Shown here in pieces: positions 1-64,000 of a stretch of 64,000 nucleotides of DNA. The translations under genes were made by a program, and so were the position numbers. The notes beneath the pieces are model-generated. The model ran no database searches. It was given only the letters and a program-made list of their open reading frames with translations, and was not told the origin of the DNA. Positions within the stretch are counted from its first letter, which is position 1. Each line of letters starts with the position of its first letter. The stretch comes from Candidatus Wildermuthbacteria bacterium (GTDB lineage Bacteria > Patescibacteriota > Minisyncoccia > Minisyncoccales > CAVTZN01): NCBI GenBank assembly GCA_963739285.1, contig CAVTZN010000002.1:1134-65133 (forward strand). Reading direction: 5' to 3'.

Positions 1-167
1 AAAGGACTGGAGAGTATGGCAATAATGGGCTCATTCTTGAGGAAAGCTGCTAGCTTCCTGGCTTGCTCCAATCCAGTATCATTCAGTTCGATATCGCTAT
101 CGCCTCCCTGGACAAGCCCTGCCTCATTCCAATAAGTTTCGCCATGCCTAACTAAAATAAGCTTCAA
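1..167 (-). CDS. histidine phosphatase (phosphoglycerate-mutase-like) family protein, N-terminal part; the gene runs off the window start
   Basis: Reverse-strand translation from TTG at 165-167 reads KLILVRHGETYWNEAGLVQGGDSDIELNDTGLEQARKLAAFL, which contains the RHGE motif. An AAGGAGG Shine-Dalgarno lies just upstream at about 171-179. The ORF is absent from the ORF track because it is truncated. Confidence 0.55.
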   Translation of the reverse strand, partial: MKLILVRHGETYWNEAGLVQGGDSDIELNDTGLEQARKLAAFLKNEPIIAILSSP

Positions 168-176
168 AAGGCCTCC

Positions 177-1340
177 TTAGATTGCCTCGCCTTCGGGCTG
201 ACAGCGAGAGATATAATTATGGGCTAGTTTTACCCTCTCATTATAGGTGGGATGGTCATAAAATAGAAGTTTTGCCCACTGGCTAGGTTCGGCCTCGGTT
301 AGATTCTGGTCGGTCAGCTTAGTCATCAAAGCAATAAAGGCTTGGGGGTTATTGCTTAGCGCCAATGCAGTCTCGTCTGCCGCTATTTCTATGCGACGAT
401 TGTACCAATTAAGTGCTGGTTGTAATACCAAGATAAGCATGGCTAGAACGAAAATTAGCCAGGGAAGGCCAGCGATATCACTTATTCCCTGGAGGGAGAA
501 TAATACCACTCCAGCTCTCAGGGCTAGATTGGCCAGATAAAATGCCAATAAAAAAGTGGCTGCCTGGATTCCTATGAGCTTGGGAATATCATGGTGGAGA
601 CGATGTCCTAGCTCATGAGCCAAAGTTACCTCTATTTCATCCCATGAATATCCCTGGAGCAAAGTATCGCTGAAGATAATACGTCTAGATTTGCCCCAGC
701 CGCTTAGCATGGCGTTAGCTGTAGTGGCTTTGCTGCTTAAATCCATGGTAAGGCACTCTGCAATATCAACTCCAGCCCTCCTGGCTAAATTTACCAATTT
801 TTCTTTGAGCCCTCCTTCTTCTAAGGGCTTTAATTTAAAGAATAAAGGTATAAGAAAGGTGGGCGTTAGCCAGGTGAGGATTAAGCTGACTAAAAACATA
901 ATCAAGGCAGCTGCTAGCCACCACAGCGCCGGGAGATTCCCTATAAGCCAGTAAACGATTATAACCAGACATAAGCCTAGCAATAATTCCAGCCCCGAAG
1001 CTTTAACCTTGTCCCTTAGCCAGCTTGCTAGGTCTTGCTTTGATAAGCCATAACGATGGGGCAAGACAAAATCGTAGTAATAGCCTAATGGTGCCACTAT
1101 CACTCCATAGCCTGCCGCTAGTGTCAGCAGATACAGGGCTGCTGACCATGGAGAAGGAAAAACCAAAAGGCTCGCCAGTGTAGTTGAGGCAGGGGTGAAA
1201 AGAAGGACTAGTAATAGGATGACCCCTATTCCGAGCTCGAGAAATGAGCCGCGCCGCAGTAGCCTACTGTATTCTCGTGCTTTCTGCTGGCGCGCCGGGT
1301 CAGGGACGATTTCCCTTAACTTCTCAAGGTCTTCCCCCAA
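177..1340 (-). CDS. M48-family zinc metallopeptidase (HtpX/Ste24-like), polytopic membrane protein
   Basis: 387-aa ORF with an HExxH motif (LAHELGHRLHHD) and several hydrophobic helices. Confidence 0.8.
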   Translation of the reverse strand: MGEDLEKLREIVPDPARQQKAREYSRLLRRGSFLELGIGVILLLVLLFTPASTTLASLLVFPSPWSAALYLLTLAAGYGVIVAPLGYYYDFVLPHRYGLSKQDLASWLRDKVKASGLELLLGLCLVIIVYWLIGNLPALWWLAAALIMFLVSLILTWLTPTFLIPLFFKLKPLEEGGLKEKLVNLARRAGVDIAECLTMDLSSKATTANAMLSGWGKSRRIIFSDTLLQGYSWDEIEVTLAHELGHRLHHDIPKLIGIQAATFLLAFYLANLALRAGVVLFSLQGISDIAGLPWLIFVLAMLILVLQPALNWYNRRIEIAADETALALSNNPQAFIALMTKLTDQNLTEAEPSQWAKLLFYDHPTYNERVKLAHNYISRCQPEGEAI

Positions 1341-1385
1341 AATCGCACCATGTTGAGCTAGAATAAACTCAAGCTCCCCTCTGAC

Positions 1386-2659
1386 CTACGATGCAGCAAC
1401 GCCCTTTTCCCTGGTTACTATGACCTTCTCTATCTTCATTCCGCGCATTTCAGTGATAACGAACTTCAGGTTCTGGTACTTAAACTGCTCCCCCTGCTTT
1501 GGTATCCGACCAAGGTGGCTGAGAATAAAGCCGGCTACAGTCTCATAATCACCGCTGGGCAAATTCAGCCCCAATTCCTCGTTAGCTTCCTCAATCCTGA
1601 ATCCTCCATCCAGTTGAAAGGTGCTGTCGCCAGTTACAATGAAATCCTTTTCTTTGCCCGTTAGCTCGTCATGAATATCGCCGACAATCTCCTCAGTTAG
1701 CTGCCCCAAGGTAACCATTCCCGCAATACCCCCGAACTCGTCTACCACGATTACTGCATGGTATCCACCGTCTCTCATCTCGGCCAGGAGTTCTCCCAGG
1801 CGTTTGTTTTCAGGCACAAAATAGGCTGGGCGCACCAAATCGTCAATGACGCTGTCTCTGCTGTCAGATTCATCGGTTAGTTTCAGCAGCACATCCTTGG
1901 CATGCAACATACCCACCACGTTGTCGGTGTTATCCTTATACACAGGGAAACGACTGTAGCGTCTTTTGGCATAAAGCTCCAGAAAATCCTTTAGCTTCGT
2001 CCCTTGCTCCACCCAGGCAATTTCCGTTCTCGGAACCATTATCTTGCTCACGGGGCAGTCGGTGAATTCAAACACCTTGTGTAACATCTCTGCCTCATCA
2101 CCTTCCATTACCCCTTCAGCCTCACCTATACTGATAGCTGTACGAAATTCCTCCTCGCTGATGGTCGGCTTGGGAATTTCGCCCTCCCCGACTAACTTGG
2201 TAAACCTAATCCCGATATGGTTCAGGATGTAAACCAGAGGATAGAGGATGGTGAGATGATTTCTAGAGGTTTAACATATCTCAGAGCCAGTCTTTCTCCG
2301 TAACGAACTGCCAAGCTCTTAGGAACAAGCTCAGCGAAAACTAAGGTTACTATAGTGATCACGATGGTAGCAATGGCTACTGCCCAGTTCGCATCTCGGA
2401 TTAGTGACACTGCTATGATTGTGCCCAGAGTGGCTACTGCCGTCTCAAAGAAGTTGATCCCCAAAAGAACTGTAGCGAGAAATTTCTCCGGCTGTTCCAC
2501 AATCTTTGCCACCCTTTTGGCAGAAGGGTGTCCACTCTGGATCAGATGTTGTAGACGCAGCTTCTGCATACCAATGAAAGCAGTCTCAGCACTGCAGAAA
2601 AAAGCGGCACACCCAAGACAGAGGAAAAACAATATCACAAAGAGACTGTTAATGTTCAC
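1386..2659 (-). CDS. CNNM/HlyC-CorC family protein (DUF21 TM domain + CBS pair + CorC_HlyC), interrupted by one frameshift near 2250-2262
   Basis: ORF 2222-2659 is the DUF21-like TM part (AAFFCSAETAFIG). ORF 1386-2108 is the CBS/CorC part. A third frame bridges them (HLTILYPLVYILNHIGIRFTKLVGEGEIPKPTISEEEFRTAISIGEAEGVMEG). Confidence 0.8.
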
Positions 2660-2993
2660 CCTTAATGCTCACCCTGAGTAAACGACATGTGCCACCAGCT
2701 TACTACCAGCTTTAGGCAGGGAAATAAAAGCTGCCTCAGCACTGGAAAAGAAGGCTGAAAGGGCTAAGCAAACTAGAAAGGCTAATAAAAGCCAACTATT
2801 GGCGGCATCCACCTATTACCACCCCCTAAGTCCCCTCCCCAACCGAATTGACCATCTTGCTATCATTAACTTTGGCTGTAATCTCACTTTATATAAGTTA
2901 TGATAGCATTAGCTAGCGAACCTGTCAAAACCCATATTTTTAAACAAGCCTCGGCGAGTGATAAGCTCCGGGTTTTCCAGTATACTTAGGGGG

Positions 2994-3246
2994 ATGGACA
3001 AAATGTTCCTGGTGGACAAGCCTAAAGGGATTACCTCCTCCCGGGTAGTAGAGCGGATAAAAAAGAAATTCAATGTGAAGGCTGGTCATCACGGGGACCT
3101 TAGACCCCCTGGCTACGGGGCTTTTAGTTGTTCTCACAGGCAAGTACACGAAAAACGCCTCCTCATTCCTTAAGCTGGACAAGGCTTACGAAGTTAAGGC
3201 TGTTCTCGGTATTGAGACAGACACCTTTGACTCTGAGGGAAGGGTT
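2994..3246 (+). pseudogene. truB: truB (tRNA pseudouridine-55 synthase) 5' fragment, frameshifted near 3098 and truncated at about 3246
   Basis: MDKMFLVDKPKGITSSRVVERIKKKFNVKAGH, then after a 1-nt shift GTLDPLATGLLVVLTGKYTKNASSFLKLDKAYEVKAVLGIETDTFDSEGRV. The homology stops where the comM stop codon lies. Confidence 0.7.
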
Positions 3247-4863
3247 TTACGGCGAAGCAATAACGAAGTAACTAGAGTATTTCTCTTCCCTTATTCGATA
3301 CATGAGAGCCTCGCTTAGATGGTTATAAGTAATTTTTTCCGACCCTTCTAAATCGGCGATGGTTCGGCTGACCTTTAAAACTCGGTGATAGCCCCGGGCA
3401 GAAAGTTGGCCGGAGTTAACACACTTTCTTAGAAGATCTTGAGATTTTAAATCAATTTGGCAATGCCTTTTTATTTGAGGGATGCTCATTTCAGAATTAG
3501 TTAGCTCTCCTTCGTTTTTTTTGCCCTCAGTAGGTCCATCTTTGGCGGAAAACCTTTCTTTCTGAATTTCCCTGGCGCGTCCCACTTTTTCTCTTGCTTT
3601 GGCACTGGAATTTTCCTCGTCAGGAGAAACCAGTTTTTCATATTTTACTGCCGGAACGTCAATAAAAAGATCAATTCTGTCAATTAAAGGACCGGACAAT
3701 TTTCTTCTGTACATGGCAATTTGAGAAGGGAGACAAGTGCATCTTCTTTCAGGGTCGTTCAGATAACCGCAAGGACAGGGGTTGGCTGCCGCCACCAGAG
3801 TGAAACGGGCCGGTAAAATTAAACAGTGCTTGGCTCTCAAAACCGTAATCCTCCCTTCTTCCAAAGGTTGACGGAGAGATTCCAAAACGTCGCGGTGGAA
3901 CTCGGGGAATTCGTCCAAAAATAAAATGCCCCGATGAGACAAGGTGATTTCGCCAGGGCGAGGAGGGTTGCCGCCGCCGATTAAGGCGACTTCTGAAGAA
4001 GTATGATGAGGAGAGCGAAAAGGGCGGACGTCAATTAAAGGGCTGCCCGCCGGCAAAAAACCAGCCGCGCTATAAATTTTTGTTACCTCTAAGGCCTCTT
4101 CAAAAGTCAGTTTGGGCAAAATTGAGGGAATGGCTTGAGCTAATAAGGTTTTCCCCGCTCCCGGCGGGCCTTGCATTAAGAGATTATGGGAACCGGCGGC
4201 AGCAATTTCCAAAGCTCTTTTAGCATATTCTTGTCCTTTTATGTAGGCCAGGTCAATCGGATAAACGGACGTGCTGAAAATTTCTTCTAAACTTATTTTT
4301 GTCGGTGAAACTGTTTTTTTCCCTTCGAGATAATCTATAACCTCTCTGAGGGTTTCCACGCCAATTACTTTTATCCTTTCTTTGCCTGTCGGAGTTCCGC
4401 CGGAGGCGGAAACCAAAGCCGCCTCTTTGGCATTTTCTTTCGGCAGGATAATTTCCAAAAATCCATTTTGTTTGGCGGAGATGGCTGAAGACAATACTCC
4501 CTTGACCGGCCTTAACTTACCGTCCAAAGCCAATTCTCCTAAAAATATTTTATCGGCTGGGTCAAATTTGCTTTGCTTTGAGGCAAGCAGAAAACCCAGA
4601 GCAATTGCCAAATCGTACAGAGAGCCCTCCTTTTTTAAATCGGCCGGAGCCAAATTGACCAAAACCTTGAGATTGGAATGGTGAGGCGGCAAGAACTTGA
4701 TGCTCTTTATGGCCGAATTAACTCTTTCAGTCGATTCCTCGACAGCTTTATCCGGCAGGCCGACGATATCAAAAGAGTGGAGGCCGAAACTGGTATCGAC
4801 CTCCACCTCAACAATTTGACTGTCCAGACCTACAAGGGCCGTTGAGAAAACTTTTACAGGCAT
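3247..4863 (-). CDS. comM: YifB/ComM family Mg-chelatase-like AAA+ ATPase
   Basis: 538-aa ORF with an N-terminal Lon-protease-like domain (ALVGLDSQIVEVEVD), Walker A (GPPGAGKT) and a C-terminal ChlI-like region. Confidence 0.85.
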   Translation of the reverse strand: MPVKVFSTALVGLDSQIVEVEVDTSFGLHSFDIVGLPDKAVEESTERVNSAIKSIKFLPPHHSNLKVLVNLAPADLKKEGSLYDLAIALGFLLASKQSKFDPADKIFLGELALDGKLRPVKGVLSSAISAKQNGFLEIILPKENAKEAALVSASGGTPTGKERIKVIGVETLREVIDYLEGKKTVSPTKISLEEIFSTSVYPIDLAYIKGQEYAKRALEIAAAGSHNLLMQGPPGAGKTLLAQAIPSILPKLTFEEALEVTKIYSAAGFLPAGSPLIDVRPFRSPHHTSSEVALIGGGNPPRPGEITLSHRGILFLDEFPEFHRDVLESLRQPLEEGRITVLRAKHCLILPARFTLVAAANPCPCGYLNDPERRCTCLPSQIAMYRRKLSGPLIDRIDLFIDVPAVKYEKLVSPDEENSSAKAREKVGRAREIQKERFSAKDGPTEGKKNEGELTNSEMSIPQIKRHCQIDLKSQDLLRKCVNSGQLSARGYHRVLKVSRTIADLEGSEKITYNHLSEALMYRIREEKYSSYFVIASP

Positions 4864-4874
4864 ATTATTTTAGT

Positions 4875-5275
4875 CTATCTTTTACAATCAAGACAGAACC
4901 TGGCTCCGGGATAAGCTTCCAACCTTTCTTCGGAAATTTCTTTGCCGCATTTTTCACATTTTCCAAAAGTTCCTTTCTAAGAATATGCGGAGCATTCAAG
5001 GTTCTCGCTGGAAGAGAGGTTCTTATTTTTTCTAATGCTAAATTAACATCCCTCAGTTTTAATTCGAGAGTGTGTTCGATCGGCAAGCGGGCTTCATATT
5101 CTACAACTTCATCAGCCGCCTCTTCCAAAGGACCGCCATTAAATTCCGGAAAACGAGTATCCCAGTCGCCTTTTAGTTTGTCGTCTTTTTTGGCAAAAGA
5201 ATTTAACTCTTTTTCCAAGATTCCCTTTTCCTTTTCCAATTTTTCTTTTAATTCCTGAATTAAGTTTTTATCCAT
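4875..5275 (-). CDS. DksA/TraR-family C4 zinc-finger protein; the zinc finger is encoded in the -1 frame relative to the N-terminal coiled coil
   Basis: The track ORF has the coiled-coil N-terminus. The adjacent frame reads [33 protein letters not shown] and stops at 4875-4877. Confidence 0.7.
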
Positions 5276-5284
5276 ATATTAATT

Positions 5285-6660
5285 TTACTTGAGTAAATCA
5301 ATTACTTTAGTTAAGCTTTCCCAAGAAGAAGTCCAGATTAACTTGTTGTCTAAAATTGAATAACAAATTCCCATGTCTTGTTTGGAGAACGTTTGGAACC
5401 TGAAACTTACGCCTTGATATTTAGCCGCTCGGAAGTAAGAAATTAAAGCCGGACTTTCTTTACCCATAAGGCTAAAAAGAGTTTCAAAGTCTCCTTCCAT
5501 TGTTTTTTCCCATGATTTCAAAAAAGCAGACATGTCCTCTCCTTCATTGACCTCGGCGATAAAGCCCAGGCGATTATATTTTTCGCTTGGGTAAAGAAAG
5601 AAAGTAAAAGCGAGGTCAACTTTTTGGTAAAAGGTTTCGGGCGTTTTGACCTGGAGAGCGTCAAAAAACTCCTTCATGTCCAGGATTTTATTTTCAGAGC
5701 TGTTTTTAATTAAAATTCTGTAAAATTTTGAGCTGGAAAACCCGCCGGCTTTTAAAAATTCCGATAGCTTTGATTCTAACTCTTCAGCTGAAGCGATTTC
5801 CAAGGTTTTGGTTTCTGTTATCGGGATTAAAGAGGCAGGAATAACGGGCTCTGGATTGACAACCGGTTCTTCTTCGGCCGCTGGCAAGAAAGGAAGAGGA
5901 GTGGTTTTTTCTTTGGTAAAAAACCAGTACCAGAAAGTAAAAAGACCGGCCCAAATAGCCACTAAAAATCCGATAATTAAAATCCGGACAAAAAATTTTT
6001 CAAAAGTCGACGCTCTATGAGGCGGAGCTTTGGCTATCAGAGTCGTCCGGCTTGGTTTTTCGGTTCTAGGGATAGAGAAACCAGGTCTTAGAGGAAATTT
6101 TTCTTCCCTGGTTGTTTCCGTTCCAGGGAGCGCTGGAGAGGGTTGCATCATTTCTGGGGTGGGTCTTTCCACCCTTTCTTCGGCTACCCTTTTTAAAAAA
6201 TCAGCCCTTTCTCTTTCCTCCTTTTCTCTTTGGGACTGGGCCGTGGCCATTCCTTTTCTCCTTTCTTCTTCCCCCTTCTCAGAAATTCCTCTTCTCTTTT
6301 TCTTTTTTCCTCTTCTTTCTCCAATCCTATTCTTTTTTTGATTTCTTCCTCCCTTTTTTTGGCCTCTCCCAGAAGATCAGATACTTTTGTTTTTTCCATT
6401 TCTCTTCTTCGGGCTGCCCCTGCTTCAAGCGCCTCTTTTTCGGACTCCTCCATCCTTTTCAGTTTGAGCAGGAACTCGGCCTTTTCCCTTTCTTCTTTTG
6501 CCTTTCTAGTTTCCTCCAGGGCCCTCCTCTTTGTTTCCTCATCGGTCCTTAGCCCCATAATTTTCTCTCTTTCTCTTTGCACTTCTGTTCCTCGAAGACG
6601 GGCAATATCGCTTGCCATCGTTCGAATCAATCTGTTTTTTTGCGATAATATTTCCTCCAT
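5285..6660 (-). CDS. hypothetical membrane protein with a long Glu/Lys/Arg-rich N-terminal region (two overlapping ORFs, probable frameshift near 6200-6250)
   Basis: ORFs 6193-6660 and 5285-6250 lie on the same strand and overlap. There is one TM helix (ILIIGFLVAIWAGLFTFWYWFF). No recognisable domain. Confidence 0.45.
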
Positions 6661-6686
6661 TTTGTTTTTAGCTAAGACATGATTAT

Positions 6687-8796
6687 TTACGTTTGGGTTT
6701 TGGCGTCTTTTAACGATAGGTTTATTCTGCCCTGTTCATCAATAGAGATTACCTTGACCGGCACGATATCTCCAATCTTGACCACATCCTCAACTTTTCC
6801 CACTCGATAGGTGGCTAGTTGGGAAATATGAATTAATCCTTCCTGGCCGGGCAGGATTTCGGCGAAAGCGCCAAAATTTAAAATTCTTTTGATTTTTCCC
6901 TGGAAAACTTCCCCTACTTTTACCTCTCTGACGATGTTTTTAATCCAGTCAATGGCTTTTTTGGCTGCCTCTTCTTTCTCGGAGGTAACATAAATTAAGC
7001 CAGTAGGCTGGATGTCAATTGCCACTCCGGTTTCTCCAATGATTTCGTTGATTATCTTCCCTCCCGGTCCGACTACTTCTCTTATTCTATCCGGATTAAT
7101 TTGAATGGTTAAAATACGAGGAGCAAAAGGCGACAGCTCGGGCCTGGGCTTGTCTAGAACTTTTTCCATGGCGTCCAGGATTTTATTTCTTGCTTTCTTT
7201 CCCTTGTCCAGAGCTTCCTTCAGGATTTCCTCAGTAATTCCTTCAATTTTGACGTCCATCTGCAGGGCGGTTATTCCCTTTCTGGTTCCGGCTACTTTAA
7301 AATCCATATCTCCATGGTGGTCTTCAGGGCCCTGAATATCGGTTAAAATTTTGTAGCTTCCTTTTGAATCTTGCATCAATCCGAGGGAAATTCCGGCTCC
7401 GGGTGACTTAATCGGCACTCCCGCGTCCATGAGGGCCAGAGAAGAAGAAGAAATCGAGGCCATTGAAGTGGAGCCGTTGGAAGAAAGGATTTCTGAAACT
7501 ATTCTGATAGTATAAGGGAAATTTTCAACTGGCGGGATTAAGGGTAAAAGGGCTTTCTCTACCAACATGCCATGGCCGATATCTCTTCTCCCGGGACCTC
7601 TTAACGGCTTAATTTCTCCGGTCGAATAAGGAGGAAAGTTGTAGTGGTGCAGAAATCTTTTTTTGCCGACAATTTCCATGCCTTCCAGAATCTGCTGATC
7701 GCCGGGAGCCCCTAAGGTTAGAATGGAAAGGGCTTTGGTTTGCCCTCGACAAAAAAGCCCTGAGCCATGCGTCCGGGGCAATATCCCCACTTCACAAGAA
7801 AGTTGGCGTATCTCGTCAAGGTCCCGGCCGTCCGCTCTTTTTCCCTTTGAAATTGCATTTTCATGGAGAACTCTTTCGGTTTCTTTTTCAAAAAAGGAGA
7901 GGGCATATTTCACCTTTCCCCCTTCCGGATATTTTTCTTCAATAAAAAAAGACAGGTCTTTTTTAAGATTATCCAATTGCTCGACCCGATAAGCTTTTTC
8001 TTTTTGGTAAAGGGCTTTTTCCAGCCTCTCTTTCAAAAAGATTCCCACCTCTTTTTCTAATTCAGTATCAATTAATTGGGGTTCGAGAGAAGCTTTTTCT
8101 TTGCCAGCCATTTTTAAAATTTCTTTTTGGAAATCAAAAACTTTTTTTAAATGAGGTTTGGCGAAATCCCAGGCATCGGAAACCAATTTTTCATCAACCT
8201 CTTCAAAGCTTCCCTCAATCATGTTGGCGAGGATTTTGTTGTTTTTTTCGACGGCTCCGAAGATCAAATCCACCTGACTTTTCTCCCTTTGTTCATAAGT
8301 CGGGTTGAGAACAAATTCGTTGTCGATTCGGCCAACCCTAACTGCTCCGATTGGTCCTGACCAGGGAATATCAGAAATAGAGAGCGAGATAGAGGCCGCC
8401 AATAAACCAACGACGTCAGAGTCGTTTTCGCCATCCCAGGATAAAACCGTGGCCACTACTTGAACCTCGCGATTCAGGTCTTTCGGAAAGAGCGGCCGAA
8501 TGGTTCTGTCAATCAGACGAGAATTACAAATCGCCTCGTCCGAGGGACGAGACTCTCTTTTGATATATCTGGGGCCGCGGATTTTCCCGGCCGCATAGTA
8601 TTTTTCTTCGTAATCTACCGTCAGGGGGAAGAATCCCATGTCCCTCTTTTTCAAATTTCGACATGACGCAGGTTGCCATAACTAAAGTATCGCCATAACG
8701 CAAAAAAACCTCACCATTGGCTTGCTCGGCTAAATTTCTGACATTGGCTTCCATATTTCTGCCCCCGAGTTCTAATTTTAAAATTTCTCCTTTCAT
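6687..8796 (-). CDS. pnp: polyribonucleotide nucleotidyltransferase (PNPase), frameshift near 8640
   Basis: Contains RNase PH domains, KH and S1 (FFPLTVDYEEKYYAAGKI, GDMDFKVAGT). The N-terminal 90 aa lie in ORF 8524-8796. The rpsO-pnp arrangement is conserved synteny. Confidence 0.9.
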
Positions 8797-8829
8797 ACTT
8801 CAATAATTTCGTCCTGACCCCTGACTTTT

Positions 8830-9396
8830 TTAGAGGATTATATTTTTTAATAAATATTTCCCTGGCGCTTTGTCTAAATCAATAAATTCATCAGTCGTTT
8901 CTTTTAATTTTAAGGAAGTAGTCCGGCCAAAGGCCAGAACCTCCACTCTTTTCCCCTGGTTTTTTAAATATTCAACCAAGGGAATAAAGTCGCCATCGCC
9001 GGAGGCCAGGGAAATGACATCAACTCCGGCCGCGGTTCTGATAGCGTCAATAACAATTCCCACGTCCCAATCAGCTTTCTTCATTCCTCCGTAGAATTCT
9101 TGGAGATCTTTGATTCGCGTTTCAATTCCCAGCTTGACTAAGGCTTCAAAAAAAGGCTTTTCCTCGCCAGTTTTCGTTCTGACAACATAGGCAAAAGCCC
9201 GGATTAGTTTTCTTTGCAAAACTGCCCGGTTTAAGACTTCCCGAAAATTAACCCTGGCTCCATAAAGATTTTTTGCCGAATGGTAAAGATTCTGAACATC
9301 GAGAAGAACAGCTACTCTCTGCTCTTTATGGGCGATGATATTATTTTCTGAGACCGATTTTTTTGACGATACTGGCATATCTTTTTTCATCCTCAT
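8830..9396 (-). CDS. NYN-domain (LabA/DUF88-like) protein
   Basis: [17 protein letters not shown] ... [30 protein letters not shown], the typical NYN/LabA signature. Confidence 0.7.
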
Positions 9397-9607
9397 TCTT
9401 CAGATAACTGAGCAATTTTTTTCTTTTGGCTACCTGTTTGAGCAGCCCTCTTTTTGAATGGAAATCTTTTGAGTGTTTTTTTAAATGCAAAACCAGCCTT
9501 TTGATTTCCTCGGTTAATAAGGCAATTTGGACTTCTGAAGAACCCGTATCAGTGTCATGGATTTTATATTTCTTGATTAAGATAGATTTTTCTTCAGGTG
9601 TTAACAT
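9341..9607 (-). CDS. rpsO: 30S ribosomal protein S15
   Basis: 88 aa, with [36 protein letters not shown]. Confidence 0.9.
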
Positions 9608-9692
9608 ATATCAACTAAATTTTAACATATAAAATAAAAAGGGCAAAATTACCCTGACAAACTAATCGCTGATGATTAATAACTAATTTTAG

Positions 9693-9764
9693 TGCCCCCA
9701 CCAGGATTCGGACCTGGAGTCAACTGCTTAAGAGGCAGCTGCTTTACCATTAAGCTATGGGGGC
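9693..9764 (-). tRNA. tRNA-Lys(CUU)
   Basis: Hand fold of GCCCCCA/TGGGGGC acceptor, anticodon loop CTCTTAA, T arm CCAGG-TCCGAAT-CCTGG (C at position 55). No encoded CCA. Confidence 0.75.
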
Positions 9765-9772
9765 GAGAAAAA

Positions 9773-9806
9773 GGCGGGGCTGCTCTACCAGTTGAGCTAC
9801 AGGGGC
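9773..9806 (-). pseudogene. tRNA 5' fragment (acceptor strand + D arm + start of anticodon arm), with no T arm or 3' acceptor
   Basis: GCCCCTGTAGCTCAACTGGTAGAGCAGCCCCGCC is followed by TTTTTCTC and then directly by tRNA-Lys. Confidence 0.5.
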
Positions 9807-9817
9807 AAGGACTAGTT

Positions 9818-10270
9818 CTATTGAACAGAGCACTCAATTTGAAACCAATTTTCTGGATTCCAGTCAAGATCAGGATTGATAAATCCTGAAAAAGTTAAAA
9901 CGAAATTGACAAAAATCCAGGCGCAATAGACGATGATTAAGCCAACCACTACCGAGGTTATTAATCTTTTTGCCTTTTGCAGGCCTTCGGGGCTGCCGCC
10001 GGCAAAAAAGAACATTATGCCGCCAATAACTAACATTAAAGTAGCAATAATAGGAACAATGCCATCGGGAGGAAGTAAAAGAAAATCAATAATCTTTTTA
10101 AACAATTGAAAGAAATCACAAAGAGTGCAAGGATCTTGCCCTGATCCGCCACAAGTGACTAGCCCCTCTTCTTTTGCTTGAACCGGGGCAAGGGATAGAA
10201 ATATAAAAACCAAAAAAGTTATTAAAAATATTTTTTTCACCCCGTTAGAAATTTTTAGTAAATTTTTCAT
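9818..10270 (-). CDS. secreted/membrane T4SS-pilin-like (TrbC/VirB2-like) protein
   Basis: Signal peptide, Cys-containing segment, then IMFFFAGGSPEGLQKAKRLITSVVVGLIIV. The same motif occurs in the three paralogs at 59.8-61.0 kb. Confidence 0.5.
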   Translation of the reverse strand: MKNLLKISNGVKKIFLITFLVFIFLSLAPVQAKEEGLVTCGGSGQDPCTLCDFFQLFKKIIDFLLLPPDGIVPIIATLMLVIGGIMFFFAGGSPEGLQKAKRLITSVVVGLIIVYCAWIFVNFVLTFSGFINPDLDWNPENWFQIECSVQ

Positions 10271-10329
10271 ATTTTTGAAACCCCATTAGAGATTTAGTTT
10301 TAATAAGGAATTTTAACGGGGTTCAAAGG

Positions 10330-10404
10330 TGCCCTCGCCAGGATTCGAACCCGCACCCCCTGCTCCGAAGGCAGGTACTGATATCCGTTTCACTACCGAG
10401 GAGC
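10330..10404 (-). tRNA. tRNA-Arg(UCG), irregular acceptor/D region
   Basis: Anticodon arm CCTGC-CTTCGGA-GCAGG and T loop TTCGAAT. The acceptor pairs only if one T in GCTCCTCG is bulged, which may be an indel error. Confidence 0.55.
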
Positions 10405-10491
10405 CGCACAAAACTCTTTAAGTTTTTGTATAGGGCTTAATTATTTTAGCAAAAGAATTGAAAAAAACAATTTTTCAGATAAGATGAGAAT

Positions 10492-11805
10492 ATGAGCATC
10501 CCAAAAGAAGTTCAATCTGTTATCACCCGATTGAAAAAGAAGGATTTCCAGGCCTATATTGTCGGCGGTTGCGTCCGGGATTTTTTATCTGGAGTAACGC
10601 CAGAAGACTGGGATGTGACAACTGATGCCAAACCGGAAGAAATCCAAAAAATATTCCCAAAAAGTTTTTATGAAAATAAATTTTTAACCGTGACTGTCCA
10701 GACCGGAAGCAAAAACCCAAAACTCAAAGAAATTGAAATTACCACTTATCGTTCGGAAGCAAAATATACTGACAAACGTCATCCGGACGAGATTAAGTTT
10801 GCCAAGACCATTGAGGAGGATTTAGCGAGAAGAGATTTTACCGTTAATGCCATAGCCATGGACGAAAAATTAAAAATTATTGACCCCTTTGGAGGCCAGA
10901 AAGACCTTAAAAATAAAATTATTCGGGCGGTAGGAAATCCCAAAGACAGGTTTTCGGAAGATGCCCTGAGAATGATGAGGGCAGTAAGGTTTGCCACAAC
11001 CTTAGGATTTAAAATCGAGCCGAAAACCGCTGAAGCAATCAAAAAGAACGCTCAAGGATTGGAAGCAATTTCCAGAGAAAGAATCAGGGATGAATTTTTG
11101 AAAATCATCATGTCGGAAAAGGCGGCCGACGGGGTTGAGCTTTTGCGCCAAATCGGTTTATTAAAATATATCGTCCCCGAATTAGAAGAAGGCTACGGCG
11201 TCTCTCAAAACAAGCATCATATTTACGGATGTTATGAGCATTCAATTCTTTCTCTAAAATACGCTGCCCAAAAAAAATTCAACAAGTATGTCAGATTGGC
11301 GGCCCTGTTTCATGATATTGCCAAGCCCAGGACTAAAAAAGGGGAAGGGTTGGACTCCACTTTCTACGGCCACGAAGCCCTGGGGGCGAAAATGACAAAT
11401 CAGATTTTAAATCGTTTAAAGTTTCCCCAAAAAGAGATTGAAAAAATCACCAGATTGGTGAGATACCACCTTTTTTATTATAATGTTGACGAGGTTGGCG
11501 AAGCCTCGGTCAGAAGATTGGTCAGAAATGTTGAGCCCGAAAATATGGAAGAATTATTACAGGTCAGGATGGCAGACAGAATTGGTTCTGGCGTTCCCAA
11601 AGCCGAACCATATAAATTAAGACATTTAAAATATGTCATTGAAAAAGTTACCCAGGACCCGATCTCGGTCAAGATGTTGAAGGTTTCGGGAAATGACGTG
11701 ATGACGTCTTTGAAAATTAAATCAGGGCCTAAAATAGGACAAATTTTAGACATTTTATTAAGTTCTGTTTTAGAAACACCGAAAAAAACAAAAAAGATAT
11801 TTTAG
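10492..11805 (+). CDS. cca: CCA-adding tRNA nucleotidyltransferase with HD domain
   Basis: IVGGCVRDFL...DWDVTT, RDFTVNA, and an HD region (LFHDIAKP). Confidence 0.85.
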   Translation: MSIPKEVQSVITRLKKKDFQAYIVGGCVRDFLSGVTPEDWDVTTDAKPEEIQKIFPKSFYENKFLTVTVQTGSKNPKLKEIEITTYRSEAKYTDKRHPDEIKFAKTIEEDLARRDFTVNAIAMDEKLKIIDPFGGQKDLKNKIIRAVGNPKDRFSEDALRMMRAVRFATTLGFKIEPKTAEAIKKNAQGLEAISRERIRDEFLKIIMSEKAADGVELLRQIGLLKYIVPELEEGYGVSQNKHHIYGCYEHSILSLKYAAQKKFNKYVRLAALFHDIAKPRTKKGEGLDSTFYGHEALGAKMTNQILNRLKFPQKEIEKITRLVRYHLFYYNVDEVGEASVRRLVRNVEPENMEELLQVRMADRIGSGVPKAEPYKLRHLKYVIEKVTQDPISVKMLKVSGNDVMTSLKIKSGPKIGQILDILLSSVLETPKKTKKIF

Positions 11806-12091
11806 AAAAGGAAATAAAAAAATTGGGTAAATTCCCTGAAACGAACTTCAAAAGTTGGCCCAAAGAGCTGAAAAGGAAAGAAACAAAATAGAGACGAAAA
11901 GAGACGAGATGACGAAAGCTAAATATTGGGTGACTTAGCTCGGGAATACAATTTTTAGGACACGCTCTGTCCCGCCAGCGCGGGACAAGCTCCTTTCCTC
12001 GGCAAATTTTCGCCTTCGGCGAAACCATGCAATTTGCCTGCGGATGGTCCGTAAAAATTTGTTCTCTCGCACGCTAATTCTACATTAATTA

Positions 12092-12162
12092 CGGGGTGGA
12101 GTATGACGGTAGTACACATCCTTCGGGAGGATGTAGACTGGGTTCAACTCCCAGCACCCCGA
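12092..12162 (+). tRNA. tRNA-Pro(CGG)
   Basis: C1-G72 acceptor CGGGGTG/CACCCCG, anticodon arm CATCC-TTCGGGA-GGATG, T loop TTCAACT. Confidence 0.8.
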
Positions 12163-12188
12163 CAAAAACTTTTTAGAGTTTTTGTATA

Positions 12189-12259
12189 GGGCCTGTAGTT
12201 TAACGGTAGAACGGGGCATTCGCATTGCTCTGATGCGAGTTCAATTCTCGCCAGGTCCA
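12189..12259 (+). tRNA. tRNA-Ala(CGC)
   Basis: Acceptor GGGCCTG/CAGGTCC with a G3:U70 pair, anticodon loop TTCGCAT. Confidence 0.8.
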
Positions 12260-12261
12260 CT

Positions 12262-12642
12262 ATGACTTCCAAGGAATTGGGCGATTTGGGTGAAAAAATT
12301 GCCTCAGATTTCTTAAAAAAGAAAGGATATAAAATTTTGGAGAAAAATTATATTCCCAAATGGCTTCGAGGACCGGAGAAAAAAGAGATTGATATTATAG
12401 CTAGGAAAGATGATATAATTTCTTTTGTTGAAGTAAAAACTTTAAGTGGAGAAAGTCAAACATTTTTACCGGAAGATAAAGTTAATTTTCAAAAACAAAG
12501 AAAAATTCTAAGAGTTGCCGAGAGCTATCTTTTGGAAAAGAGAATTTCGCCTGAAACAAAATGCCAGGTTGACGTTATAGCCATTAACATTGATTTAAAT
12601 TTAAAGAAAGCCAAAATTAAACATCTTAAAAACGTTGCTTGA
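12262..12642 (+). CDS. yraN: YraN-family (UPF0102) endonuclease-like protein
   Basis: LGEKIASDFLKKKGYKILEKNY ... EIDIIARKDDIISFVEVKT. The ATG lies 2 nt after the tRNA-Ala 3' end. Confidence 0.8.
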   Translation: MTSKELGDLGEKIASDFLKKKGYKILEKNYIPKWLRGPEKKEIDIIARKDDIISFVEVKTLSGESQTFLPEDKVNFQKQRKILRVAESYLLEKRISPETKCQVDVIAINIDLNLKKAKIKHLKNVA

Positions 12643-12730
12643 CAAATGGATTTATTTTGCTAAACTAAAATTAGTCAAAGATTAGAAACGAATTTTTGTC
12701 CGTTGGGAAACGGACAATTTTATTAAAACC

Positions 12731-13982
12731 ATGGATATTAAGGAATTTACATCAGCCATTTCTCAAATAGCCGAGGAAAAGGGAATACCTTCTGAAAAGG
12801 TTATTGAGACCATTGAAATGGCCATTGCCGCGGCTTACAAAAAAGATTACGGAGAAAAAGGTCAGGTCATCAGGGCCAAACTTGATTCCGAAAGCGGCGA
12901 GGTAAAATTTTGGCAAGTAAAATTGGTAGTTAACGCCTCAATGATTTTTTCCGAAGAAGAATTAGAAAAAATGAAAGAGAAAAAGATTGAAGAAGGGCCT
13001 TCCTTCGAGAGGGCTGAGGAGGGCAAAGAGAAAGTCCGTTTTAATCCAGAAAGGCACATCATGTTAAATGAGGCTAAAAAGATAAAGCCCAAAATTAAAG
13101 CTGGCGAAGAATTAGAAATCCTTCTGGAAACCCACAAAGATTATGGCCGGATTGCCGCCCAGACTGCCAAACAAGTTATTTTACAAAGGATTCGAGAAGC
13201 GGAGAGAGAAACAATTCTTTCTGAATTTAAAGCGAAAGAAGGAGAAATTGTTTCGGGCATAGTTCAGAGGGTAGAGGGAGGAAATGTTTTTTTGGATATT
13301 GGCAAGACAGTCGGAATATTGCCGAGAGAAGAACAGGTCCAAGGGGAATTTTATCGAATGGGACAGAGACTCAAAGTTTATCTTTTGAAAGTGGAAGATT
13401 CTTCCAAAGGGTCCGGTGATTTTTCTATCAAGAGTCTATCCCAAAATAATTTCTAAACTTTTTGAATTAGAAGTCCCGGAAATTGCCCAAGGGCAAGTGG
13501 TGATAAAATCAATTGCCAGGGAGGCGGGCTCAAGGTCAAAAATCGCTGTTACCTCTCTGTCAGAAAGCGTTGACCCGATAGGTTCAATGGTCGGTCAAAA
13601 GGGAACAAGGGTGGCGGCAGTCATTAATGAACTGGGCGGAGAAAAAATAGACATTATCGAATGGGCAGAGGATTCTGAAAGGTATCTGGCCAATAGTTTG
13701 TCTCCGGCCAAAGTTTTAGAAGTGAAAATCGAACCAAAAAACAAGGCCGTGGTTATTGTCCCCGAAGACCAGCTGTCTTTGGCCATTGGTAAAGAGGGCC
13801 AGAACGTCAGATTGGCCGCCAAATTAACCGGCTGGAAAATTGATGTCAGGGGCCCGGCAGCCGAGGAAACAGCAGAAGTTAAAGAAGCAGAGGAGGCGGA
13901 AGAGAAAGTGGAAAAAGAAGAAAAAAAGGGAAAGACCCTCCTCCGAAGCTGCGGAGGGCAAGGAGGAAAAAGAAAAAACTAA
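12731..13982 (+). CDS. nusA: transcription termination/antitermination factor NusA, +1 frameshift at about 13417-13425 (aaaggg run)
   Basis: The N-terminal domain and S1 are in ORF 12731-13456. KGPVIFLSRVYPKIISKLFELEVPEI plus the KH domains are in ORF 13416-13982. Confidence 0.9.
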
Positions 13983-14054
13983 AAAAAAGACAAAGAAAGA
14001 GAAAAAGACAAAGTCGACCCCGAACTAAAGATTTTAATTATATTTTTTAAAATT

Positions 14055-15999
14055 ATGTTCTATCTCCCCATTATTATTTCTCTCTTTACTTTAATTTTTA
14101 CTTTTTTTCTGATTCAAAAAATCAAAAAAGCCCCGACTGGGACCGGAGAAGCTCTCAAAATCTCTCAGGCCATCAGAGAAGGAGCTCTTTCTTATTTAAA
14201 AAGGCAGTATAAAGCCATTGGCTTAGTTGCCCTGATTATTTTTTTCCTTCTTGGAATAGCCCTGGGCTGGAAAATTGCTTTCGGGTTTTTAATTGGAGCT
14301 TCAGCCTCGGGCGTATCGGGCTTCATCGGGATGATGGTTTCCACGCAGGCTAACCTTAGGGTAGCCGAAGCCGCCAAAAAAGGATTAAAGAGCGCCTTGT
14401 CCTTGTCTTTCCAGGGAGGAGCGGTGACCGGTCTTTTAGTTGGGGCTCTCGGACTTCTTTCTATTTCTCTTTTTTATCTTTTGACCCATGATTTAAAAGG
14501 TTTGGTGGCGTTGGGTTTCGGCGGTTCTTTAATTTCGGTTTTTGCCAGATTGGGCGGAGGAATTTTTACCAAAGCCGCTGATGTTGGCGCGGATTTAGTT
14601 GGCAAGATGGAAAAAGGAATTCCGGAAGATGACCCGCGTAACCCCGCGGTTATTGCCGACCAGGTTGGTGATAATGTCGGCGATTGCGCCGGTATGGCGG
14701 CTGATCTTTTTGAAACTTACGTTGTCACTTTGGTCGCCGGAATGCTCTTGGGAAGTTTGATTTTTCCGACCATTAAGGAAGCGATTTTGCTGCCTTTAAT
14801 GTTGGGATCAATTGCTCTTTTGGCTTCAATCTTGGCCACTTTCTTTGTCAGGCTAAGAGGAGAAAACATTATCGGCGCTCTTTATAAAGGACTGGGAGCG
14901 GCGGCCATTATTTCGGCAATCGGTTTTTATCCCGGTAATTAAGGAGCTGGGGAAAAATTTAACCGATTCTCCGTTCTCTCTTTATCTCTGCGCCATAATC
15001 GGCCTTTTGATAGCCACCGGCATCTTTTTAATTACAGAATACTTCACCTCTAAAAAACACCAGCCGGTTCAATCAATTGTTAAGGCCTCAACCAGCGGCC
15101 ACGCTACTAATATCATTGCTGGTTTGGCTGTCGGCATGAAGTCAACTGCTTTGCCCATAATTCTTATTTGCCTGGGAATTTTATTTAGCTTCTGGCTGGC
15201 CGGTCTCTATGGACTTGTCATTGCCGCCTGTTCAATGCTTTCTTTGGTGGGCATAATTATTGCCTTGGATTCTTACGGTCCGATTACTGATAACGCCTCA
15301 GGCATTGTTGAAATGTCAGGCCAGGGAGAGGAAGTGAGAAAAGTCACTGACTCCTTGGATGCTATTGGCAATACCACTAAAGCCGTGACCAAAGGTTATG
15401 CCATTGCTTCAGCCGGTTTGGCTGCCTTAGTTCTTTTCTCTGCCTATACTCAGGAGATTATTGGCTTGGGTGGGAAAATTCAATTTCTTTTGGAGGATCC
15501 CAGAGTTTTAGTCGGCCTATTTATTGGAGGATTATTGCCTTATTTCTTTGCCTCCTTGGCCATGGAGGCGGTTGGTAAGACCGCCGCCAAAGTAGTTGAC
15601 GAAGTGAGAAGGCAGTTTCGGGAAATTGCGGGAATAATGGAGGGCACGGCTTTGCCGAAATACGGCCTCTGCGTTGATATTGTGACCAAGGCAGCAATTA
15701 AAAAAATGATAATTCCGGCCTTAATTCCGGTGATTACCCCGATTTTGGTTGGCTTTATTTTAGGACCGGAAGCTTTGGGCGGTCTTTTGGTTGGCTCGAT
15801 TGTTACCGGTCTTTTTATTGCTATTTCCATGACTTCAGGGGGAGCGGCTTGGGACAATGCCAAAAAATACATTGAGGAAGGAAATTTGGGAGGTAAAGGA
15901 AGTTTCGCCCATCAGGCAGCCGTGACTGGAGACACGGTCGGCGACCCTTACAAAGATACAGCCGGACCGGCGATTAATCCGATGATTAAAGGTACTTAA
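14055..15999 (+). CDS. hppA: membrane-bound proton/sodium-translocating pyrophosphatase, frameshift near 14925-14940
   Basis: [33 protein letters not shown], and [11 protein letters not shown]...[21 protein letters not shown]. Confidence 0.9.
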
Positions 16000-16051
16000 T
16001 ATTGTGGCATTGTTAATTGTTGGTTTCTTGGTGTAAATAAAAGCACCGATG

Positions 16052-16702
16052 TTAATCGGTGCTTAATCTGAGCCCAAAAAGTTCTGCTCTTTTTTTAAAC
16101 TTTTCTTTGTTTTCATCTTCCCAAGGGAGATATTGGAGATTTTCCGGGCTTCTCAATCCGTAAAGTAATAGATCGATTACTTCTTTTGATGGATTACCGA
16201 GCTTGATCACTGCCCCTCTTCTTATCGGAAAAATCTGGCCAGTTACCAAGGTTGGCACATTGGGATAATAAACATTTATCAAAGTAAATGAAGCTTTCTC
16301 TTTGTTTAATTTAACTTTTTCCTCCGAGAGTATCCAGCCATAAGAGGGGCAGGTAGGCGAAAATAAAAAGAGACAGGGGGTAAGATTAAATAGTCTGTCG
16401 AGAGTTATCATTTTCCCCTCTCCTTTTCTGAAGAATATTCCCAAAATTGGAACTCTCGAAAGAAAATCCCCGACAACTGTTTTCTTGAGGATTACACCAG
16501 TTAGATAAAGCACTATTATCCCCAATATTATTCCAAATCCTGGATATACAAATTGGGCAGGCAAAAAAAGATTTAATACACTCTTTCCAATCTCTTCAAG
16601 CTTACTAAAAACAACAACAAGCACAGCGATTATAATTACCATGGGCAGCCAAATAACTAGGCCTGAAAACAGATATCCAAATTGATTTTTAACGAACTTC
16701 AT
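16052..16702 (-). CDS. DUF502-family membrane protein
   Basis: Two N-terminal TM helices, FLSRVPILGIFF, and YYPNVPTLVTGQIFPIRRGAVIKL. Confidence 0.55.
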   Translation of the reverse strand: MKFVKNQFGYLFSGLVIWLPMVIIIAVLVVVFSKLEEIGKSVLNLFLPAQFVYPGFGIILGIIVLYLTGVILKKTVVGDFLSRVPILGIFFRKGEGKMITLDRLFNLTPCLFLFSPTCPSYGWILSEEKVKLNKEKASFTLINVYYPNVPTLVTGQIFPIRRGAVIKLGNPSKEVIDLLLYGLRSPENLQYLPWEDENKEKFKKRAELFGLRLSTD

Positions 16703-16749
16703 CTTATACCTCCTGATTTTTTGATTAGCATTCTTTTAAGAAAAAGTCA

Positions 16750-17972
16750 ATGAGACATACAATTCAAAAATTGCCAAAATCTCAGGTTGAGATTTTTTTT
16801 GAAATTCCGGCCGAGGAATTTAAAGATTATTTTGACGAAGCTGTTTTGAATTTGGGCAAAGATCTTGAATTTGAAGGATTCCGTAAGGGCAAGGCGCCAA
16901 AAGAAATTGTTGAAAAAGAATTAAATCCTGGCAAAATTTTGGAAGAAGCCGCCAATTTGGCGGCAAGAAAAAGTTATATTAAGGTAGTTTTGGAAGATAA
17001 AATTGAAGCGATTGGAAAACCAGAAATTCAGGTGACAAAACTTGCTAAAGGAAATCCATTGGAATTCAAGGCCAAGGTTGCGATAATTCCCGAAATGGAT
17101 TTACCTGATTATAAAAACATTGCTTCAAAAATTAAACCAAAAGAAGTTTTTGTTGAAGAAAAAGAAGTTGAAGAAGCGATAAGCTTTTTTACAAAAATCC
17201 CGGGCTAAACTTTCAGCCAAAAACTACTGCCTCTGAAATCGGAGATTTCCTGGAGATTTCTTTTCAGTCTCCCCAAATTGAAGAAGGAAAATCTCAGAAA
17301 GATTCTTTTATTTTGGGTCAAGGCCATTTTATCCCTGGCTTTGAAGAAAACCTCACGGGCTTGGGTGCAGGGGCAGAAAAAGAATTCTCTTTAACTTTTC
17401 CAGAAAATCATCTTCAAAAGAATTTAGCCGGCAAACCAGTTGATTTTAAAGTTAAAATTATCTCGGTCAAAAAAATCGAATTGCCGGAGATTAACGACAA
17501 TTGGGTAAAATCACTGGGGAATTTCGAAAATTTAGAAGGTTTAAAGAAAAACCTCCGAGAAGGAATTAAGGCAGAAAAAAACGAGGAGGAGAGGCAGAGA
17601 AATCGAACTGAGATTTTAGAAAAAATTTCCGAAGAAACTTCTTTGGAAATTCCTGATATTTTAATTGATTTTGAAAAAGAGAGAATGGTTGAAGAACTGA
17701 AAGCGAGTCTTCAGAACCAATTTCAGATGAGCTTTATTGATTATTTAACAAAAATTAAAAAGACGGAGGAGGAACTAAAAGAATCTTTTTCGCCAGAAGC
17801 GGAAAAAAGAGTGAAAAACTTTCTCATTTTGAGAGAAATTGCGAAAAGAGAGAATGTTCCGGTTTCAGAAAAGGAAATTGAAGAAAAAATAAACGAAGTT
17901 TTTAAGAATTACCCAGGAGCTGAAAAAGCCCCAAAGGAGGTTGACCTTAGAGAAATTAAAAGAGTATTATGA
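16750..17972 (+). CDS. tig: trigger factor, frameshifted between 17200 and 17320
   Basis: The N-terminal ribosome-binding domain (FEGFRKGKAPKEIVEK) is in ORF 1. The PPIase-like and C-terminal domains are in ORF 2. tig-clpP synteny is conserved. Confidence 0.85.
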
Positions 17973-18017
17973 AGGAGTAATCAGAAACGAAAAAGTATTT
18001 CAATTACTTGAAAATTT

Positions 18018-18603
18018 ATGAACCTTATCCCCACAGTTATAGAAAAATCACAATACGGCGAACGCGCTTACGATATTTATTCACGCCTTTTGAAAGATAG
18101 AATTATTTTTTTGGCTAGCGTAATTACTGATCAAGTTGCTAATTCTGTCATTGCCCAGATGTTACACTTGGCTTCCAAAGACCCAAACAAGGACATTCAG
18201 ATTTATATTAATTCACCTGGCGGTTCGGTGACAGCCGGAATGGCAATTTACGACACCATGCAATACGTGAAGCCGGATATTTCAACTGTCTGCATCGGAT
18301 TGGCCGGTTCCATGGGAGCCACCATTTTGGCGGCTGGCGCCAAAGGCAAAAGATTCGCCCTGCCCAATTCTGAAATTTTGCTTCATCAGGTAATGGGTGA
18401 GGCTGGCGGTCAGGCCATAGAAATTGAAATTACGGCAAAACAAATTATTAAAATTAAAGATAAGCTAAATAAAATTTTAGCCAAACACACCGGTCAGCCC
18501 TTAGAGAAGGTGGAGAAAGATACCGACCGTGACTTTTACTTATCAGTCTGAGGAAGCCAAAACCTACGGCATTATCGACGAGGTAATTAAAACAAAAGAA
18601 TAA
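18018..18603 (+). CDS. clpP: ATP-dependent Clp protease proteolytic subunit; single-base frameshift near 18545
   Basis: [29 protein letters not shown] and GLAGSMGA. The C-terminus (S)[17 protein letters not shown] continues in the next frame. Confidence 0.9.
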
Positions 18604-18629
18604 AATAAGATATTGAAAAGTAAAAAAAA

Positions 18630-18655
18630 GCCGCCTGACAGCGGTTTTTTGTTTT
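18630..18655 (+). terminator. intrinsic terminator after clpP
   Basis: GCCGC-CTGACA-GCGG hairpin followed by TTTTTTGTTTT. Confidence 0.6.
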
Positions 18656-18671
18656 ATGGCTGGGGGGCTTG

Positions 18672-18975
18672 ACCCCCACACCTAATCAGCATAAGATAAT
18701 CTCATGTATTTCTTTTATATTCTGAAAAGCAAGAAATCAAGAAAATTATACTTAGGATATACGAATGATCTTCGAAAAAGACTTAAAGAACATAATCAAG
18801 GATTGTCAAAAGCCACAAAACCATATATTCCCTGGCAAATCGTATATTACGAAGCTTATCTTTCAAAAGAAGAGGCCATAAAAAGAGAAAACAACCTTAA
18901 ACTGCGAGCAAATGCCTGGAATCAACTGAGACTAAGAATCAAAAAGAGTATTCAATGTTGATTAGGTGTGGGGGT
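18672..18975 (+). mobile_element. GIY-YIG ORF cassette bounded by perfect 17-bp inverted repeats
   Basis: ACCCCCACACCTAATCA at 18672-18688 is the exact reverse complement of TGATTAGGTGTGGGGGT at 18959-18975. The right repeat overlaps the ORF stop codon. Confidence 0.45.
18704..18961 (+). CDS. GIY-YIG nuclease-domain protein (UPF0213/YhbQ-like)
   Basis: FFYILKSKKSRKLYLGYTNDLRKRLKEHNQG, the GIY-(x10)-YIG type motif. Confidence 0.75.
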   Translation: MYFFYILKSKKSRKLYLGYTNDLRKRLKEHNQGLSKATKPYIPWQIVYYEAYLSKEEAIKRENNLKLRANAWNQLRLRIKKSIQC

Positions 18976-19002
18976 TGACAAATCTTGAGAAAGGAGTATA
19001 AT
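18975..19002 (+). promoter_or_regulatory. near-consensus sigma70-type promoter
   Basis: TTGACA (18975-18980), a 16-nt spacer, then TATAAT (18997-19002), about 85 nt upstream of the ORF at 19089. Confidence 0.5.
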
Positions 19003-19088
19003 TGAGGTAGGAGTTAAAGTCGTTCTTCTACAACTTCATAAGGCTGAAACTCCAGAAATAAACCAAAAAGGAGAAAAAAGGAGAAAAA

Positions 19089-19640
19089 ATGAAAACGAAA
19101 AGGATTGCGATTATAGCCTTGATGATGGTGGTGGTGATTGTGATGCCATTGTTCGCCGGTTGCATGGTCCCCCAAAACGTCCAGGACGAGCTGGATCAGC
19201 TACGTGCCGATAAGAAGCAGTGGACGGAGGTGGATAGGCCAGCACTGGAAAAAGAGATTGCTGCGCTGAAAAATGTCCCGGTACTAGCCCCAAGCCCCCA
19301 AGACCCGACTTACTCAGACTTGATGGATTGGATTGCCCGGGACCAGACAAATACCCTTACATTTACCCCGATGGGGTATTACGCAACGACACTTTTTGCC
19401 TTTGCGCGGATGGCAGGAATTAAACTCTATATGGTCAGGGTAACGATTGTCGGTCCACCTCAACAATACTGGTACTTCTGCGCTTCCCACACTACTACTA
19501 CCGGTAAAGAGTTGGTTTATCTCCTTCCCTCTGAAGACAGGGAGATAACGCTCGTGCCCGGGAAGAAGCTTCATGAACTTATCGGCGGTCCCGAGTACGT
19601 TCAGGATGATACAATCCTAAAGATTGAGTTATTTGAGTGA
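19089..19640 (+). CDS. putative lipoprotein, no recognised domain, in a GC-rich island
   Basis: Signal peptide with a lipobox (PLFAGC) and a GGAGAAAAAA RBS-like upstream sequence. GC is markedly higher than in the flanks. Confidence 0.6.
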   Translation: MKTKRIAIIALMMVVVIVMPLFAGCMVPQNVQDELDQLRADKKQWTEVDRPALEKEIAALKNVPVLAPSPQDPTYSDLMDWIARDQTNTLTFTPMGYYATTLFAFARMAGIKLYMVRVTIVGPPQQYWYFCASHTTTTGKELVYLLPSEDREITLVPGKKLHELIGGPEYVQDDTILKIELFE

Positions 19641-19683
19641 GTCGGCTATGGCAAGCCGGTCGTTAAAGCGAAGGGACCATGGA

Positions 19684-19721
19684 GGGGCTGCTACTTGTTT
19701 AAAATTCAAGCAGCCCCTTTT
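19684..19721 (+). terminator. intrinsic terminator
   Basis: GGGGCTGC ... GCAGCCCC 8-bp stem followed by TTTT. Confidence 0.55.
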
Positions 19722-19785
19722 AAATTTCTTTAAATAAATTATTTTTATTTGTTTAAGTCATATTTTTAATGATATAAATAATAAT

Positions 19786-20900
19786 ATGAAAGAAAAAAAT
19801 AATAATTTCCCATCTGATTATCAGTCAGTTTGTCGAGTTGAGAATTTTTTCGAAAATCTTGTCCAAAAAATTATTGGGAAATTGACTTTGGAAGAGGATA
19901 AAAAGCCCTCTTTTATTTATGCTCACCCTGCTTTAATTTTTTTAACTACCACCCGTTGTAATTTCAATTGTCCCCATTGTTTAAGGCAAATTGTTGATGG
20001 TGGCAAAACAATAATAAAAGATATGCCCATTTCAGTTTTCGAAACAGCATTGAGGGAGGGTAAAAAGATTGGGCTGAGAAGAGCTTCCTTCACCGGCGGC
20101 GAAACTATTTTGCATCCCCAATTCAGGGAATTAGTCGAATTAACTAAAAAATACAATTATAATTTTAGGATAGTAAGCAACGGCTGGTTCTATAAAGATT
20201 ATTTACCAATTATTAATTCTGCCAGAAAAAATTTTGATGTAATTTGTTTCAGTTTAGACGGAGCAACGGCTGAAGTTCACGATAGTTTTAGAAATAAACC
20301 AGGTTCTTTTAAAAGAATAATTGAAGCAATAAAGCTCTATAGAAAAAATCAGATACCCGTAACATTGCAGACCTGTCTTAATAAAAAAAATTACGACCAA
20401 ATTGAGGGAATTGTGAATCTTTGTTTAAAATTTGGAATAGAAAGTTTAAGCTTTATGATAGAAATACCCATTTCAAGGTCAGGGTTAACAAATCAGGAAC
20501 TTTCTGAGATCGTTCAAAAAATGGCATATCTCAGAGAAAAAGTAAAAAATAGAGTTTTTATTGCGCCCTGCGCCTCATTTTTTCAGAAAGAGGCAATATT
20601 AGAAAGGAAATTAATTTCTGCCCCGTTTTAGGGATACGGACTAGAACCATATATTGATCCGAAGAAGGGGGAATGATTTTTTGCTGTGATATTTTTCAAA
20701 AATGTAGCCAAAAACCCTTGATTCAAAAAGAGGGTTTTGAAAAATCTTACAGAATATGTTTAGAGACAGCAAACCAGATTAAAAAACAACGGCTTTATGA
20801 CATCTTCAATAATCCGGAAGGAGTAATTGGCACCTGCGATTACTGCAATAAACACGTTGAAAAAGCCCTTAAAATGGCAAGGAAAATAGAAAAATTATAA
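19786..20900 (+). CDS. radical SAM enzyme with C-terminal SPASM-like Cys-rich domain (several frameshifts at 20580-20675)
   Basis: CNFNCPHC (CxxxCxxC), then GGETILHP. The C-terminal Cys motifs are spread over three frames (NFCPVLG, YIDPKKGEMIFCCDIFQKC, GTCDYCNKH). Confidence 0.75.
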
Positions 20901-20912
20901 AGCGTAAGAATT

Positions 20913-22445
20913 ATGCTAGAAGATAAAAATAATTCTTTAGATAAATATAATTATCAACCAGTTTGCCGCGCCGGGGATTTTTTTGAGAATCTTGCCGAAC
21001 AAGAAAGATTAGAACTGGAAAAATATCCATCCCTCCCTTCGCTTTTTAGCTTAATGCTCAATAAAGTTTATTCTAATTTCTTGAAATTCATTGAAAATAT
21101 CATTGGGGTTAAACTTTATACTTCTATTCAGGATTTCCCCTTCCTCGAATATTTCCCTGAGAACGAAAAAATTAGTGGCTAATTTTCTTCAAAAAAAAAT
21201 TATTAATCAAATATTGAGATTGCCGCGAATTTATTCTGACGAACCTTACATTATCCAGTATCGGGCCGAAGAGCCAACCGTCTTGCCAGATATTTCTTCT
21301 TATTCTGATGGCAACGGCAGTTTTTCAAAATATAGCGCTGGAGCTGATTTTAATGAGGAGAGATCTTTAATGAAAACCGTAGGTGAGGGATTAGAAAGAT
21401 TTTGCCTTTGTGTATACAGAGAAAAACATTTTTTGCTTTCGACTTTTGATAAGATTTCCCAAAAAGCCCTTAGCCCTCTTTCTTTTGCCGGTATTTCTCC
21501 TTCTCAGCGCCAAGCCAATCCAAGATTAAAAATAGATGAAAAATCTGTTTTTCGCTGGGTTGAGGGTTTTTCTCTTTATGATAAGAAAAAAGTATTTATT
21601 CCCGCTCAACTTGTTTATGTTGGATATAAATATCATCCTCAAGAGCCGATGATTCGGGAGCAAATCAGCACTGGCGCAGCAGCGGCTGATTCTTTTAAAG
21701 GGGCCCTCTATAAAGGAATTTGCGAGGCGGTTGAAAGAGATGCTTTTATGATTACCTATTTCAATAAACTTTCTCCCAGCAATAATAGAACTCGAGACAA
21801 TCGATGATGAGATTATTCAAAGGTTATTGGCGATGTTTAAACGTTACAATTTAGAAATTTATCTAATTGATATAACAACTGATATTGCCATCCCTTCAAT
21901 GATGGCAGCGATAATAGATCGAACCGGCATAGGTCAGAGTATCTGTATCAGCACCAGAACTGATTTAGATATTATCCAAGCCATTCGGGGTGCTATTTTT
22001 GAAGCCATCCAAGGAAGGATTGAGTTCCGGGGAGTACCGTTCTCTTCTCCCGATATGGTAAAGAAGAGGAAAGGAATTAAAATCCGTTCCCTCTCGGATA
22101 AAAACCTTTACTGATAGATATCTTTTTTGGAGTTCTTTAGATATGATTAAAAAAATTGAATTTCTTTTTCAAGGTCCGAAGAGAAAAATTAATATAGAAG
22201 AACAAAATAGATATAAAGATTTATCCGATAAAGAAAAACTAAAAATAGCCCTAAGAATTCTTGAAAAAAGAAAAATTGATATTTATGGAATTGACATTAC
22301 TCTTCCCCAGATAAAAGAAGAAGGAATTTATGTGGCCAAAGTTATTTCTCCCCAACTTCAGCCCCTTTATTTAGATGAAGGAATAAGGCATTGTTGGGGC
22401 GAGCGCCTTTTTAATGTTCCGGTAAAATTAGGTTATCGCAGATAA
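20913..22445 (+). CDS. YcaO-domain cyclodehydratase-like protein (four ORF fragments)
   Basis: VGEGLERFCL, ISTGAAAADSFKGALYKGICEAVERDAF, and IDITTDIAIPSMMAAI. The fragments are collinear on one strand. Confidence 0.8.
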
Positions 22446-22499
22446 ACCCCTATCTGAAAACGAGATTAAATTCTTTACCGCACCCCTTCCTTTAAAATT

Positions 22500-23251
22500 A
22501 TGAATTACTCTATGGCTAAAATTTTTCATCAACTGACAAAGGAAAAATATCAAGAGGGTTGGGACAAACCAACAAGCCCTCCGATTTTACCTCCGGAATG
22601 GCTAACAATTTATTTTAAAGAATACCCTCGTTTGCCAAAAGTTTTACTGCCGAAACCCAAGAAATTAGATTTTTCTATCGGAGAATCCTTAATTAAAAGA
22701 AAATCAGAAAGAGAATTTAATGGGAAGCCGATAAATCTTAAAGATTTAAGCCAACTCCTTTTTTATTCAGCCGGCATTATTGAAAAAAAAGAAAATGATT
22801 GGAACAAAACCCATCGAGCTTATCCTTCAGGAGGAGGCCGTTTTCCTTTGGAGATTTATCTTTTTAATCTCCAAACAAGCAATGAATTGAAAGAAGGGAT
22901 TTATCATTACAATGTCAAAGAGCATTAGTTTAGAGAAATTATTGAAGAAAAGAATTTAAGAAAAGAAATTTATCCCGAAGCTATTTGGCAGGAGATGATA
23001 CTTAAAAGCCCCCATAGTTTTAGTTATTTCAGCTGTTTTTGAGAGAACATATGATAAAATATAAAGAGAGAGGATACAGGTATATTCTTTTTGAGGCCGG
23101 GCATTTAGGGCAAAATATTTATTTGGTCAGCAAGGCCCTCGGCCTTAAATGTTGCGCTATTGGTGGTTTTGATGATGATAAATTTCATGAACTTTTGGAT
23201 ATTGACGGTGACAACGAAGCGGTTCTTTATGCCTTTGCTATGGGGTATTGA
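22500..23251 (+). CDS. SagB-type (nitroreductase-fold, FMN) dehydrogenase (at least 3 frameshifts at 22925-23060)
   Basis: RAYPSGGGRFPLEIYL, GIYHY, APIVLVISAVFERTY (shifted frame), and GYRYILFEAGHLGQNIYLVSKALGLKCCAIGGFDD. Confidence 0.8.
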
Positions 23252-23323
23252 CAGACGTCCTTGATATAATAAAATAAAGATAGGTCGAATATGATTTTAA
23301 ATACGGACTTAGTATTAAAAATA

Positions 23324-23749
23324 TGAAAAAGAAAATTTTATTTATTATTTTAGGCTTAATTTTAGCTGGTTTAATATTCTGTGGTGGAGTTTATTTTGAC
23401 GAGACTTATTTTAGCCAGAAAATTCACCGTCGCAGAAGCTCAATCCGATTTTTATCATTACTTTTCTACTACCTTGATTGATGGGTTTGGAATAGTAAAA
23501 GAGATTGATGTTAATAACTCCATTATTACTTTATCTTCTCAAATTTCTGAAGATAAAACCCTGAAAGTTAATTTTAATGAAAATAGCCGATTTTATCAGT
23601 TTTTGGCCTGGGAAGAAAATGGAAACATAAAAGCCGAGCCAATTGAATTAAAGGCCTTAAAAATTGATGACAAGGTTTATTTTGCCTGCCGGCCGAACCC
23701 AGAAGGCAACTTTATCCTTCTTTGGCTAAATGTCGCAAGCAAAGAGTAA
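23324..23749 (+). CDS. small secreted/anchored hypothetical protein (signal peptide in a different frame from the body)
   Basis: The ATG at 23324 gives MKKKILFIILGLILAGLIFCGGVYF. The body is ORF 23381-23749. Confidence 0.45.
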
Positions 23750-23831
23750 ATAGCTAAAAATTATTTTTTTAAAAAACATGTTTCCCGTTATCATTTCTTC
23801 ATTATTAAATAAAGAGGGAAGGGGTTCCAAA

Positions 23832-24335
23832 ATGGTTTACCCTTTTAAACTATTAGCCCTTTTACTTTTAGTAATTATCTTGTCTTTTTTCTGGTTGGGC
23901 GGGAAGATTTTTAAATCAGAAAAATTAAGTAAATCATTTTCCAAAATTTCTACTTCAGGCGATGTCTATGCCCAAGGTAGCTCTGGTATGTGCTGCAGCT
24001 GTAGTGGTGGTTCTGGTGGTGGTTCTGGTGGTGGTTCTGGTGGTGGTTCTGGTGGTGGTTCTGGTGGTGGTTCTGGTGGTGGTTCTGGTGTCGGTGGTTA
24101 CGCAGGTGGCATTGGTTACGGTGGCGTTGGTGCTGGTCCTGGCGTTGGTTATGCGTGTTCTGGCGCTGTTGGTACTTGCAGTGCTGTTGGCGTTGCTGGT
24201 GCTGCTGGTGCTGCTGGTGCTGGTGCTGCTGGTGCTGGTGCTGCTGGTGCTGGTGCTGCTGGTGCTGGTGGCTGTAGTAGTTGCTCTTGTTCCTGCAATT
24301 GTACTCCTCCCTCGGTAGATATCGAGGTGAAATAA
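23832..24335 (+). CDS. Gly/Ser/Cys/Ala-rich repeat protein with N-terminal TM helix; candidate azole-RiPP precursor
   Basis: GAGGGAAGGGG RBS before the ATG at 23832. The sequence has a TM helix (FKLLALLLLVIILSFFWLGG), GMCCSCSGG, (SGGG)x6, a GYGG/GAG region, (AGAGAA)n, and GGCSSCSCSCNCTPP. Confidence 0.65.
   Translation: MVYPFKLLALLLLVIILSFFWLGGKIFKSEKLSKSFSKISTSGDVYAQGSSGMCCSCSGGSGGGSGGGSGGGSGGGSGGGSGGGSGVGGYAGGIGYGGVGAGPGVGYACSGAVGTCSAVGVAGAAGAAGAGAAGAGAAGAGAAGAGGCSSCSCSCNCTPPSVDIEVK
24003..24089 (+). repeat. 12-nt tandem repeat TCTGGTGGTGGT (SGGG), about 6-7 units
   Basis: Read directly; TCT recurs at 24012, 24024, 24036, 24048, 24060, 24072 and 24084. Confidence 0.9.
24193..24270 (+). 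repeat. GCT/GGT tandem repeat, 18-nt period (GAGAAG)
   Basis: gctggtgctgctggtgctggt recurs across 24193-24270. Confidence 0.85.
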
Positions 24336-24347
24336 TTTTAAACAAAA

Positions 24348-25325
24348 GTGTTCAAATCAAAAAGTAAAAAAATAATAGTTTTTGCATTAGCCCTATTTTT
24401 AGTTTTAGGGCTATTTCAGTTAACTTTTGCTTTGACTAAAAGTGTAGGCGAAACTTTTACCATTACGGCAACCTGCTCAGATTCTGATGGAAATCTCTCA
24501 AATTGTAAAATAACCTCTCCCTGTTCTAATAGTTGTTCGGCATCCGGTTCTTCTGGAACTTGTTCTTGTCAATTTACTTGTGCCACTGCAGGAACTTATG
24601 ATGCTTGTGGCACAGCAACCGATACAGGGGGACTCACAGGTACTAAATGTACGCCGGGTGCCATTATTTGTAAATCAAACAATCCTCCCACAGCCACCAA
24701 TCTCTATCGCGAGAATCCTGATTGGTGCGTCAATCCTTTCCAATTCAGATTAAACTGGACTTTTTCTGACCCTGACGGCGATACCCAATATGCCAAATGG
24801 ATTCAGGTAGACGATAACCTCAATTTTACCTCAATTGACCATGATTCAGGCAAGGTGGAAAACAATGAAATCCCTAGCTACACCACCTTTATGACCGATG
24901 GCAAAGGAGGCGTTCTCCAATTCAACAAGACCTATTACTGGAGAGTCAAGGTCTGGGATGCCAAAGGCGGAGAATCTGGCTGGATAACTTCTTCCCAAAC
25001 CCTGATTACTCCCGGACATGCCTATCCTGACCCTGACTTTACTTTTGAACCCTCCATGCCAAGAGAACTCCAGACAGTTCAATTCACTGACCAATCCTAT
25101 TCCCCTGTCAGCATAGCCAGATGGTATTGGACCTTCCAAGACGGCAGCCCTTCAACCTCAACCCAACAAAACCCGACAGATATTTTTGAAACTCCTGGCA
25201 ATAAGACGGTAATTCTGACTGTCTGGGATCCAGATAATTATTCCTGTTCGGGAGGAGAAAAAGGAGTGCAGGTAGTCCCGGTTGGCATTTTTGCTCCCAC
25301 TTGGCGAGAGATTATTCCGTGGTAA
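24348..25325 (+). CDS. secreted protein with Cys/Ser/Thr-rich N-terminal module, a beta-rich middle domain and a C-terminal PKD-like domain
   Basis: Signal peptide, SPCSNSCSASGSSGTCSCQFTCATAG, and a PKD-like WYWTFQDGSPSTSTQQNPTDIFETPGNKTVILTVWD. Confidence 0.6.
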   Translation: MFKSKSKKIIVFALALFLVLGLFQLTFALTKSVGETFTITATCSDSDGNLSNCKITSPCSNSCSASGSSGTCSCQFTCATAGTYDACGTATDTGGLTGTKCTPGAIICKSNNPPTATNLYRENPDWCVNPFQFRLNWTFSDPDGDTQYAKWIQVDDNLNFTSIDHDSGKVENNEIPSYTTFMTDGKGGVLQFNKTYYWRVKVWDAKGGESGWITSSQTLITPGHAYPDPDFTFEPSMPRELQTVQFTDQSYSPVSIARWYWTFQDGSPSTSTQQNPTDIFETPGNKTVILTVWDPDNYSCSGGEKGVQVVPVGIFAPTWREIIPW

Positions 25326-25357
25326 ATTAAAGGGATTAGGATAGCGATTAGATATTA

Positions 25358-25387
25358 GCCGCCCCGCGCGTCAGACGCGGGCGGCTT
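25358..25387 (+). terminator. GC-rich hairpin terminator
   Basis: AGCCGCCCCGCGCG-TCAGA-CGCGGGCGGCT, followed by a T-rich tract. Confidence 0.6.
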
Positions 25388-25510
25388 TACTTTACATTTT
25401 TCAAAATTTTTTGATAAACTAAAAATAAGGAAAATTAATCTTTGAAAATCGAAATTTCGCATATTTAATTAAAAGAGTAATTATGCCTAATCGATTTCTC
25501 ATCTTAAAAC

Positions 25511-27040
25511 ATGAATCAACTAATCCTAATTATTGTAGGGGTTTTTGCCCTATCTCTCGGAGCAGTTTTGGGCTACTTTATTCGCCAATCAATCGCCAAA
25601 AGAAGAGCCGGCACTATCGAGGCCAAACTTCAAAAGAAAGTATTTCAGGCCAAGCAAGAAACTGAAACAATAATTTCCGAGGCGAAAGAAAAAGCCCAAA
25701 AAATCGTTGAAGAAGTCCAAAAAAGAGAAGGAGAAAGAAGGACAGAGCTTTTAAGGACCGAAGACTTATTGCTTAAAAGAGAAGATATCTTGGTTGAAAA
25801 ATCCAATATTTTGGAACGAAAGGAAAAGGAATTTGTCAGAAAAGTTGAGGAACTGAGGAAAATAAAAGAAATGTTAGAAACTTTGAGAGGAGAGGCGGAA
25901 AAGAACTTGGAAAGGGTTTCCGGCCTGAAAAAAGAAGAGGCGAAGGAAGAACTTCTTAAAATTTCGGAGAAAGAATATCAGGAGGAAATTCTCGGAAAAC
26001 TAAAAAAATTGGAAGAAACGGGCAAGGAAAAGTTGGAAGCCCGGGCAAAAGAAGTATTGGCTTTGGCCATTCAGAGATATGCCGCCCCTTGTTCTTCTGA
26101 AATTACCACGAGCACTGTTTCTTTGCCTAACGAAGAAATCAAAGGAAGAATTATCGGCAAAGAAGGAAGAAATATTCATACGTTGGAAAAATTAACCGGA
26201 GTAGAAATCATTGTTGATGATACGCCGGAAGCGGTGATAATTTCGGCTTTTGACCCCATTAGAAGACAGATCGCCAAAACCGCTTTGGAAAAATTAATCC
26301 AGGACGGCAGGATTCAACCTGCCAAAATTGAAGAGCAGGTGCAAAAAGCCCAGGAAGAAATTTCTTCTCAGATAAAAGCGGCCGGGGAGGCGGCCTGTTA
26401 CGATACCGGAATTTTAGGGCTTGACCCCAAATTAGTTCAACTTTTGGGAAGGTTGCGTTTCAGAACCAGTTATGGTCAGAACGTCCTTTTGCATTCAATT
26501 GAAGTGGCCCATTTGGCTTCGGCTTTGGCTTCAGAAATCGGGGCAGATACCCAAATAACCAAGAAAGCCGGTCTTTTACACGATATTGGTAAAGCCGTTG
26601 ACTACCAAATTCAGGGCTCCCATACCGATATTGGCATAAAAATTTTAGAGAAATTCGGGGTGGAATCGGAAGTGATAAAGGCAATGAAATCCCACCACGA
26701 GGAGTATCCGGCGGAGAGTCCGGAAGCGCTCTTGGTCCAGGCAGCCGATGCTATTTCCGGAGCCAGGCCGGGAGCCAGAAAAGATAGTTTAGAGAATTAT
26801 TTAAGGAGATTAACTGATTTGGAAAATATCGCCCTTTCTTTTGCCGGCGTGGAAAAGGTTTACGCCATTCAGGCCGGTCGGGAGATAAGGGTTTTTGTTA
26901 AATCCGAAGAAGTTGATGATTTGGGGGCAAGGAAATTGGCCAAGGAAATTGCTAATAGAATTCAAGAGGAACTGAAGTACCCTGGTGAAATCAAAGTCAA
27001 TGTTATTAGAGAAACAAGGGTGACAGAATACGCGAGATAA
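25511..27040 (+). CDS. rny: ribonuclease Y
   Basis: N-terminal TM, coiled coil, KH (IKGRIIGKEGRNI) and HD domain (LLHDIGKA). Confidence 0.9.
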   Translation: MNQLILIIVGVFALSLGAVLGYFIRQSIAKRRAGTIEAKLQKKVFQAKQETETIISEAKEKAQKIVEEVQKREGERRTELLRTEDLLLKREDILVEKSNILERKEKEFVRKVEELRKIKEMLETLRGEAEKNLERVSGLKKEEAKEELLKISEKEYQEEILGKLKKLEETGKEKLEARAKEVLALAIQRYAAPCSSEITTSTVSLPNEEIKGRIIGKEGRNIHTLEKLTGVEIIVDDTPEAVIISAFDPIRRQIAKTALEKLIQDGRIQPAKIEEQVQKAQEEISSQIKAAGEAACYDTGILGLDPKLVQLLGRLRFRTSYGQNVLLHSIEVAHLASALASEIGADTQITKKAGLLHDIGKAVDYQIQGSHTDIGIKILEKFGVESEVIKAMKSHHEEYPAESPEALLVQAADAISGARPGARKDSLENYLRRLTDLENIALSFAGVEKVYAIQAGREIRVFVKSEEVDDLGARKLAKEIANRIQEELKYPGEIKVNVIRETRVTEYAR

Positions 27041-27059
27041 TGTGACAACATAAAGAGTA

Positions 27060-27080
27060 CCCCACCAAATTTTGGTGGGG
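27060..27080 (+). terminator. hairpin terminator after rny
   Basis: CCCCACCAAA-TTTTGGTGGGG followed by GATTTGTTT. Confidence 0.55.
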
Positions 27081-27328
27081 GATTTGTTTATGGAGCGCCT
27101 TTTGGGCACTTTTTATCTTGGAGTATATTTACAACCACGCTCGAACCTAATTTATCAGAAATTCGTAAATTTTATCAGTTGCGGCTGCGGCGATTCCTTT
27201 CCCCTAACCTTCCTTTCTCGCCATAGTCGCCGGAGCTTATCCGCCTCTGGCGGACTTTCGCTCGTTCGCCCTTCGGGCAGACTCGCTAAAAAGAAATTAA
27301 AAATTGAAAAGAAAATTGTGATAAAAAT

Positions 27329-27357
27329 TTGACAATCCATTGATAATCTGATAAACT
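27329..27357 (+). promoter_or_regulatory. sigma70-like promoter
   Basis: TTGACA, a 17-nt spacer, then TAAACT, upstream of the GGAGGTG RBS and GTG start at 27397. Confidence 0.4.
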
Positions 27358-27396
27358 TTTATTGGCTTTTTGGATCCTTTAAAGGAGGTGATAAAG

Positions 27397-27837
27397 GTGA
27401 AACAAGAAATACCGCGTATCTTCCGTATTGTGGTTGCCGGGGTGATTGTAAGAAGTGGGTCAGTATTGCTTCTTCAACGAAGGGACGATGAAGATGTTTA
27501 CCCTGGATTATGGGAACTTCCTAGCGGAAAGCGTAAGTTCAACGAAACGAGTATAGAGGCGCTTATAAGGGAAGTTAAAGAAGAAAGTAGGTTTTTAATC
27601 GTGGTAGAGCGTCCGATTTCGATTTTTGAGTATGTAGTAGAAACTCCAACTGAAGTTCGAGACACCACACAAATTAACTTCCTTGTCCGTCCTGTTAATC
27701 TGCAAGAAACGGTAAAAATCAACAAGAAGGAACATCAAGCTGCACGATGGTTTACCAAGGAAGAACTGCTTTCTCTCCAAAACATTAGTGAAGAAACGCG
27801 GAAATGCGTCCTCACGGCGCTAGAAAACCAACCCTAA
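27397..27837 (+). CDS. NUDIX hydrolase
   Basis: GLWELPSGKRKFNETSIEALIREVKEESRF (Nudix box). The GTG start is chosen for its GGAGGTG RBS. Confidence 0.8.
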   Translation: MKQEIPRIFRIVVAGVIVRSGSVLLLQRRDDEDVYPGLWELPSGKRKFNETSIEALIREVKEESRFLIVVERPISIFEYVVETPTEVRDTTQINFLVRPVNLQETVKINKKEHQAARWFTKEELLSLQNISEETRKCVLTALENQP

Positions 27838-27871
27838 CCCTTACAATTAAACAACAGTTTAATTGTAAGGG
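27838..27871. terminator. bidirectional terminator between the convergent NUDIX genes
   Basis: CCCTTACAATTAAAC...GTTTAATTGTAAGGG long perfect stem followed by TTTTTT. Confidence 0.7.
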
Positions 27872-27875
27872 TTTT

Positions 27876-28328
27876 TTATATCCCTTCTTTTTTATTTAAT
27901 TTGCGGACTAACTCGAAAGCTTTTTTAATCACCTTTTTTGTTGCCGCTGATAGTCCATGCCGATTAAGTTCATCTTCACTGATCCAGATAAAATTTTGAT
28001 GTTCCAGACTTAGATACACTTTATGACCGCTAATTGGTTTTGCTAAAAAATTTATTTGAGTAGAATCTCGGATTTCTTCTGGTTTTTCAATTTGATAATC
28101 AAAAACAAAGAAAGGCATAGCAATCTTTATATCCAACCCCGTTTCTTCTTTTACTTCTCGGAGTAAAGAATTTTCAGATGTTTCCAGAGGTTCTTTTTTC
28201 CCGCTCGGAAGTTCCCACATATTTGGGAAAATATCCTCGTCTTTGTTCCGCTGAAGAATCAATACTTTATCATTTTTTATTATTACTGCGCCTAAAACCA
28301 CTTTTTGAATAATCGGTTTATGGTTCAT
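27876..28328 (-). CDS. NUDIX hydrolase (paralog)
   Basis: NMWELPSGKKEPLETSENSLLREVKEETGL. Confidence 0.8.
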   Translation of the reverse strand: MNHKPIIQKVVLGAVIIKNDKVLILQRNKDEDIFPNMWELPSGKKEPLETSENSLLREVKEETGLDIKIAMPFFVFDYQIEKPEEIRDSTQINFLAKPISGHKVYLSLEHQNFIWISEDELNRHGLSAATKKVIKKAFELVRKLNKKEGI

Positions 28329-29593
28329 AATAAATTACGATAATTTTTTACCACCTTTTTTATCCCCGCGATGTATAAATTTACAAATTTTAAATCACTT
28401 TTAGATGCCCAAACGGGCAACTTGATAGCATTTTGATAAAACCTTTCTGCTTTTGGGAAACCTCCAGGTTTATAAGAAAAATAGTGCTTTTTGTAAACAG
28501 GGAACAATTCGGTCGGGTTTTTAAAAAGAGGTAAAAGATTTAAAGGACAGGTAGAGCCTGGTCTATCAACTTCGCTTAAGCCTTCTGCTTGCAATGCTCC
28601 AAAAAATTTTTCAATAGGGAGATTGTCAAACTCCTCTGGTTTATATTGAAACACAAACCCATACCAAGCAGGTGTAATTTTAGAATCGAGAAATGCCGGA
28701 GGGAGTGAAATCCCACGCTCATCTTTCAATGCTTTAATCATTTTATTAGCAAACAATCTTTTGAATCCTAAATATTTCTCTAAATTTTTGAACATTTGAC
28801 AAGCTATCGTAATTGCGAGAGGATGGGCGCGATATTTCAATCCCATTCCCGTTACTGCATATTTATAGAGAGGATTATTTTGAGGGATCTCTTGTTTGCA
28901 TCGTTTATTATAATGACCCAAAAGGAGAGCTCGATAATGAAATTCTTCTTTGTTAGTAGTTAAAACTCCTCCCTCTCCACCGCTGACATTTTTTGGACCT
29001 TGTAAGCTCCAGGCCGATAGAGCGCCAAAAGAGGCGCTAATTTTACCTTTGTATTTTGCACCGTGAGCATGTGAACAGTCTTCTAGTAAAATTAAATTAT
29101 TCTCTTTACAAGTCTTAACAATCTCATCCATTTCGCAAGGAATACCCCACATATGAGTCACAATTACTCCTCTCGTCTTTGAAGTAATTTTCTTTTTGAT
29201 TTCTTGAGGATCGATATTTCCGTTTTCATCAATATCACATAGTACCGGCTTGGCTCCTGTAAATAAAAGGGGAGTAACGGTAGCAAAAAAAGTATAAGCA
29301 GGACAAATCACTTCATCGCCCTCCTTGAATCCCGCGGCTACAAACATTGAGTGAAGAGCAGCGGTTCCCGAACTACATAAAAGTGCATATTTTCTTCGAT
29401 GATATTTAGCAAAAGCATCCTCAAAGTCTTTTAAAATACCACTTCTATCATAAATGGAGATGCTTTTATAAAGTTGTTTGATAACCGCTTTTTCTACCTC
29501 TCTGTTTATTGGTGGCCAAACAAAATGTGGAGGATTTATTTTAATTGTTTTTGGTCCGCCAAGAATTGCTAATTTTTCTTTTTTAGATCCCAT
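28325..29593 (-). CDS. DegT/DnrJ/EryC1/StrS-family PLP-dependent sugar aminotransferase
   Basis: 422 aa with family-typical segments (GDEVICPAYTFFATV, HMWGIPCEMD, LSAWSLQGPKNVSGGEGG). Confidence 0.75.
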   Translation of the reverse strand: MGSKKEKLAILGGPKTIKINPPHFVWPPINREVEKAVIKQLYKSISIYDRSGILKDFEDAFAKYHRRKYALLCSSGTAALHSMFVAAGFKEGDEVICPAYTFFATVTPLLFTGAKPVLCDIDENGNIDPQEIKKKITSKTRGVIVTHMWGIPCEMDEIVKTCKENNLILLEDCSHAHGAKYKGKISASFGALSAWSLQGPKNVSGGEGGVLTTNKEEFHYRALLLGHYNKRCKQEIPQNNPLYKYAVTGMGLKYRAHPLAITIACQMFKNLEKYLGFKRLFANKMIKALKDERGISLPPAFLDSKITPAWYGFVFQYKPEEFDNLPIEKFFGALQAEGLSEVDRPGSTCPLNLLPLFKNPTELFPVYKKHYFSYKPGGFPKAERFYQNAIKLPVWASKSDLKFVNLYIAGIKKVVKNYRNLL

Positions 29594-30603
29594 AAATTAA
29601 GGAATTCTTTTGGATTGATACATTTATTTACTTCAACTGATTTATAGGCTGCTTCAATAAAAGCTAAGTGATTAAAATGAAACTCTGGACTACTAATATT
29701 CTCTTTTTCTCCTCGAATTACTTTTACAAAATATTCAAGTTGGTCTTGTGCTGCGGAGGGCCAACTATCTTCTCGTTTAAGCGACTCTTGTAATTCACCG
29801 CTTGGCGAATATCGTTCAATCTTCCCTCTTTCAAGATGAATAATTCCTCTTGTGCCATAAACATTAATATATTCTTGTTTTGGCGGGATAACTCTTGAAA
29901 CAAGTAATGAACCCCAAGTATTTTCTTTTTCGTACTTAAATATAACTTGAGTAGTATCCTCAGCGTTATAAACAATTCCTTCCTTTGCTGTGCATGACAT
30001 TTCGGCGAATATTTTATCTGGTAAACCAAAATACCACATCAGAAGATCAATTATATGATAACCCATGTCAATAAGACATCCACCGCCAGCTAATTCTTTT
30101 TTTCCTCTCCATCCTTCCTGAGGTTTATCAGTATAAAAACAATATTTTGCCTCGATATAAAATGGCTTTCCAATTTTGTAAATTAGTTGGAAAAAAGTTG
30201 AATAAATCGGATTAAATCTTCTTTGTAAAGTAACCGCGACTTGAACATTATTTTTATTAGCGATGTCTTTTAATTCTTTAGCTTGAGTCAATGAAATAGC
30301 AAATGGTTTTTCTTTAAGTACATGAATTTTGTTTAAAATTGCTTTTTTGGTAGTTTCAAAATGAAGATGATGAGGTATTGCAACAATAATAAAATCCGGC
30401 TTCTGATTCTTAAGTAAATCGTCAAGATTGCCGTATATCTTGGCATCTTTATTGTCCTTCAAAAATGATTTAATCTTTTCTTTGTCAATCTCAACAATAC
30501 CTACTAATTCGACATCCTGAGAGGATTTAATTGCCGGGATATGATCTTCTAAAGACTGATGTCCAAGACCGATGACCCCAACTTTTAATTTTGTATTTGG
30601 CAT
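29569..30603 (-). CDS. Gfo/Idh/MocA-family NAD(P)-dependent oxidoreductase
   Basis: Start reset to MPNTKLKVGVIGLGHQS (Rossmann motif), ATG at 30601-30603. The longer track ORF runs through tRNA genes. Confidence 0.75.
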   Translation of the reverse strand: MPNTKLKVGVIGLGHQSLEDHIPAIKSSQDVELVGIVEIDKEKIKSFLKDNKDAKIYGNLDDLLKNQKPDFIIVAIPHHLHFETTKKAILNKIHVLKEKPFAISLTQAKELKDIANKNNVQVAVTLQRRFNPIYSTFFQLIYKIGKPFYIEAKYCFYTDKPQEGWRGKKELAGGGCLIDMGYHIIDLLMWYFGLPDKIFAEMSCTAKEGIVYNAEDTTQVIFKYEKENTWGSLLVSRVIPPKQEYINVYGTRGIIHLERGKIERYSPSGELQESLKREDSWPSAAQDQLEYFVKVIRGEKENISSPEFHFNHLAFIEAAYKSVEVNKCINPKEFLNLWDLKKKN

Positions 30604-30641
30604 TACCATATACTTTAAACATGTCACAATTTTCTTTTCTT

Positions 30642-30715
30642 TGGAGCGGGCGAGGGGAGTCGAACCCCTGTCACGACTTTGGAAAAGTCGGGTAATACCG
30701 TTATACGACGCCCGC
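30642..30715 (-). tRNA. tRNA-Gly(UCC), CCA encoded
   Basis: GCGGGCG/CGCCCGC acceptor, CGACT-TTTCCAA-AGTCG, T loop TTCGACT. Confidence 0.85.
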
Positions 30716-30719
30716 GAAG

Positions 30720-30790
30720 TCGGGGTGCTGGGAGTTGAACCCAGGCCGCATGCTCCCAAAGCATACATACTACCGTTATACGACACCCCG
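30720..30790 (-). tRNA. tRNA-Pro(UGG) copy 1
   Basis: CGGGGTG/CACCCCG acceptor, TATGC-TTTGGGA-GCATG, T loop TTCAACT. Confidence 0.8.
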
Positions 30791-30838
30791 CCATATCAAT
30801 ATCTTAATAAAATTTCCTCTTTCAGTCAATTTGTTGGC

Positions 30839-30884
30839 GTCACGACTTTGGAAAAGTCGGGTAATACCGTTATACGACGCCCGC
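30839..30884 (-). pseudogene. duplicate of tRNA-Gly(UCC) positions 1-46 lacking the T arm
   Basis: Lies within a 57-nt exact direct repeat (30670-30726 = 30839-30895). Confidence 0.7.
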
Positions 30885-30888
30885 GAAG

Positions 30889-30959
30889 TCGGGGTATCCA
30901 GATTTGAACTGGAACTAAATCCTCCCAAAGGACTCGTGCTGCCGTTACACTATACCCCG
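30889..30959 (-). tRNA. tRNA-Pro(UGG) copy 2 (diverged isodecoder)
   Basis: CGGGGTA/TACCCCG acceptor, AGTCC-TTTGGGA-GGATT, TCCAG-TTCAAAT-CTGGA. Confidence 0.8.
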
Positions 30960-31052
30960 TACTTTTTTAATATCATTTCGTTTCTTTTTAGTCAATTTAT
31001 TTTATAGCGAGCGTTGCTCGATATATCCCTTTTCGTGTGATATAATAAATCA

Positions 31053-32003
31053 ATGAATCTTAAGAAAATCTTGGAACAATTTAATTTGCCCGCTCAGGCA
31101 AAAAAATACGGAATTCCTCTTTGGCGATACCCTCAATTTCTTTTTCTGATAATGGGAATTATTATAATCGGCACAATGCTTTTCACTTATGCCATAGGGT
31201 CTCTTTACATCGAAAATCCCCTTCTTATTTCCTTGATCGTTACAATTTTAACCTTCGTTTTGTTTATCGTTGCTTTTATTATTAATCAGAGCTTTGAAAA
31301 ATTAGCCGAGGCCTCAAGAATGAAATCAGAATTGATCGGCATCGCTTCTCATCAATTAAGAACCCCGCTTTCCGGTCTTAAATGGGCAGCCGACCTCTTG
31401 CTTTCGGGCAGAATGGGTCATTTTGAGGAGAAACAGCTTGAATTTTTGAAAATTTTGAAAGACAATTCCGATCGTATGGCGGAATTAATCGGCAACTTGT
31501 TAACGGTTTCCAAAATTGAAGACGGGGTCAATAATAAGATAAAAAAGGGGAAAACCGTTCCTCAAGAGCTGCTGTTGGAAGTGATTAGAGCTTTCACGCC
31601 GGTTGCCAAAGCAAAAAAAATAGAAATAAAGTCCGAAATCGCCAAGGGCTTGCCGGAAATTTTGAGCGACCCCGTACAGTTAAAAATGGTTTTTGAAAAT
31701 CTTTTAGATAATGCGATTCGCTACAGCAAGGACATCGGGGAAATCAAAATTTACCTTGGAGAAAAGAATAACAATCTTTGCTTTGAAATTAAAGACCAAG
31801 GAGTCGGAATCCCAAAAGAAGACCAAAAATATATCTTCCAAAAATTTTTCCGTTCAAAAAACGCCATGCGTCATCAAACCCAAGGCACGGGTTTGGGGTT
31901 GTACATTATTAAGTCAATTATCACCAAATTGGGCGGGAAAATGGGTTTTCAATCCGAAGAAAGCAAAGGGTCGACATTTTGGTTTACCTTACCAATAAAA
32001 TAA
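31053..32003 (+). CDS. sensor histidine kinase (2 TM + HisKA + HATPase_c)
   Basis: H-box SELIGIASHQLRTPLSGL, N-box LLDNAIRYS, G-box GTGLGLYIIKSI. Confidence 0.85.
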   Translation: MNLKKILEQFNLPAQAKKYGIPLWRYPQFLFLIMGIIIIGTMLFTYAIGSLYIENPLLISLIVTILTFVLFIVAFIINQSFEKLAEASRMKSELIGIASHQLRTPLSGLKWAADLLLSGRMGHFEEKQLEFLKILKDNSDRMAELIGNLLTVSKIEDGVNNKIKKGKTVPQELLLEVIRAFTPVAKAKKIEIKSEIAKGLPEILSDPVQLKMVFENLLDNAIRYSKDIGEIKIYLGEKNNNLCFEIKDQGVGIPKEDQKYIFQKFFRSKNAMRHQTQGTGLGLYIIKSIITKLGGKMGFQSEESKGSTFWFTLPIK

Positions 32004-32013
32004 TCTTAAAAAT

Positions 32014-32382
32014 ATGAAAAAAATTGTTTTTGTCGAAGATGAGGAGGCTCTCCAAAAAACGCTTGGGGAGGTCTTAAGACAAGAAGGCTATGAGGTGGCT
32101 TTGGCCTCTGACGGCGAAGCCGGTTTTAGCTTGATAAAATCGGAAAAACCGGATTTAATTTTGCTTGATTTGATTTTACCTAAAATGGACGGTTTTGAAG
32201 TTTTGAAAAGATTGAAGGCTGATACCGATTGTAAAGATATACCAGTCATTGTTTTGACGAATTTGGAAGGAATTGGAGATGTCGGCAAAGCTATTGAACT
32301 CGGAGCTACCACTTATTTAGTCAAAGCTCAGTATTCTTTAGACGAAGTTTTAGAAAAAATTAAAAAGGCCTTCGGTGAATAA
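32014..32382 (+). CDS. single-domain response regulator (receiver only, CheY-like)
   Basis: DLILLDLILPKMDGFEVL and PVIVLTN. Confidence 0.85.
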   Translation: MKKIVFVEDEEALQKTLGEVLRQEGYEVALASDGEAGFSLIKSEKPDLILLDLILPKMDGFEVLKRLKADTDCKDIPVIVLTNLEGIGDVGKAIELGATTYLVKAQYSLDEVLEKIKKAFGE

Positions 32383-32422
32383 AGCATAAAGCATAAAGCA
32401 TAAAGCATGAAGCATGAAACAT
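32383..32422 (+). repeat. heptanucleotide tandem repeat (AGCATAA x3, AGCATGA x2, partial)
   Basis: Read directly. It starts immediately after the response-regulator stop codon and lies 34 nt before pilB. Confidence 0.9.
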
Positions 32423-32455
32423 TTTTAAATAGTCTTGTTTTATGTTCCATGAAAT

Positions 32456-34204
32456 ATGAGAGTAGAGCCGCAACAATTAAAGGCTTTCTTATTAGATGCT
32501 GGTTTGGTGGAGGAAAGCCAGTTTGAAAAAACCCTTGAGAAAGCGGAAAAAACTAAGCAAAAAGTTGCTGATGTTTTGGTTTCCGAAGGGATAATCAACC
32601 AGGAAGAGATGATTAAGCTTGAGGCCTATATTTTAGGCATTCCTTTTGTCAATTTGGAAAAAGAAGTTGTCTCTCCTGACATTTTAAAAATTATCCCGGA
32701 GCCGATTGCCAGAAGCCACAATATCGTTTCTTTTAGAAAGAGGGGTCAGGACTTGGAAGTGGCGATGCTTGACCCTGAAGATTTGCAAACAATCGGATTC
32801 ATTAAGAAAAAAACAGACCTGAAAATTCTGCCGCGATTAACTACTTCCCAAGGCATCAAAAATGTTTTGCAACAATACCAAAAAACCCTTGAAGCTGAAT
32901 TCGGAGAAATTATCAAAGGGGAAGCAAGGACCATAATTCCAATAAAAGATGAAGAGGTCGTTGAAGGCAAGGAGGAATTAGAGAAAGTAGCCGAAGAATT
33001 GCCGATAATTCGAATTGTTGATACTCTGATTCGCCACGCCATTTTGCAAAAATCCTCCGACATTCATATAGAACCCACGGAGAAAGAAGTTTTGGTGAGA
33101 TATAGAATTGATGGAATTTTGAGAGACGCTATGATTTTGCCGAAACAAGTCAAATCGGGAATCGTGGCCAGGATTAAAGTATTGTCCAATTTAAAACTTG
33201 ACGAACATCGGCTTCCCCAAGACGGTCGTTTCAAAATTGAAAGCGAAGATTACAAATATTCTGTCCGAGTTTCGGTCTTGCCGGTTTTTGAAGGAGAAAA
33301 AATTGTCCTCCGGCTTCTGCCGGAAGGAGCCAGGGCCTACACTTTAGAGGGGATAGGACTGAGGGGAGAGGCCTTGGAAGAGATTCACCATAATCTAAGA
33401 AAACCGGTGGGGATGATCTTGGTGACAGGTCCAACCGGTTGCGGTAAAACCACAACCCTTTATTCAATGATGGAAATTTTAAATAATCCGGGAGTGAATA
33501 TTTCTACTGTTGAAGATCCAATCGAATACAGGATGCCGAGAGTCAATCAGACTCAGGTTAATCCCAAAATTGGCCTGACTTTTGCTTCTGGTCTCAGGTC
33601 TCTGGTCAGGCAAGACCCCGATATTTTAATGGTTGGTGAAATCCGAGATAATGAGACAGCCAGTTTGGCCATTAACGCTTCCTTAACCGGTCACCTTGTT
33701 CTATCAACTTTGCATACCAATTCAGCTGCCGGCGCCTTCCCCCGCCTGATTGATATGAAAGTGGAGCCATTTTTAATCTCCTCGACGGTCAATTGCGTTT
33801 TGGCCCAAAGACTGGTTAGAAAATTATGCCTGGAAAAAGAAAAATATAAATTAAAGCCGTCAGAATTAAAAAATTTGGAAAAATATTGCGACCTAAACAA
33901 AATCTTGGAAGTTTTGAGGGGAGAAAAATTAATTACCAAAAAGGAAGATTTGAACGATGTTTATTTTTATCGGCCCAAGCCATCGAAGGAATCTCCGGAA
34001 GGGTATCAGGGCCGAATCGGTATTTTCGAGGTTCTGTCGGTAACGGAATCAATAAAAGAATTAATTACCAAAGGGGCGACTTCTGATGAAATCCAGGAAC
34101 GTGCCAAAAAAGAAGGCATGAGGACAATGATTGAAGACGGTTTTATCAAGGCTGCCCAGGGAATAACCTCAATCGAGGAAGTGTTAAGGGTAATTGTCGA
34201 ATAA
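32456..34204 (+). CDS. pilB: type IV pilus assembly ATPase PilB (GspE family)
   Basis: N-terminal T2SSE_N domain, Walker A GPTGCGKTTT, and DPDILMVGEIRD. Confidence 0.9.
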   Translation: MRVEPQQLKAFLLDAGLVEESQFEKTLEKAEKTKQKVADVLVSEGIINQEEMIKLEAYILGIPFVNLEKEVVSPDILKIIPEPIARSHNIVSFRKRGQDLEVAMLDPEDLQTIGFIKKKTDLKILPRLTTSQGIKNVLQQYQKTLEAEFGEIIKGEARTIIPIKDEEVVEGKEELEKVAEELPIIRIVDTLIRHAILQKSSDIHIEPTEKEVLVRYRIDGILRDAMILPKQVKSGIVARIKVLSNLKLDEHRLPQDGRFKIESEDYKYSVRVSVLPVFEGEKIVLRLLPEGARAYTLEGIGLRGEALEEIHHNLRKPVGMILVTGPTGCGKTTTLYSMMEILNNPGVNISTVEDPIEYRMPRVNQTQVNPKIGLTFASGLRSLVRQDPDILMVGEIRDNETASLAINASLTGHLVLSTLHTNSAAGAFPRLIDMKVEPFLISSTVNCVLAQRLVRKLCLEKEKYKLKPSELKNLEKYCDLNKILEVLRGEKLITKKEDLNDVYFYRPKPSKESPEGYQGRIGIFEVLSVTESIKELITKGATSDEIQERAKKEGMRTMIEDGFIKAAQGITSIEEVLRVIVE

Positions 34205-34253
34205 GTCCCCCTGTCTTTAAAAAGAAAACCCGATTTCACCTTTCTTAAAATTA

Positions 34254-35477
34254 ATGCCACGCTATTCTTATTTTGCCAAATCTTTAACGGGAGAAACACG
34301 AGAAGGAATTCTAGAAGCAAAAGATGAGCATGAATTAGCCAAAAACCTTCACCAAGAAGGTTATATTTTGATTAAAGCAGATTTGGAAAAAGAAAAGTCC
34401 CTGACCAAAAGAGACATTTTGGAGGTTTTTGGCCAGTTCCGGAAAGTTCCCCTGAGAGAAAAAATATTTTTTACCAGAAATTTAAGAATAATGGTCGGAG
34501 CCGGGGTTTCCTTACCTCGAGCCATAAGAACCCTAGCCAACCAATCAAAAAATAAAAAATTCCAGCAAGTTCTTTCCAAAATAGAAGAAGACGTAACGCG
34601 CGGGCAGAATCTTTCCGAAGCTTTCTCCAAGCATTCTCAGGTCTTTCCTGAAGTATTCCGCAGCATGATAAAAGTCGGCGAAGAATCAGGGACACTGGAA
34701 GATGTTCTGGAGAATTTAACCTGCCAGATGGAAAGAGAGGGAGACTTGAGATCAAAAATCAAGGGGGCGATGATTTATCCGGCGGTGATATTGTGCGTGA
34801 TGGTCCTGATCGGAGCATTGATGATGGTTATGGTCGTTCCTAAATTAGCAGCGGTTTTTGAAGATTTGAAAGCCGAATTACCCTTTACCACAAAAATAAT
34901 AATTGGATTGAGCGAATCTTTAGAGAGATTTTGGCCGTTTTTATTTTTGATTATTATTGCTGTCATAATTCTTTCCAGGCTAATTCCGAAGAGTCAAAAA
35001 ATAAAGAAAAGCCTGGATATGCTTTTCTTGAAATTACCGATAATCTCCCCTCTGGTTAAAAAAATTAACGCTGCCTCAACTTCAAGAACCCTGTCTGCCC
35101 TGATTGCCTCCGGCGTGCCGATTGTCAGGTCCTTGGAAATTGTCGCCGGTACCCTGGGCAACTTTTATTTCCGAGAGGCTATTAAAAAGGCGACTGATGA
35201 AGTTCAGAAAGGAGGCAAACTTTCTCAGGCCCTGGAGGATTACCAAGATCTTTACCCTTCAATTATGATCCAAATGATTGCCGTGGGAGAAGAAACAGGA
35301 GAAACCTCGCAAATTCTGGCGAAATTGGCAGCTTTTTACGAAGAAGAGGTTTCTAATGTTACCAAAAACTTATCTTCAGTAATTGAACCGTTATTGATGG
35401 TGGTCATCGGAGCGGCGGTGGGGTTTTTTGCCATTTCAATGATCCAGCCGATGTATTCTATGATGGGAGCGATGTAA
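34254..35477 (+). CDS. pilC: type IV pilus platform protein PilC (GspF family)
   Basis: Two GspF repeats and 3 TM segments. Confidence 0.85.
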   Translation: MPRYSYFAKSLTGETREGILEAKDEHELAKNLHQEGYILIKADLEKEKSLTKRDILEVFGQFRKVPLREKIFFTRNLRIMVGAGVSLPRAIRTLANQSKNKKFQQVLSKIEEDVTRGQNLSEAFSKHSQVFPEVFRSMIKVGEESGTLEDVLENLTCQMEREGDLRSKIKGAMIYPAVILCVMVLIGALMMVMVVPKLAAVFEDLKAELPFTTKIIIGLSESLERFWPFLFLIIIAVIILSRLIPKSQKIKKSLDMLFLKLPIISPLVKKINAASTSRTLSALIASGVPIVRSLEIVAGTLGNFYFREAIKKATDEVQKGGKLSQALEDYQDLYPSIMIQMIAVGEETGETSQILAKLAAFYEEEVSNVTKNLSSVIEPLLMVVIGAAVGFFAISMIQPMYSMMGAM

Positions 35478-35484
35478 ATATAAA

Positions 35485-36833
35485 ATGCAAAATGTAAAAG
35501 GCAAAAGGCAAAATAGATTAGGTTTTACCTTAGTTGAAACTTTAGTAGCCGCTGGCCTAATGGCTATTGTTTTTGTGAGCTTGGCTACCGCTTTTCAAGG
35601 AGCGATAAAACTTTTGGGCGAAAATAAGGCCCGCTCCACTGCTATCGCTCTGGCCAATGAGAAAATGGAATTAATCCGCAATTTGCCTTATGAAGAAATT
35701 GGAACAATCGGAGGAATCCCTCAGGGAGATATTCTTCAAGAAGAAAATACACACCTTAAATGGAATTAGTTTTGTCCTTAAAACTTTTATTCAATATATT
35801 GATGACCCGGCTGATGGCTTGGATTTACAAGACGAAAATGGGGTTACGGCAGATTATAAAAAAGTCAGAGTTGAAGCGTCCTGGCAGGGAAGAGCCGGAC
35901 AAAAGTCCGTCGTCCTGATCTCTAATTTTTCTCCTCAAGGGATAGAGACGATTAGCGGCGGAGGGACTTTAATAATGTATGTTCTAGACGCCGCCTTCAG
36001 TCCTCTTCCCCGGGCCGAGGTTAAAATAGAAAATAGCGAGGTTTCGCCGTCGATTTCTTTAACCACTTTAACGAGTGACCAGGGGAAAGTCATCTTTCCT
36101 GGCAGTCCGGCCTCTGATAGTTATGAAATTACAGTTACCAAAACTGATTATAGTACTGCCCAGACCTATGACGTTTCTCCCCAAAATCCCAGTCCCAGCC
36201 CGGGTCATTTAAGTATCTTGGAGGGAAAAACAACCGAAGCCACTTTTTTAATTGATAGATTGGGGTCAAAAAGCGTTGATACTCTTTTGCACTCCGAAGA
36301 ATTACCATTGCCCAAATTACCCAATCTCACTTTTCAGATGAGGGGAGAAAAGACAATTGGTCAGAGATGCTGGAGGAAACCTGATCTATAAATATTCAAA
36401 AAATCTAACCACTGACCAAAACGGCCATTTGGCGATTTCCAGCTTGGAGTGGGATGCCTATCAAATTACTGTCAGCTCGGCCACGGGCTACGACATCATG
36501 GAATCCTGCCCCCCTCAACCCGCCAATTTACTGCCTGGAGATTCCATGGCTGCTACTTTAACCTTGACAGCTCATACTCAAAATACTTTTTTGGTTTTGG
36601 TGAAAGAAGGAAGCGGAGGAGTTGTTGAAGGGGCTGGCGCTCACCTTCTTAACCAAGCGCTTGGCTACGATAAAACCATTTCTTCAAGCAGCTGCGGTCA
36701 GGTATTTTTCAAATCCCTGTCTTCTGATAATAATTACTCTTTGGAGGTCGTCAAAGAAGGATACCAAAATTATTTACTGGAGAATATCTCAATTTCTGGG
36801 CAAAATAATTTAACCGTGACTTTAAATAATTGA
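35485..36833 (+). CDS. large pseudopilin: prepilin-type N-terminal motif + carboxypeptidase-regulatory-like beta domains (2 frameshifts)
   Basis: GFTLVETLVAAGLMAIVF. The downstream ORFs 35690-36391 and 36357-36833 are collinear. Confidence 0.65.
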
Positions 36834-36849
36834 TAGGTCTATTTTAGAA

Positions 36850-37518
36850 ATGGAAAAATCTTTGAAGAGCTTCACCCCCACACCACAACGAGGACTAGCT
36901 AAGTTAATTTTATCGCCGAAAACGACATGCTCTCGTTTGGTGTGGGGGTTCACTTTGGTCGAAACGCTGGTCGCGATTTCGATTTTCACCATTTTAATTT
37001 TAGCTATAAGTTTTTCCATTGTTTTCTTTTATCGGACAAGCGCCTATAGTATTCAGCAAGCTCAGGCGATAGATTCAGCCAAAAGAGGAATAGATACTAT
37101 GATCAGAGAAATCAGAGAAGCGGGTTATGCCGACACCGGAGCTTATTTGATTGAGTCGGCTCAAAATCAGGGCTTTGTTTTCTATAGCGATGTCGACAGA
37201 GACCAAAATATTGAAAAGATCCGTTATTTTTTGGCAGGTCAGACGCTGAAAAAAGGAGAAATCGAGGCGAGCGGCGTTCCGAGAGAATATAAGCCAGAAA
37301 ACGAAAAAATTTCTATTCTTTCAGAATATGTTCAAAATGGCATTGAACCAATTTTTAGCTATTTTGATGAAAATAATAATCAAATAGCCGATCTTTTAGT
37401 GGTCGGCGAGATTACTTTAGTAAAAGTCAAATTAATTATTAACGTTAATCCTTTGCGTCCGCCAAGTAATTTTATTTTAATTTCCGATGCTCAAATTAGA
37501 AACCTTAAAGAAAAATAA
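36850..37518 (+). CDS. pseudopilin (PilW/GspJ-like) with an unusually long leader
   Basis: GFTLVETLVAISIFTILILA is preceded by about 40 aa. Confidence 0.6.
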   Translation: MEKSLKSFTPTPQRGLAKLILSPKTTCSRLVWGFTLVETLVAISIFTILILAISFSIVFFYRTSAYSIQQAQAIDSAKRGIDTMIREIREAGYADTGAYLIESAQNQGFVFYSDVDRDQNIEKIRYFLAGQTLKKGEIEASGVPREYKPENEKISILSEYVQNGIEPIFSYFDENNNQIADLLVVGEITLVKVKLIINVNPLRPPSNFILISDAQIRNLKEK

Positions 37519-39011
37519 TAAGCCCCCCACCACTTTTTGTCCAATTCGTTTGGCTAAGCCTCTTTCTGGAAAAGTGGTGGGGGGTAAAGGCCAGATCTTA
37601 ACTTTTGTTTTAGTTTTCGGCGGCATTTTTGTTTTGATTTTGGGAGGGATCTTAAGCTTTATTTTAATGCAGCACCGAACCAACATTAGGAGTGTTTCTC
37701 AGTACTCGGCCTTTTCGATCGCTGAAGCCGGGGTAAACTATTATAGATGGTACCTGGCTCATTATCCCGGCGATTTATCCGACCCCGGGGGGCCGGAGCA
37801 TGAATATTTTGATCCCCAAGGACAGGCCATCGGTAGATTCTCTTTAGAAATTAACGGAGAGCAACAATGTGGCGTAACCAGCAAAATAATTATCACTTCT
37901 ACTGGTTGGACGTATGACTTTCCTTCTTTGAGAAGGCAGGTCAGGGTTCAATACGCCCAACCCTCAATTGCTGAGTTTTCAACTATTGTAAATTCCGACG
38001 TCTGGGTTGGTCCTGACGTCGAAGTCAAAGGCAGATATCATAACAACAGCGGCATCAGAATGGATGGAGAAAATGACAGCTTGATGACTTCAGCCAAAGA
38101 ATCCTGGGTTTGTACCTCTTCCTTCGGTTGCAGTACCTGCCAATCCCCTTGCTGGACAGAAGGGGGTCTTTGCAAATGCCCTGGAATCTGGGGGGCTGGC
38201 GAAGGTCAGGAAAAGGGTCTCTGGAAATTCCCGGCAGAATCAGTCGATTTCCAGGGAATCAGCGGTGATTTGGTTCAAATGAAAGAAAAAGCCCAGACTC
38301 TCGGTATCTATCTTGGACCTTCCGGGGCTTCCGGTTACCAGGTAATTTTCAAAAATAATGGAACCTTTGATGTTTATAAAATCACTCAACTGACACGAGT
38401 TGAGGGTTATTCTTTAGAAGAGGGATGGCATGATGATTATCATAAAATTACCAGTAAAAATTTCATCGGCAATTATCCTCTGCCTTCAAGCTGCGGTTTA
38501 ATTTTTGTTGAAGATAATCTCTGGGTTGAAGGCGAAGTGAAAGGGAAGGCGACCATTGTCTCGGCTGATTTAATCAATCCAAGCCGAGATACCGATGTAG
38601 TTTTGAACTGGAACTTAACTTATACTCAAAAAGATGGCTCGGACGGCATTTTAGCAATTGGCGAAAGAAATGTTTTGATTCCTCTTTATTCACCTGATAC
38701 AATGGAAATAGACGGGATTTTCTTGGCTCAGAAAGGAAGATTTTCGAGAAATTTTTATGCTCCCCGAGGAAGCACTTATTGCTGGCAACATTCCTTGTTA
38801 TGCCGAAGCCATTCGAGAAAAATTAGAAATTTTAGGCTCAATGGTCAGCAACGGCCGAATAGGAACTCAATGGCTTTCTGGGAGCACTGTAGTGTCGGGT
38901 TATAAAAAAAGAGAGTATAGCTATGATTGGCTGCAGGTTTTTAATCCTCCCCCTTTGACACCGGCAGCCAATGATGAATACCAATTTGTAAAATGGGAGG
39001 AAACGCAATAA
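37487..39011 (+). CDS. large pilus-associated protein (PilX-like N-terminal TM), frameshift near 38760-38900
   Basis: ILTFVLVFGGIFVLILGG and SIAEAGVNYYRWYL. Two collinear ORFs. Confidence 0.5.
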
Positions 39012-39020
39012 AATTTTAAA

Positions 39021-40104
39021 ATGTTTGATTTTCTGAATTTAAAACAAGGAGCTTTCGGGTTGGATATCTCTGATTTATCTTTAAAGATTGCCAACCTCGG
39101 TAGAAAAGGGGATAATTTCCCCTTGGTTTCTTTTAGTGAAGAAGTAATCCCTAAAGGAGTAATTGAAGCCGGAGAGATTAAGAATGAAGATTTACTGGCT
39201 AAAATTATAAAAGAGGGAATAAAAAATGCCAAAGGCCAAAAAATAAAGACAAAATATGTGGTTTGTTCCCTGCCGGAAGAAAAATCCTATATCAGGCTCA
39301 TCCAAATGCCAAAAATGAAAGAGGAAGAGATTGCCGGAGCGGTCAGGTTTGAAGCTGAAAATCATATTCCTGTGCCGATTGAAGATGTCTATTTAGATTT
39401 CCAGGTTATTCAACCACTCTATAATCATCTTGACCACCTTGATATTTTAATTGCCGCCCTTCCTAAAAAAATAGTTGATCCTTATATTCTTTCTCTTAAA
39501 AAGGCCGGTCTCTTGCCCAAGGCCTTAGAAATTGAAAGTTCAGCGATTGCCCGAGCCCTGATTAAAAATGAGATGAGTCCTTTTCCGAGTTCTCTTAATT
39601 GATTTAGGAGCTACGAGAACGAGTTTCATTATTTTTTCTGGAACTTCTTTAAAATTTACCAGTTCCATCCCTATTTCTTCCCAGAAATTTACTGAGGCAA
39701 TCTCTAAAACTTTAAAAATCAATTTGGTTGAAGCCGAAAAATTAAAGCTAATGCATGGTTTAAAAAAGAATAATAAAGAAGGAGAGCTGGTTTTCGAAGC
39801 TTTGACCCCGGTTCTGACTGATTTAATTGGACAAATCAAAAATCACCTTAGCTATTATCAATCGCATGCCGAACATGAACATTTGCCATCTAATATTAAA
39901 GAAGTTAAAGAAATCTTGCTTTGTGGAGGAGGGGCTAACCTAAAAGGATTGGTGGAATTTCTTTTAGGAGAGCTTAAAATAAAAACAAAACTTGGCGATC
40001 CCTGGGTGAATATTTTGAAAGGGGTACCGGAAATGCCCTTTGAAAAATCATTATCTTTCACCACTGCCCTGGGATTGGCTTTAAGGGGCATAAAATATGA
40101 TTAA
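39021..40104 (+). CDS. pilM: type IV pilus assembly protein PilM (actin-like ATPase fold), frameshifted at 39600-39720
   Basis: GLDISDLSLKIANL ... LLCGGGANLKGLVEFL ... ALGLALRG. Confidence 0.8.
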
Positions 40105-40636
40105 TCTTTTACCGCCACAGGTAAAAAAGGAATTAGAAATTGAAAGAAAAAGAAAAATAATTATCATTTTGGGAAACCTGTTCCTGGTCTTTTTAATATT
40201 TTTAGGGGTTTTACTGTTCTCGGTTAAAATCTATATTTTAAGCCAGATTGAAGGCCTGAAAACCTTGATTGATTTGGAAAGCGCTTATGTTGATATTCCT
40301 CAGACCAAAGAACTGGAGAAAAATATTACAGAGGCTAACCAAAAATTCTCTAATCTTAATTTATTTTATGAGAACCAGATTGATCTGACCGAAGTGCTGG
40401 GGAAAATATCTTTTCTTTTACCCCTCAATGTTTATTTAACTGATTTTAGTTATCAAAAAGAAAAAAAATTGATAACCCTGGAAGGCTTTGCCAAAAAAAG
40501 AGAAGATTTTCTCGAGTTTAAAAAATCTTTAGAAACAGAAAAAGGGTTCAGTAATTTCTCCTCGCCAATTTCTAATTTAGTAAAACCGACCGATATCAAT
40601 TTTAATATCACTTTTAATTTGACCGATGAACAATGA
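40097..40636 (+). CDS. pilN: PilN-like protein
   Basis: MINLLPPQVKKE plus a single TM; positioned after pilM with overlapping start/stop. Confidence 0.7.
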   Translation: MINLLPPQVKKELEIERKRKIIIILGNLFLVFLIFLGVLLFSVKIYILSQIEGLKTLIDLESAYVDIPQTKELEKNITEANQKFSNLNLFYENQIDLTEVLGKISFLLPLNVYLTDFSYQKEKKLITLEGFAKKREDFLEFKKSLETEKGFSNFSSPISNLVKPTDINFNITFNLTDEQ

Positions 40637-41193
40637 TTAATCCGAAAAGGAAAATTTTCTTCACCAGCGCTTTATTTATTTTCTTGATTTTGGGCACGAT
40701 ATTTTGCCTGGTTGCCCCGCTTTTTTCAACGATAACAAAAGATTCTTCAGAATACCTCTCTCAAAAAGAAAAGCTAATTTCAGTCGAGAAAAAGAAAGGA
40801 GAGTTAACTAATATTGAGAAAACCTATGCCGACACTGAGCCGAATTGGGCGAAAATAGAGGCCATCTTTGTTAAGGCCGAAGAACCGGTAGGATTCATTG
40901 ATTTCCTGGAAAGGGCAGCCCAGCAATTGAATTTATCGATTCAAATTTCCTTGGCGAATAAAGAAACCGAAAAGAAACCTTGGCCAGGAATGTATTTTCA
41001 AATAAAAACGGCCGGTTCATTTTCCAATTTTATGAAATTTTTAGAAAATTTAGAATCGGCTCCCTATTTGATTGAGGTTGAGAATATGGATATAAAAGGG
41101 GTGTCTGGAACCCAAGCAGGGCTCGGAACTCTGAAAAGCCTTAAAACTGGCGACGCCCAGGTTACTTTGGACGTCAAAGTCTATACTAAATAA
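40633..41193 (+). CDS. pilO: PilO-like protein
   Basis: Single TM plus coiled coil. Called on operon position and overlap with pilN. Confidence 0.55.
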   Translation: MINPKRKIFFTSALFIFLILGTIFCLVAPLFSTITKDSSEYLSQKEKLISVEKKKGELTNIEKTYADTEPNWAKIEAIFVKAEEPVGFIDFLERAAQQLNLSIQISLANKETEKKPWPGMYFQIKTAGSFSNFMKFLENLESAPYLIEVENMDIKGVSGTQAGLGTLKSLKTGDAQVTLDVKVYTK

Positions 41194-41198
41194 ATTTT

Positions 41199-41766
41199 AT
41201 GGCAGGAACTCTCAATTTGAATAAAATTAAGATTTTTTTAAAAAAACTCCCCGGGATTTCAGCCGAGAAAACGTTTTTGACGTTTTTAGTGGCTTTCCCT
41301 TTTCGCTTTTCTCTTCGGTGGTTTTGTCTTTTATAAATATGCTTATCTTGTAGAGAAAACCACTCCCGAGGTTTCTGAAAATTTTGTGAAGATTGAAGAA
41401 AAATCATACCAAGATTTGTTAGGTTTTTGGGATTTGAGAGCAAAAAAGATTGAAGAATCAAATTCAAAAAGATACATTAATCCCTTTCAAGAAATAAGAG
41501 AAAAGACAATAGAAACTTCCGTTATTTCTCCGGAATCAGGGAAGGCGAGTGAAGAAGAAACCTTAACTAAGGAGAAAATTGAAGAACTGAAAAAAGCAGC
41601 CACCCTTTACGAATTTTATACAATCAAGGGAGGCGATCTTCCTTTAATAAATGAAAGGGCAAAAGCTTGGAAAGGCAAAGGATTGGGAAGTGCCGAAGAT
41701 TATCAAGGATTTTATGACCAAAATATAAAATTACTGGATGAATTCAAAAAGGAACTGGCCCAGTAA
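41199..41766 (+). CDS. hypothetical single-pass membrane protein, last gene of the pilus operon (frameshift near 41290)
   Basis: MAGTLNLNKIKIFLKKLPGISAEKTFLTF, then the shifted frame LFAFLFGGFVFYKYAYLVEKTTPEV joins ORF 41386-41766. Confidence 0.4.
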
Positions 41767-41845
41767 GCCGGTTATTGAATAAACGATTCTTTTTTGCTAT
41801 AATTCAGAGGCTAAATTTCCTGTCATAATTGACAGGTTAAATCTC

Positions 41846-41917
41846 GCCCCCATAGCTCAATGGACAGAGCAGAGCCCTTCTAAGGCTAAGATCTAGGTTC
41901 GACTCCTGGTGGGGGCA
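41846..41917 (+). tRNA. tRNA-Arg(UCU)
   Basis: GCCCCCA/TGGGGGC acceptor, anticodon loop CTTCTAA, CTAGG-TTCGACT-CCTGG. Confidence 0.75.
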
Positions 41918-41986
41918 TAGTGGCTGTATCTCCCCGTAAAAACTCATTCGGAATTCTAAGGGGCAAGCAACTGTTTATAATTTTAT

Positions 41987-42060
41987 GGTGGCCTTAGTGT
42001 AGTGGTCTAGCACGAGAGTCTGTGGCACTCTCAGGAGGAGTTCGAATCTCCTAGGTCACC
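41987..42060 (+). tRNA. tRNA-His(GUG) with encoded G-1
   Basis: G-1 + GTGGCCT/AGGTCAC + C73; anticodon arm GAGAGT-CTGTGGC-ACTCTC. Confidence 0.8.
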
Positions 42061-42073
42061 CAATCAAAACTTT

Positions 42074-42146
42074 GCCCTTGTCGCTTAATGGATAAAGCAG
42101 TCCCGTCCTAAGGGAAAGATTGGGGGTTCGATTCCCTCCAAGGGCA
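42074..42146 (+). tRNA. tRNA-Arg(CCU)
   Basis: GCCCTTG/CAAGGGC acceptor, loop GTCCTAA, T loop TTCGATT. Confidence 0.7.
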
Positions 42147-42158
42147 TTGAAAATTTAA

Positions 42159-42234
42159 GGGCCCGTAGCTTAGTTGGTAGAGCGCTTCAATGGCATTGAA
42201 GAGGTCACCGGTTCGAGTCCGGTCGGGTCCACCA
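42159..42234 (+). tRNA. tRNA-Ala(GGC), CCA encoded
   Basis: G3:U70 pair, CTTCA-ATGGCAT-TGAAG, T loop TTCGAGT. Confidence 0.85.
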
Positions 42235-42267
42235 AATCCACGATAAGCTTATACCTATATAAAATCT

Positions 42268-42579
42268 ATGAAAAAATCAGAATACCTTTTTAAAAGTTTA
42301 ATAAATGCGTTAGGCGTTCTTGTATATACGTCTGCTGTGGCCTGGATGCTTTTTAATGGAGAAGTTATTTTCGGCAAAGCGTCTAATTTCCTTATGCCGC
42401 TTTTTCTATTACTTTTGTTTGTTATATCGGCGTCCATAACGGGTCTGTTAGTTTTAGGCAAGCCCATTCATTTTTATTTGAACGGTCTTAAAAAAGAGGC
42501 TTTCACCTTGCTTTTTGCTACTTTAGCGTGGCTCACTTTTTTTGCCATCGTGGTTGTGGCTGTACTATTGCTGTTATAA
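42268..42579 (+). CDS. small hypothetical membrane protein (3 TM)
   Basis: ORF with three hydrophobic helices, followed by hairpin AAAAGCCTCATGATGAGGCTTTT (42604-42626). Confidence 0.4.
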   Translation: MKKSEYLFKSLINALGVLVYTSAVAWMLFNGEVIFGKASNFLMPLFLLLLFVISASITGLLVLGKPIHFYLNGLKKEAFTLLFATLAWLTFFAIVVVAVLLLL

Positions 42580-42721
42580 CTTACATGCGAAGTCCACTAT
42601 ATTAAAAGCCTCATGATGAGGCTTTTAATGATGCTTCAATAAATTCAGCATCAATCCTGAGTTTATCGAACGGATTGATTTTTATGATTTAAAATGATAT
42701 TTTAAAGGATGATTTCTTTTC

Positions 42722-42808
42722 GGTGGGGTGCTAGAGTGGTTGAATAGGCCGCACTCGAAATGCGGTACTCCGGAAACGGGGTCGTGAGTTCGAATCTCAC
42801 CCCCACCG
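42722..42808 (+). tRNA. tRNA-Ser(CGA), long variable arm
   Basis: GGTGGGG/CCCCACC acceptor, CCGCA-CTCGAAA-TGCGG, variable arm CTCCGGAAACGGGG. Confidence 0.8.
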
Positions 42809-42937
42809 CGATAAAATTAATTTTTAAAATCTATCCCGTTAAAAGCAAGGGCGTTAAATAATACGAAAGAAAATTTTTACCGCGATAATTATTAATTTTT
42901 AAAATCTAAGACCTCGATTTTTTCTCAATATCGTAAT

Positions 42938-43396
42938 ATGCAAAACTTATTTTTTTTCATAATTGCAGGCGTATTATTTCTCTTCATTATTTTAGTCGCT
43001 TTTTATCTTCTCCGATTGAAAAGAAGATTAGACCTTTTCTTCAAAGGCTCTCAGGCGAAAGATTTAGAAGGGGTGATAGCCGAGCAACTGAAGAAATTAA
43101 AGAAGCAGGACAAAGATATCAAGAAAATTTTTGAAGAGGTTTCTAAATTGGACGAAATTTCTCAAAAAAGTTTTCAGAAAATTGGCGTGATAAGGTATAA
43201 CCCTTTCAAGGATGCTGGCGGGGACCAGAGTTTTTCCATCTCTTTGCTCGATGCCAAAGACAATGGTTTTGTTCTGACCAGCCTTTATAGCCGAGAAGGA
43301 ATGAGGGTTTATGCTAAGCCTATAAAAGAAGGCAATTCTGAATACCCTTTATCTGAAGAAGAAAAAGAAGCGGTTGGAAAAGCAAAAAACTCTTAA
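42938..43396 (+). CDS. DUF4446-family protein
   Basis: N-terminal TM, and GVIRYNPFKDAGGDQSFSISLLDAKDNGFVLTSLYSREGMRVYAKPI. Confidence 0.65.
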   Translation: MQNLFFFIIAGVLFLFIILVAFYLLRLKRRLDLFFKGSQAKDLEGVIAEQLKKLKKQDKDIKKIFEEVSKLDEISQKSFQKIGVIRYNPFKDAGGDQSFSISLLDAKDNGFVLTSLYSREGMRVYAKPIKEGNSEYPLSEEEKEAVGKAKNS

Positions 43397-44906
43397 TTTA
43401 AACATGATTAAAAAAGATGCAAAAAATTTGAATTTAATTTCTAGACCGCCAGTAGTTGTGGTTTTGGGTCATGTTGACCATGGGAAAACGACAATTCTAG
43501 ATTATATCCGAAAAACAAAAGTAGCTGAAAAGGAAAAAGGGGGGATCACCCAGCACATCGGGGCTTATGAAGTTGAAAAAAACGGCAAAAAAATTACTTT
43601 TATTGATACTCCTGGCCACGAGGCCTTTTCAGCCATGCGAGGCAGGGGGGCAAAAGTGGCCGACATCGCCATTTTGGTGGTGGCAGCTGAAGAAGGAGTA
43701 AAACCGCAGACAAAAGAGGCAATCTCCCATATCAAGAAAGCCGGCATCCCCATGATTGTCGCTATAAATAAAATTGACAAGACCGAAGCTAATCCGGAAA
43801 AAGTGAAAAGGGAATTGGCCGAAAATGATGTTTTGGTCGAAAAATTAGGCGGCAAAATCCCCTCGGTTGAGGTTTCGGCTAAAACTGGCCAGGGGACAGA
43901 AGATTTATTAGAATTGATAATTTTAGTAGCGGAAATGGAAAAATTAGAAGGAGATGTTTCAAAGCCAGCCGAAGGTTTGGTAGTTGAATACTATTTAGAT
44001 GCTCTGCGAGGGCCAACCGCCACCCTGCTTTTAAGAGATGGAGTTTTGAATGCTTCAGATATAATCGGAACAGCTTCAGCCATCGGCAAGGTCAAATCTT
44101 TAGAGAATTTTCAGGGAATTTCAATTAAAAAAGCGTTTCCTTCCCAGCCCGTAGTCGTTTTGGGCTTTGAAAAAGTGCCTCAAGTAGGAGAAAAATTTAA
44201 GGTTTTTTCTGACATTAATGACGCTCAAAAATATATTGAGAAGAAAGAAAGAAAGGCTGGTGGAGGAGAGGTGCTGGTGATCGGGCCCGACCAAAAGGTT
44301 CTTAATTTAATTTTAAAGGCAGATGTTTTGGGCTCCCTGGAAGCGATTGAAAACGTTTTAGAGGGCCTGCCGCAGGAAAAAGTTGTTTTGAGAATTTTGA
44401 AAAAAGAAGTGGGAGAAATAAATGAATCGGACGTGAGGTTGGCTAGCTCTGCCAAAGCCAAAATTTTAGGATTTAGGGTGAAAGTAAGCCCTATTGCTGT
44501 AGAAGTTAAAGAGAAACTAAAGGTTGGGCTTTTGGCCTTTGACGTGATTTATGACCTTGTTCAAGCGTTAAGAACCTTAATGGAAAAGTTAGTTGAGCCA
44601 GAAATTATTAAAACAACGATGGGGAAGGTAAAAATTTTAGCTATTTTTAAACGAGAGGCAAATCGGCAAGTCATCGGCGGAAAAGTTATTGAAGGGGAAG
44701 TAAAATCAGGGGCTAGGATAGAAGTCTTTAGGGGAGAGGAAAAAGTTGGTGAAGGAAAACTGGTTAATCTTCAGAAAAATAAAAAAGACGCAGAAAAAGC
44801 TTTGAGGGGAGAGGAATGCGGTCTTTTATACCAAGGAGAAGGAAATGTCGAAGAAGGAGACGTGTTAGTCATTTATCAAGAGGAAAGAAAAAAAGGCGAG
44901 CTTTAA
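43374..44906 (+). CDS. infB: translation initiation factor IF-2 (short form; true start may be the ATG at 43404)
   Basis: RPPVVVVLGHVDHGKTT, DTPGHEAF and NKID. Confidence 0.9.
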   Translation: MEKQKTLNLNMIKKDAKNLNLISRPPVVVVLGHVDHGKTTILDYIRKTKVAEKEKGGITQHIGAYEVEKNGKKITFIDTPGHEAFSAMRGRGAKVADIAILVVAAEEGVKPQTKEAISHIKKAGIPMIVAINKIDKTEANPEKVKRELAENDVLVEKLGGKIPSVEVSAKTGQGTEDLLELIILVAEMEKLEGDVSKPAEGLVVEYYLDALRGPTATLLLRDGVLNASDIIGTASAIGKVKSLENFQGISIKKAFPSQPVVVLGFEKVPQVGEKFKVFSDINDAQKYIEKKERKAGGGEVLVIGPDQKVLNLILKADVLGSLEAIENVLEGLPQEKVVLRILKKEVGEINESDVRLASSAKAKILGFRVKVSPIAVEVKEKLKVGLLAFDVIYDLVQALRTLMEKLVEPEIIKTTMGKVKILAIFKREANRQVIGGKVIEGEVKSGARIEVFRGEEKVGEGKLVNLQKNKKDAEKALRGEECGLLYQGEGNVEEGDVLVIYQEERKKGEL

Positions 44907-44910
44907 TTTT

Positions 44911-45249
44911 ATGTCAAAGCGCCTCCAACGAGTTAACGAGCTTTTAAAAAGGGAAATATCAAAAATTATCCTGCGAGAGGTTGATTTCCCTGAAGATGCT
45001 TTAGTTACCGTGACCAGAGTTGAGACTTTGAGCGGTCTGAAAGAGTCTAAGGTTTGGATTTCTGTTCTTCCGGAAAACCAAAGAGCGGGAGTGGTCAAAA
45101 TTTTAAACCGCCAGATTTACAATCTTCAGCAAAAAATTAATAAACTTCTCAAAATGAGGCCTATACCGAAATTAAAATTTATTGACGAAAAAGAAGTGCA
45201 AGAAGCGGCTAGGATTGAAGAGCTTTTAGGAAAAATTAAAGATGTCTAA
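44911..45249 (+). CDS. rbfA: ribosome-binding factor A
   Basis: RVNELLKREISKIILREV; infB-rbfA synteny. Confidence 0.85.
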   Translation: MSKRLQRVNELLKREISKIILREVDFPEDALVTVTRVETLSGLKESKVWISVLPENQRAGVVKILNRQIYNLQQKINKLLKMRPIPKLKFIDEKEVQEAARIEELLGKIKDV

Positions 45250-46208
45250 CAGAATTTCAGAACAATTTCAGAGAGTTAACGAACTATTAAAGGGGGCCCA
45301 AAACATTTTTATTACCTCTCATGAAAGCCCGGATGCCGATGCCGTAGGTTCTATTTTGGCGATGAGCTTTGCCTTAGATAGGCAAAATTTTAAAAATTTT
45401 ATTTACTTACCAGATGAGGCCCCCCAATATCTAAGTTTTTTGCCGGGCTTCGAGAAACTTAAAAAAGAAATTCCCTCTTTTGACTTTGACCTTCTCGTCT
45501 GTCTTGATTATGGAGATTTCGAAAGATTAAAATTGCCTCAAAACTTTTCTGAAAAAAAAATTATTACCCTCGACCATCATTTGGCAAGCGAACAAAAGGG
45601 TAATATAAAAATTATAAATCCTGAACTTTCCTCAACTGCCGAAATTATTTATTTATGGCTTACTGAGTCGGGATTAGAAATTGATAAAGAGATTGCCACC
45701 TGTCTATTGGCTGGAATTATCTCTGATACGGGCGGGTTCAAACACGTTTCCACCTCTCCCCAGACCTTAGAGATATGCTTCGCATTTAATTTCCCTCGGT
45801 GCTCCCTTAGAACTGATTTCGCGCCAGGTTTTGACATCGGGCAAATCCCTGGCCGCTTCAAAAATTTGGGCAGAAGCTCTTTCCAGGGTTACTCTTGATT
45901 TTGAAAATAAATTTGCTTTTAGCTGGATTTCTTTTGATGATTTAAAGAAACATCAGGTTTCCCTTTCTGATTTAAACGGAGCTTCTAGCTTGATTTCAAC
46001 GATTTCTGGAGCTTCCGTGTCTCTTTTTCTGGTTGAATATGAAAAAGGGAAAATAAAGGGATCTCTTCGTTCAGAGCCATATAAGGGGAAAAAGATTGAC
46101 GAAATAGCCAAGGCCATGGGCGGCAACGGTCATTCCTATGCCGCTGGTTTTAAGCAGGAAGGGAGCATTGAAGAAGTTATAAAGAGAGTATATAATCTAA
46201 TCAGTTAA
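45242..46208 (+). CDS. DHH/DHHA1 phosphoesterase (NrnA-like), frameshift near 45770-45830
   Basis: ITSHESPDADAVGS, LDHHL and GGNGHSYAAGF. Confidence 0.75.
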
Positions 46209-46284
46209 AAATGGCCTGCCCTCCCAAGTTTTTGAAAAGCTTCACAAATTTTCATCAATTTGACTTAATTCAAAAATTTAGGAG

Positions 46285-46357
46285 GGCCTGGTAGCCAAGT
46301 AGCTAAGGCAACGGTCTGCAAAACCGTTATACGTGGGTGCAATTCCCACCCAGGCCT
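46285..46357 (+). tRNA. tRNA-Cys(GCA)
   Basis: GGCCTGG/CCAGGCC acceptor, ACGGT-CTGCAAA-ACCGT, T arm GTGGG-TGCAATT-CCCAC (G at position 55). Confidence 0.8.
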
Positions 46358-46366
46358 TAAAAGTCT

Positions 46367-46449
46367 GCCGGGGTGTCGTAATGGTAGCCGAAACAGACTT
46401 AAAATCTGTCGAGCGAAAGCTCATGAGGGTTCGACTCCCTCCCCCGGCA
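46367..46449 (+). tRNA. tRNA-Leu(UAA)
   Basis: GCCGGGG/CCCCGGC acceptor, ACAGA-CTTAAAA-TCTGT, long variable arm. Confidence 0.85.
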
Positions 46450-46453
46450 CCCT

Positions 46454-47209
46454 ATGGCTTTATCGACAAAACCAAGAATTTTCAAGAAAGTTAATTCAGA
46501 TTTCTTTAAAAACTGGACCCCTCAAATGGGTTATATTTTAGGCTATATCGTCGCCGACGGTTGTATTTATAAGAGAAAAAACCGAAAAAATAGTTATACT
46601 CTAAATATAACTTCTAAAGATAAAGATAATTTATTAAAGATGGGAAAAAATTTAAGTCCAGATTGCTGTATAAGTACAAAATACAATTCCCAAAGGATGC
46701 CTTATTCCCAAATTCAGATTTCAAACAGAGAAATTTGTGAAGATTTAATAAGTTTAGGAGTATCTTCTAAGAAAAATTATAATTCAGATTTCTTAAAAAT
46801 TCCCAAGAAGTTTTTTCCCGATTTTACTCGAGGATTTTTTGACGGAGATGGAACAGTTTATATCTACAAAGTTAACGGTACACCACAGATTAAAGCAGGA
46901 TTTGTAAGTCCTAATTTATCTTTCATTACAGAATTTAACAAACAGCTCTGCGAAACCATCGGTATCCAATGTAAAGCTGTTCATAGATTTCATTCAAAAA
47001 ATAAAAAAGTTCCTTTATATAATATTTGTTTCTATATCGATGATTGCGAGAAACTAGCCAGTTTTATGTATAGAAATAATCCAACATTATATCTTTCTCG
47101 CAAGCGAAAAATTTTTGAGAAATGGAAATTAATTAAACGGCGCGATTATATTAAACAGAACTATCCCTCAAAGATCGGTTGGCAATTAAATCAAAAAGTT
47201 CTCGTTTAA
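46454..47209 (+). CDS. double-motif LAGLIDADG homing endonuclease, free-standing
   Basis: ILGYIVADGC and FTRGFFDGDGTV motifs about 100 aa apart. The ATG lies 4 nt after the tRNA-Leu 3' end. Confidence 0.8.
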   Translation: MALSTKPRIFKKVNSDFFKNWTPQMGYILGYIVADGCIYKRKNRKNSYTLNITSKDKDNLLKMGKNLSPDCCISTKYNSQRMPYSQIQISNREICEDLISLGVSSKKNYNSDFLKIPKKFFPDFTRGFFDGDGTVYIYKVNGTPQIKAGFVSPNLSFITEFNKQLCETIGIQCKAVHRFHSKNKKVPLYNICFYIDDCEKLASFMYRNNPTLYLSRKRKIFEKWKLIKRRDYIKQNYPSKIGWQLNQKVLV

Positions 47210-47310
47210 AAAGCCGCCAAAGAACTCCGATAAAAACATCGGCTCGAACCATACTTAGTAAAAGAAAAATTTTCATAAAGGTCGAGGTAAAAACAAAGTC
47301 ATAAAAAATT

Positions 47311-47838
47311 ATGTATTGTGAAAAATGTGGGACAAAATTAGAAGAAGGAACTCAATTTTGTCCTAAATGTGGAATATCAGTAACTCCGGTAAGCGCAGAA
47401 TCTTTTCAGGCTCCCCCTAAACCGAAGAAAAAAAGATCAGTAGTTCCTATTATAATAATAGCTGTTGTTGTGGGTATCATACCTATTGGAATTTTTACCT
47501 CCATTGTTTTAGTTTCTATGAATGGAGCAAGAGAAGCGGCTAGAGATGTAGCTAGGCAAGCAGACATGCGCATGATAAGTACTGCCCAGGAAATTTATTA
47601 TGGCGAAAACGACGCTTATTATACATCTGTTAACTATCCTTCAAGGATTGGATCCTATATGACAAAAACTCCAAATGACCCGAAAGATAATATTTATATT
47701 TGGATTAATAACACTAGTGATCCTAAAAAATTCTGTGTTTATGCTAGCCTTGAAAAAGGGGGATATTATACTGCGTCGCATCGTGGAAGTTTTAAATGTT
47801 CTGATGCTATCCCGACTTTAACTGATTGTTGTTTCTAA
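47311..47838 (+). CDS. zinc-ribbon / TM / type IV pilin-like globular domain protein (no prepilin cleavage motif)
   Basis: CEKCGTKLEEGTQFCPKCG, a TM segment, then IVLVSMNGAREAARDVARQADMRMISTAQEIYYGENDAYY and TPNDP...YASLE, resembling a pilin alpha1-C/beta domain. Confidence 0.55.
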   Translation: MYCEKCGTKLEEGTQFCPKCGISVTPVSAESFQAPPKPKKKRSVVPIIIIAVVVGIIPIGIFTSIVLVSMNGAREAARDVARQADMRMISTAQEIYYGENDAYYTSVNYPSRIGSYMTKTPNDPKDNIYIWINNTSDPKKFCVYASLEKGGYYTASHRGSFKCSDAIPTLTDCCF

Positions 47839-47888
47839 CAGTAGCAAAGAACAATAACTAAAATTAAATTATAAATAAGCAAAATATT

Positions 47889-48410
47889 ATGCATTGCAAG
47901 TATTGCGGAGCACCAATTTTACTCGGTGCGATATTTTGTAGAAATTGTGGTAAACAACTTCAAGAAGAACTTCTTAAATTAAACATAAAGAAGGGCTGGC
48001 TTCGGGTTCTTTTGTTTTCTATTTTTAGTTCCGGTTTTTATCAGATTTATTGGTATTACATTACCTCGAAGTTAGTGAAAGATTTCTTAAAAGAGGATTA
48101 TAGTCCCAGCTTGAGGACGCTGGGTCTATTTGTGCCGATTTTAGGTTGGTTTATGATTTATTATCTCATTGATGATATCTCTCGATTACAAGAAGAAGCC
48201 GATATTGAATCTCCAATTTCTCCTGGCTGGATGTTAGTTTTAGCTATCTTTACTAAGGGTTTTATATACCCAGCCGTAACCCAAAATGAATTTAATCAGT
48301 ATTTAGATGTTAAAACAGGAAACAGGGCTAGCGTTTCAAAGATTTCTATTATTGAGATACTATTTATTGTCTTTTCTATTCTAATATTAATAGGATTTCT
48401 AATGGGGTAA
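47889..48410 (+). CDS. zinc-ribbon + multi-TM (DUF4234-like) membrane protein
   Basis: CKYCGAPILLGAIFCRNCG followed by 4 hydrophobic helices. Confidence 0.5.
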   Translation: MHCKYCGAPILLGAIFCRNCGKQLQEELLKLNIKKGWLRVLLFSIFSSGFYQIYWYYITSKLVKDFLKEDYSPSLRTLGLFVPILGWFMIYYLIDDISRLQEEADIESPISPGWMLVLAIFTKGFIYPAVTQNEFNQYLDVKTGNRASVSKISIIEILFIVFSILILIGFLMG

Positions 48411-48484
48411 AAAGTAAAAGCAGAATCCTTCAATTAAATGCTTTCCATCCTTAGTTTTTAGAATAAATTGCCGCCAAACAAAAA

Positions 48485-48513
48485 CCGCCCCGCTTATAGC
48501 GGGGCGGTTTTTT
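48485..48513. terminator. bidirectional terminator
   Basis: CCGCCCCGC-TTATA-GCGGGGCGG flanked by an A-run and a T-run, between convergent genes. Confidence 0.75.
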
Positions 48514-48518
48514 GAAAG

Positions 48519-49064
48519 TTATTCTTCTTCAACGATTTCCATTATAGTTGATTTTGCCCCAAAGTTCTTGGCTTCCCAATAAGAAGGGAACCAAATATCA
48601 ATCTGATAATTACCTTTTCTTGAATTCATTCTATCTTCGATTACAAAAATTTTGTCGCCATAAATTCCTGGAAGCCGGATTTTTGTTCCGAAAGGCAGAA
48701 GATTATTAGCCACCACTCCATCTCTGACTAAGGTTCCGGCAGCGGTAAGATAAGGATGACTGTCGGTTTGCCAGACCGTAGAAGAGTAAGCGGTGACGAT
48801 TACCTCAATTTGTTCAGCGACGACAAAGTTATCCTGGTGCTCCAGAGGATTAGGGATCGGCAGAAGAGCGTTTTCCTGAATAGCTGAAAACTGGGAGACA
48901 TCCAGGTTCTCATTAGGAAGCGTCTCAAAATCCGCCTCAGCTGCTGGCGTTTTAGTCTCAAAAAAGGGCAAAATTCCAGTTAAGCCAACCAAAACTAAGG
49001 GAATTAGGGCGTATAGCTCCACTCTTTTTCTAAAAAGAGGGAGCTTTTTAGAGTTTGTAGGCAT
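48519..49064 (-). CDS. 3D-domain (MltA/RlpA-like double-psi beta-barrel) secreted protein
   Basis: VTAYSSTVWQTDSHPYLTAAGTLVRDGVVANNLLPFGTKIRLPG ... IEDRMNSRKGNYQIDIW. Confidence 0.7.
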   Translation of the reverse strand: MPTNSKKLPLFRKRVELYALIPLVLVGLTGILPFFETKTPAAEADFETLPNENLDVSQFSAIQENALLPIPNPLEHQDNFVVAEQIEVIVTAYSSTVWQTDSHPYLTAAGTLVRDGVVANNLLPFGTKIRLPGIYGDKIFVIEDRMNSRKGNYQIDIWFPSYWEAKNFGAKSTIMEIVEEE

Positions 49065-49154
49065 CTTAAAACCCCCTTACGGGGGTTCTACCATATTAGC
49101 AAATCCACAGGGGCTGTCAAGCCCTTCTTCTTGCAAGCAAGGTGAAGGGCTAAT

Positions 49155-49229
49155 TGGAGCGGGTGAGCGGAGTTGAACCGCCGTCTTTACCTTGGCAAGG
49201 TAATATAATAGCCGTTATACGACACCCGC
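49155..49229 (-). tRNA. tRNA-Gly(GCC), CCA encoded
   Basis: GCGGGTG/CACCCGC acceptor, TTACC-TTGCCAA-GGTAA. Confidence 0.85.
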
Positions 49230-49319
49230 CTGTGATGTCCTTCGATAAACTCAGGACACCCTTCGACTCGCCCCTCTCAAATTAGGGCTTGCCCTGAGCG
49301 AGCGAAGCGAGTCGAAGGG

Positions 49320-49392
49320 TGCCGCGAGCCAGACTTGCACTGGCGACCCCAGCTTTTTCAGAGCTGTGCTCTACTACCTGAGCTATCGCGGC
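49320..49392 (-). tRNA. tRNA-Phe(GAA)
   Basis: GCCGCGA/TCGCGGC acceptor, CAGCT-CTGAAAA-AGCTG, T arm GCCAG-TGCAAGT-CTGGC (G at position 55). Confidence 0.8.
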
Positions 49393-49445
49393 TCTATTCC
49401 CCGTTATAGCGGGGTCGAGCCCGACCCATATGGGTATAGGGCAAG

Positions 49446-49519
49446 TGGGCGCGTCCTGACTCGAACAGGAGGCCTTCTCGGTGTAAACGAGACGCTCTAA
49501 CCAACTGAGCTACGCGCCC
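49446..49519 (-). tRNA. tRNA-Val(UAC)
   Basis: GGGCGCG/CGCGCCC acceptor, TCTCG-TTTACAC-CGAGA. Confidence 0.85.
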
Positions 49520-49523
49520 CTTT

Positions 49524-49608
49524 TGGTGCGCGGGAGAGGACTCGAACCTCCACGCCTTGCGGCACTAGCACCTCAAGCTAGCCTGGCTACCGATTACAGC
49601 ACCCGCGC
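49524..49608 (-). tRNA. tRNA-Leu(GAG), CCA encoded
   Basis: GCGCGGG/CCCGCGC acceptor, CTAGC-TTGAGGT-GCTAG, long variable arm. Confidence 0.85.
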
Positions 49609-49633
49609 CCATTATTAATTTCACCATCCACAT

Positions 49634-50071
49634 TTACTTGTTTTCTTCTGGAGATTCTTTAGTTTCTCGTTCAATAACCTCCCTTTTCTTTAATCTTGTT
49701 TTTCTTCCCTTAGATTTCCTTAAATAATAAAGTTTTGCTCTTCTAACTTTCCCTCTTTTGATGATATCTATTTTTTCGATTGTCGGAGAATGAAGAGGGA
49801 AAATTCTTTCTACGTTAATCCCCGAGATTAACTTTCTTACCGTGATCGTTGAAGAAATTCCCTGGCCATGTTTTCGGGCGATAACCAGCCCTTCAAAAGA
49901 TTGAGTTTTCTGCTTATTTTCCGAAGAATCCGAGCTTTTGGCGCGAGAGGATTTAGAGGGAGAAGACAGGTCTTTAATCTTTTGATAAACCCGAACATTA
50001 TCGCCTGGACGGATGTCCGGCAAGTCTTTTTTTAATTGAGATTGATTAAAAGCGTCAAGTTTGTTTGTCAT
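49634..50071 (-). CDS. rplS: 50S ribosomal protein L19 with an internal Ser/Lys-rich insertion and a basic C-terminal extension
   Basis: IRPGDNVRVYQKI ... FEGLVIARKHGQGISSTITVRK ... VERIFPLHSPTIEKIDII.RGKVRRAKLYYLR. Confidence 0.85.
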   Translation of the reverse strand: MTNKLDAFNQSQLKKDLPDIRPGDNVRVYQKIKDLSSPSKSSRAKSSDSSENKQKTQSFEGLVIARKHGQGISSTITVRKLISGINVERIFPLHSPTIEKIDIIKRGKVRRAKLYYLRKSKGRKTRLKKREVIERETKESPEENK

Positions 50072-50733
50072 ATTTGAGATTTGGTAAGGTTTTCTATAAC
50101 TTTTTTTAAATCTTCTGGCAATTCCGACCTGAATTCTTTTTCTGAGCCGTCCGGCAAGTTTATTTTCAGATAGCTAGCGTGTAAAAATTGCCTTTTTAAT
50201 CCTTGAGGACAGGGTTGATTTTTAAAGCTGTATAATTTATCTCCGGCGATTGGATGGCTGAGCCAGGCAAGTTGGGTTCTGATTTGATGTTTTCGGCCGG
50301 TTTTGGGCTCAACCTCAATCAAATCATAATTTTGAGCCTTTGGCAAGAAATTATCTCCCGAGTATAGTTTTTGAATCTTTGCAATACTTTGTATCTGGTA
50401 ACCGCTTCTCTTTTACCTTGAGCTGCTGGTTCTTGAGGTAAATAAACTTTTTGTTTTCTTTTGTCACCTGGGGAGCGACCAATCAGAGTCTCAATCAATC
50501 CTTCTTCATCTTTGAGATTGCCGACCACTAAGGCAAGATAATTCTTTTTGACCTTCCTCTCCTTGAATTGTTTTTGTAAGAAATCTAAAGCCCTATCGTT
50601 CTTGGCCACCAGAAATATTCCTGAAGTGTCTTTGTCTAAGCGATGAACCCTTTTCTCAAAATCATCGGAATTTACCCCGGCCGGCTTATCAATCACCAGT
50701 AAATCTTCATCTTCGTAAATGATTTTGCTCCAT
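50068..50733 (-). CDS. RluA-family pseudouridine synthase (no S4 domain), frameshift near 50340, no obvious ATG start
   Basis: IIYEDEDLLVIDKPAG, HRLDKDTSG and GRKHQIRTQLA. The stop overlaps the rplS ATG (ATGA). Confidence 0.75.
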
Positions 50734-50734
50734 A

Positions 50735-50806
50735 TGGGCACTACCGGATTTGAACCTGTGACCTCTGCAATGTCAAAGTGCGCGCTAACCACTGCGCCAA
50801 GTGCCC
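50735..50806 (-). tRNA. tRNA-like element with perfect acceptor and D stems and a near-canonical T arm, but a non-pairing anticodon arm (possible Val-GAC or Gln-UUG with errors, or a pseudo-tRNA)
   Basis: GGGCACT TG GCGC AGTGGTTA GCGC G CACTTTGACATTGCAG AGGTC ACAGG TTCAAAT CCGGT AGTGCCC A. Confidence 0.4.
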
Positions 50807-51486
50807 AAATTATTTATTATTATTTTTTTACAAAATAAGTTACTAATATGTATTAATTTTCTTTGAATTGCTACATTCCCGCATTTTATGTGGCACACGC
50901 CCTTGTAATCGGGGTATGTCTTAGATCCTTTTGTTCTCTGGTCGATATTAACATATTTAAAGTTAACTAACGGTAATTTAAGCGTTTTAGCCCAAAAGCG
51001 TTTCATCTCTTCTGGGTCTTGGTCAGCTCTTAAATTTAATTCGCAGCGTATTTTTTCTATATCTAAATTATAAACTCCCCTTACGATTGCTAAGAAGAAT
51101 CTTAGTATTAATGGGTCAGAACTACCAAGGGCAGTTTGATCTGTTGTTTTTGCTCCTTCTCCTAAGTAAAGCATTGCCAAAGCCAATTCAATAATATTCA
51201 GGTCATTAACGTTAATTTTCTCTAATGTTTTTAAAGCCTCCCTTTTCGCTTCTTCCAACCTTTTCTTTTTTTGAGCATTATGCCAAAGGACTGCTTTTTT
51301 ACGTGCTTTTACTAACGCATTTTTCCAATCTTGTAATAATTTTTCTTTCTGTTCTTGTGAAAGCTTAATATTTTTTAGCCAACCGCTAAGAGTAGAACGG
51401 GGAATTTCTAAACGACGTTCAATTTTACCGATAGAAAAACCATTTTTGCGAAGCTTTATAGCATCAGGTCTTTTAATTCGCACCAT
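50785..51486 (-). CDS. putative homing endonuclease-like protein: N-terminal HTH + single LAGLIDADG-like motif
   Basis: GFSIGKIERRLEIPRSTLSGWL (HTH) and LALAMLYLGEGAKT (LAGLIDADG-like). Lies between a tRNA 5' fragment and the tRNA-like element. Confidence 0.45.
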   Translation of the reverse strand: MVRIKRPDAIKLRKNGFSIGKIERRLEIPRSTLSGWLKNIKLSQEQKEKLLQDWKNALVKARKKAVLWHNAQKKKRLEEAKREALKTLEKINVNDLNIIELALAMLYLGEGAKTTDQTALGSSDPLILRFFLAIVRGVYNLDIEKIRCELNLRADQDPEEMKRFWAKTLKLPLVNFKYVNIDQRTKGSKTYPDYKGVCHIKCGNVAIQRKLIHISNLFCKKIIINNLGTWRSG

Positions 51487-51560
51487 CTCGATTTCATGTA
51501 TCCATTATATCATCAGTAGTACTAATTGACAAGGAACTCATCCACAATTTTAGTGTATTT

Positions 51561-51583
51561 TAACCAACTGAGCTATACGCCCC
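51561..51583 (-). pseudogene. 23-nt tRNA 5' fragment (acceptor strand + D stem/loop)
   Basis: GGGGCGTATAGCTCAGTTGGTTA directly abuts the CCA end of the split tRNA-Ile. Confidence 0.5.
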
Positions 51584-51622
51584 TGGTGGGCGTGGAAGGG
51601 ATCGAACCTTCGACCCCAACTT
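51584..51622 (-). tRNA. 3' segment (positions 38-76) of interrupted tRNA-Ile(UAU)
   Basis: A AGTTG GGGTC GAAGG TTCGATC CCTTC CACGCCC A CCA. It pairs perfectly with the 5' segment at 51764-51799. Confidence 0.7.
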
Positions 51623-51665
51623 TATATTTCGCTTTCGGCGAACATATATGCCAGTAAAACATTTT

Positions 51666-51741
51666 TGGTGCGCGCACATGGACTCGAACCAGGGACTTCC
51701 ACTTTATAAGAGTGGCGTTCTAACCACTGAACTATACGCGC
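51666..51741 (-). tRNA. tRNA(UAU), formally Ile, contiguous, nested inside the interrupted tRNA
   Basis: GCGCGTA/TGCGCGC acceptor, CCACT-CTTATAA-AGTGG, T arm CCTGG-TTCGAGT-CCATG (one C:U mismatch), CCA encoded. Confidence 0.75.
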
Positions 51742-51763
51742 TCTCTAAAAATATTTAACTGGA

Positions 51764-51799
51764 TATAAGAGTTGTGCTCTACCACTGAGCTACACGCCC
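51764..51799 (-). tRNA. 5' segment (positions 1-37) of interrupted tRNA-Ile(UAU)
   Basis: GGGCGTG TA GCTC AGTGGTA GAGC A CAACT CTTATA. Confidence 0.7.
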
Positions 51800-51850
51800 C
51801 CTTAATATCTTTTACAGATATGCTTTCAGATATTTCTCGCCTCGCTCGAA

Positions 51851-51884
51851 TTATAAGAGTTGCGTTCTACCAAGAAGTACAGGG
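51851..51884 (-). pseudogene. degenerate third copy of a tRNA(UAU) 5' half
   Basis: CCCTGTACTTCTTGGTAGAACGCAACTCTTATAA, with no matching 3' half; lies just downstream of the ftsH stop. Confidence 0.4.
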
Positions 51885-51893
51885 ATTTTAATA

Positions 51894-53780
51894 CTATTCT
51901 ACTTCAATTCTCCTGATTTTAAAAGATTTCCCTGCTTTAGAGAGAGTTTTACTCTCTCTTTTTCTGATTCCAATCAAACTTTCGAATTCCTCTCTTTCAA
52001 TGGTTTCTTTCTCGATCAGTCTTTGGGCGATTTTTTCTAAAAGTTTTTTTCTGTTTATCAAAACTTTATTAGCGGTTTTTTGGGCGTTGGCTATAAAAGA
52101 AGCAACCTCTTTGTCAATTTTTGCCGCTACCTCTTCAGAGTAATTTCTTTCTTCAGCGAGCTCGTTTCCTAAAAATATTAATTCTTCCCTTTCGCCAAAA
52201 GAAACTGGGCCCAAAGAAGACATGCCATATTCTTTGACTAATTTTCTGGCCAATTCTGAAGCCCTTTTCAGGTCATTGCCGGCGCCGGTAGTAAGTTCCC
52301 CGAATTTTAATCTTTCTGCGCAATACCCCCCTAATAAAGTCGCCATCTCGGTCAAAAATTCTGTTTTTGTTTTAAGCTTTCTTTCTTCGGTCGGCATCTT
52401 GAGGGTGTAGCCGGCCGCCATTCCCCGGGCGATAATAGAGATTTTTCTCACCGGTTCGGCTTCCGGCAAGAAAGAAGAAACCAAGGCATGTCCTACTTCA
52501 TGATAAGCAGTAATTTCTTTTTCTTTTTTTGATAAAATATGCGATTTCCGTTCAGGTCCCAATAAAACTTTCTCAATCGATTCTAAAAGTTCTTCCTGAT
52601 AAACTTGTGATTTTCCCCTTCTGGCTGCGAAAATTGCGGCTTCGTTAACTAAATTAGCCAAATCGGCTCCAGAGAATCCCGGCGTTCTTTCGGCAATCTC
52701 CTTCAAGTTAACGTTTAAGGCCAAGGGCTTTCCTTGGCAGTGGATTTTTAAAATGTCTTCTCGGTCCTTGATGTCGGGCAGGTCTAAAACTATTCTTCTG
52801 TCAAATCGGCCAGGTCTCAGAAGGGCAGGGTCCAAATATTCCGGTCTATTCGTCGCTCCCATAATGATTAGTCCTTCTTCTCTGCCGATGCCATCCATTT
52901 CAGCCAAAATTTGGTTCAGGGTCTGCTCTCTTTCTTCATGCCCACCGGTGACGCCCACCCCTCTTATTTTTCCGATGCTATCAATCTCATCAATAAAGAT
53001 TATCGCCTTACCGGCCTTTCTGGCTTCGTCAAAAAGGTTTCTTACTCGACTGGCTCCCACGCCGACAAATAACTCTATAAATTCAGACCCAGAAATTGAG
53101 AAAAAGGGGACGCCGGCTTCAGAAGATACGGCTTTGGCAAGTAAAGTTTTGCCTGTGCCCGGAGCCCCTATTAATAAAACCCCTCTCGGGATTTTTGCCC
53201 CCATTTGTAAATATTTTTTTGGATTTTGTAAAAAATCTACAATTTCTTTCAATTCCTCTTTCGCTTCTTTTAATCCGGCTACATCATCAAAGGTGACTTT
53301 CTCTTTGGGATGGCCTTCGGCGCCGAATAATCTGGCTCTGGCTTTGGTAAAATCAAAGGCCTGGCCAACACCGCTTCTCGCCTGGCGTAAAATGAACCAG
53401 AAAAAGAAAACAAAAAGCAAAAGGGGCAAAACTGAAAACAAAACCGGCCCTAACCAACTCCAGATATCGTCCGTTTCTTTTGTTTCAATGACAACTTTAG
53501 CCAATTTGGTTTTATCTACTCCATAATTCGCTAACGATTCAGATAAAGCGGCTTCGGTTTCTTTTCGGGAGAGGGCTTTTGAATCATCTTGATAAATTAT
53601 TGAGAGGTCATTACCAGAAACAGTGATTTGTTTGATTTTTTCCTGATTTATTTCTTGAACCAACTGGGACAAAGAGATTTCCTTTTCCTTTTCAGATGTT
53701 CCTTTGAACAAAGTAAAAACCCCCGAAACTATCAGAAAAATCAAAACGATAAAAACCAAATTTTTAAACAAGTTTTTCAT
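51894..53780 (-). CDS. ftsH: ATP-dependent zinc metalloprotease FtsH
   Basis: GAPGTGKTLLAKA, a second region of homology, and HEVGHAL. Confidence 0.95.
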   Translation of the reverse strand: MKNLFKNLVFIVLIFLIVSGVFTLFKGTSEKEKEISLSQLVQEINQEKIKQITVSGNDLSIIYQDDSKALSRKETEAALSESLANYGVDKTKLAKVVIETKETDDIWSWLGPVLFSVLPLLLFVFFFWFILRQARSGVGQAFDFTKARARLFGAEGHPKEKVTFDDVAGLKEAKEELKEIVDFLQNPKKYLQMGAKIPRGVLLIGAPGTGKTLLAKAVSSEAGVPFFSISGSEFIELFVGVGASRVRNLFDEARKAGKAIIFIDEIDSIGKIRGVGVTGGHEEREQTLNQILAEMDGIGREEGLIIMGATNRPEYLDPALLRPGRFDRRIVLDLPDIKDREDILKIHCQGKPLALNVNLKEIAERTPGFSGADLANLVNEAAIFAARRGKSQVYQEELLESIEKVLLGPERKSHILSKKEKEITAYHEVGHALVSSFLPEAEPVRKISIIARGMAAGYTLKMPTEERKLKTKTEFLTEMATLLGGYCAERLKFGELTTGAGNDLKRASELARKLVKEYGMSSLGPVSFGEREELIFLGNELAEERNYSEEVAAKIDKEVASFIANAQKTANKVLINRKKLLEKIAQRLIEKETIEREEFESLIGIRKRESKTLSKAGKSFKIRRIEVE

Positions 53781-53876
53781 CTAGACTCTTTTAGTATAAC
53801 AAAAAATTTTTCTAATTTCAAGGATAAAAAATGCCCCGTAAGATCGCCTTACGGGGCTAGGTAATAAAGAATAGGA

Positions 53877-54432
53877 TTATTGTTTGGTTACCTCTTGCGT
53901 TTCGTGGACTTCCATGGTCGGTATTTGGGCGGTGGTCGCGGCTACACCATTGACCTTCTTCTGGGTTAATTCCTTCAAGAGGCGTTTCGCTTCCTGAAGT
54001 CTCGCTCCAGCCACTTTGGTTTTCCAGAAAGCAGTCGGGCCCCCTGCCGCCCTCCAGGCGATGTCATCTTGTTCTTCAATTAGTCTCTTTCGCACTTCGG
54101 CTGCAACATCAGGATGGAGAGATCTGGCCCGCTATTTTGTCGGCGATAAACTTATTGAGATAAATGTCCTTGATCCTCTTAGCGCCCTCGAGTTCCTCTT
54201 CGGTTTTCTGAAGGGTTTTTTCCAAGCCGGGAAGCGCTAATTGGAGTCTTTGGATGAGCCAATCTTCCTTTGATGGAGCGTCTTGCTCCTTGAGTACAAG
54301 GGAAGTGGCTTCCTTGACAAAGATATCGTGACACTTGGCACAGACCGCCCATCCCTTTTTCTTGGTATCCTCACAAAGAGGACAGGGAACCAGCAATTGT
54401 TGCTGACCGTTTTGGCTATTCTGTTTGTTCAT
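53877..54432 (-). CDS. hypothetical protein with N-terminal CxxC...CxxC zinc ribbon, in a GC-rich islet (frameshift near 54100)
   Basis: ORFs 54109-54432 (CPLCEDTKKKGWAVCAKCHD) and 53877-54095 are collinear. GC is visibly higher than in the flanks. Confidence 0.4.
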
Positions 54433-54572
54433 CTTTACTCCTTTTTCCCTTAGATTTCCTATCCTTTATATATTTCTGAAAAGAGCAATGGTTACTCTAA
54501 TCTAGAATTATACATCAAAATTAAAAATCTGTCAAGATAGACAGATTTTAGTTAATCAGTGGTTACTGTTTT

Positions 54573-55626
54573 CTACTCCGCTAACTTCAACGTCATCCGG
54601 TGCTCTTTTGGGTCGATGAGTAAAATTTCGAAATCGTATTTCTGGCCGATTTTTAGAGTTTCTTCCATTTTCTTTTGAGTGCCGAATTCGGAAATATGAA
54701 TTAACCCCTGGATTTTAGGAGTGATTTGGATAAAAGCGCCAAAAGGATTGAATTTAGTTGCTTCGCCTTTGACAGAGCTTCCTTTCTTGTATTTTTTTTC
54801 AATGTCTTGCCAAGGGTCTTTTTTGAGGGCTTTCAAAGACAGAGAAACTTTCTCATTGGAAATATCAATAATTTTTGCCTTAACTTTTTCTCCAACTTTT
54901 ACGACTTCCGAGGGGTCTTCAATAATTTTCCAATCCAGTTCGGAAATATGGATTAAGCCTTCCAAGTTTTCCTTACCGAATTTTAGGAAAGCTCCGAAAT
55001 TGGTGATGCCTGAAATTTCTCCTTCAACCACATCACCCGCTTTATAATTTTTTAAAATTTCTTTTATTTTCTCCGTTTCTTTGGCCTTTTCAGATAAAAT
55101 TAATTTCCCTTCCTTTTGAGAGAAATCAAAAACCTTTACTTCTAAATCTTTGCCAATAAAATTTTGGAGTTCCCGTAAAATTTTGGAGGTATCTCCACCT
55201 TCAACTCGGGGATAATGTTCGGGCGATAATTGAGAGACGGGCAAGAAAGCAGGGATTCTCAGAACCTCGGCCAATAACCCTCCTTTGTTGGCCCCTAAAA
55301 CTTTAATAGTTAAAGGTTCGCCGCTTTCTTTCTTCTGTCTTAGAGTTTCCCAGGCCAAAACTTCCCCCGCCTCTTTTACCGACATTTCAACATAACCTTC
55401 TTCATTATCCAAATCAATTACTTTAGCGAAAATTTTATCTTCAACCTTCATATCTTTTAATTCACCTCTCGCCTCATAAAACTCTCTGCCATAAATTATT
55501 CCCGTTCCATAAGCTCCCAAATCCAAAAAAAGAGCTCCTTTTTCTTTGCCAATAATTTTTCCTTCAATAATTTCGCCAATCCTCGGAGGTCCTTATTGAA
55601 TTTTCCTTTTCCAATGTCTCTTCCAT
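54573..55626 (-). CDS. S1 RNA-binding-domain repeat protein (ribosomal protein S1-like, 4 S1 domains), frameshift near 55590
   Basis: Repeated G.V.G.V......GAF. modules. ATG at 55624-55626 (MEETLEKENSI), then the shifted frame PPRIGEIIEGKIIGKEKGALFLDLGAYG. Confidence 0.75.
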
Positions 55627-55628
55627 AA

Positions 55629-55690
55629 CAATGATTAATATAGCTAAGCAATAATCAATATAGCATAAGCAATGATTAATATAGCATATA
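55629..55690. repeat. three tandem 20-21-nt imperfect direct repeats in a divergent promoter region
   Basis: CAATGATTAATATAGCTAAG / CAATAATCAATATAGCATAAG / CAATGATTAATATAGCATATA. Confidence 0.85.
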
Positions 55691-55746
55691 ATTTTTTCAA
55701 AAACAAGGATTGAATCCTGAAATAGTTTATGATAAAATAAAAGGGT

Positions 55747-56400
55747 ATGCAAATTATTTGGCATGGACAATCGTGCTTTCAGATAACAGTCAATCAGGCC
55801 AAAAATGGCCAAAGAACAATCGTTATTGATCCTTTTGATGAAACCTTAGGCCTTAGGGTTCCCAAACTTGAAGCCGATATTTTATTGGTGACCCACAGTC
55901 ATCATGATCATAATAACGTCAAAGCAGTCGGCGGCAATCCTTTTTTAATTTCCGGTCCCGGAGAATACGAAGCTGAAGATATTTTTATTCAGGGGATCCC
56001 GGCCTTTCACGATAAAGCGAAAGGGAAATCCCAAGGGGAAAATACCTGTTATACCATTGAGGCTGAAGAGATAAGGCTGTGTCATCTTGGCGATTTGGGG
56101 CAAAGCGAGCTTACCGAACAACAGCTCCAGGCCTTGGGAGAGATCGATATTTTAATGGTTCCGGTGGGGGGAATTTATACGATTGACGGGGAAGGTGCTT
56201 CAAAAATTATCAGCCAGATTGAGCCGAAAATTGTTATTCCCATGCACTATAGCTTACCGAAACTGAAAATTAAATTGGAGGGAATAGAAAAATTTTTAAA
56301 AGTGATGGGTAAAAAAGAAATAGAATCTTTGGGTAAGCTTTCAATCAAACAAAAAGAACTTCCTCGGGAAGAGATGGAAATAGTGGTCTTGAATCCTTAA
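55747..56400 (+). CDS. MBL-fold metallo-hydrolase (UPF0173-like)
   Basis: MQIIWHGQSCFQI and LLVTHSHHDHNN. Confidence 0.8.
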   Translation: MQIIWHGQSCFQITVNQAKNGQRTIVIDPFDETLGLRVPKLEADILLVTHSHHDHNNVKAVGGNPFLISGPGEYEAEDIFIQGIPAFHDKAKGKSQGENTCYTIEAEEIRLCHLGDLGQSELTEQQLQALGEIDILMVPVGGIYTIDGEGASKIISQIEPKIVIPMHYSLPKLKIKLEGIEKFLKVMGKKEIESLGKLSIKQKELPREEMEIVVLNP

Positions 56401-56401
56401 G

Positions 56402-56695
56402 ATGAAAGATTTTATCAAAAAAATTCAGGGATTGCCAGAGAAAAAAAGAAAAATAATCCTCTGGGCGATAATCTTGGTTTTGGGAATTTGTCTTTCTATC
56501 TTTTACGTTAAAAACATTGGTCGAAGTATTAAAAATTTTCAAAAAGAAAAGTTTATTGAAGAATTTAAAATACCTTCTTTGAAAGAGGAGATAGAGAATA
56601 TCCCCAAGCCGGAAATGCCCCAAACGGACGAATTGGAAAAAATAATGAAAGAAATTCAAGAGCAGCAAGAACAACAAACAGGGGGCGAAGAATAG
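56402..56695 (+). CDS. small hypothetical single-pass membrane protein
   Basis: ORF with one TM (IILWAIILVLGICLSIFYV) and an acidic tail. Confidence 0.35.
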   Translation: MKDFIKKIQGLPEKKRKIILWAIILVLGICLSIFYVKNIGRSIKNFQKEKFIEEFKIPSLKEEIENIPKPEMPQTDELEKIMKEIQEQQEQQTGGEE

Positions 56696-56718
56696 TCAAT
56701 TAATTTCGCGATTTTTAA

Positions 56719-59244
<2,526 letters not shown>

Positions 59245-59253
59245 TTTTTAATT

Positions 59254-59766
59254 ATGACTGGATTTTTGAATCCAAACGAAGTTCTGAATCAATTAGAGAT
59301 AAAAGAAGGGATGGTCGCTGCTGATTTTGGTTCGGGTTCCGGTGGCTGGGCAATCCCTTTGGCCAAAAGATTAAAAAACGGTAAGGTCTATGCTCTAGAT
59401 GTCCAAGAAGAGATGCTCTCGGCTTTGAGAGGGAAGGCAGAGATTGAAAATATTTTTAATATTGAGACAAAAAAAGCTGATGTAGGAGAAAACACTGGGC
59501 TCAAGCCAGATTCCCTGGATTTGGTTCTGCTGACTAATCTTTTATTTCAAAATGAAAACAAAGAGAAAATTATTTTGGAGGCAGGGAGAACTTTAAAACC
59601 TGGCGGGCAAATTTTGGTAGTTGATTGGCTGGAAGGGTCGCCCCTGGGGCCGACTGGCGGCCGGGTTTCAGCCGAAGAAGTAAAAAAAATAGCCCAAGGA
59701 GGCCGGCTTAAAAATCCAAAAAGAATTTCCGGCCAGTACTTTCCATTGGGGCTTGATTTTCTCTAA
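59254..59766 (+). CDS. class I SAM-dependent methyltransferase
   Basis: VADFGSGSGGWAIPLA (motif I). Confidence 0.7.
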   Translation: MTGFLNPNEVLNQLEIKEGMVAADFGSGSGGWAIPLAKRLKNGKVYALDVQEEMLSALRGKAEIENIFNIETKKADVGENTGLKPDSLDLVLLTNLLFQNENKEKIILEAGRTLKPGGQILVVDWLEGSPLGPTGGRVSAEEVKKIAQGGRLKNPKRISGQYFPLGLDFL

Positions 59767-59789
59767 ATAATGATATATTCTAAGATAAA

Positions 59790-60207
59790 ATGAGAAAGAA
59801 ATTTATTCCAATTTTTTTAATCGGAATTCTGAGCTTAGCTTTCTGTTTTTTAATTACTGATATGGTTTTGGCTGATGGAGATCTCCGACACCGACGAAGC
59901 TTCTGGCTCAGGAACGTTTCGATCCCCAATCCCTTAGGCGTCAATTCTTTTGAAGAGTTAATCGGAAAAATTATTGATTTCATTCGTTGATGTTGGCATA
60001 ATCATTGCTCCCATTTTCCTCATTTTTGCCGGTTTTTTATTTATGACTGCCGGAGGAGATCCTGCTAAACTCCAGACGGCCAAAAATCTTATTTTATGGA
60101 CATTGATTGGTTTAGGTATTTTGTTGATTGGTAGCGGATTAATATCTATATTAAGAGAAATTCTTGGAGAAAAAGAAACAACATTTTTATTGCCGATGTG
60201 TGTATAA
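59790..60207 (+). CDS. T4SS-pilin-like (TrbC/VirB2-like) small membrane protein, paralog 1 (frameshift near 59985)
   Basis: Signal peptide, then IFAGFLFMTAGGDPAKLQTAKNLILWTLIGLGILL. Confidence 0.5.
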
Positions 60208-60257
60208 AAATTAAAGGTCGAAATAATTCGCATAACGTAAAAGTATCACAGAATTTT

Positions 60258-60610
60258 ATGAAAAAATTATTTGCCTTAAGCATTCTTTCAATTTTAGCCT
60301 TTACTCCTATTTTAGCTCTGGCGCTGGAGACACTGATACGGGCTTAGCAGTGCCCACACAATACACGAGCTTTGGAGATATTTTGGAGATAATTAATACT
60401 ATTACCAATTACATTTTCACTGCCTTAATCGTGTTTGCCGTAATTATGGTTATTATAGCTGGTTTCGGTTTCCTGACAGCCGGCGGCGACCCATTGAAAG
60501 CCGGGACAGCCAGGACCCAGTTGCTTTATGCTCTAATAGCTATTGCCGTAGGAGCTCTGGCCAAAGGATTAATTTATATGGTAGCCAAGTTGATGGGAAC
60601 TAGCATTTAA
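60258..60610 (+). CDS. T4SS-pilin-like small membrane protein, paralog 2 (frameshift near 60330)
   Basis: MKKLFALSILSILAFTPILA, then IIAGFGFLTAGGDPLKAGTARTQLLYALIAIAVGAL. Confidence 0.5.
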
Positions 60611-60623
60611 GAAGTTTTTAAAA

Positions 60624-60976
60624 ATGAAAAAAATAATAATTTTAACAGCTTTTTTGGCGTTAGTCACTTTCCCAACGATTATTTTATCTGCTGAATCCTG
60701 ACGGAACGACTGAAAGTCGAAGGGGGAATTTCCACTGTGGCAGGGCTTTTTGACGTGGTAGAAAAGGTAATAAACTATTTTTTCACTGCTTTGATAGTTT
60801 TGGCTGTAATTTTTATCATTTTGGCCGGTTTCAGTTTTCTGACAGCCTCTGGTGATCCGGCAAAACTTAATAAAGCTAAAAATCAACTTTTTTGGGCTTT
60901 GGTGGCAGTGGCTATCGGGGCTTTATCCAAAGGAATGGTCATGGCGGTGGCTAAAATTTTCGGGGTAGAAATATAA
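60624..60976 (+). CDS. T4SS-pilin-like small membrane protein, paralog 3 (frameshift near 60700)
   Basis: MKKIIILTAFLALVTFPTIILSA, then ILAGFSFLTASGDPAKLNKAKNQLFWALVAVAIGAL. Confidence 0.5.
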
Positions 60977-61119
60977 ACATTTAGAATTTGACATTTTTAA
61001 GTTACTCAATCACAATATAATGTGATTGAGTATTGTTTTTAGCCATTTGCCCTCGTGGCGGAACCCCGCACTAGAACAAAGTTCAGTACGGAGCAGGCTG
61101 GAAGACGTACCCCTTTTTT

Positions 61120-61200
61120 GTCGGAGTGGCGAAATGGAAGACGCGCAGGGCTTAGGACCCAGTGGGGCAACCCGTGAGAGTTCGACTCTCTCCTCCGACA
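61120..61200 (+). tRNA. tRNA-Leu(UAG)
   Basis: GTCGGAG/CTCCGAC acceptor, loop CTTAGGA (one A:A mismatch in the stem), long variable arm, T loop TTCGACT. Confidence 0.75.
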
Positions 61201-61273
61201 CATTTTAACAGGTTCGTCTGCCCGTAGAATCCCGAAGGGATTTATGCGGGGAATCCTGCCAGAGGCACAAAAA

Positions 61274-61298
61274 CCCCGCCGCGTCAGACGCGGCGGGG
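61274..61298. terminator. bidirectional GC-rich hairpin
   Basis: CCCCGCCGCG-TCAGA-CGCGGCGGGG flanked by A- and T-runs. It has the same loop as the hairpin at 25358. Confidence 0.7.
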
Positions 61299-61342
61299 TT
61301 TATTTAGAAATTAGGTTATTTAGAAATTAAAAATTCTAGATA

Positions 61343-61849
61343 TTATTCTTTCACCAGTATTTTCCTTTTTTTCTCTTTGTCAATTTTCGGTATTTTAATA
61401 GTTAAAATCCCTTCTTTCATTGAAGCTTCAGTTCTTGAACCATCAACCTCGGCAGGCAAAATCACCTGCCTGGAAAATGAACCCCAATAGCATTCTTGAT
61501 AGAAATAATCTTTAGGGAGGGAGGCTTCATCTACTGGTCTCTCCCGATTTCCCTTTATCATGACTACATCGTTTTCAATCACAATATCTAAATTTTCGAC
61601 ACTCACCCCGGCGATGGCTGATTGAATGAAAATCTCTCCGTCGGTTTGGAAAACATCAATGGCCAGTTGTCCTTCTGGCTCAAACCATTCTTTCTTGCCC
61701 TCAGTAGCCTTAGCGGAGATAGGTTTCTTTTCCTCTTCTTCAGTCGGAGCAATTCTCTCAATTTTTCTTTCCCGTTTTCTCGTCGGTTTTTCGGTTTCAA
61801 CTTCGTCCTCAATGCCCACGCCTTTTTTAAGTTTCTCAAAAAACCCCAT
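61343..61849 (-). CDS. Hsp20/alpha-crystallin small heat-shock protein
   Basis: LAIDVFQTDGEIFIQSAIAGV ... GSFSRQVILPAEVD ... ASMKEGILTIKIPK. Confidence 0.85.
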   Translation of the reverse strand: MGFFEKLKKGVGIEDEVETEKPTRKRERKIERIAPTEEEEKKPISAKATEGKKEWFEPEGQLAIDVFQTDGEIFIQSAIAGVSVENLDIVIENDVVMIKGNRERPVDEASLPKDYFYQECYWGSFSRQVILPAEVDGSRTEASMKEGILTIKIPKIDKEKKRKILVKE

Positions 61850-61850
61850 A

Positions 61851-62576
61851 TTATTTTATTTTGCAAACGCTAGTTAATTTCTTCAACCTTTTAAATCCTA
61901 GAGAAACAAAGATGGCCAAGCCGATCAAAATAATTATAGGCAGCAAAAATCTCATGCTTCCCTCTATCTTCATTATAGAGAAATTATAGAGGCCGTGCAA
62001 GAAAATAGCTAGCAGGAAGCCAAAGGTCAATAATTTTAGTTTTTCAGCGCTTTTACGGAAAGAAATGGCCAGGAAATACCCTAAAGTGGCTGAAGAAAGG
62101 GCATGTAAAAAAGTCGCGCCCACAAAACGGAAAGAACTGATGGTTAAAGTTTCAAAAAATTGAAACTGCAGAGAGCCCCCGGAAATTGGAGACAAAATCA
62201 AAATATTTTCAACCGCCCCAAAGCCCAGAGCAGCAATTATCATGTAGAGCATGGTATCAACCGGCTCATCAAATTCAGGGTGGTCTAAAACTTTTACCTT
62301 AACTACTAAATATTTTGAGACCTCTTCAACCAGAGCCACTAATAAAAAGATACTTAAAATTGAAAATAAAATTGGAGGCAGGCTTAAATTTTGAAGGAGC
62401 CGAAAGCCCCCGGCTTCAATCAGGGCGGCCGGGATAGCTACTAGCATTCCGAGAAGGAAGACAATCAAAATCATCCGGTTTGATTCAGGGTGAGAATCTT
62501 TTCGGAGAAAAAACAAAAGCCAGACAATGCTCGGAGCAAGGGCGAAAAGAATACAAAGAGAATAAGTTAACACCAT
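61851..62576 (-). CDS. PrsW-family intramembrane metalloprotease
   Basis: Multi-TM protein with EEVSKY and FLHALSSATLGY motifs. Confidence 0.7.
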   Translation of the reverse strand: MVLTYSLCILFALAPSIVWLLFFLRKDSHPESNRMILIVFLLGMLVAIPAALIEAGGFRLLQNLSLPPILFSILSIFLLVALVEEVSKYLVVKVKVLDHPEFDEPVDTMLYMIIAALGFGAVENILILSPISGGSLQFQFFETLTISSFRFVGATFLHALSSATLGYFLAISFRKSAEKLKLLTFGFLLAIFLHGLYNFSIMKIEGSMRFLLPIIILIGLAIFVSLGFKRLKKLTSVCKIK

Positions 62577-62579
62577 TTT

Positions 62580-64000
62580 TTATTTAGGCCAGTCTTCGAC
62601 CATTAAACACCTTTTTTTATTTTTCAATGGTAATTTCTGATAAATTTCTTCAGTAATAAAAGGAAGGAAGGGATGAAAAAGTTTTAAAGAGGTTAATAAT
62701 ATATAAAGAAGATTTCTTTTTGTTTTTTCATCATTTCGCTTCTTCGTTTCTTCTATATAGTGGTCGCAAAAATCATGCCAAAAAAAATTGTAAAGGAGTT
62801 GAGCTGCATGGCCGAACCTGAATTTCTCCAAATCATTTCCAACAGATTTAATAATCTTGTTTAATTTATTCAAGTATTTTTTTATCAGCCCCTGTTAAAT
62901 TTTTTTTCTCTACCTTGCTAATTTGGGAAGGGTTTTGCATCAAAACAAATCTCGAAGCATTCCAGATTTTATTGCAAAGTTTACGACCCATGATCATTGT
63001 TTCTTCTGAGAAACGAATGTCCTGTAGGCCTGTAATTTGCCACGCTATTCCAAAACGGGTGGCATCAGCGCCGTATTTTTCAATCAATTGGAGCGGGTCA
63101 ATGCCGGTGCCCAAAGACTTTGACATTCTTTTTCCCTCTTTCGTCAGCACCGTAGCGTGAATATAAACATCCTTAAATGGGGGTTTTCCCTATAAATTCC
63201 ATTCCCGAAAAAATCATCCTGGCTACCCAGAGATTAATAATTCCCCGGTCGGTTGATAGAACATTCGTTGGATAAAATCTTTTTAAATCTTTTGTTTTTT
63301 GGGGCCAGCCAAGAGTAGCCAAAGGCCAAAGAGCTGCAGAAAACCAAGTATCCAAGACATCAGTTTCTCCTTCAATCGGAATTTTATGACCCCACCAAAG
63401 TTGGCGAGAGATACACCAGTCCTTGATATTATTTAACCAATCAAAATAAACTTTTTCCCAACGCTTAGGATAAAATTTTACTTTCCTGTTTTTGACCTGG
63501 GCTTTGGCCATTCTCGCTCCTCCATTTTTAAAAACCATTGTTCGGAGGGGATAAACTCGATAGTGGTTTTGCAACGGTCGCAATGAGGAACCTGATGAGT
63601 ATAAGGTTCAATTTTTTCTAATAATCCCAGATTTTTTAAATCTTCAATAACCTTCTGGCGGGCTTCCCTGACATTAAGAGTTCGGTAAGGCGGGGGAGCT
63701 TCTTGAGTGATTCTTCCATTTTCATCAATAACTTGAATAATTTCTAAATTGTGTTTCAAGCCAATTTCATAGTCAGTTAAATCGTGGGCCGGAGTAACCT
63801 TGACTGCTCCAGTACCAAATTGTGGGTCGACTAATCGGTCGCTGATAATCGGAATTTCTCTGTTTACCAGAGGTAGAATAACTTTCTGGCCAATTAAATT
63901 TTTATAACGCTTATCACTCGGATTAACAGCCACGGCCGTATCTCCCAGCATTGTCTCTGGTCTCGTCGTCGCCACGACAATAGAGTTTTTAGTTTGGGAT
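62580..64000 (-). CDS. valS: valyl-tRNA synthetase, C-terminal two-thirds (at least 3 frameshifts); continues past the window end
   Basis: [42 protein letters not shown], and an anticodon-binding/coiled-coil tail. Confidence 0.85.

Follow-up and report, generated by a model that had tools for sequence, protein, structure and literature searches.

Gene content of the locus

The window is a 64,000-nucleotide stretch of a Candidatus Wildermuthbacteria contig, and its segment 19786–25325 contains six closely spaced genes, all on the + strand (Table 1). As the initial annotation had described, three of these form a tightly packed, same-strand set of enzyme genes. The wider neighbourhood that it outlined is likewise composed of the genes described, but the module also takes in a lipoprotein gene further upstream. 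The enzyme transcription unit may begin at a promoter match in front of this lipoprotein gene, and the small transmembrane (TM), precursor and Ig genes may be served by a promoter of their own, a second match lying just upstream of the small TM gene.

Table 1. Genes and promoter matches at the locus

Feature	Position	Strand	Basis
Sigma-70-like promoter match, TTGACA-16-TATAAT, 12/12	18975..19002	+	Consensus match only
Lipoprotein gene, 183 aa, first gene of conserved module	19089–19640	+	Homology to L004, L001, L086 and L093 genes
Radical SAM enzyme	19786–20900	+	CNFNCPHC; PF04055 74.8 bits (cutoff 29.5)
YcaO, SagD/TOMM-type cyclodehydratase	20913–22495	+	TIGR03604 237 (cutoff 219.25); PF02624 188.5
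SagB-type FMN dehydrogenase (azoline oxidase)	22500–23251	+	TIGR03605 149.9 (cutoff 78.4)
Sigma-70-like promoter match, TTGACA-16-TAAAAT, 11/12	23248..23275	+	Consensus match only
Small TM protein	23323–23749	+	HMM matches to homologs
Cys/Gly/Ser/Ala-rich ORF, putative precursor/substrate, 185 aa	23778–24335	+	Precursor family
PKD/Ig protein, secreted, 325 aa	24348–25325	+	PKD_4, Ig_Rha78A_N

Frameshifts in the enzyme genes

As assembled, the radical SAM, YcaO and SagB genes are each broken, none forming a single open reading frame. By frameshift-aware alignment to intact homologs, we located about 13 one-base indels: three in the radical SAM gene (at about 20593, 20643 and 20659), five in the YcaO gene (at about 21120–21160, 21775, 22072, 22443 and 22465), four in the SagB gene (at 22926, 22942, 23001 and 23050) and one in the small TM gene (near 23401). 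Nonsense codons or an alternative code were considered for the in-frame stops (TGA at about 20655 and TAG at 22926) and rejected, because compensating indel pairs explain both.

Such damage might mean that the enzyme genes are true pseudogenes and the locus the decaying remnant of a former azole cluster, in which only the surface-protein genes (precursor-like and Ig) are still expressed. The 13 indels indeed fall in four upstream genes, with none in the downstream precursor, RNase Y and HisKA genes; the enzyme genes carry about 3.3/kb, around twice as many as the housekeeping genes upstream (about 1.6/kb); and a relative (L093) retains the lipoprotein, small TM and precursor genes without YcaO and SagB between them. 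However, the same splitting affects NusA (two shifts), H+-PPase, tig, ClpP, DHH/DHHA1, RluA and LeuRS (at least four pieces) of the window, among which LeuRS, NusA, ClpP and H+-PPase are essential single-copy genes. Insertions and deletions are mixed, including compensating pairs 16–20 nt apart that keep the frame. The enzyme genes contain neither larger deletions nor nonsense substitutions, and the identity of their products to intact orthologs is even along the whole length. We therefore regard decay as unlikely and, because NusA, H+-PPase, ClpP and LeuRS are broken in the same manner, read the frameshifts as window-wide assembly noise rather than as a property of the locus. Correction of the frameshifts, which the initial annotation had proposed, was carried out with the homologs, and the repaired proteins exceed the PF04055, TIGR03604 and TIGR03605 cutoffs, in agreement with the identities first given to them.

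The three enzymes

The repaired radical SAM enzyme comprises about 370 residues and has a Cys-rich C-terminal tail; the first ~75 nt of its gene are a duplicate of the start of the YcaO coding sequence. The tail had been taken for a SPASM-like domain, an assignment that did not hold: no SPASM model matched it, not even when the intact ortholog was used and matches of E ≤ 1 were allowed, and family members match Radical_SAM and Fer4_12 only. Judged by these matches, the protein is not demonstrably a SPASM enzyme. Its core is closest to the SPASM/twitch maturases (SkfB, AlbA, PqqE and WgkB), with NCBIfam matches to WgkB (98 bits) and ScmE/F and with SkfB as the best PDB match, and its tail contains additional Cys residues besides a CX14GX4C-like element. 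Unlike these maturases, however, it matches neither PF13186 nor TIGR04085, and every equivalog score is far under its cutoff; these matches assign no reaction to it.

The YcaO protein, estimated initially at about 510 residues, has about 526 after repair and ends in ...LNSLPHPFL; the accompanying expectation that it has no E1-like domain proved correct, for a fused as well as for a separate one. It is 50–60% identical to intact counterparts of Ca. Nealsonbacteria and other CPR bins, and the ExxER ATP/Mg motifs (GEGLERF and CEAVERD) and the C-terminal PHPF are invariant in 23 homologs. An AF2 model of an ortholog (P0002; pLDDT 89.8) had the azoline-forming heterocyclases LynD, MusD and TruD as its best PDB matches. 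The protein also carries a helical N-terminal extension of ~145 residues, which by itself matches no PDB fold (best E 2.8) and in which neither RRE nor E1-like similarity was detected. The repaired SagB protein, with about 249 residues, has as its closest solved relatives McbC and CyaGox, a thiazoline oxidase of cyanobactin synthesis.

The Cys-rich putative precursor and its neighbours

Downstream of the enzymes, a repeat ORF of 167 residues had been placed with its start at 23832; the ORF instead starts at 23778 and encodes 185 residues, the added N-terminus being kept in all homologs. Residues 1–65 (nt 23778–23972) constitute a leader, of which the N-terminal ~48 residues are strongly conserved; it opens with MFPVIISSLLN..SK, continues into a hydrophobic helix and ends at an AxA-like junction (VYA|Q). 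The core, rich in Cys, Gly, Ser and Ala, includes a CSSCSCSCNC block and two perfect tandem repeats (12-nt × 7.2 at 24004–24090 and 15-nt × 5.1 at 24194–24270), and it is followed by a conserved tail, TPPSVDIEVK (24303–24332). The family amounts to only 10 clusters among 1.84 billion representative proteins, all of which have in common the leader and its invariant junction Ala, a Cys-rich core that is hypervariable, and a tail of the form PPSVxIxV; the core repeats differ in copy number even between near-identical strains (L004 and L005). The predicted topology and export route are uncertain, since both flanks of the hydrophobic segment are net positive and the AxA site lies ~20 residues past the helix, a spacing not typical of signal peptidase I.

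The other three non-enzymatic genes also encode extracytoplasmic proteins. The lipoprotein has a signal peptide with an LFAGC lipobox, a coiled-coil and a C-terminal domain; a Pfam search with the window's protein returned no match, and among its homologs (L004 9274–9918, L001 2025–2756, L086 3593–4201 and L093 6881–7411) the L086 counterpart alone has a weak precomputed match, to DUF8429. The small TM protein (about 140 residues) is signal-anchored and beta-rich, with only faint CusF/DUF1344-like matches, and is encoded in almost all module copies. The Ig/PKD protein has a conserved Cys/Ser-rich module (CSDSDGNLSNC..SPCSNSCSASGSSGTCSCQFTC) along with one Ig_Rha78A_N-like and one PKD domain, and its C-terminus (..WREIIPW) recurs in the L095 homolog.

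Conservation of the module in relatives

In CPR relatives, the module consists of the lipoprotein, optional radical SAM enzyme(s), the N-extended YcaO, SagB, the small TM protein, the precursor and the Ig protein, and intact copies keep the order from YcaO to the Ig protein. Loci of Ca. Nealsonbacteria (L004–L006 and L008) show full synteny with the window, from NusA through the T2SSE gene; L086 has the same order, radical SAM gene included, L001 has two tandem modules, and L094 and L095 are further examples. Homologous clusters of at least six divergent lineages keep the Cys-rich neighbour, and neither this result nor the family tests refute the original proposal in the way that the initial annotation had foreseen. 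Distant N-extended YcaO loci (L097, L034, L024 and L010) encode analogous, non-homologous precursors with a TM segment, an AxA site and a Cys-rich core, and in the wider YcaO clade short precursors lie beside YcaO-SagB in CPR and DPANN bins. Within about 10 kb of the locus we found no gene for an E1-like, Ocin-ThiF/ThiF or TfuA protein, a dedicated protease or an ABC exporter, which confirms the absences first reported.

The Cys-rich membrane protein could be an ordinary surface protein, adhesin-like or structural and rich in metal sites or disulfides, whose linkage to the enzymes in streamlined genomes is coincidental. It occurs without the maturases in L093 and is therefore not strictly dependent on YcaO and SagB, some cores have apparently foldable non-repetitive stretches (P0241 and P0242), and the three adjoining extracytoplasmic gene products would suit such a role. 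We nevertheless hold this to be very improbable: in eight of nine examined N-extended YcaO loci, across divergent lineages, the position just downstream is taken by a member of the leader family or by a comparable Cys-rich ORF with a TM anchor, and repeats of the CxCxC and CTTTT types are classic azole-forming cores. The leader family also stands beside other maturase sets (four radical SAM enzymes in L088/L090; radical SAM enzymes and a prenyltransferase-like gene in L094), and such sharing of one leader family among differing maturase sets is typical of RiPP precursors.

Alternatively, the enzymes might modify another substrate, either the Cys/Ser-rich module of the Ig/PKD protein (CSDSDGNLSNC..SCSASGSSGTCSCQFTC) or an unlinked protein, the 185-residue ORF being a mere neighbour. 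The Ig protein follows the precursor in most loci, some YcaOs act on large proteins such as McrA, and the YcaO has a weak secondary match to TIGR03266 (87.9 bits). That score is, however, far under the cutoff of 365; the Ig-protein module is conserved, not hypervariable, and lies behind a classical cleavable signal peptide; and the Ig protein is absent from L094 and L097 despite their precursor-like ORFs. It is the precursor family that shows the leader, core and hypervariability expected of RiPP substrates, so another substrate seems quite unlikely and the product of the Cys-rich ORF is the likely substrate of the module.

A proposed pathway

The family tests and the conserved module uphold the original proposal of an azole-type (YcaO plus SagB), RiPP-like locus in a CPR genome. 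We consider it probable that a Parcubacteria-like CPR bacterium here encodes a TOMM/LAP-type system for azole installation, functional rather than decayed, which would work as follows. The ATP-dependent YcaO would cyclodehydrate Cys, and possibly Ser/Thr, residues of the precursor core to azolines, which the SagB flavoprotein would oxidise to azoles; where present, the radical SAM enzyme would add a further modification of unspecified type. As a guess, the conserved leader might be bound by the N-terminal extension of YcaO, replacing an E1-like/RRE partner. The leader's own hydrophobic helix and invariant AxA-type site suggest insertion or export of the modified product via the general Sec/YidC route and its trimming by a signal-peptidase-like activity, in which case neither an ABC exporter nor a leader protease would be needed, which would explain their absence. 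Outside the cell, the product may act in concert with the lipoprotein, the small beta-rich membrane protein and the Ig/PKD surface protein, which are conserved alongside it.

Comparison with known systems

Like the LAP/TOMM clusters for microcin B17 (McbBCD), streptolysin S (SagBCD), plantazolicin, klebsazolicin and phazolicin, the locus combines a SagD-type YcaO and a SagB/McbC-type FMN dehydrogenase with a gene for a Gly/Ser/Cys-rich core, whose GGSG repeats and CSC motifs resemble microcin B17 in composition. It differs from them in having the YcaO extension in place of an E1-like C or ThiF-like F protein; otherwise it contains the minimal set of LAP genes that PMC7136475 defines. It also differs in its precursors, which in this family are 100–240 residues long and encoded downstream of the enzymes, with a hydrophobic leader helix and a conserved C-terminal follower motif; in having no immunity gene, dedicated protease or ABC exporter; and in its co-conserved extracytoplasmic proteins.

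The nearest solved YcaO domains are those of the cyanobactin heterocyclases LynD/TruD/PatD and of MusD (hmmsearch E 1e-31 to 3.5e-37; Foldseek E about 1e-26 to 1e-29), but these are ~780-residue RRE + E1-like + YcaO fusions, of which the YcaO domain alone matches. Precedents for YcaOs without an E1-like/ThiF-like partner are the stand-alone bottromycin BotC/BotCD and YcaO-TfuA thioamidation (PMC7136475). Bottromycin YcaOs, however, have no SagB dehydrogenase as partner on poly-Cys cores, and the locus differs from the thioamidation systems in having no TfuA and from McrA-type YcaOs in its TIGR03266 score.

The initial annotation overstated the novelty of the setting in calling it not the textbook context, since Sharrar et al. 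2020 (mBio, PMC7298704) had described LAP clusters from 93 CPR genomes, 110 in total, of which 89 have a nitroreductase beside YcaO. Those clusters, from Parcubacteria/Microgenomates and with predicted azole peptides, share with ours a YcaO and an adjoining nitroreductase-family dehydrogenase; in one example (Microgenomates_ANG_785), a peptidase and an 84-residue precursor lie beside YcaO. In contrast, the window's sub-family has an N-extended YcaO of 510–530 rather than 430–450 residues, a downstream TM-leader precursor family, no peptidase and frequent radical SAM partners, a combination for which we found no published description in the searchable literature. Its architecture, which joins an N-extended YcaO to a family of long, membrane-anchored precursors and to extracytoplasmic proteins conserved with them, appears undescribed. 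With the usual helper, protease and exporter genes missing, what makes the sub-family unusual is its long, membrane-anchored, Cys-rich putative substrate.

Gene layout and reading-frame interruptions

Our comparisons show that the cluster encodes a YcaO of the SagD type whose catalytic motifs are intact, a predicted SagB azoline oxidase and a co-conserved family of Cys-rich putative precursors. It is a compact run of genes on the + strand, spanning 19.0 to 25.4 kb with gaps of 6-146 nt between the genes (see the table). Two promoter pattern matches hint at two transcription units, one for the enzymes and the other for the substrate and surface proteins. The window's own copies of the lipoprotein, the small TM protein and the Cys/Gly/Ser/Ala-rich protein (the probable substrate, hereafter the precursor) had no Pfam or NCBIfam match. 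In the same databases, the small TM protein of L086, a related locus, gave faint CusF/DUF1344-like matches but nothing significant, and its lipoprotein gave a DivIC match below the cutoff (22.8 vs 28.9 bits) plus coiled-coil noise.

Coordinates of the cluster genes and of other features of the window
Feature	Position	Strand	Remark
Lipoprotein	19089-19640	+	
Radical SAM enzyme	19786-20900	+	
YcaO	20913-22495	+	
SagB-type nitroreductase	22500-23251	+	
Small signal-anchored (small TM) protein	23323-23749	+	
Cys/Gly/Ser/Ala-rich protein (precursor)	23778-24335	+	185 aa
Secreted Ig/PKD protein	24348-25325	+	325 aa
Near-consensus sigma-70-type promoter match	18975-19002		before lipoprotein gene; pattern match only
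Near-consensus sigma-70-type promoter match	23248-23275		before small TM gene; pattern match only
GIY-YIG nuclease ORF	18704-18961		85 aa
Inverted repeats	18672-18702 / 18945-18975		31 nt
TrbC/T4SS-type pilin gene	9818-10270	-	
Type IV pilus set	32456-36833		
tRNA-Pro(TGG), two copies	30719-30790 and 30888-30959	-	about 170 nt apart
DHH/DHHA1 protein ORFs	45242-46208		split at about 45.85 kb
RluA-type pseudouridine synthase	50068-50792		split at 50.07-50.79 kb
Rfam tRNA match	50735-50806	-	44.7 bits
tRNA-Ile, anticodon TAT (UAU)	51666-51741	-	
Leucyl-tRNA synthetase (LeuRS)	62580-63975		at least four pieces, 62.6-64.0 kb

All three enzyme genes are split between ORFs, with 2 pieces for the radical SAM gene, 4 for YcaO and 2 for SagB. 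Alignment of the window DNA to intact homologous proteins by a frameshift-aware dynamic program placed three one-base indels in the radical SAM gene, five in YcaO, four in SagB and one in the small TM gene. The last 20 codons of YcaO hold two of its indels, which mask the true C-terminus (...LNSLPHPFL). The TAG at 22926 in SagB is the product of a base insertion followed by a base deletion 16 nt on, and repair of both gives HSLEKLLEEKNLRK, which the L086 ortholog shares in full. In the radical SAM gene, the TGA near 20655 is likewise flanked by one insertion and one deletion; repair there gives LEPYIDPKKGGMIFCC, the L086 counterpart being EPSIDADGGMIFCC. We also considered an alternative genetic code with UGA or UAG as sense codons. 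Both in-frame stops vanish once the compensating one-base indels are modelled and are thus not nonsense codons, making such a code unnecessary.

Housekeeping genes elsewhere in the window have similar interruptions: NusA (two frameshifts), H+-PPase (two), trigger factor (about three) and ClpP (one), all at 12731-18600, and the split DHH/DHHA1, RluA-type and LeuRS genes listed in the table. A genome cannot lose NusA or LeuRS, and a mixture of insertions and deletions with local compensation is typical of a noisy consensus, such as that of an unpolished long-read assembly. Because these indispensable genes carry the same damage, and because the mixed, compensating indels fit a noisy consensus, we do not read the breaks in the enzyme genes as decay but as assembly noise. 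True decay of the enzyme genes would fit their higher indel density (about 3.3/kb vs about 1.6/kb in the upstream housekeeping genes) and the absence of indels from the window's RNase Y, HisKA and response regulator genes, and we retain it for these reasons as an alternative, but an improbable one in view of NusA, LeuRS and the local compensation. With assembly noise as the preferred reading, the window assembly appears to be unpolished, so that ORF-based annotation of CAVTZN010000002.1 will be fragmented.

The YcaO and SagB enzymes

After frameshift repair, YcaO scored 237 bits against TIGR03604 (SagD-type TOMM cyclodehydratase; curated cutoff, 219.25) and 188.5 bits against PF02624, and SagB scored 149.9 bits against TIGR03605 (cutoff, 78.4). 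These family HMM matches bear out the identities that the initial annotation had given to both proteins. By comparison, the score of YcaO against the McrA-type model TIGR03266 was 87.9 (cutoff, 365). The intact homologs of the repaired YcaO are 512-531 aa long and 50-60% identical to it over the full length, the intact orthologs showing 54-60% identity across 97-100% of the length. In an alignment of 23 sequences (the window and 22 homologs), the ATP/Mg2+ ExxER motifs E160/E163/R164 (GEGLERF) and E273/E276/R277 (CEAVERD) were invariant in all 23, as was the C-terminal PHPF, which the window sequence, PHPF(L), regained by two indel repairs. The AlphaFold model of P0002, an intact YcaO ortholog (pLDDT 89.8), found its best PDB matches in the azoline-forming heterocyclases LynD, MusD and TruD, and a sequence profile search concurred. 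CyaGox, a cyanobactin thiazoline oxidase, and McbC are among the nearest solved relatives of SagB. In almost every locus of the YcaO clade, SagB lies beside YcaO.

YcaO carries an N-terminal extension of ~145 aa, which is absent from a clade of shorter YcaOs and is predicted by AF2 to form a long helical hairpin plus a few short strands. Residues 1-145 had no Pfam or NCBIfam match at E<=1, and for an AF2 model of residues 1-146 (pLDDT 76) the best PDB match had an E of 2.8. With neither a family match nor a PDB fold, the extension is not a recognisable RRE or a remnant E1-like domain, in agreement with the earlier view that a fused E1-like domain was unlikely.

The radical SAM enzyme

The radical SAM gene encodes the CNFNCPHC motif noted previously and scored 74.8 bits against PF04055 (cutoff, 29.5), so this assignment holds. 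The family of the enzyme comprises about 40 proteins, 350-375 aa in length, whose only annotated domains are Radical_SAM and Fer4_12. The best named relatives are the peptide maturases WgkB, ScmE/F and SkfB, with scores far below the cutoffs and coverage of the core domain only; the best PDB matches (SkfB, BlsE and MoaA) also cover only the core domain.

The SPASM-like tail described in the initial annotation, by contrast, lacked HMM support. The window enzyme had no SPASM match (PF13186 / TIGR04085) at E<=0.01, in Pfam in full and among the best 25 of 57 NCBIfam matches, and the tail of the intact L086 enzyme had none in Pfam/NCBIfam even at E<=1. Against the SPASM pattern CX9-15GX4C ... CX2CX5CX3C ... 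C, inspection by eye of the Cys-rich tail revealed a CX14GX4C-like element, a CC and a CxxC only. With SPASM unsupported and the named relatives far below cutoff, the assignment goes no further than a radical SAM enzyme.

The first ~75 nt of the radical SAM coding sequence resemble the 5′ end of the YcaO coding sequence (~75-80% identity; 19790-19865 vs 20920-20995), and the peptide ..Y.(S/P)VCR...FFENL is common to both N-termini; the L086 radical SAM ortholog is without this YcaO-like piece. From the sequence, it looks like a duplication that arose when the radical SAM gene was inserted upstream of YcaO.

A family of long, Cys-rich putative precursors with a hydrophobic leader helix

The precursor had been annotated as a 167-aa ORF from 23832. 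We corrected its start to 23778, since the N-terminal residues thereby added, MFPVIISSLLNKEGRGSK, are kept in all homologs. When its first 78 residues were searched exhaustively against 1.84 billion representative proteins, only 10 related clusters came up, and a metagenome scan with the precursor alignment, using a single degenerate pattern, found only two loci, one identical to L001 (a related locus). The Cys-rich neighbour is retained in homologous clusters, as a leader/core/tail family in an alignment of 11 members. The leader is conserved, about 48 aa long, with a hydrophobic helix of 19 residues, and gives way to a variable linker that ends in the invariant Ala of an AxA-like (-3,-1) site (for example VYA/Q, AYA/Q, AQA/Q or AEA/Q, the slash marking the site). 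The core, of 40-170 aa, is hypervariable and Cys-rich, featuring CSCSCSCNC, CDCDCYC or CICACYCSCACSC, or is Cys/Thr-rich, and the tail has the conserved motif (T/A)PP(S/T)VxIxV(E/K/Q). By sequence, then, the family has the anatomy of a RiPP precursor, unusually long and with a leader that holds a membrane-type helix. This helix has a net positive charge on either flank, and about 20 residues separate it from the AxA site, a layout that does not fix the topology.

The window core contains perfect tandem repeats of 12 nt (x7.2; GGSG) and 15 nt (x5.1; AAGAG), and the copy number of a GDCG repeat differs between the near-identical Nealsonbacteria strains L004 (12740-13195) and L005 (12740-13141). 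Automatic gene calling mis-frames the precursor gene in L004 and L006.

Members of the leader family also follow a run of four radical SAM genes that has an HxsD-like gene close by (L088, 15621-16088; L090, 11331-11816), and, in L093 (6881-8474), they accompany the lipoprotein and small TM protein in a locus having neither YcaO/SagB nor other enzymes. The family is therefore common to different maturase sets, and the Cys-rich protein can exist without the YcaO/SagB enzymes. The precursor HMM had no match in the loci L096 or L097. Four more distant loci with an N-extended YcaO (L097, L034, L024 and L010) encode non-homologous ORFs in which a TM helix is followed by an AxA site and a Cys-rich core.

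Conservation of the module and its chromosomal surroundings

The window is syntenic over more than 20 kb with L004-L006 (ENA metagenomes) and L008 (Ca. Nealsonbacteria RIFCSPHIGHO2_02_FULL_43_13), and is syntenic with Ca. Nealsonbacteria MHMD01000019.1. The order in L004-L006 and L008 is NusA, H+-PPase, an intervening gene, trigger factor, ClpP, an insert, lipoprotein, YcaO, SagB, small TM protein, precursor, Ig protein and RNase Y, with HisKA, response regulator and T2SSE further on; the radical SAM gene is absent there. L086 matches the window's order exactly, radical SAM included: lipoprotein, radical SAM, YcaO, SagB (with small TM protein), a 241-aa precursor and Ig protein. L001/L007 have two tandem modules, the second with a radical SAM/SPASM enzyme. 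In L094, YcaO-SagB lies among four radical SAM genes and a prenyltransferase-like gene, followed by the small TM protein in duplicate and a precursor with CTTTT repeats. L095 has a B12-radical SAM gene, YcaO, SagB, a second YcaO, the precursor and an Ig protein ending in ..WREIIPW like the window's. The neighbourhood is kept, with the radical SAM gene variable. Judged by these gene orders, the module has been maintained in divergent CPR lineages, and in the closest relatives of the window it is a fixed element of the chromosome.

The second YcaO of L095 (8317-10245) is 642 aa long, lies directly after SagB and is accompanied by the B12-binding radical SAM; it points to further YcaO reactions (amidine or thioamide) in part of the family. 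The shorter-YcaO clade (430-450 aa) has members in CPR, DPANN archaea and Nostocales, nearly always with an adjoining SagB and, upstream, short Cys-rich precursors of the classic kind.

In the window, the stretch from clpP to the cluster holds the GIY-YIG nuclease ORF, flanked on its two sides by the inverted repeats; at this position, L004-L006 have a DUF6922/AbiEii pair. The differing contents suggest an insertion hotspot.

Partner genes and other flanking features

The initial annotation had seen no E1-like/Ocin-ThiF-like protein, TfuA, leader protease or ABC exporter, and this observation stood up to our wider survey. We found no E1-like C, Ocin-ThiF-like F or ThiF protein among the cluster ORFs, the window flanks (9.8-35.5 kb) and the relatives' precomputed Pfam annotations; no TfuA in the same flanks or in the relatives; and no dedicated peptidase or ABC transporter in the cluster ORFs, these flanks and the relatives' flank annotations. 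What the window flanks do hold is a T4SS-type pilin, CCA-adding enzyme, UPF0102, two NUDIX proteins, DegT, GFO/IDH/MocA, T2SSE and T2SSF.

The type IV pilus set (T2SSE ATPase, T2SSF platform, N_methyl pilin and CarboxypepD_reg-domain proteins) lies downstream of the HisKA/response-regulator pair, and the TrbC/T4SS-type pilin gene lies upstream; surface appendage genes are thus close to the cluster. An Rfam search of the window returned tRNAs only. The two tRNA-Pro(TGG) genes lie beside a tRNA-Gly(TCC) gene, and one Rfam tRNA match, unreported by ARAGORN, overlaps the RluA-like ORFs. The window also has a tRNA-Ile with a UAU anticodon, which is uncommon in bacteria, AUA usually being read by a lysidine-modified CAU tRNA.

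A probable mechanism

CPR genomes are tiny, and the bacteria are believed to be attached to hosts in life. YcaOs of this kind use ATP to activate a backbone amide, a Cys, Ser or Thr side chain then cyclising to an azoline, which SagB-type flavoproteins oxidise to an azole (Burkhart et al. 2017, as relayed in PMC7136475). By analogy, YcaO would form azolines in the precursor and SagB would oxidise them to azoles. The conserved leader would be the recognition element, which the N-terminal hairpin of YcaO may bind. The hydrophobic helix and AxA site would let general secretion/insertion machinery and a signal-peptidase-like activity stand in for an exporter and protease, and the product would act extracellularly, alongside the lipoprotein, small beta-rich protein and Ig/PKD protein.

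As a whole, we offer the following scheme only tentatively and think it somewhat unlikely to hold in full. The product would be protein-sized and azole-decorated rather than a small diffusible toxin; the YcaO hairpin would dock the leader helix, replacing E1-like/RRE partners; and modification in the cytoplasm would precede Sec/YidC insertion by the precursor's own leader, AxA trimming, and surface display or release with the three extracytoplasmic proteins, possibly with a role in episymbiont-host contact. On this view, diversifying selection would account for the hypervariability of the cores and for the repeat changes between strains.

That an energetically costly module is conserved at a fixed chromosomal position, beside surface-protein genes, suggests that azole products matter for the CPR lifestyle (competition, adhesion or signalling). 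In enzymological terms, a SagD-type YcaO and SagB would act on membrane-helix substrates of 100-240 aa with no E1-like, ThiF or RRE partner. This would widen the rules for genome mining (RODEO, antiSMASH, RRE-Finder) and provide a compact two-enzyme azole-installing system for engineering.

Comparison with known systems

The window enzyme shares with SPASM/twitch radical SAM maturases the PF04055 core with CxxxCxxC, but not the SPASM domain. YcaO-TfuA/McrA-type systems differ from the window in having TfuA, and TIGR03266 was below cutoff here. With TOMM/LAP systems the cluster has in common a SagD-type YcaO, ExxER motifs with a proline-rich C-terminus, a SagB/McbC-type dehydrogenase and an adjacent precursor; a leader-recognition partner (E1-like C, Ocin-ThiF-like F or fused E1/RRE) is what it lacks. 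The precursor fits the TOMM/LAP plan of a leader and a Cys/Ser/Thr-rich variable core, but is atypical in its length and hydrophobic helix.

An azole locus in a CPR genome is not new, because Sharrar et al. 2020 reported 110 CPR YcaO and nitroreductase "LAP" clusters in 93 genomes, 89 of them with an adjacent nitroreductase (PMC7298704), and a 2025 survey listed YcaO BGCs in CPR again. The CPR host, at first counted as an unusual context, is therefore not unusual for YcaO/nitroreductase genes as such; the architecture of the sub-family is a different matter, as our literature search found no description of it. In particular, we could not find any description of an N-extended, partner-less SagD-type YcaO, a family of long TM-leader precursors sharing a conserved follower motif, recurrent radical SAM partners or the co-conserved extracytoplasmic proteins. 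Like the clusters of Sharrar et al. 2020, the window has a YcaO with an adjacent nitroreductase-family gene. Their published example has a short precursor beside YcaO and a peptidase, whereas the window precursor is 185 aa long, lies two genes downstream of SagB and belongs to a module with no peptidase. The advance thus concerns the architecture, not the existence of CPR YcaO/nitroreductase clusters.

Follow-up and report, generated by a model that had tools for sequence, protein, structure and literature searches.

A family of putative linear azol(in)e precursors with a membrane-helix leader, encoded beside YcaO and SagB genes in CPR bacteria

We analyzed a 64,000-nucleotide stretch of DNA (the window) and found that one of its genes belongs to what is best described as a small, previously undescribed, CPR-restricted family of LAP-type precursors, of which it is the founding example in the window. 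The family is recognized by its gene association, a common architecture, purifying selection at both ends of the protein and a hypervariable core. The window protein is probably the substrate of the adjacent YcaO and SagB enzymes, together with a radical SAM (rSAM)/SPASM enzyme in this lineage, and a linear azol(in)e precursor whose leader anchors it in the membrane. CPR YcaO/SagB clusters have hitherto been antiSMASH detections with undefined substrates; a candidate substrate family is now defined for one clade. Its design is unusual, combining a membrane-helix leader, a hypervariable core and a conserved follower with no dedicated exporter or protease.

A conserved reading frame with an upstream start

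A sequence-only reading of the window had described an ORF at 23832..24335 (+) as a microcin-B17-like precursor candidate. This ORF translates to 167 aa with all the described elements in the described order, and both SSGMCCSCSGG and the C-terminal GGCSSCSCSCNCTPPSVDIEVK are present in the translation. A perfect 12-nt tandem repeat accounts for the six exact SGGG units, as Tandem Repeats Finder confirmed; the Ala/Gly repeat, for which a period of 18 nt had been given, has a period of 15 nt in the same analysis (Table 1).

The proposed start, ATG 23832 with a ribosome-binding site, had to be moved. Because family members begin 18 codons upstream, ATG 23832 is not conserved (the aligned codon is ATA (Ile) in locus L002 and Ile or Val in most members) and inter-locus differences in the segment upstream of 23832 are mainly synonymous, the true start is most likely ATG 23778, which gives a gene of 185 aa. 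With a start at 23778, the proposed ribosome-binding site falls within coding sequence.

Nei-Gojobori dN/dS lies at 0.06-0.40 in the leader and falls to 0.02 over the last 17 codons, and the conserved N- and C-terminal modules share one frame across independent assemblies. On this comparative evidence the ORF is a genuine gene that codes for protein in the stated frame and is under selection; the reading frame, which the earlier reading had named as a point on which its proposal could fail, is upheld by the in-frame conserved ends and the low dN/dS. The repeat DNA is also open in two further frames, at 23950-24345 (-) and 23962-24318 (+), where ORFs of 131 and 118 aa overlap the gene, so that the ORF might be no gene but a chance open frame across GGT/GCT-rich repeats open in several frames. 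This is exceedingly improbable: the other-frame ORFs have no counterparts in L001 and L002, only the stated frame is conserved among about 15 homologs with different cores, substitutions at both ends show a synonymous bias and the operon position is conserved. The comparative data effectively refute it.

Table 1 Features of the precursor-like gene and its cluster in the window.
Feature	Position	Strand	Basis or remark
Promoter-like site TTGACA-16-TATAAT, upstream of cluster	18975..19002	+	12/12; consensus match only
Lipoprotein-like gene: signal peptide, Cys lipobox, coiled-coil N-part	19089..19640	+	L044 202-aa protein matches 19122-19625
Radical SAM/SPASM peptide-maturase-like gene	19786..20900	+	56-65% identity to intact 360-aa L044 rSAM; one frameshift near 20631-20672
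SagD-type YcaO cyclodehydratase, ~135-aa N-terminal extension	20913..22495	+	60-70% identity to intact 504-525-aa homologs; 3-4 frameshifts
SagB-type FMN dehydrogenase	22500..23251	+	TIGR03605 matches; at least 4 frameshifts (22926-23050)
Promoter-like site TTGACA-16-TAAAAT, directly before partner and precursor genes	23248..23275	+	11/12; consensus match only
Small TM-anchored beta-rich partner protein (~137 aa in relatives)	23323..23749	+	Homology; one frameshift, near 23390
Precursor-like gene, 185 aa, corrected start	23778..24335	+	Family comparison
N-terminal motif MFPVIISSLLN (window form)	23778..23810	+	Family alignment
Hydrophobic TM-type helix, residues 25-42	23850..23903	+	Mean Kyte-Doolittle 2.9 over 17 aa
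[A/V]-x-A motif of the family, here V-Y-A, where leader meets core; candidate site of cleavage	23964..23972	+	Alignment; cleavage putative
Hypervariable low-complexity core, including SSGMCCSCSGG	23973..24266	+	Alignment
12-nt tandem repeat, (SGGG)6	24004-24090	+	Tandem Repeats Finder: 7.2 copies, 100% matches, score 174
15-nt tandem repeat, AAGAG unit	24194-24270	+	Tandem Repeats Finder: 5.1 copies, 96% matches
Conserved C-terminal module GGCSSCSCSCNCTPPSVDIEVK and stop codon	24267..24335	+	Alignment; dN/dS 0.02
Secreted PKD/Ig-domain protein, Cys-rich N-part	24348..25325	+	Follows precursor in most loci

A small family with conserved ends and a hypervariable core

Homologs P0001, P0002 and P0003 and seven metagenomic loci were found before an exhaustive profile search added more. 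In that search, a leader profile run with HMMER against 1.84 billion representative proteins gave 16 matches at E<=1e-3, 15 of which are real. A full-length protein query was swamped by Gly-rich words (at least one homolog), and leader-only queries were more productive. The pattern MFP[IV]IISSL / W[LVA]GGKIFK had no match across 185,579 species genomes, and the L010 and L011 members, which start MLP…/MFPM…, were recovered only via their YcaO. All family members lie on CPR/Patescibacteria-type contigs, and the system is assigned to Patescibacteria/CPR by its YcaO relatives as well. None of the members matches a Pfam or NCBIfam model. The best subthreshold match was that of P0001 to TIGR03601 (heterocycloanthracin/sonorensin), at 14.8 bits against a cutoff of 35; the window protein does not match this model, and assignment to that group was rejected. 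Neither this precursor family nor YcaO substrates with Sec-type or TM leaders are described in the searchable literature.

Precursors of the family are 105-241 aa long. An N-terminus of the form MFPIIISSLL(N/E), described as an invariant decapeptide, is common to the family apart from the L010 and L011 starts given above. A short basic stretch follows and then a hydrophobic segment of 18-24 residues between charged flanks, with a mean Kyte-Doolittle value of 2.6-3.1 in the best 17-residue window; GGKIFK usually comes next. The linker of about 20 residues ends in [A/V]-x-A, followed by Q in most members (VYA/Q, AYA/Q, AHA/Q, ALA/Q, VFA/Q and AEA/Q). The leader is free of Cys: the cysteines (7-22 per protein) are confined to the core, and the first is residue 72-73 in 10 of the 16 members. 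Cores contain 24-66% Cys, Ser and Thr taken together and are unalignable even between close relatives. About 12 members end in CxCxC…(T/N/A/S/L)PPSV-x-I-x-V-x, the final six residues alternating between hydrophobic and polar.

Even P0001, the closest relative of the window protein (nucleotide identity of ~80% across the conserved parts), differs in the core, where it carries an internal duplication of its own; such duplications are evident in P0001 and P0004. Length variation through repeats, which the sequence-only reading had predicted, is borne out by L011 and P0007, which are 100% identical save for an 18-residue (GDCG)n deletion. The SGGG and AAGAG repeats are lineage-specific filler in the hypervariable core; what the family conserves is the N-terminal motif with the TM helix, along with [A/V]-x-A, the Cys clusters and the PPSVxIxV tail.

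The charge flanking the helix is +2.0 on the N side and +1.4 on the C side, values that leave its orientation undecided. The caution raised in the sequence-only reading therefore holds: a Sec-type N-terminus would put the core outside the cell, and co-translational insertion with the C-terminus outside would deny cytoplasmic enzymes access to it. The [A/V]-x-A motif fits the -3/-1 rule of signal peptidase I. In a canonical Sec signal peptide, organized as n-h-c, a small-x-small site follows the h-region at a distance of 3-7 residues; this assignment was rejected because [A/V]-x-A lies about 22 residues beyond the 18-24-residue hydrophobic segment. By inspection, we also rejected a type IV pilin signal, as there is no G/FTLxE motif, and a C-terminal sorting signal of the LPXTG or PEP-CTERM type, as the precursor has no C-terminal hydrophobic tail.

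Precursor genes recur downstream of YcaO and SagB

YcaO, SagB and rSAM genes lie upstream of the ORF on the same strand; the YcaO fragments match TIGR03604 and the SagB fragments TIGR03605. The two promoter-like sites in Table 1 would agree with the precursor unit being expressed separately and more strongly, but both are consensus matches only. Homologs of the lipoprotein-like gene accompany the cluster in L003, L004, L006, L011 and L044. Between ClpP and the cluster the window has an 85-aa GIY-YIG-like ORF (18704-18961), at a place occupied by other small genes in L011. The 5' ends of the window rSAM and YcaO genes (19786-19870 and 20913-21000) show DNA homology over ~70 nt and share Y-Q/N-x-V-C-R-x3-F-F-E-N-L; the EYQxV…FF motif is general to the YcaO clade and, among rSAMs, is carried only by the window's.

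YcaO and SagB are found upstream of the precursor gene in all nine other cassettes (eight loci) with enough upstream sequence. A search for homologs beside YcaO genes had been proposed as a check, and every other locus with enough upstream sequence has this arrangement. The core order is YcaO, SagB, (rSAM), (lipoprotein), TM partner, precursor, PKD, where the rSAM gene is optional. YcaO, SagB and a partner gene immediately before the precursor occur in the window, L003/L004, L007, both L010 cassettes, L011, L044 and L045; in L046, YcaO and SagB lie upstream too, but the 170-aa gene at the partner position does not align with the partner. L007 represents the minimal conserved set of YcaO, SagB, TM partner and precursor. 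The enzymes are intact in all related loci and broken only in the window: intact YcaO homologs score 237.5 (L003) and 250.2 (L007) bits for TIGR03604 against a cutoff of 219.25 bits, and intact SagB genes encode 246-260 aa.

Several of these loci have further traits. L044 is the closest relative of the window with context; at L044:7037-8257 SagB and the TM partner are called as a single 406-aa fusion, which is either real or due to a lost stop codon or frameshift. L011 (Candidatus Nealsonbacteria) is syntenic with the window in the trigger factor, ClpP and RNase Y flanks as well. L010 (CAZMQW010000008.1, a MAG labelled Saccharibacteria) holds two complete tandem cassettes at 2833-12055, each with its own precursor, and has an rSAM/SPASM gene and a PKD protein only in the second, a natural experiment on the rSAM contribution. 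A gene pair for PKD and a 155-aa TM protein is duplicated around the enzyme block (L003:77-1585 and 8892-10376, and L004) with 77-84% identity. In L004 the lipoprotein gene is also duplicated, and the C-terminus of the precursor is frameshifted relative to L003. The intact clusters L011, L044 and L010 are suited to heterologous reconstitution; in L011, YcaO occupies 10007-11557, SagB 11569-12318 and the precursor 12758-13204.

Homologs widespread without YcaO/SagB neighbors would have spoken against a precursor; among the family members found, only those of L006 and L047 have a different context. The 10 kb upstream of the L006 member contain no enzymes. The sequence of L006 breaks off within a PKD gene that shares 98% identity with the duplicated PKD gene opening L003. 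Given this identity, we do not count L006 as a counter-example; most likely it represents the upstream flank of a locus of this type, broken at the repeat. In L047:1-8764 (Logan SRR22315504) the divergent member P0011 (5412-5762), which has no PPSV tail, follows four radical SAM genes, and the 5.4 kb of upstream sequence present contain no YcaO. One of the four rSAMs is B12-binding and two are homologous to the rSAM pair of L003; a gene for a 794-aa beta-propeller protein follows P0011. NHLP/Nif11 leaders serve several maturase sets, and by analogy this leader family may do so too.

An unrelated 113-aa ORF was seen at L014:8063-11868 (JAIETH010000002.1, a Patescibacteria MAG), directly upstream of a 372-aa gene, YcaO and nitroreductase. 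It has an N-terminal hydrophobic helix, a 'QASA' motif and a Cys/Gly/Asp-rich tail, and the design of a helix leader with a Cys-rich core may recur in other CPR LAP clusters.

Frameshifts in the enzyme genes of the window

About 10 frameshifts interrupt the cluster (counts per gene in Table 1). They lie within 3.9 kb of enzyme genes, and the following ~11 kb are free of them. Together with a core that is poorer in Cys and richer in simple repeats than those of its relatives, this distribution could point to a relic in this genome, in which the enzymes are true pseudogenes and the ORF drifts into low-complexity repeats without being modified. We regard an unmodified relic of this kind as unlikely. 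Frameshifts are patchy across the window, with many long ORFs intact elsewhere, and housekeeping genes are split too, including trigger factor, ClpP (intact in the L011 copy) and a class-I aminoacyl-tRNA synthetase with KMSKS (62.6-64 kb), as are several other genes. Split-gene stretches are found at 16750-17972, 18018-18600, 35675-36833, 39012-40104, 45230-46208, 49634-50813 and 62580-63999. Because the split genes are patchy and include housekeeping genes, assembly indel errors are somewhat favored over specific decay of the cluster. Each enzyme fragment has also kept 48-83% amino-acid identity to intact homologs, and purifying selection acts strongly on both ends of the ORF. The DNA of L044 is 69% identical to the window, too distant to locate single indel errors. 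An alternative genetic code was rejected as the cause of the breaks, since the frame changes and there is no one recurrent in-frame stop codon.

YcaO extension, partner and PKD proteins

The clade-specific N-terminal extension of the YcaO comprises ~135 residues and begins with the EYQxV…FF motif. No Pfam match was obtained in this extension, and sequence searches found no RRE/PqqD in the N-terminal extensions of YcaO or rSAM. The clusters contain no gene for a separate E1-like/RRE partner (C or F protein). Because the YcaO of the nearest archaeal relative, L012, lacks the extension and is accompanied by a separate E1-like gene, we infer that the extension supplies substrate recognition in place of an E1-like/RRE partner. 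Among solved structures, the cyanobactin heterocyclases MusD, TruD and LynD come closest, with a match limited to the YcaO domain.

The TM partner contains no Cys (L007). A profile of this ~137-aa protein gave marginal matches to the SilF/CusF periplasmic metallochaperones (E ~0.01), and its single-sequence AlphaFold model has low confidence (pLDDT 54). That it acts as a chaperone or docking protein for the precursor is speculation.

The downstream PKD proteins (window 24348-25325; L010:10652-12055; L011:13212-15131; L003:77-1072 and 8892-9863; L044:9045-10163) share a Cys-rich N-module, …SPCSxSCSASGSSGTCSCQF…, that resembles QGSSGMCCSC of the precursor. Some end in PLPEYEEVPP and a hydrophobic tail.

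Proposed function of the precursor

In TOMM/LAP biosynthesis, azolines arise from Cys, Ser or Thr through cyclodehydration by SagD-type YcaOs, and flavoenzymes of the SagB type oxidize them to azoles. Given the recurrent synteny with YcaO and SagB, the window protein is very likely the substrate of the adjacent pair, in line with the precursor role first proposed for it. The conserved Cys-free leader, the variable core rich in Cys, Ser and Thr, the rarity of the family and its near-restriction to maturase contexts also point to a precursor, as do selection on leader and tail, a core that evolves by gain and loss of repeats and the L010 cassettes with a precursor each. Because the minimal L007 cluster offers no other candidate and its partner is without Cys, the precursor is the only plausible substrate.

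We infer the following chemistry, topology and cleavage. Residues 1-65 would form the leader, made up of the MFPIIISSLL motif, the basic stretch, the TM helix and the linker. Cys and Ser of the core, above all in the CCSCS and CSSCSCSCNC clusters, would be converted to thiazoles and oxazoles in the cytoplasm, and the conserved tail PPSVDIEVK may serve as a follower or docking element. The hydrophobic helix would then direct the modified protein to the general insertion or secretion machinery for passage into or through the membrane, a route suggested by the TM-type helix and by the clusters, which hold no ABC exporter or leader protease. Thereafter the protein might stay anchored or be freed by cleavage after [A/V]-x-A.

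The same features would suit an unmodified Cys-rich envelope or metal-binding protein, with metallothionein-like CxC motifs or disulfides, that shares a transcript with the operon's other extracytoplasmic proteins, beside YcaO and SagB enzymes that act on something else. Besides the TM helix and the CxCxC motifs, the extracytoplasmic nature of the neighbors (lipoprotein, TM-anchored beta-domain protein and PKD protein) fits a structural role in the envelope, and the marginal SilF/CusF-like match of the partner hints at metal. The partner, however, lacks the His/Met metal ligands of CusF, clusters as small as that of L007 hold no alternative substrate, the family is found only beside peptide-maturase genes and a conserved leader with a hypervariable core is typical of RiPP precursors. 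An unmodified protein is therefore decidedly unlikely.

An envelope role and modification could also be combined, with RiPP chemistry building an envelope component. The helix would anchor the protein on the surface of an episymbiotic CPR cell, its core azole-stiffened or metal-binding (with rSAM changes where that enzyme is present); PPSVxIxV would be an amphipathic strand docking on the TM partner or the PKD protein, and the leader family would serve YcaO/SagB sets or, in L047, rSAM enzymes alone. We hold this to be a minor but real possibility. If the product of the proposed precursor does stay on the cell surface, it would be a heterocyclized, fast-diversifying surface protein in host-attached organisms, with a direct bearing on the interaction of CPR cells with their partners.

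Comparison with known systems

The microcin B17 system (McbA-G) combines the McbA precursor with a three-part synthetase, McbBCD, in which McbB is a separate scaffold, and with McbEFG for export and immunity. Of the 'microcin-B17-like' label given to the window gene, the role as a YcaO/SagB precursor stands and the family assignment falls: the precursor has no homology to that family, and neither the window nor the related loci contain an McbB-type scaffold, an ABC transporter or immunity genes. Like known LAP/TOMM systems, the present clusters place a SagD-type YcaO and SagB next to a precursor with a conserved N-terminus and a core rich in Cys, Ser, Thr and Gly. In contrast to them, the precursors have a TM helix in the leader and a conserved C-terminal follower motif, and the clusters carry no separate E1-like/C-protein, ABC exporter, protease or immunity gene. 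The core resembles that of heterocycloanthracin in varying between strains and in changing through repeat indels (PMC2674419).

Sharrar et al. 2020 (PMC7298704) reported 110 LAP clusters in 93 CPR genomes, 89 of them with nitroreductase, in Parcubacteria and Microgenomates, by antiSMASH-level detection and with one 84-aa putative precursor. The present clusters are almost certainly of this kind; the precursor family with a TM leader, the TM partner and the PKD association are not in that paper.

The nearest parallels for the route to the membrane come from the MNIO field. Bufferins and DAG-RiPPs are MNIO-modified RiPPs with Sec or lipoprotein signal peptides, whose Cys-containing precursors undergo modification in the cytoplasm and are exported with no transporter dedicated to them, some products being protein-sized or membrane-bound (PMC11626156, PMC13056109). 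The present precursors likewise contain Cys and have an N-terminus that resembles a general export signal instead of a classical leader. The enzymes differ, with YcaO/SagB here and MNIO/DUF692 there: the only domains that Pfam and NCBIfam scans detect in the cluster genes are YcaO, nitroreductase, radical SAM and PKD, with no MNIO (DUF692) or DUF2063-type partner. So do the N-termini, as bufferins and DAG-RiPPs have canonical cleavable signal peptides and the present family a signal-anchor-like helix with a candidate cleavage motif ~22 residues downstream. MNIO-associated membrane proteins of TIGR04222 have been proposed as enzyme substrates with a low-complexity part outside the membrane (PMC12452194). 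They belong with another enzyme class, no NCBIfam match links the present family to them even at E<=10, and the present proteins combine a single helix with a conserved C-terminal tail. As precedents, bufferins, DAG-RiPPs and TIGR04222 proteins make a general secretion or insertion route plausible for the window protein and its relatives, which would extend the theme of RiPPs using general secretion signals from MNIO enzymes to YcaO chemistry.

Follow-up and report, generated by a model that had tools for sequence, protein, structure and literature searches.

Mobile DNA that enters essential tRNA genes is known to spare the host in two ways: integrases restore the gene by a fragment that the element carries, and group I introns splice themselves out. 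In bacteria, group I introns sit in the anticodon loops of, for example, tRNA-Leu(UAA), tRNA-Ile(CAU) and tRNA-Arg (Williams 2020 preprint, doi 10.1101/2020.01.27.920355), and phages and islands that integrases insert into tRNA genes are bounded by partial tRNA copies, attL and attR (PMC9897764). Intron-containing and split tRNAs have been described in archaea, with bulge-helix-bulge introns, the split genes of Nanoarchaeum and the Caldiarchaeum model, in which the insertion of mobile elements was proposed as linked to tRNA disruption (PMC3293823). We analysed a 64-kb stretch of DNA (the window) from a bacterium of the candidate phyla radiation in which a tRNA-Ile(UAU) gene is split in its anticodon loop by an insert that contains another complete tRNA-Ile(UAU). 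With a probability of about 0.7, we read this arrangement as a DNA-level "tRNA-in-tRNA" nest, made by a putative cassette without an ORF that inserts at a specific site and takes the place of the tRNA gene it splits. By bringing along a whole second copy, mobile DNA would enter an essential tRNA gene in yet a third way with the host surviving. No described tRNA-in-tRNA nest in bacteria was found in the literature searched.

Layout of the nest and its empty site

The nest lies on the minus strand, where the two halves of a tRNA-Ile(UAU) gene (51799-51764 and 51622-51584) surround a 141-nt insert (51763-51623) that consists, in order, of 22 nt, a 76-nt tRNA and 43 nt and contains no protein gene. 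The features of the locus are the following:

51851-51872, minus strand: relic fragA, a piece of an earlier tRNA-Ile(UAU) layer from the D arm to the anticodon loop, ending in CTTATAA
51800-51850, minus strand: spacer between fragA and the outer gene
51764-51799, minus strand: 5' half of the outer tRNA-Ile(UAU) (acceptor 5' strand, D arm, anticodon-stem 5' strand, loop CTTATA)
51742-51763, minus strand: 5' arm or leader of the cassette, TCCAGTTAAATATTTTTAGAGA, pairing with the 3' arm in the fold
51666-51741, minus strand: inner complete tRNA-Ile(UAU) with encoded CCA, the presumed working gene
51651-51665, minus strand: 3' arm of the cassette, AAAATGTTTTACTGG, complementary to the 5' arm
51643-51650, minus strand: linker CATATATG, whose AUAUA pairs with UAUAU of the 5' junction in the minimum-free-energy fold
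51628-51642, minus strand: small hairpin TTCGC-CGAAA-GCGAA, adjoining the 3' junction
51623-51627, minus strand: last 5 nt of the insert, ATATA, forming with the 5' junction the repeated TATA, or the palindromic extension UUAUAU/AUAUAA
51584-51622, minus strand: 3' half of the outer tRNA-Ile(UAU) (loop A, anticodon-stem 3' strand, variable loop, T arm, acceptor 3' strand, ACCA)
51541-51583, minus strand: relic fragD, the decayed 5' part of the resident tRNA-Val(GAC), severed by the ORF233 cassette
50785-51532, minus strand: ORF233 cassette, with a promoter-like TTGTCA-17-TATAAT (51532-51504) and ORF233 (51486-50785)
50735-50806, minus strand: tRNA-Val(GAC) of the ORF233 cassette (44.7 bits with Rfam, no ARAGORN call)

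When joined in silico, the outer halves gave a 75-nt tRNA-Ile(tat) with all stems fully paired and the loop CTTATAA. The intron mode of ARAGORN made no call of this gene. Standard tRNA finders see the inner gene only and miss the halves, so that tRNA gene and pseudogene counts for these genomes are affected. The inner tRNA-Ile(tat) at 51666-51741 was called by ARAGORN and scored 66.1 bits with the Rfam tRNA model. It shares 53 of 72 positions with the outer allele and is thus of a different sequence type, its nearest resident-type relative being the gene of L004 (87%). The window junctions with the TATA repeat read CTCTTATA followed by TCC... on the 5' side and ...GAAATATA followed by AAG on the 3' side, and in the minimum-free-energy fold UAUAUCCAGU.AAAUAUUUUU pairs with AAAAAUGUUU.ACUGG.AUAUA (z = -5.4). 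The preliminary description of the locus had reported outer pieces of 36 and 39 nt around an insert of 141 nt (22+76+43), a perfectly paired joined cloverleaf, an inner tRNA with the same UAU anticodon but a different sequence, and insert ends able to pair with each other; its coordinates were reproduced and all of these observations were borne out by the joining, the tRNA calls and the fold.

The gene order ftsH - Ile(tat) - Val(gac) is kept in most of the 80 relatives. In L201, the closest relative found, an intact tRNA-Ile(tat) occupies the syntenic site just downstream of ftsH and is identical to the joined outer sequence at 75 of 75 positions. The intact tRNA-Ile(tat) of L001 is identical at 70 of 72, the two differences being a compensatory pair. 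This identity implies that the outer gene did not arise by chance. The outer 5' half is identical both to positions 1-36 of the intact L201 gene and to the 5' half in L324. Judged by this alignment of syntenic loci, the L201 site is the empty ancestral state of the window locus. Thus, the comparison of orthologous loci for empty sites, as envisaged earlier, turned up intact genes in two relatives, and the outer segments proved to be parts of one gene and not unrelated remnants. Moreover, L324 and L334, assemblies from two other samples, contain the same nest with the same junctions and diverged arms; the 5' arm of the window differs from the homologous L324 arm at 5 of 23 columns. At 72 of 74 positions the inner tRNA of the window agrees with that of L324/L334, whose stems are fully paired. 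The acceptor stem of the window copy contains one U-G pair and its T stem one C-U mismatch; we counted the mismatch against the replacement reading.

Relics of further events surround the nest; fragA and fragD had gone unnoticed in the preliminary description, as had the recurrence of the event in several layers across a clade. A fuller homolog of fragA is present in L201 (about 7901-7935), where it ends in CTCTTATA adjoining TCTGTAAAAG. The part of the spacer at 51818-51800 (TCTGTAAAAGATATTAAGG) is common to the window and L201 and looks like the leader of an earlier layer, and the 32 nt at 51850-51819 are window-specific and resemble the hairpin end of the cassette. The tRNA-Val(GAC) homologous to fragD is intact in L201 (8031-8105). 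The tRNA-Val(GAC) of the ORF233 cassette is damaged in its anticodon stem and T stem in the window and has intact homologs in L324, L331 and L332. The ORF233 protein has an N-terminal helix-turn-helix; beyond weak helix-turn-helix similarity, no sequence match was found in Pfam, NCBIfam or PDB, and its AlphaFold model (pLDDT 92) had no significant fold match in PDB. A LAGLIDADG homing endonuclease, guessed from the motif LYLGEG, is not supported by these sequence and fold comparisons. Exact look-ups of the window proteins ORF233, FtsH and L19 returned no match.

Recurrence and architecture of the cassettes

Concentric tRNA-Ile(UAU) layers, one to three in number, were present in L008, L009, L018, L049 and L129. 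There are three layers in L009, two in L008 and three, partly collapsed, in both L018 and L129; the outer layer of L049 has decayed, and lone 5' halves remain in L048 and L201. ARAGORN calls the joined outer layers tRNA-Ile(tat), and perfect outer cloverleaves occur in the window, in layer 2 of L009 and in layer 1 of L018. All 5' breakpoints fall at CTTAT (+/- 1 nt) of the anticodon loop and the layers always have the same orientation. At least 12 junctions in at least 7 genomes lie within 1-2 nt of one loop position in one orientation. No nest of 5' half, complete tRNA and 3' half was found for other isotypes among 182 tRNAs; the other orphan tRNA pieces were lone 5' relics beside ORF233 cassettes and an intron-split tRNA-Phe. 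A metagenome scan with the pattern TAGCTCA..AGAGC......CTTATB was swamped by ordinary tRNAs with the loop CUUAUGA (G at position 37), and its only real nest was that of L129. The compared loci show that the insertion into tRNA-Ile(UAU) of Patescibacteria is recurrent, with a fixed site inside the palindromic TTATAA and a fixed orientation. A cassette family appears to hit these genes repeatedly, including the tRNAs of earlier cassettes, which would produce Russian-doll nests. Each spare copy again contains the target site and can be hit in its turn; the concentric nests would then be a visible fossil record of one replacement after another.

At the flanks, TATA is repeated in the window, AT in L008, L009, L129 and L049, and nothing in L018. 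Thus, TATA is indeed present at both window junctions, as had been noted, but its likeness to a 4-nt target duplication is not a general feature, because the other nests repeat only AT or nothing. Target duplications of TA or TWA (IS630/mariner and IS5/Harbinger types) were also considered and rejected, as the junctions of L009 do not fit them.

The cassettes follow a common plan. The tRNA is framed by a 5' arm and a 3' arm complementary to it, and in most cases a small hairpin abuts the 3' junction. The arms measure 15-36 bp and differ in sequence between cassettes, with their complementarity kept. Three sequence-unrelated cassette families share the arm-tRNA-arm-hairpin plan, and their inverted terminal dinucleotides are GA...TC, AT...AT and ATC...GAT. 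Hairpins occupy the equivalent position in L008, L009, L129 and L018. The 3' hairpin shows compensatory changes (GAAATTGT/ACAATTTC versus GAAACCG/CGGTTTC), and in L324 its stem is as in the window and its loop is replaced (TAGGA). The 6-bp junction helix is conserved as UUAUGA/UCAUAA or UUAUAU/AUAUAA. The arms reach both ends of the insert only in L049 and are elsewhere subterminal on the 3' side; together with a flanking repeat of AT or nothing, this makes a poor classical transposon, which we counted against the replacement reading. A scan of viral contigs for the hairpin GGCGGAAA..TTTCATAA gave chance matches only, none followed by a T arm. The hairpin was rejected as a dispersed repeat, given its just two occurrences in the window. 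A hammerhead ribozyme mapped by hand (CUUAUGA ... GAAA ... hairpin) was likewise discarded: it has U at the essential G5, its cleavage would fall off the junction, the motif is absent from the window family and Rfam gave no match.

Probable replacement of the split gene and competing explanations

The outer gene of L008 has a 78-nt palindrome in its D loop, the D and T arms of the outer gene of L049 are broken, layer 1 of L009 contains a C-A mismatch and the 3' half of L129 is fused by deletion and mutated. The outer gene of L324/L334 has a G2-G71 mismatch and a 3' rearrangement, and the inner gene of L324 is fully paired. This decay of older outer layers suggests that the inner gene is the working one and that the outer halves are relics. 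The earlier suggestion that a tRNA-carrying insertion killed and replaced the resident gene is supported by these decayed layers, the empty sites in L201 and L001 and the other sequence type of the inner allele.

At the same time, the outer halves of the window and L324/L334 differ at only 1 of 75 positions, compared with about 15 expected from silent sites. Between the same sequences about 20% of the four-fold degenerate sites differ, and the non-tRNA parts of the cassette show about 12 events in about 68 columns. The low divergence of the halves relative to silent sites rejects a single old insertion followed by neutral decay (binomial P about 1e-6) and implies either the lateral or independent arrival of related cassettes or a constraint (retained function) on the halves. 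That the halves are too conserved for an old relic was also counted against the replacement reading. The tRNA-Val(UAC) of the window and that of L334 are identical at only 49 of 74 positions. In one population, two tRNA-Ile alleles stand behind an identical FtsH protein, and one replaces the other from position 10 onward, leaving a 9-nt relic. From these alignments, tRNA alleles can be said to turn over fast in this clade. The nests would show how tRNA genes can be exchanged horizontally in reduced genomes of the candidate phyla radiation, outpacing the divergence of neighbouring protein genes.

The recurrent layered nests suggest an element, so far undescribed, that destroys a tRNA gene and takes over its role. 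We propose that a vertically inherited tRNA-Ile(UAU) just downstream of ftsH was split after U36/A37 of the anticodon loop by a 141-bp protein-free cassette, which would have brought along another tRNA-Ile(UAU) allele, a pair of complementary arms and a small 3' hairpin. The inner gene would now be the AUA decoder and the outer halves a recently inactivated relic. Of 5886 codons in 12 long ORFs, 76 are AUA, and with such regular use of AUA presumably only insertions that bring a replacement would survive. Transcription of the nest would start upstream of the outer gene; the arm helix could keep the inner cloverleaf apart from the homologous outer halves, with which it might otherwise mispair, and offer it to RNase P and 3'-end nucleases. 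The cassette probably spreads by a site-specific step. We favour a homing-like route, in which the DNA of an intact tRNA-Ile(UAU) would be cut at the loop and repaired by copying from a nested allele; alternatively, a non-autonomous element could be transposed. No mobility enzyme was identified, including any recombinase in or beside the cassette, and no donor locus with the same arms was present among the 354 loci fetched, which we also counted against the replacement reading.

It is conceivable, but doubtful, that no dedicated mobile element is involved and that the nests are by-products of frequent recombination among diverged tRNA-Ile alleles acquired from relatives, with short conserved tRNA blocks as anchors, and that the arms and hairpin persist only for their benefit to processing of the inner tRNA. 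Close relatives do swap tRNA alleles at syntenic sites, as the replacement from position 10 onward behind an identical FtsH illustrates. In addition, layers within a nest are often near-identical (L008, layers 2/3 of L018 and of L129, L049), as gene conversion or repeat recombination predicts, and the 3' halves of L129 are fused by deletion. However, selection for the inner gene would allow any outer breakpoint, so the fixed site of the junctions, within 1-2 nt and in one orientation across the genomes, points to a mechanism. The single arm-tRNA-arm-hairpin plan of three unrelated families, with its inverted terminal dinucleotides, also argues against this explanation.

We consider it unlikely that the insert is intron-like and the outer gene functional, i.e. 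that one precursor yields the inner tRNA (by RNase P and a 3' nuclease) and outer halves that stay joined through the arm helix and their own stems and are then trimmed and ligated or form a split tRNA. A matured outer tRNA would explain why the halves are conserved beyond the silent-site rate between the window and L324/L334, and the perfect outer cloverleaves in three layers would also be expected. The conserved junction structure, a 6-bp helix with a hairpin against the 3' junction, is consistent with such processing as well. The pairing of the arms resembles the leaders of archaeal split tRNAs, of which complementarity is a feature. However, the two junctions face each other within an uninterrupted 6-bp helix and not in the bulges of a bulge-helix-bulge. 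Rfam covariance models searched against window 50500-52100 and L009 7850-8330 detected, at E <= 10, neither a group I catalytic core (P3-P9) nor any ribozyme or other RNA family. The insert is preceded by U36 and its last base is A or T under every junction assignment, never the G of group I introns. Older outer layers are not maintained (L008, L049, L129, layer 1 of L009), lone halves are left in L048, L201 and the window (fragA), and the L324/L334 outer gene carries its G2-G71 mismatch. We know of no bacterial pathway suitable to trim and join such ends of tRNA halves. The release of the inner tRNA by RNase P/Z with reassembly of the halves in trans, which the preliminary description had offered as its other option, gained no positive evidence: no bulge-helix-bulge, ribozyme or group I core was found, and the older outer genes have not been kept intact. 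With the unusual conservation of the outer halves between the window and L324/L334, it retains a low probability. A bacterial tRNA intron with a tRNA body, one transcript of which would give two tRNA-Ile(UAU) as a counterpart of archaeal split and intron-containing tRNAs, is similarly improbable; were outer genes to mature, Bacteria would have their first example of a split tRNA processed by proteins or by the host.

An assembly artefact, in the form of a chimera built from reads of two strains that differ in their tRNA-Ile allele, could be suspected from the metagenome-type contig and from oddities in nearby genes (rluD frame breaks, the damaged tRNA-Val), but it is extremely improbable, since the shared nest and junctions in L324 and L334 from other samples imply that the window nest is not misassembled and similar nests occur in MAGs of several studies and in the single-cell genome L049.

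Comparison with known systems

Like group I introns, the window insert sits in the anticodon loop of a bacterial tRNA, follows a 5' exon ending in U and leaves decoding intact. Unlike them, it is only 141 nt long, and the rescue comes from a second gene inside it and not from self-splicing. The nest cassette resembles integrase elements in that it targets a tRNA gene (for integrases sometimes in the anticodon loop), brings tRNA sequence that keeps a working gene and leaves fragments behind. However, integrase elements are kilobases long and encode an integrase, whereas the cassette measures 141 bp, and its complete tRNA is concentric between the old halves instead of in tandem with direct repeats. 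The integration of a small circle by an anticodon-loop integrase was rejected as a route, as its geometry would give two tandem chimeric tRNAs and not a nest.

With MITEs and derivatives of IS200/IS605 the cassette shares its shortness, the lack of an ORF, inverted-repeat arms, a hairpin near one end and insertion always 3' of (C)TTAT in a fixed orientation. It departs from them in being single-copy per genome as far as visible, in having an essential gene as cargo, in arm sequences that vary between copies and in a subterminal 3' arm. No second copy of the cassette, its arms or the insert, of the kind that dispersed MITEs leave, was present in the 64-kb window, no separate left-end hairpin of the IS200/IS605 type was seen, and TnpA or a matching transposase was absent from the ORFs scanned. 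In phage T4, SegB is encoded by a free-standing homing-endonuclease cassette in a tRNA cluster that spreads with adjacent tRNA genes by break repair. The neighbouring ORF233 and tRNA-Val cassette is similar to this in appearance, but the tRNA-Ile cassette is ORF-less and ORF233 has no nuclease match.

No splicing endonuclease or RNA ligase was seen among the ORFs scanned in the window, which covers 64 kb of a 92.6-kb contig. The halves do not lie at separate loci as in split tRNAs but in cis, 141 nt apart on one strand, with the arms flanking an intact tRNA. The nest is like archaeal split and intron-containing tRNAs in that the break falls in or near the anticodon loop and complementary sequences flank it, and unlike them in that the host is a bacterium, the insert is a tRNA of the same identity and the older outer genes decay.

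The split tRNA-Ile gene and its empty sites

On the minus strand of the window, a tRNA-Ile(UAU) gene was found to be split in its anticodon loop by an insert that carries a second, complete tRNA-Ile(UAU). The outer halves are as follows.

51799-51764, minus strand: outer tRNA 5' half, GGGCGTG TA GCTC AGTGGTA GAGC A CAACT CTTATA
51622-51584, minus strand: outer tRNA 3' half, A AGTTG GGGTC GAAGG TTCGATC CCTTC CACGCCC A CCA

When joined in silico, the halves gave a 75-nt tRNA-Ile(tat) with all stems paired (ARAGORN), in agreement with the preliminary description, in which the two pieces had been assigned to one tRNA-Ile(UAU). The 141-nt insert separating them consists of a 22-nt leader, a 76-nt tRNA-Ile(tat) detected by ARAGORN and Rfam (66.1 bits) and a 43-nt trailer. 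In its intron mode ARAGORN reported the inner gene alone, and the outer gene therefore escapes standard annotation. The proposed pairing of the insert ends was recovered as the dominant helix of the predicted fold (z = -5.4). The same nest and junctions (CTTATA/T.CAG... and ...GCGAAATAT/AAAGTTG, with the slash at the junction) were present in L324 and L334, contigs from two further metagenome samples that are one base apart over 3.5 kb, which rules out an artefact.

The best matches of FtsH, encoded directly upstream of the nest, were Patescibacteria/Parcubacteria MAG proteins, and the gene order ftsH - tRNA-Ile(tat) - tRNA-Val(gac) - (rluD, L19) - Leu(gag) Val(tac) Phe Gly is widely kept in these relatives. 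In the nearest relative found (L201, FtsH identity 93%), the tRNA-Ile(tat) at the syntenic position was unsplit and identical to the joined outer halves (75/75), and in L001 (FtsH identity 74%) it matched the outer gene at 70/72 positions, the two differences compensating each other in the anticodon stem. The presence of intact, near-identical genes at the same position in these two loci indicates that the outer gene is the resident, vertically inherited one and that L201 and L001 represent the empty site. The inner tRNA belongs to another allele, which matches the outer one at 53/72 positions and whose nearest counterpart among resident genes was that of L004 (87%).

Recurrent nesting and the anatomy of the inserts

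We ran a tRNA-Ile(tat) profile across the fetched loci and inspected half-tRNAs flanking complete ones.

Concentric layers of split tRNA-Ile copies
L009: three concentric layers (two 5' halves, complete tRNA, two 3' halves)
L129: three layers; a deletion fused both 3' halves
L018: outer layer with two identical layers inside it, in part collapsed
L008: two layers, the D loop of the outer one interrupted by a 78-nt palindrome
L049 (single-cell genome): inner gene between long inverted repeats, enclosed by the heavily decayed outer gene
L048, L201 and window 51872-51851: earlier layer with just the 5' half left

After joining, the outer layers of L009 (both), L008, L018 and L324 were each called as tRNA-Ile(tat). 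No nest of 5' half, complete tRNA and 3' half was seen in other isotypes among 182 tRNAs, and the other orphan tRNA pieces were lone 5' relics beside ORF233 cassettes and intron-split tRNA-Phe. The latter occurs at L036 10033-10541 and L037 11110-11395, where tRNA-Phe(GAA) breaks off at position 37 and its matching 3' half follows an insert of ~250-450 nt that is probably a group I intron. The palindrome of L008 (7999-8077) is near-perfect, has a repeated TAG on both sides and looks like a MITE. More than 100 tRNAs with the loop CUUAUGA, i.e., a UAU anticodon with G37 in place of A37, were present in the metagenome contigs L082-L200, mostly marine or phage-like, and a few of them (L088, L186, L194, L197) had short inserts past G37.

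All 5' breakpoints lay at CTTAT (+/- 1 nt) of the anticodon loop and all 3' breakpoints at (AT)AA, and the orientation was identical in all layers. The fixed position of the breakpoint implies that it is set by the mechanism, as an inner gene selected to work would be compatible with a break anywhere in the outer one. The TATA repeat noted earlier at the junctions held for the window family; elsewhere AT or nothing was repeated. Comparison of the layers showed that insertion takes place at the DNA level with specificity for site and orientation, that it has been repeated, in some cases into the tRNA brought by an earlier cassette, and that halves were later lost or fused via recombination.

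The inserts share a common plan: a 5' arm, the tRNA, a short trailer, a 3' arm reverse-complementary to the 5' one (15-36 bp), and a small hairpin against the 3' junction, found in all inserts except L049. The arms are unrelated in sequence from cassette to cassette, yet complementary within each. In one family, comprising L008, L009 (twice) and L129, the inserts begin with GAC and end with GGCGGAAA-stem-loop-stem-TTTCAT, and the hairpin shows a compensatory change (TTGT/ACAA versus CCG/CGG); those of the window/L324 family begin with AT(C/T)CAG and end with TTCGC-loop-GCGAA-ATAT, the stem being unchanged between the two and 4/5 loop bases changed. The outermost two bases at each insert end are inverted repeats (GA...TC, AT...AT, ATC...GAT), which lengthen the palindromic loop TTAT/ATAA to a 6-bp helix. 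Precisely where the older relic has its junction, a 32-nt window-specific segment (51819-51850, minus strand) is similar to the 3' hairpin end of the window cassette (TTCG..GCGAGAAATAT) and may be the footprint of another cassette.

We favour a homing-like mechanism, in which a nuclease would cut the DNA of intact tRNA-Ile(UAU) genes at the palindromic TTATAA and the nested allele would serve as the repair template; this could also account for self-nesting with identical layers. Transposition also fits, with a trans-acting transposase that would mobilize a non-autonomous element of the hairpin or inverted-repeat type; no transposase or recombinase was found among the scanned ORFs near tRNA genes. 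Integrase-mediated integration of a circle predicts tandem copies, whereas a nest was observed, a bulge-helix-bulge intron does not fit junctions that lie inside a helix, and a group I intron is rejected by the lack of a detectable core, the small size of the insert and a last base other than G. The precursor transcript would start upstream of the outer gene, and the arm helix could keep the inner cloverleaf apart from the outer halves, with which it is homologous, and offer the inner tRNA for end processing.

Decay of outer layers and turnover of tRNA alleles

The innermost gene was complete in every nest; all its pairs formed in L324, and the window copy had one T-stem C-U mismatch. The older outer layers are not maintained intact: we observed an insertion within the D loop of L008, disruption of the D and T arms of L049, an acceptor C-A mismatch in layer 1 of L009, a mutated loop and fused 3' half in L129, 5' halves left on their own in L048, L201 and the window, and a G2-G71 mismatch with additional degenerate 3'-half copies in L324/L334. 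AUA is in normal use (76/5886 codons in 12 long ORFs), and therefore an insertion killing the sole AUA decoder would have to carry a substitute. From these observations we conclude that function lies with the inner gene, the outer halves being a relic.

At four-fold degenerate sites the window and L324/L334 were ~80% identical, and either was 72-78% identical to L201. The non-tRNA parts of the cassette differed between the window and L324 by ~12 events in ~68 columns, which is about the silent-site rate. Only 1/75 positions differed between the outer halves of the window and L324/L334, and those of the window were identical to the working gene of L201. Given ~20% silent divergence, a single ancestral insertion followed by neutral decay is rejected (binomial P ~1e-6). 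We favour lateral spread, in which related cassettes would have reached each lineage recently, so that the halves would date from the last transfer and the cassette interior would be as old as the cassette family. The decay of older nests is consistent with such spread, as is the very fast turnover of tRNA alleles in this clade, including two tRNA-Ile alleles behind an identical FtsH protein. Constraint, i.e., outer halves that are under selection and still do something, is less favoured.

The two alleles occur in L335-L344 (about 3400-3570), where the second comprises the first 9 nt of the first (GCGCGTGTA), then 15 nt and then a different complete tRNA, which makes this a strain-level replacement polymorphism. 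In the cluster at window 46284-49608, syntenic tRNA genes were non-orthologous among the window, L334 and L201; between the window and L334, Val(UAC) was identical at 49/74 and Leu(UAA) at 60/84 positions, and Phe and Gly were fully identical. A LAGLIDADG-family ORF (46454-47209, plus strand; Pfam LAGLIDADG_3, LAGLIDADG_1) begins 2 nt past tRNA-Leu(UAA) and is absent there in L201. At 9780-9805 (minus strand), a 26-nt tRNA 5' fragment (GCCCCTGTAGCTCAACTGGTAGAGCAGC) lies directly upstream of a complete tRNA-Lys(CUU). Among the close FtsH homologs, P0032, P0036, P0049, P0079, P0084 and P0105 (1064-1093 aa) matched Pfam intein-splicing or LAGLIDADG_3 domains, which identifies these long proteins of the same clade as intein-containing.

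The ORF233 cassette and comparison with known systems

Directly downstream of the nest is a second kind of tRNA-replacing cassette.

51532-51504, minus strand: sigma-70-like promoter
51486-50785, minus strand: ORF233
50806-50735, minus strand: cassette tRNA-Val(GAC)

It truncated the resident tRNA-Val, which is intact in L201, and left a decayed 5' part at 51583-51541. More than 1,350 ORF233 homologs were found, all in Patescibacteria and none named. At many loci the homolog lies immediately upstream of a tRNA and over the 5' relic of the preceding one, the stop codon of the family sitting in the D loop of the following tRNA; further loci are L001 8206-8996, L034, L017, L325 and L345-L354. The family has the appearance of a mobile cassette that replaces tRNAs and brings its own promoter. 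Its members have an N-terminal helix-turn-helix, and the AlphaFold model of ORF233 was confident with no PDB fold match; as the fold matches nothing solved, we withhold the label of homing endonuclease.

The window copy of the cassette tRNA-Val(GAC) is damaged (anticodon-stem 5' strand CACT versus TGCAG, and a T-stem mismatch), being missed by ARAGORN and scoring 44.7 bits in Rfam; its homologs are intact in L324, L331 and L332. The window rluD (50068-50792, minus strand), intact in L201, L202 and L324, also seems broken, by a 4-nt insertion (GAGC) directly after the ATG relative to L201 and by another shift of frame in the overlap of ORFs 50792-50319 and 50346-50068; it may be a pseudogene or else reflect an error of assembly.

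In full-text literature searches, no report was found of a bacterial tRNA gene that lies within the anticodon loop of a second one. tRNA fragments are known to come from integrase att sites and from CRISPR spacers (PMC9897764), and the known bacterial tRNA introns belong to group I (doi 10.1101/2020.01.27.920355). The nest shares with known mobile DNA the insertion into a tRNA gene with preservation of its function. Its solution, a complete spare gene as cargo, is its own, and so is the outcome, concentric nests.
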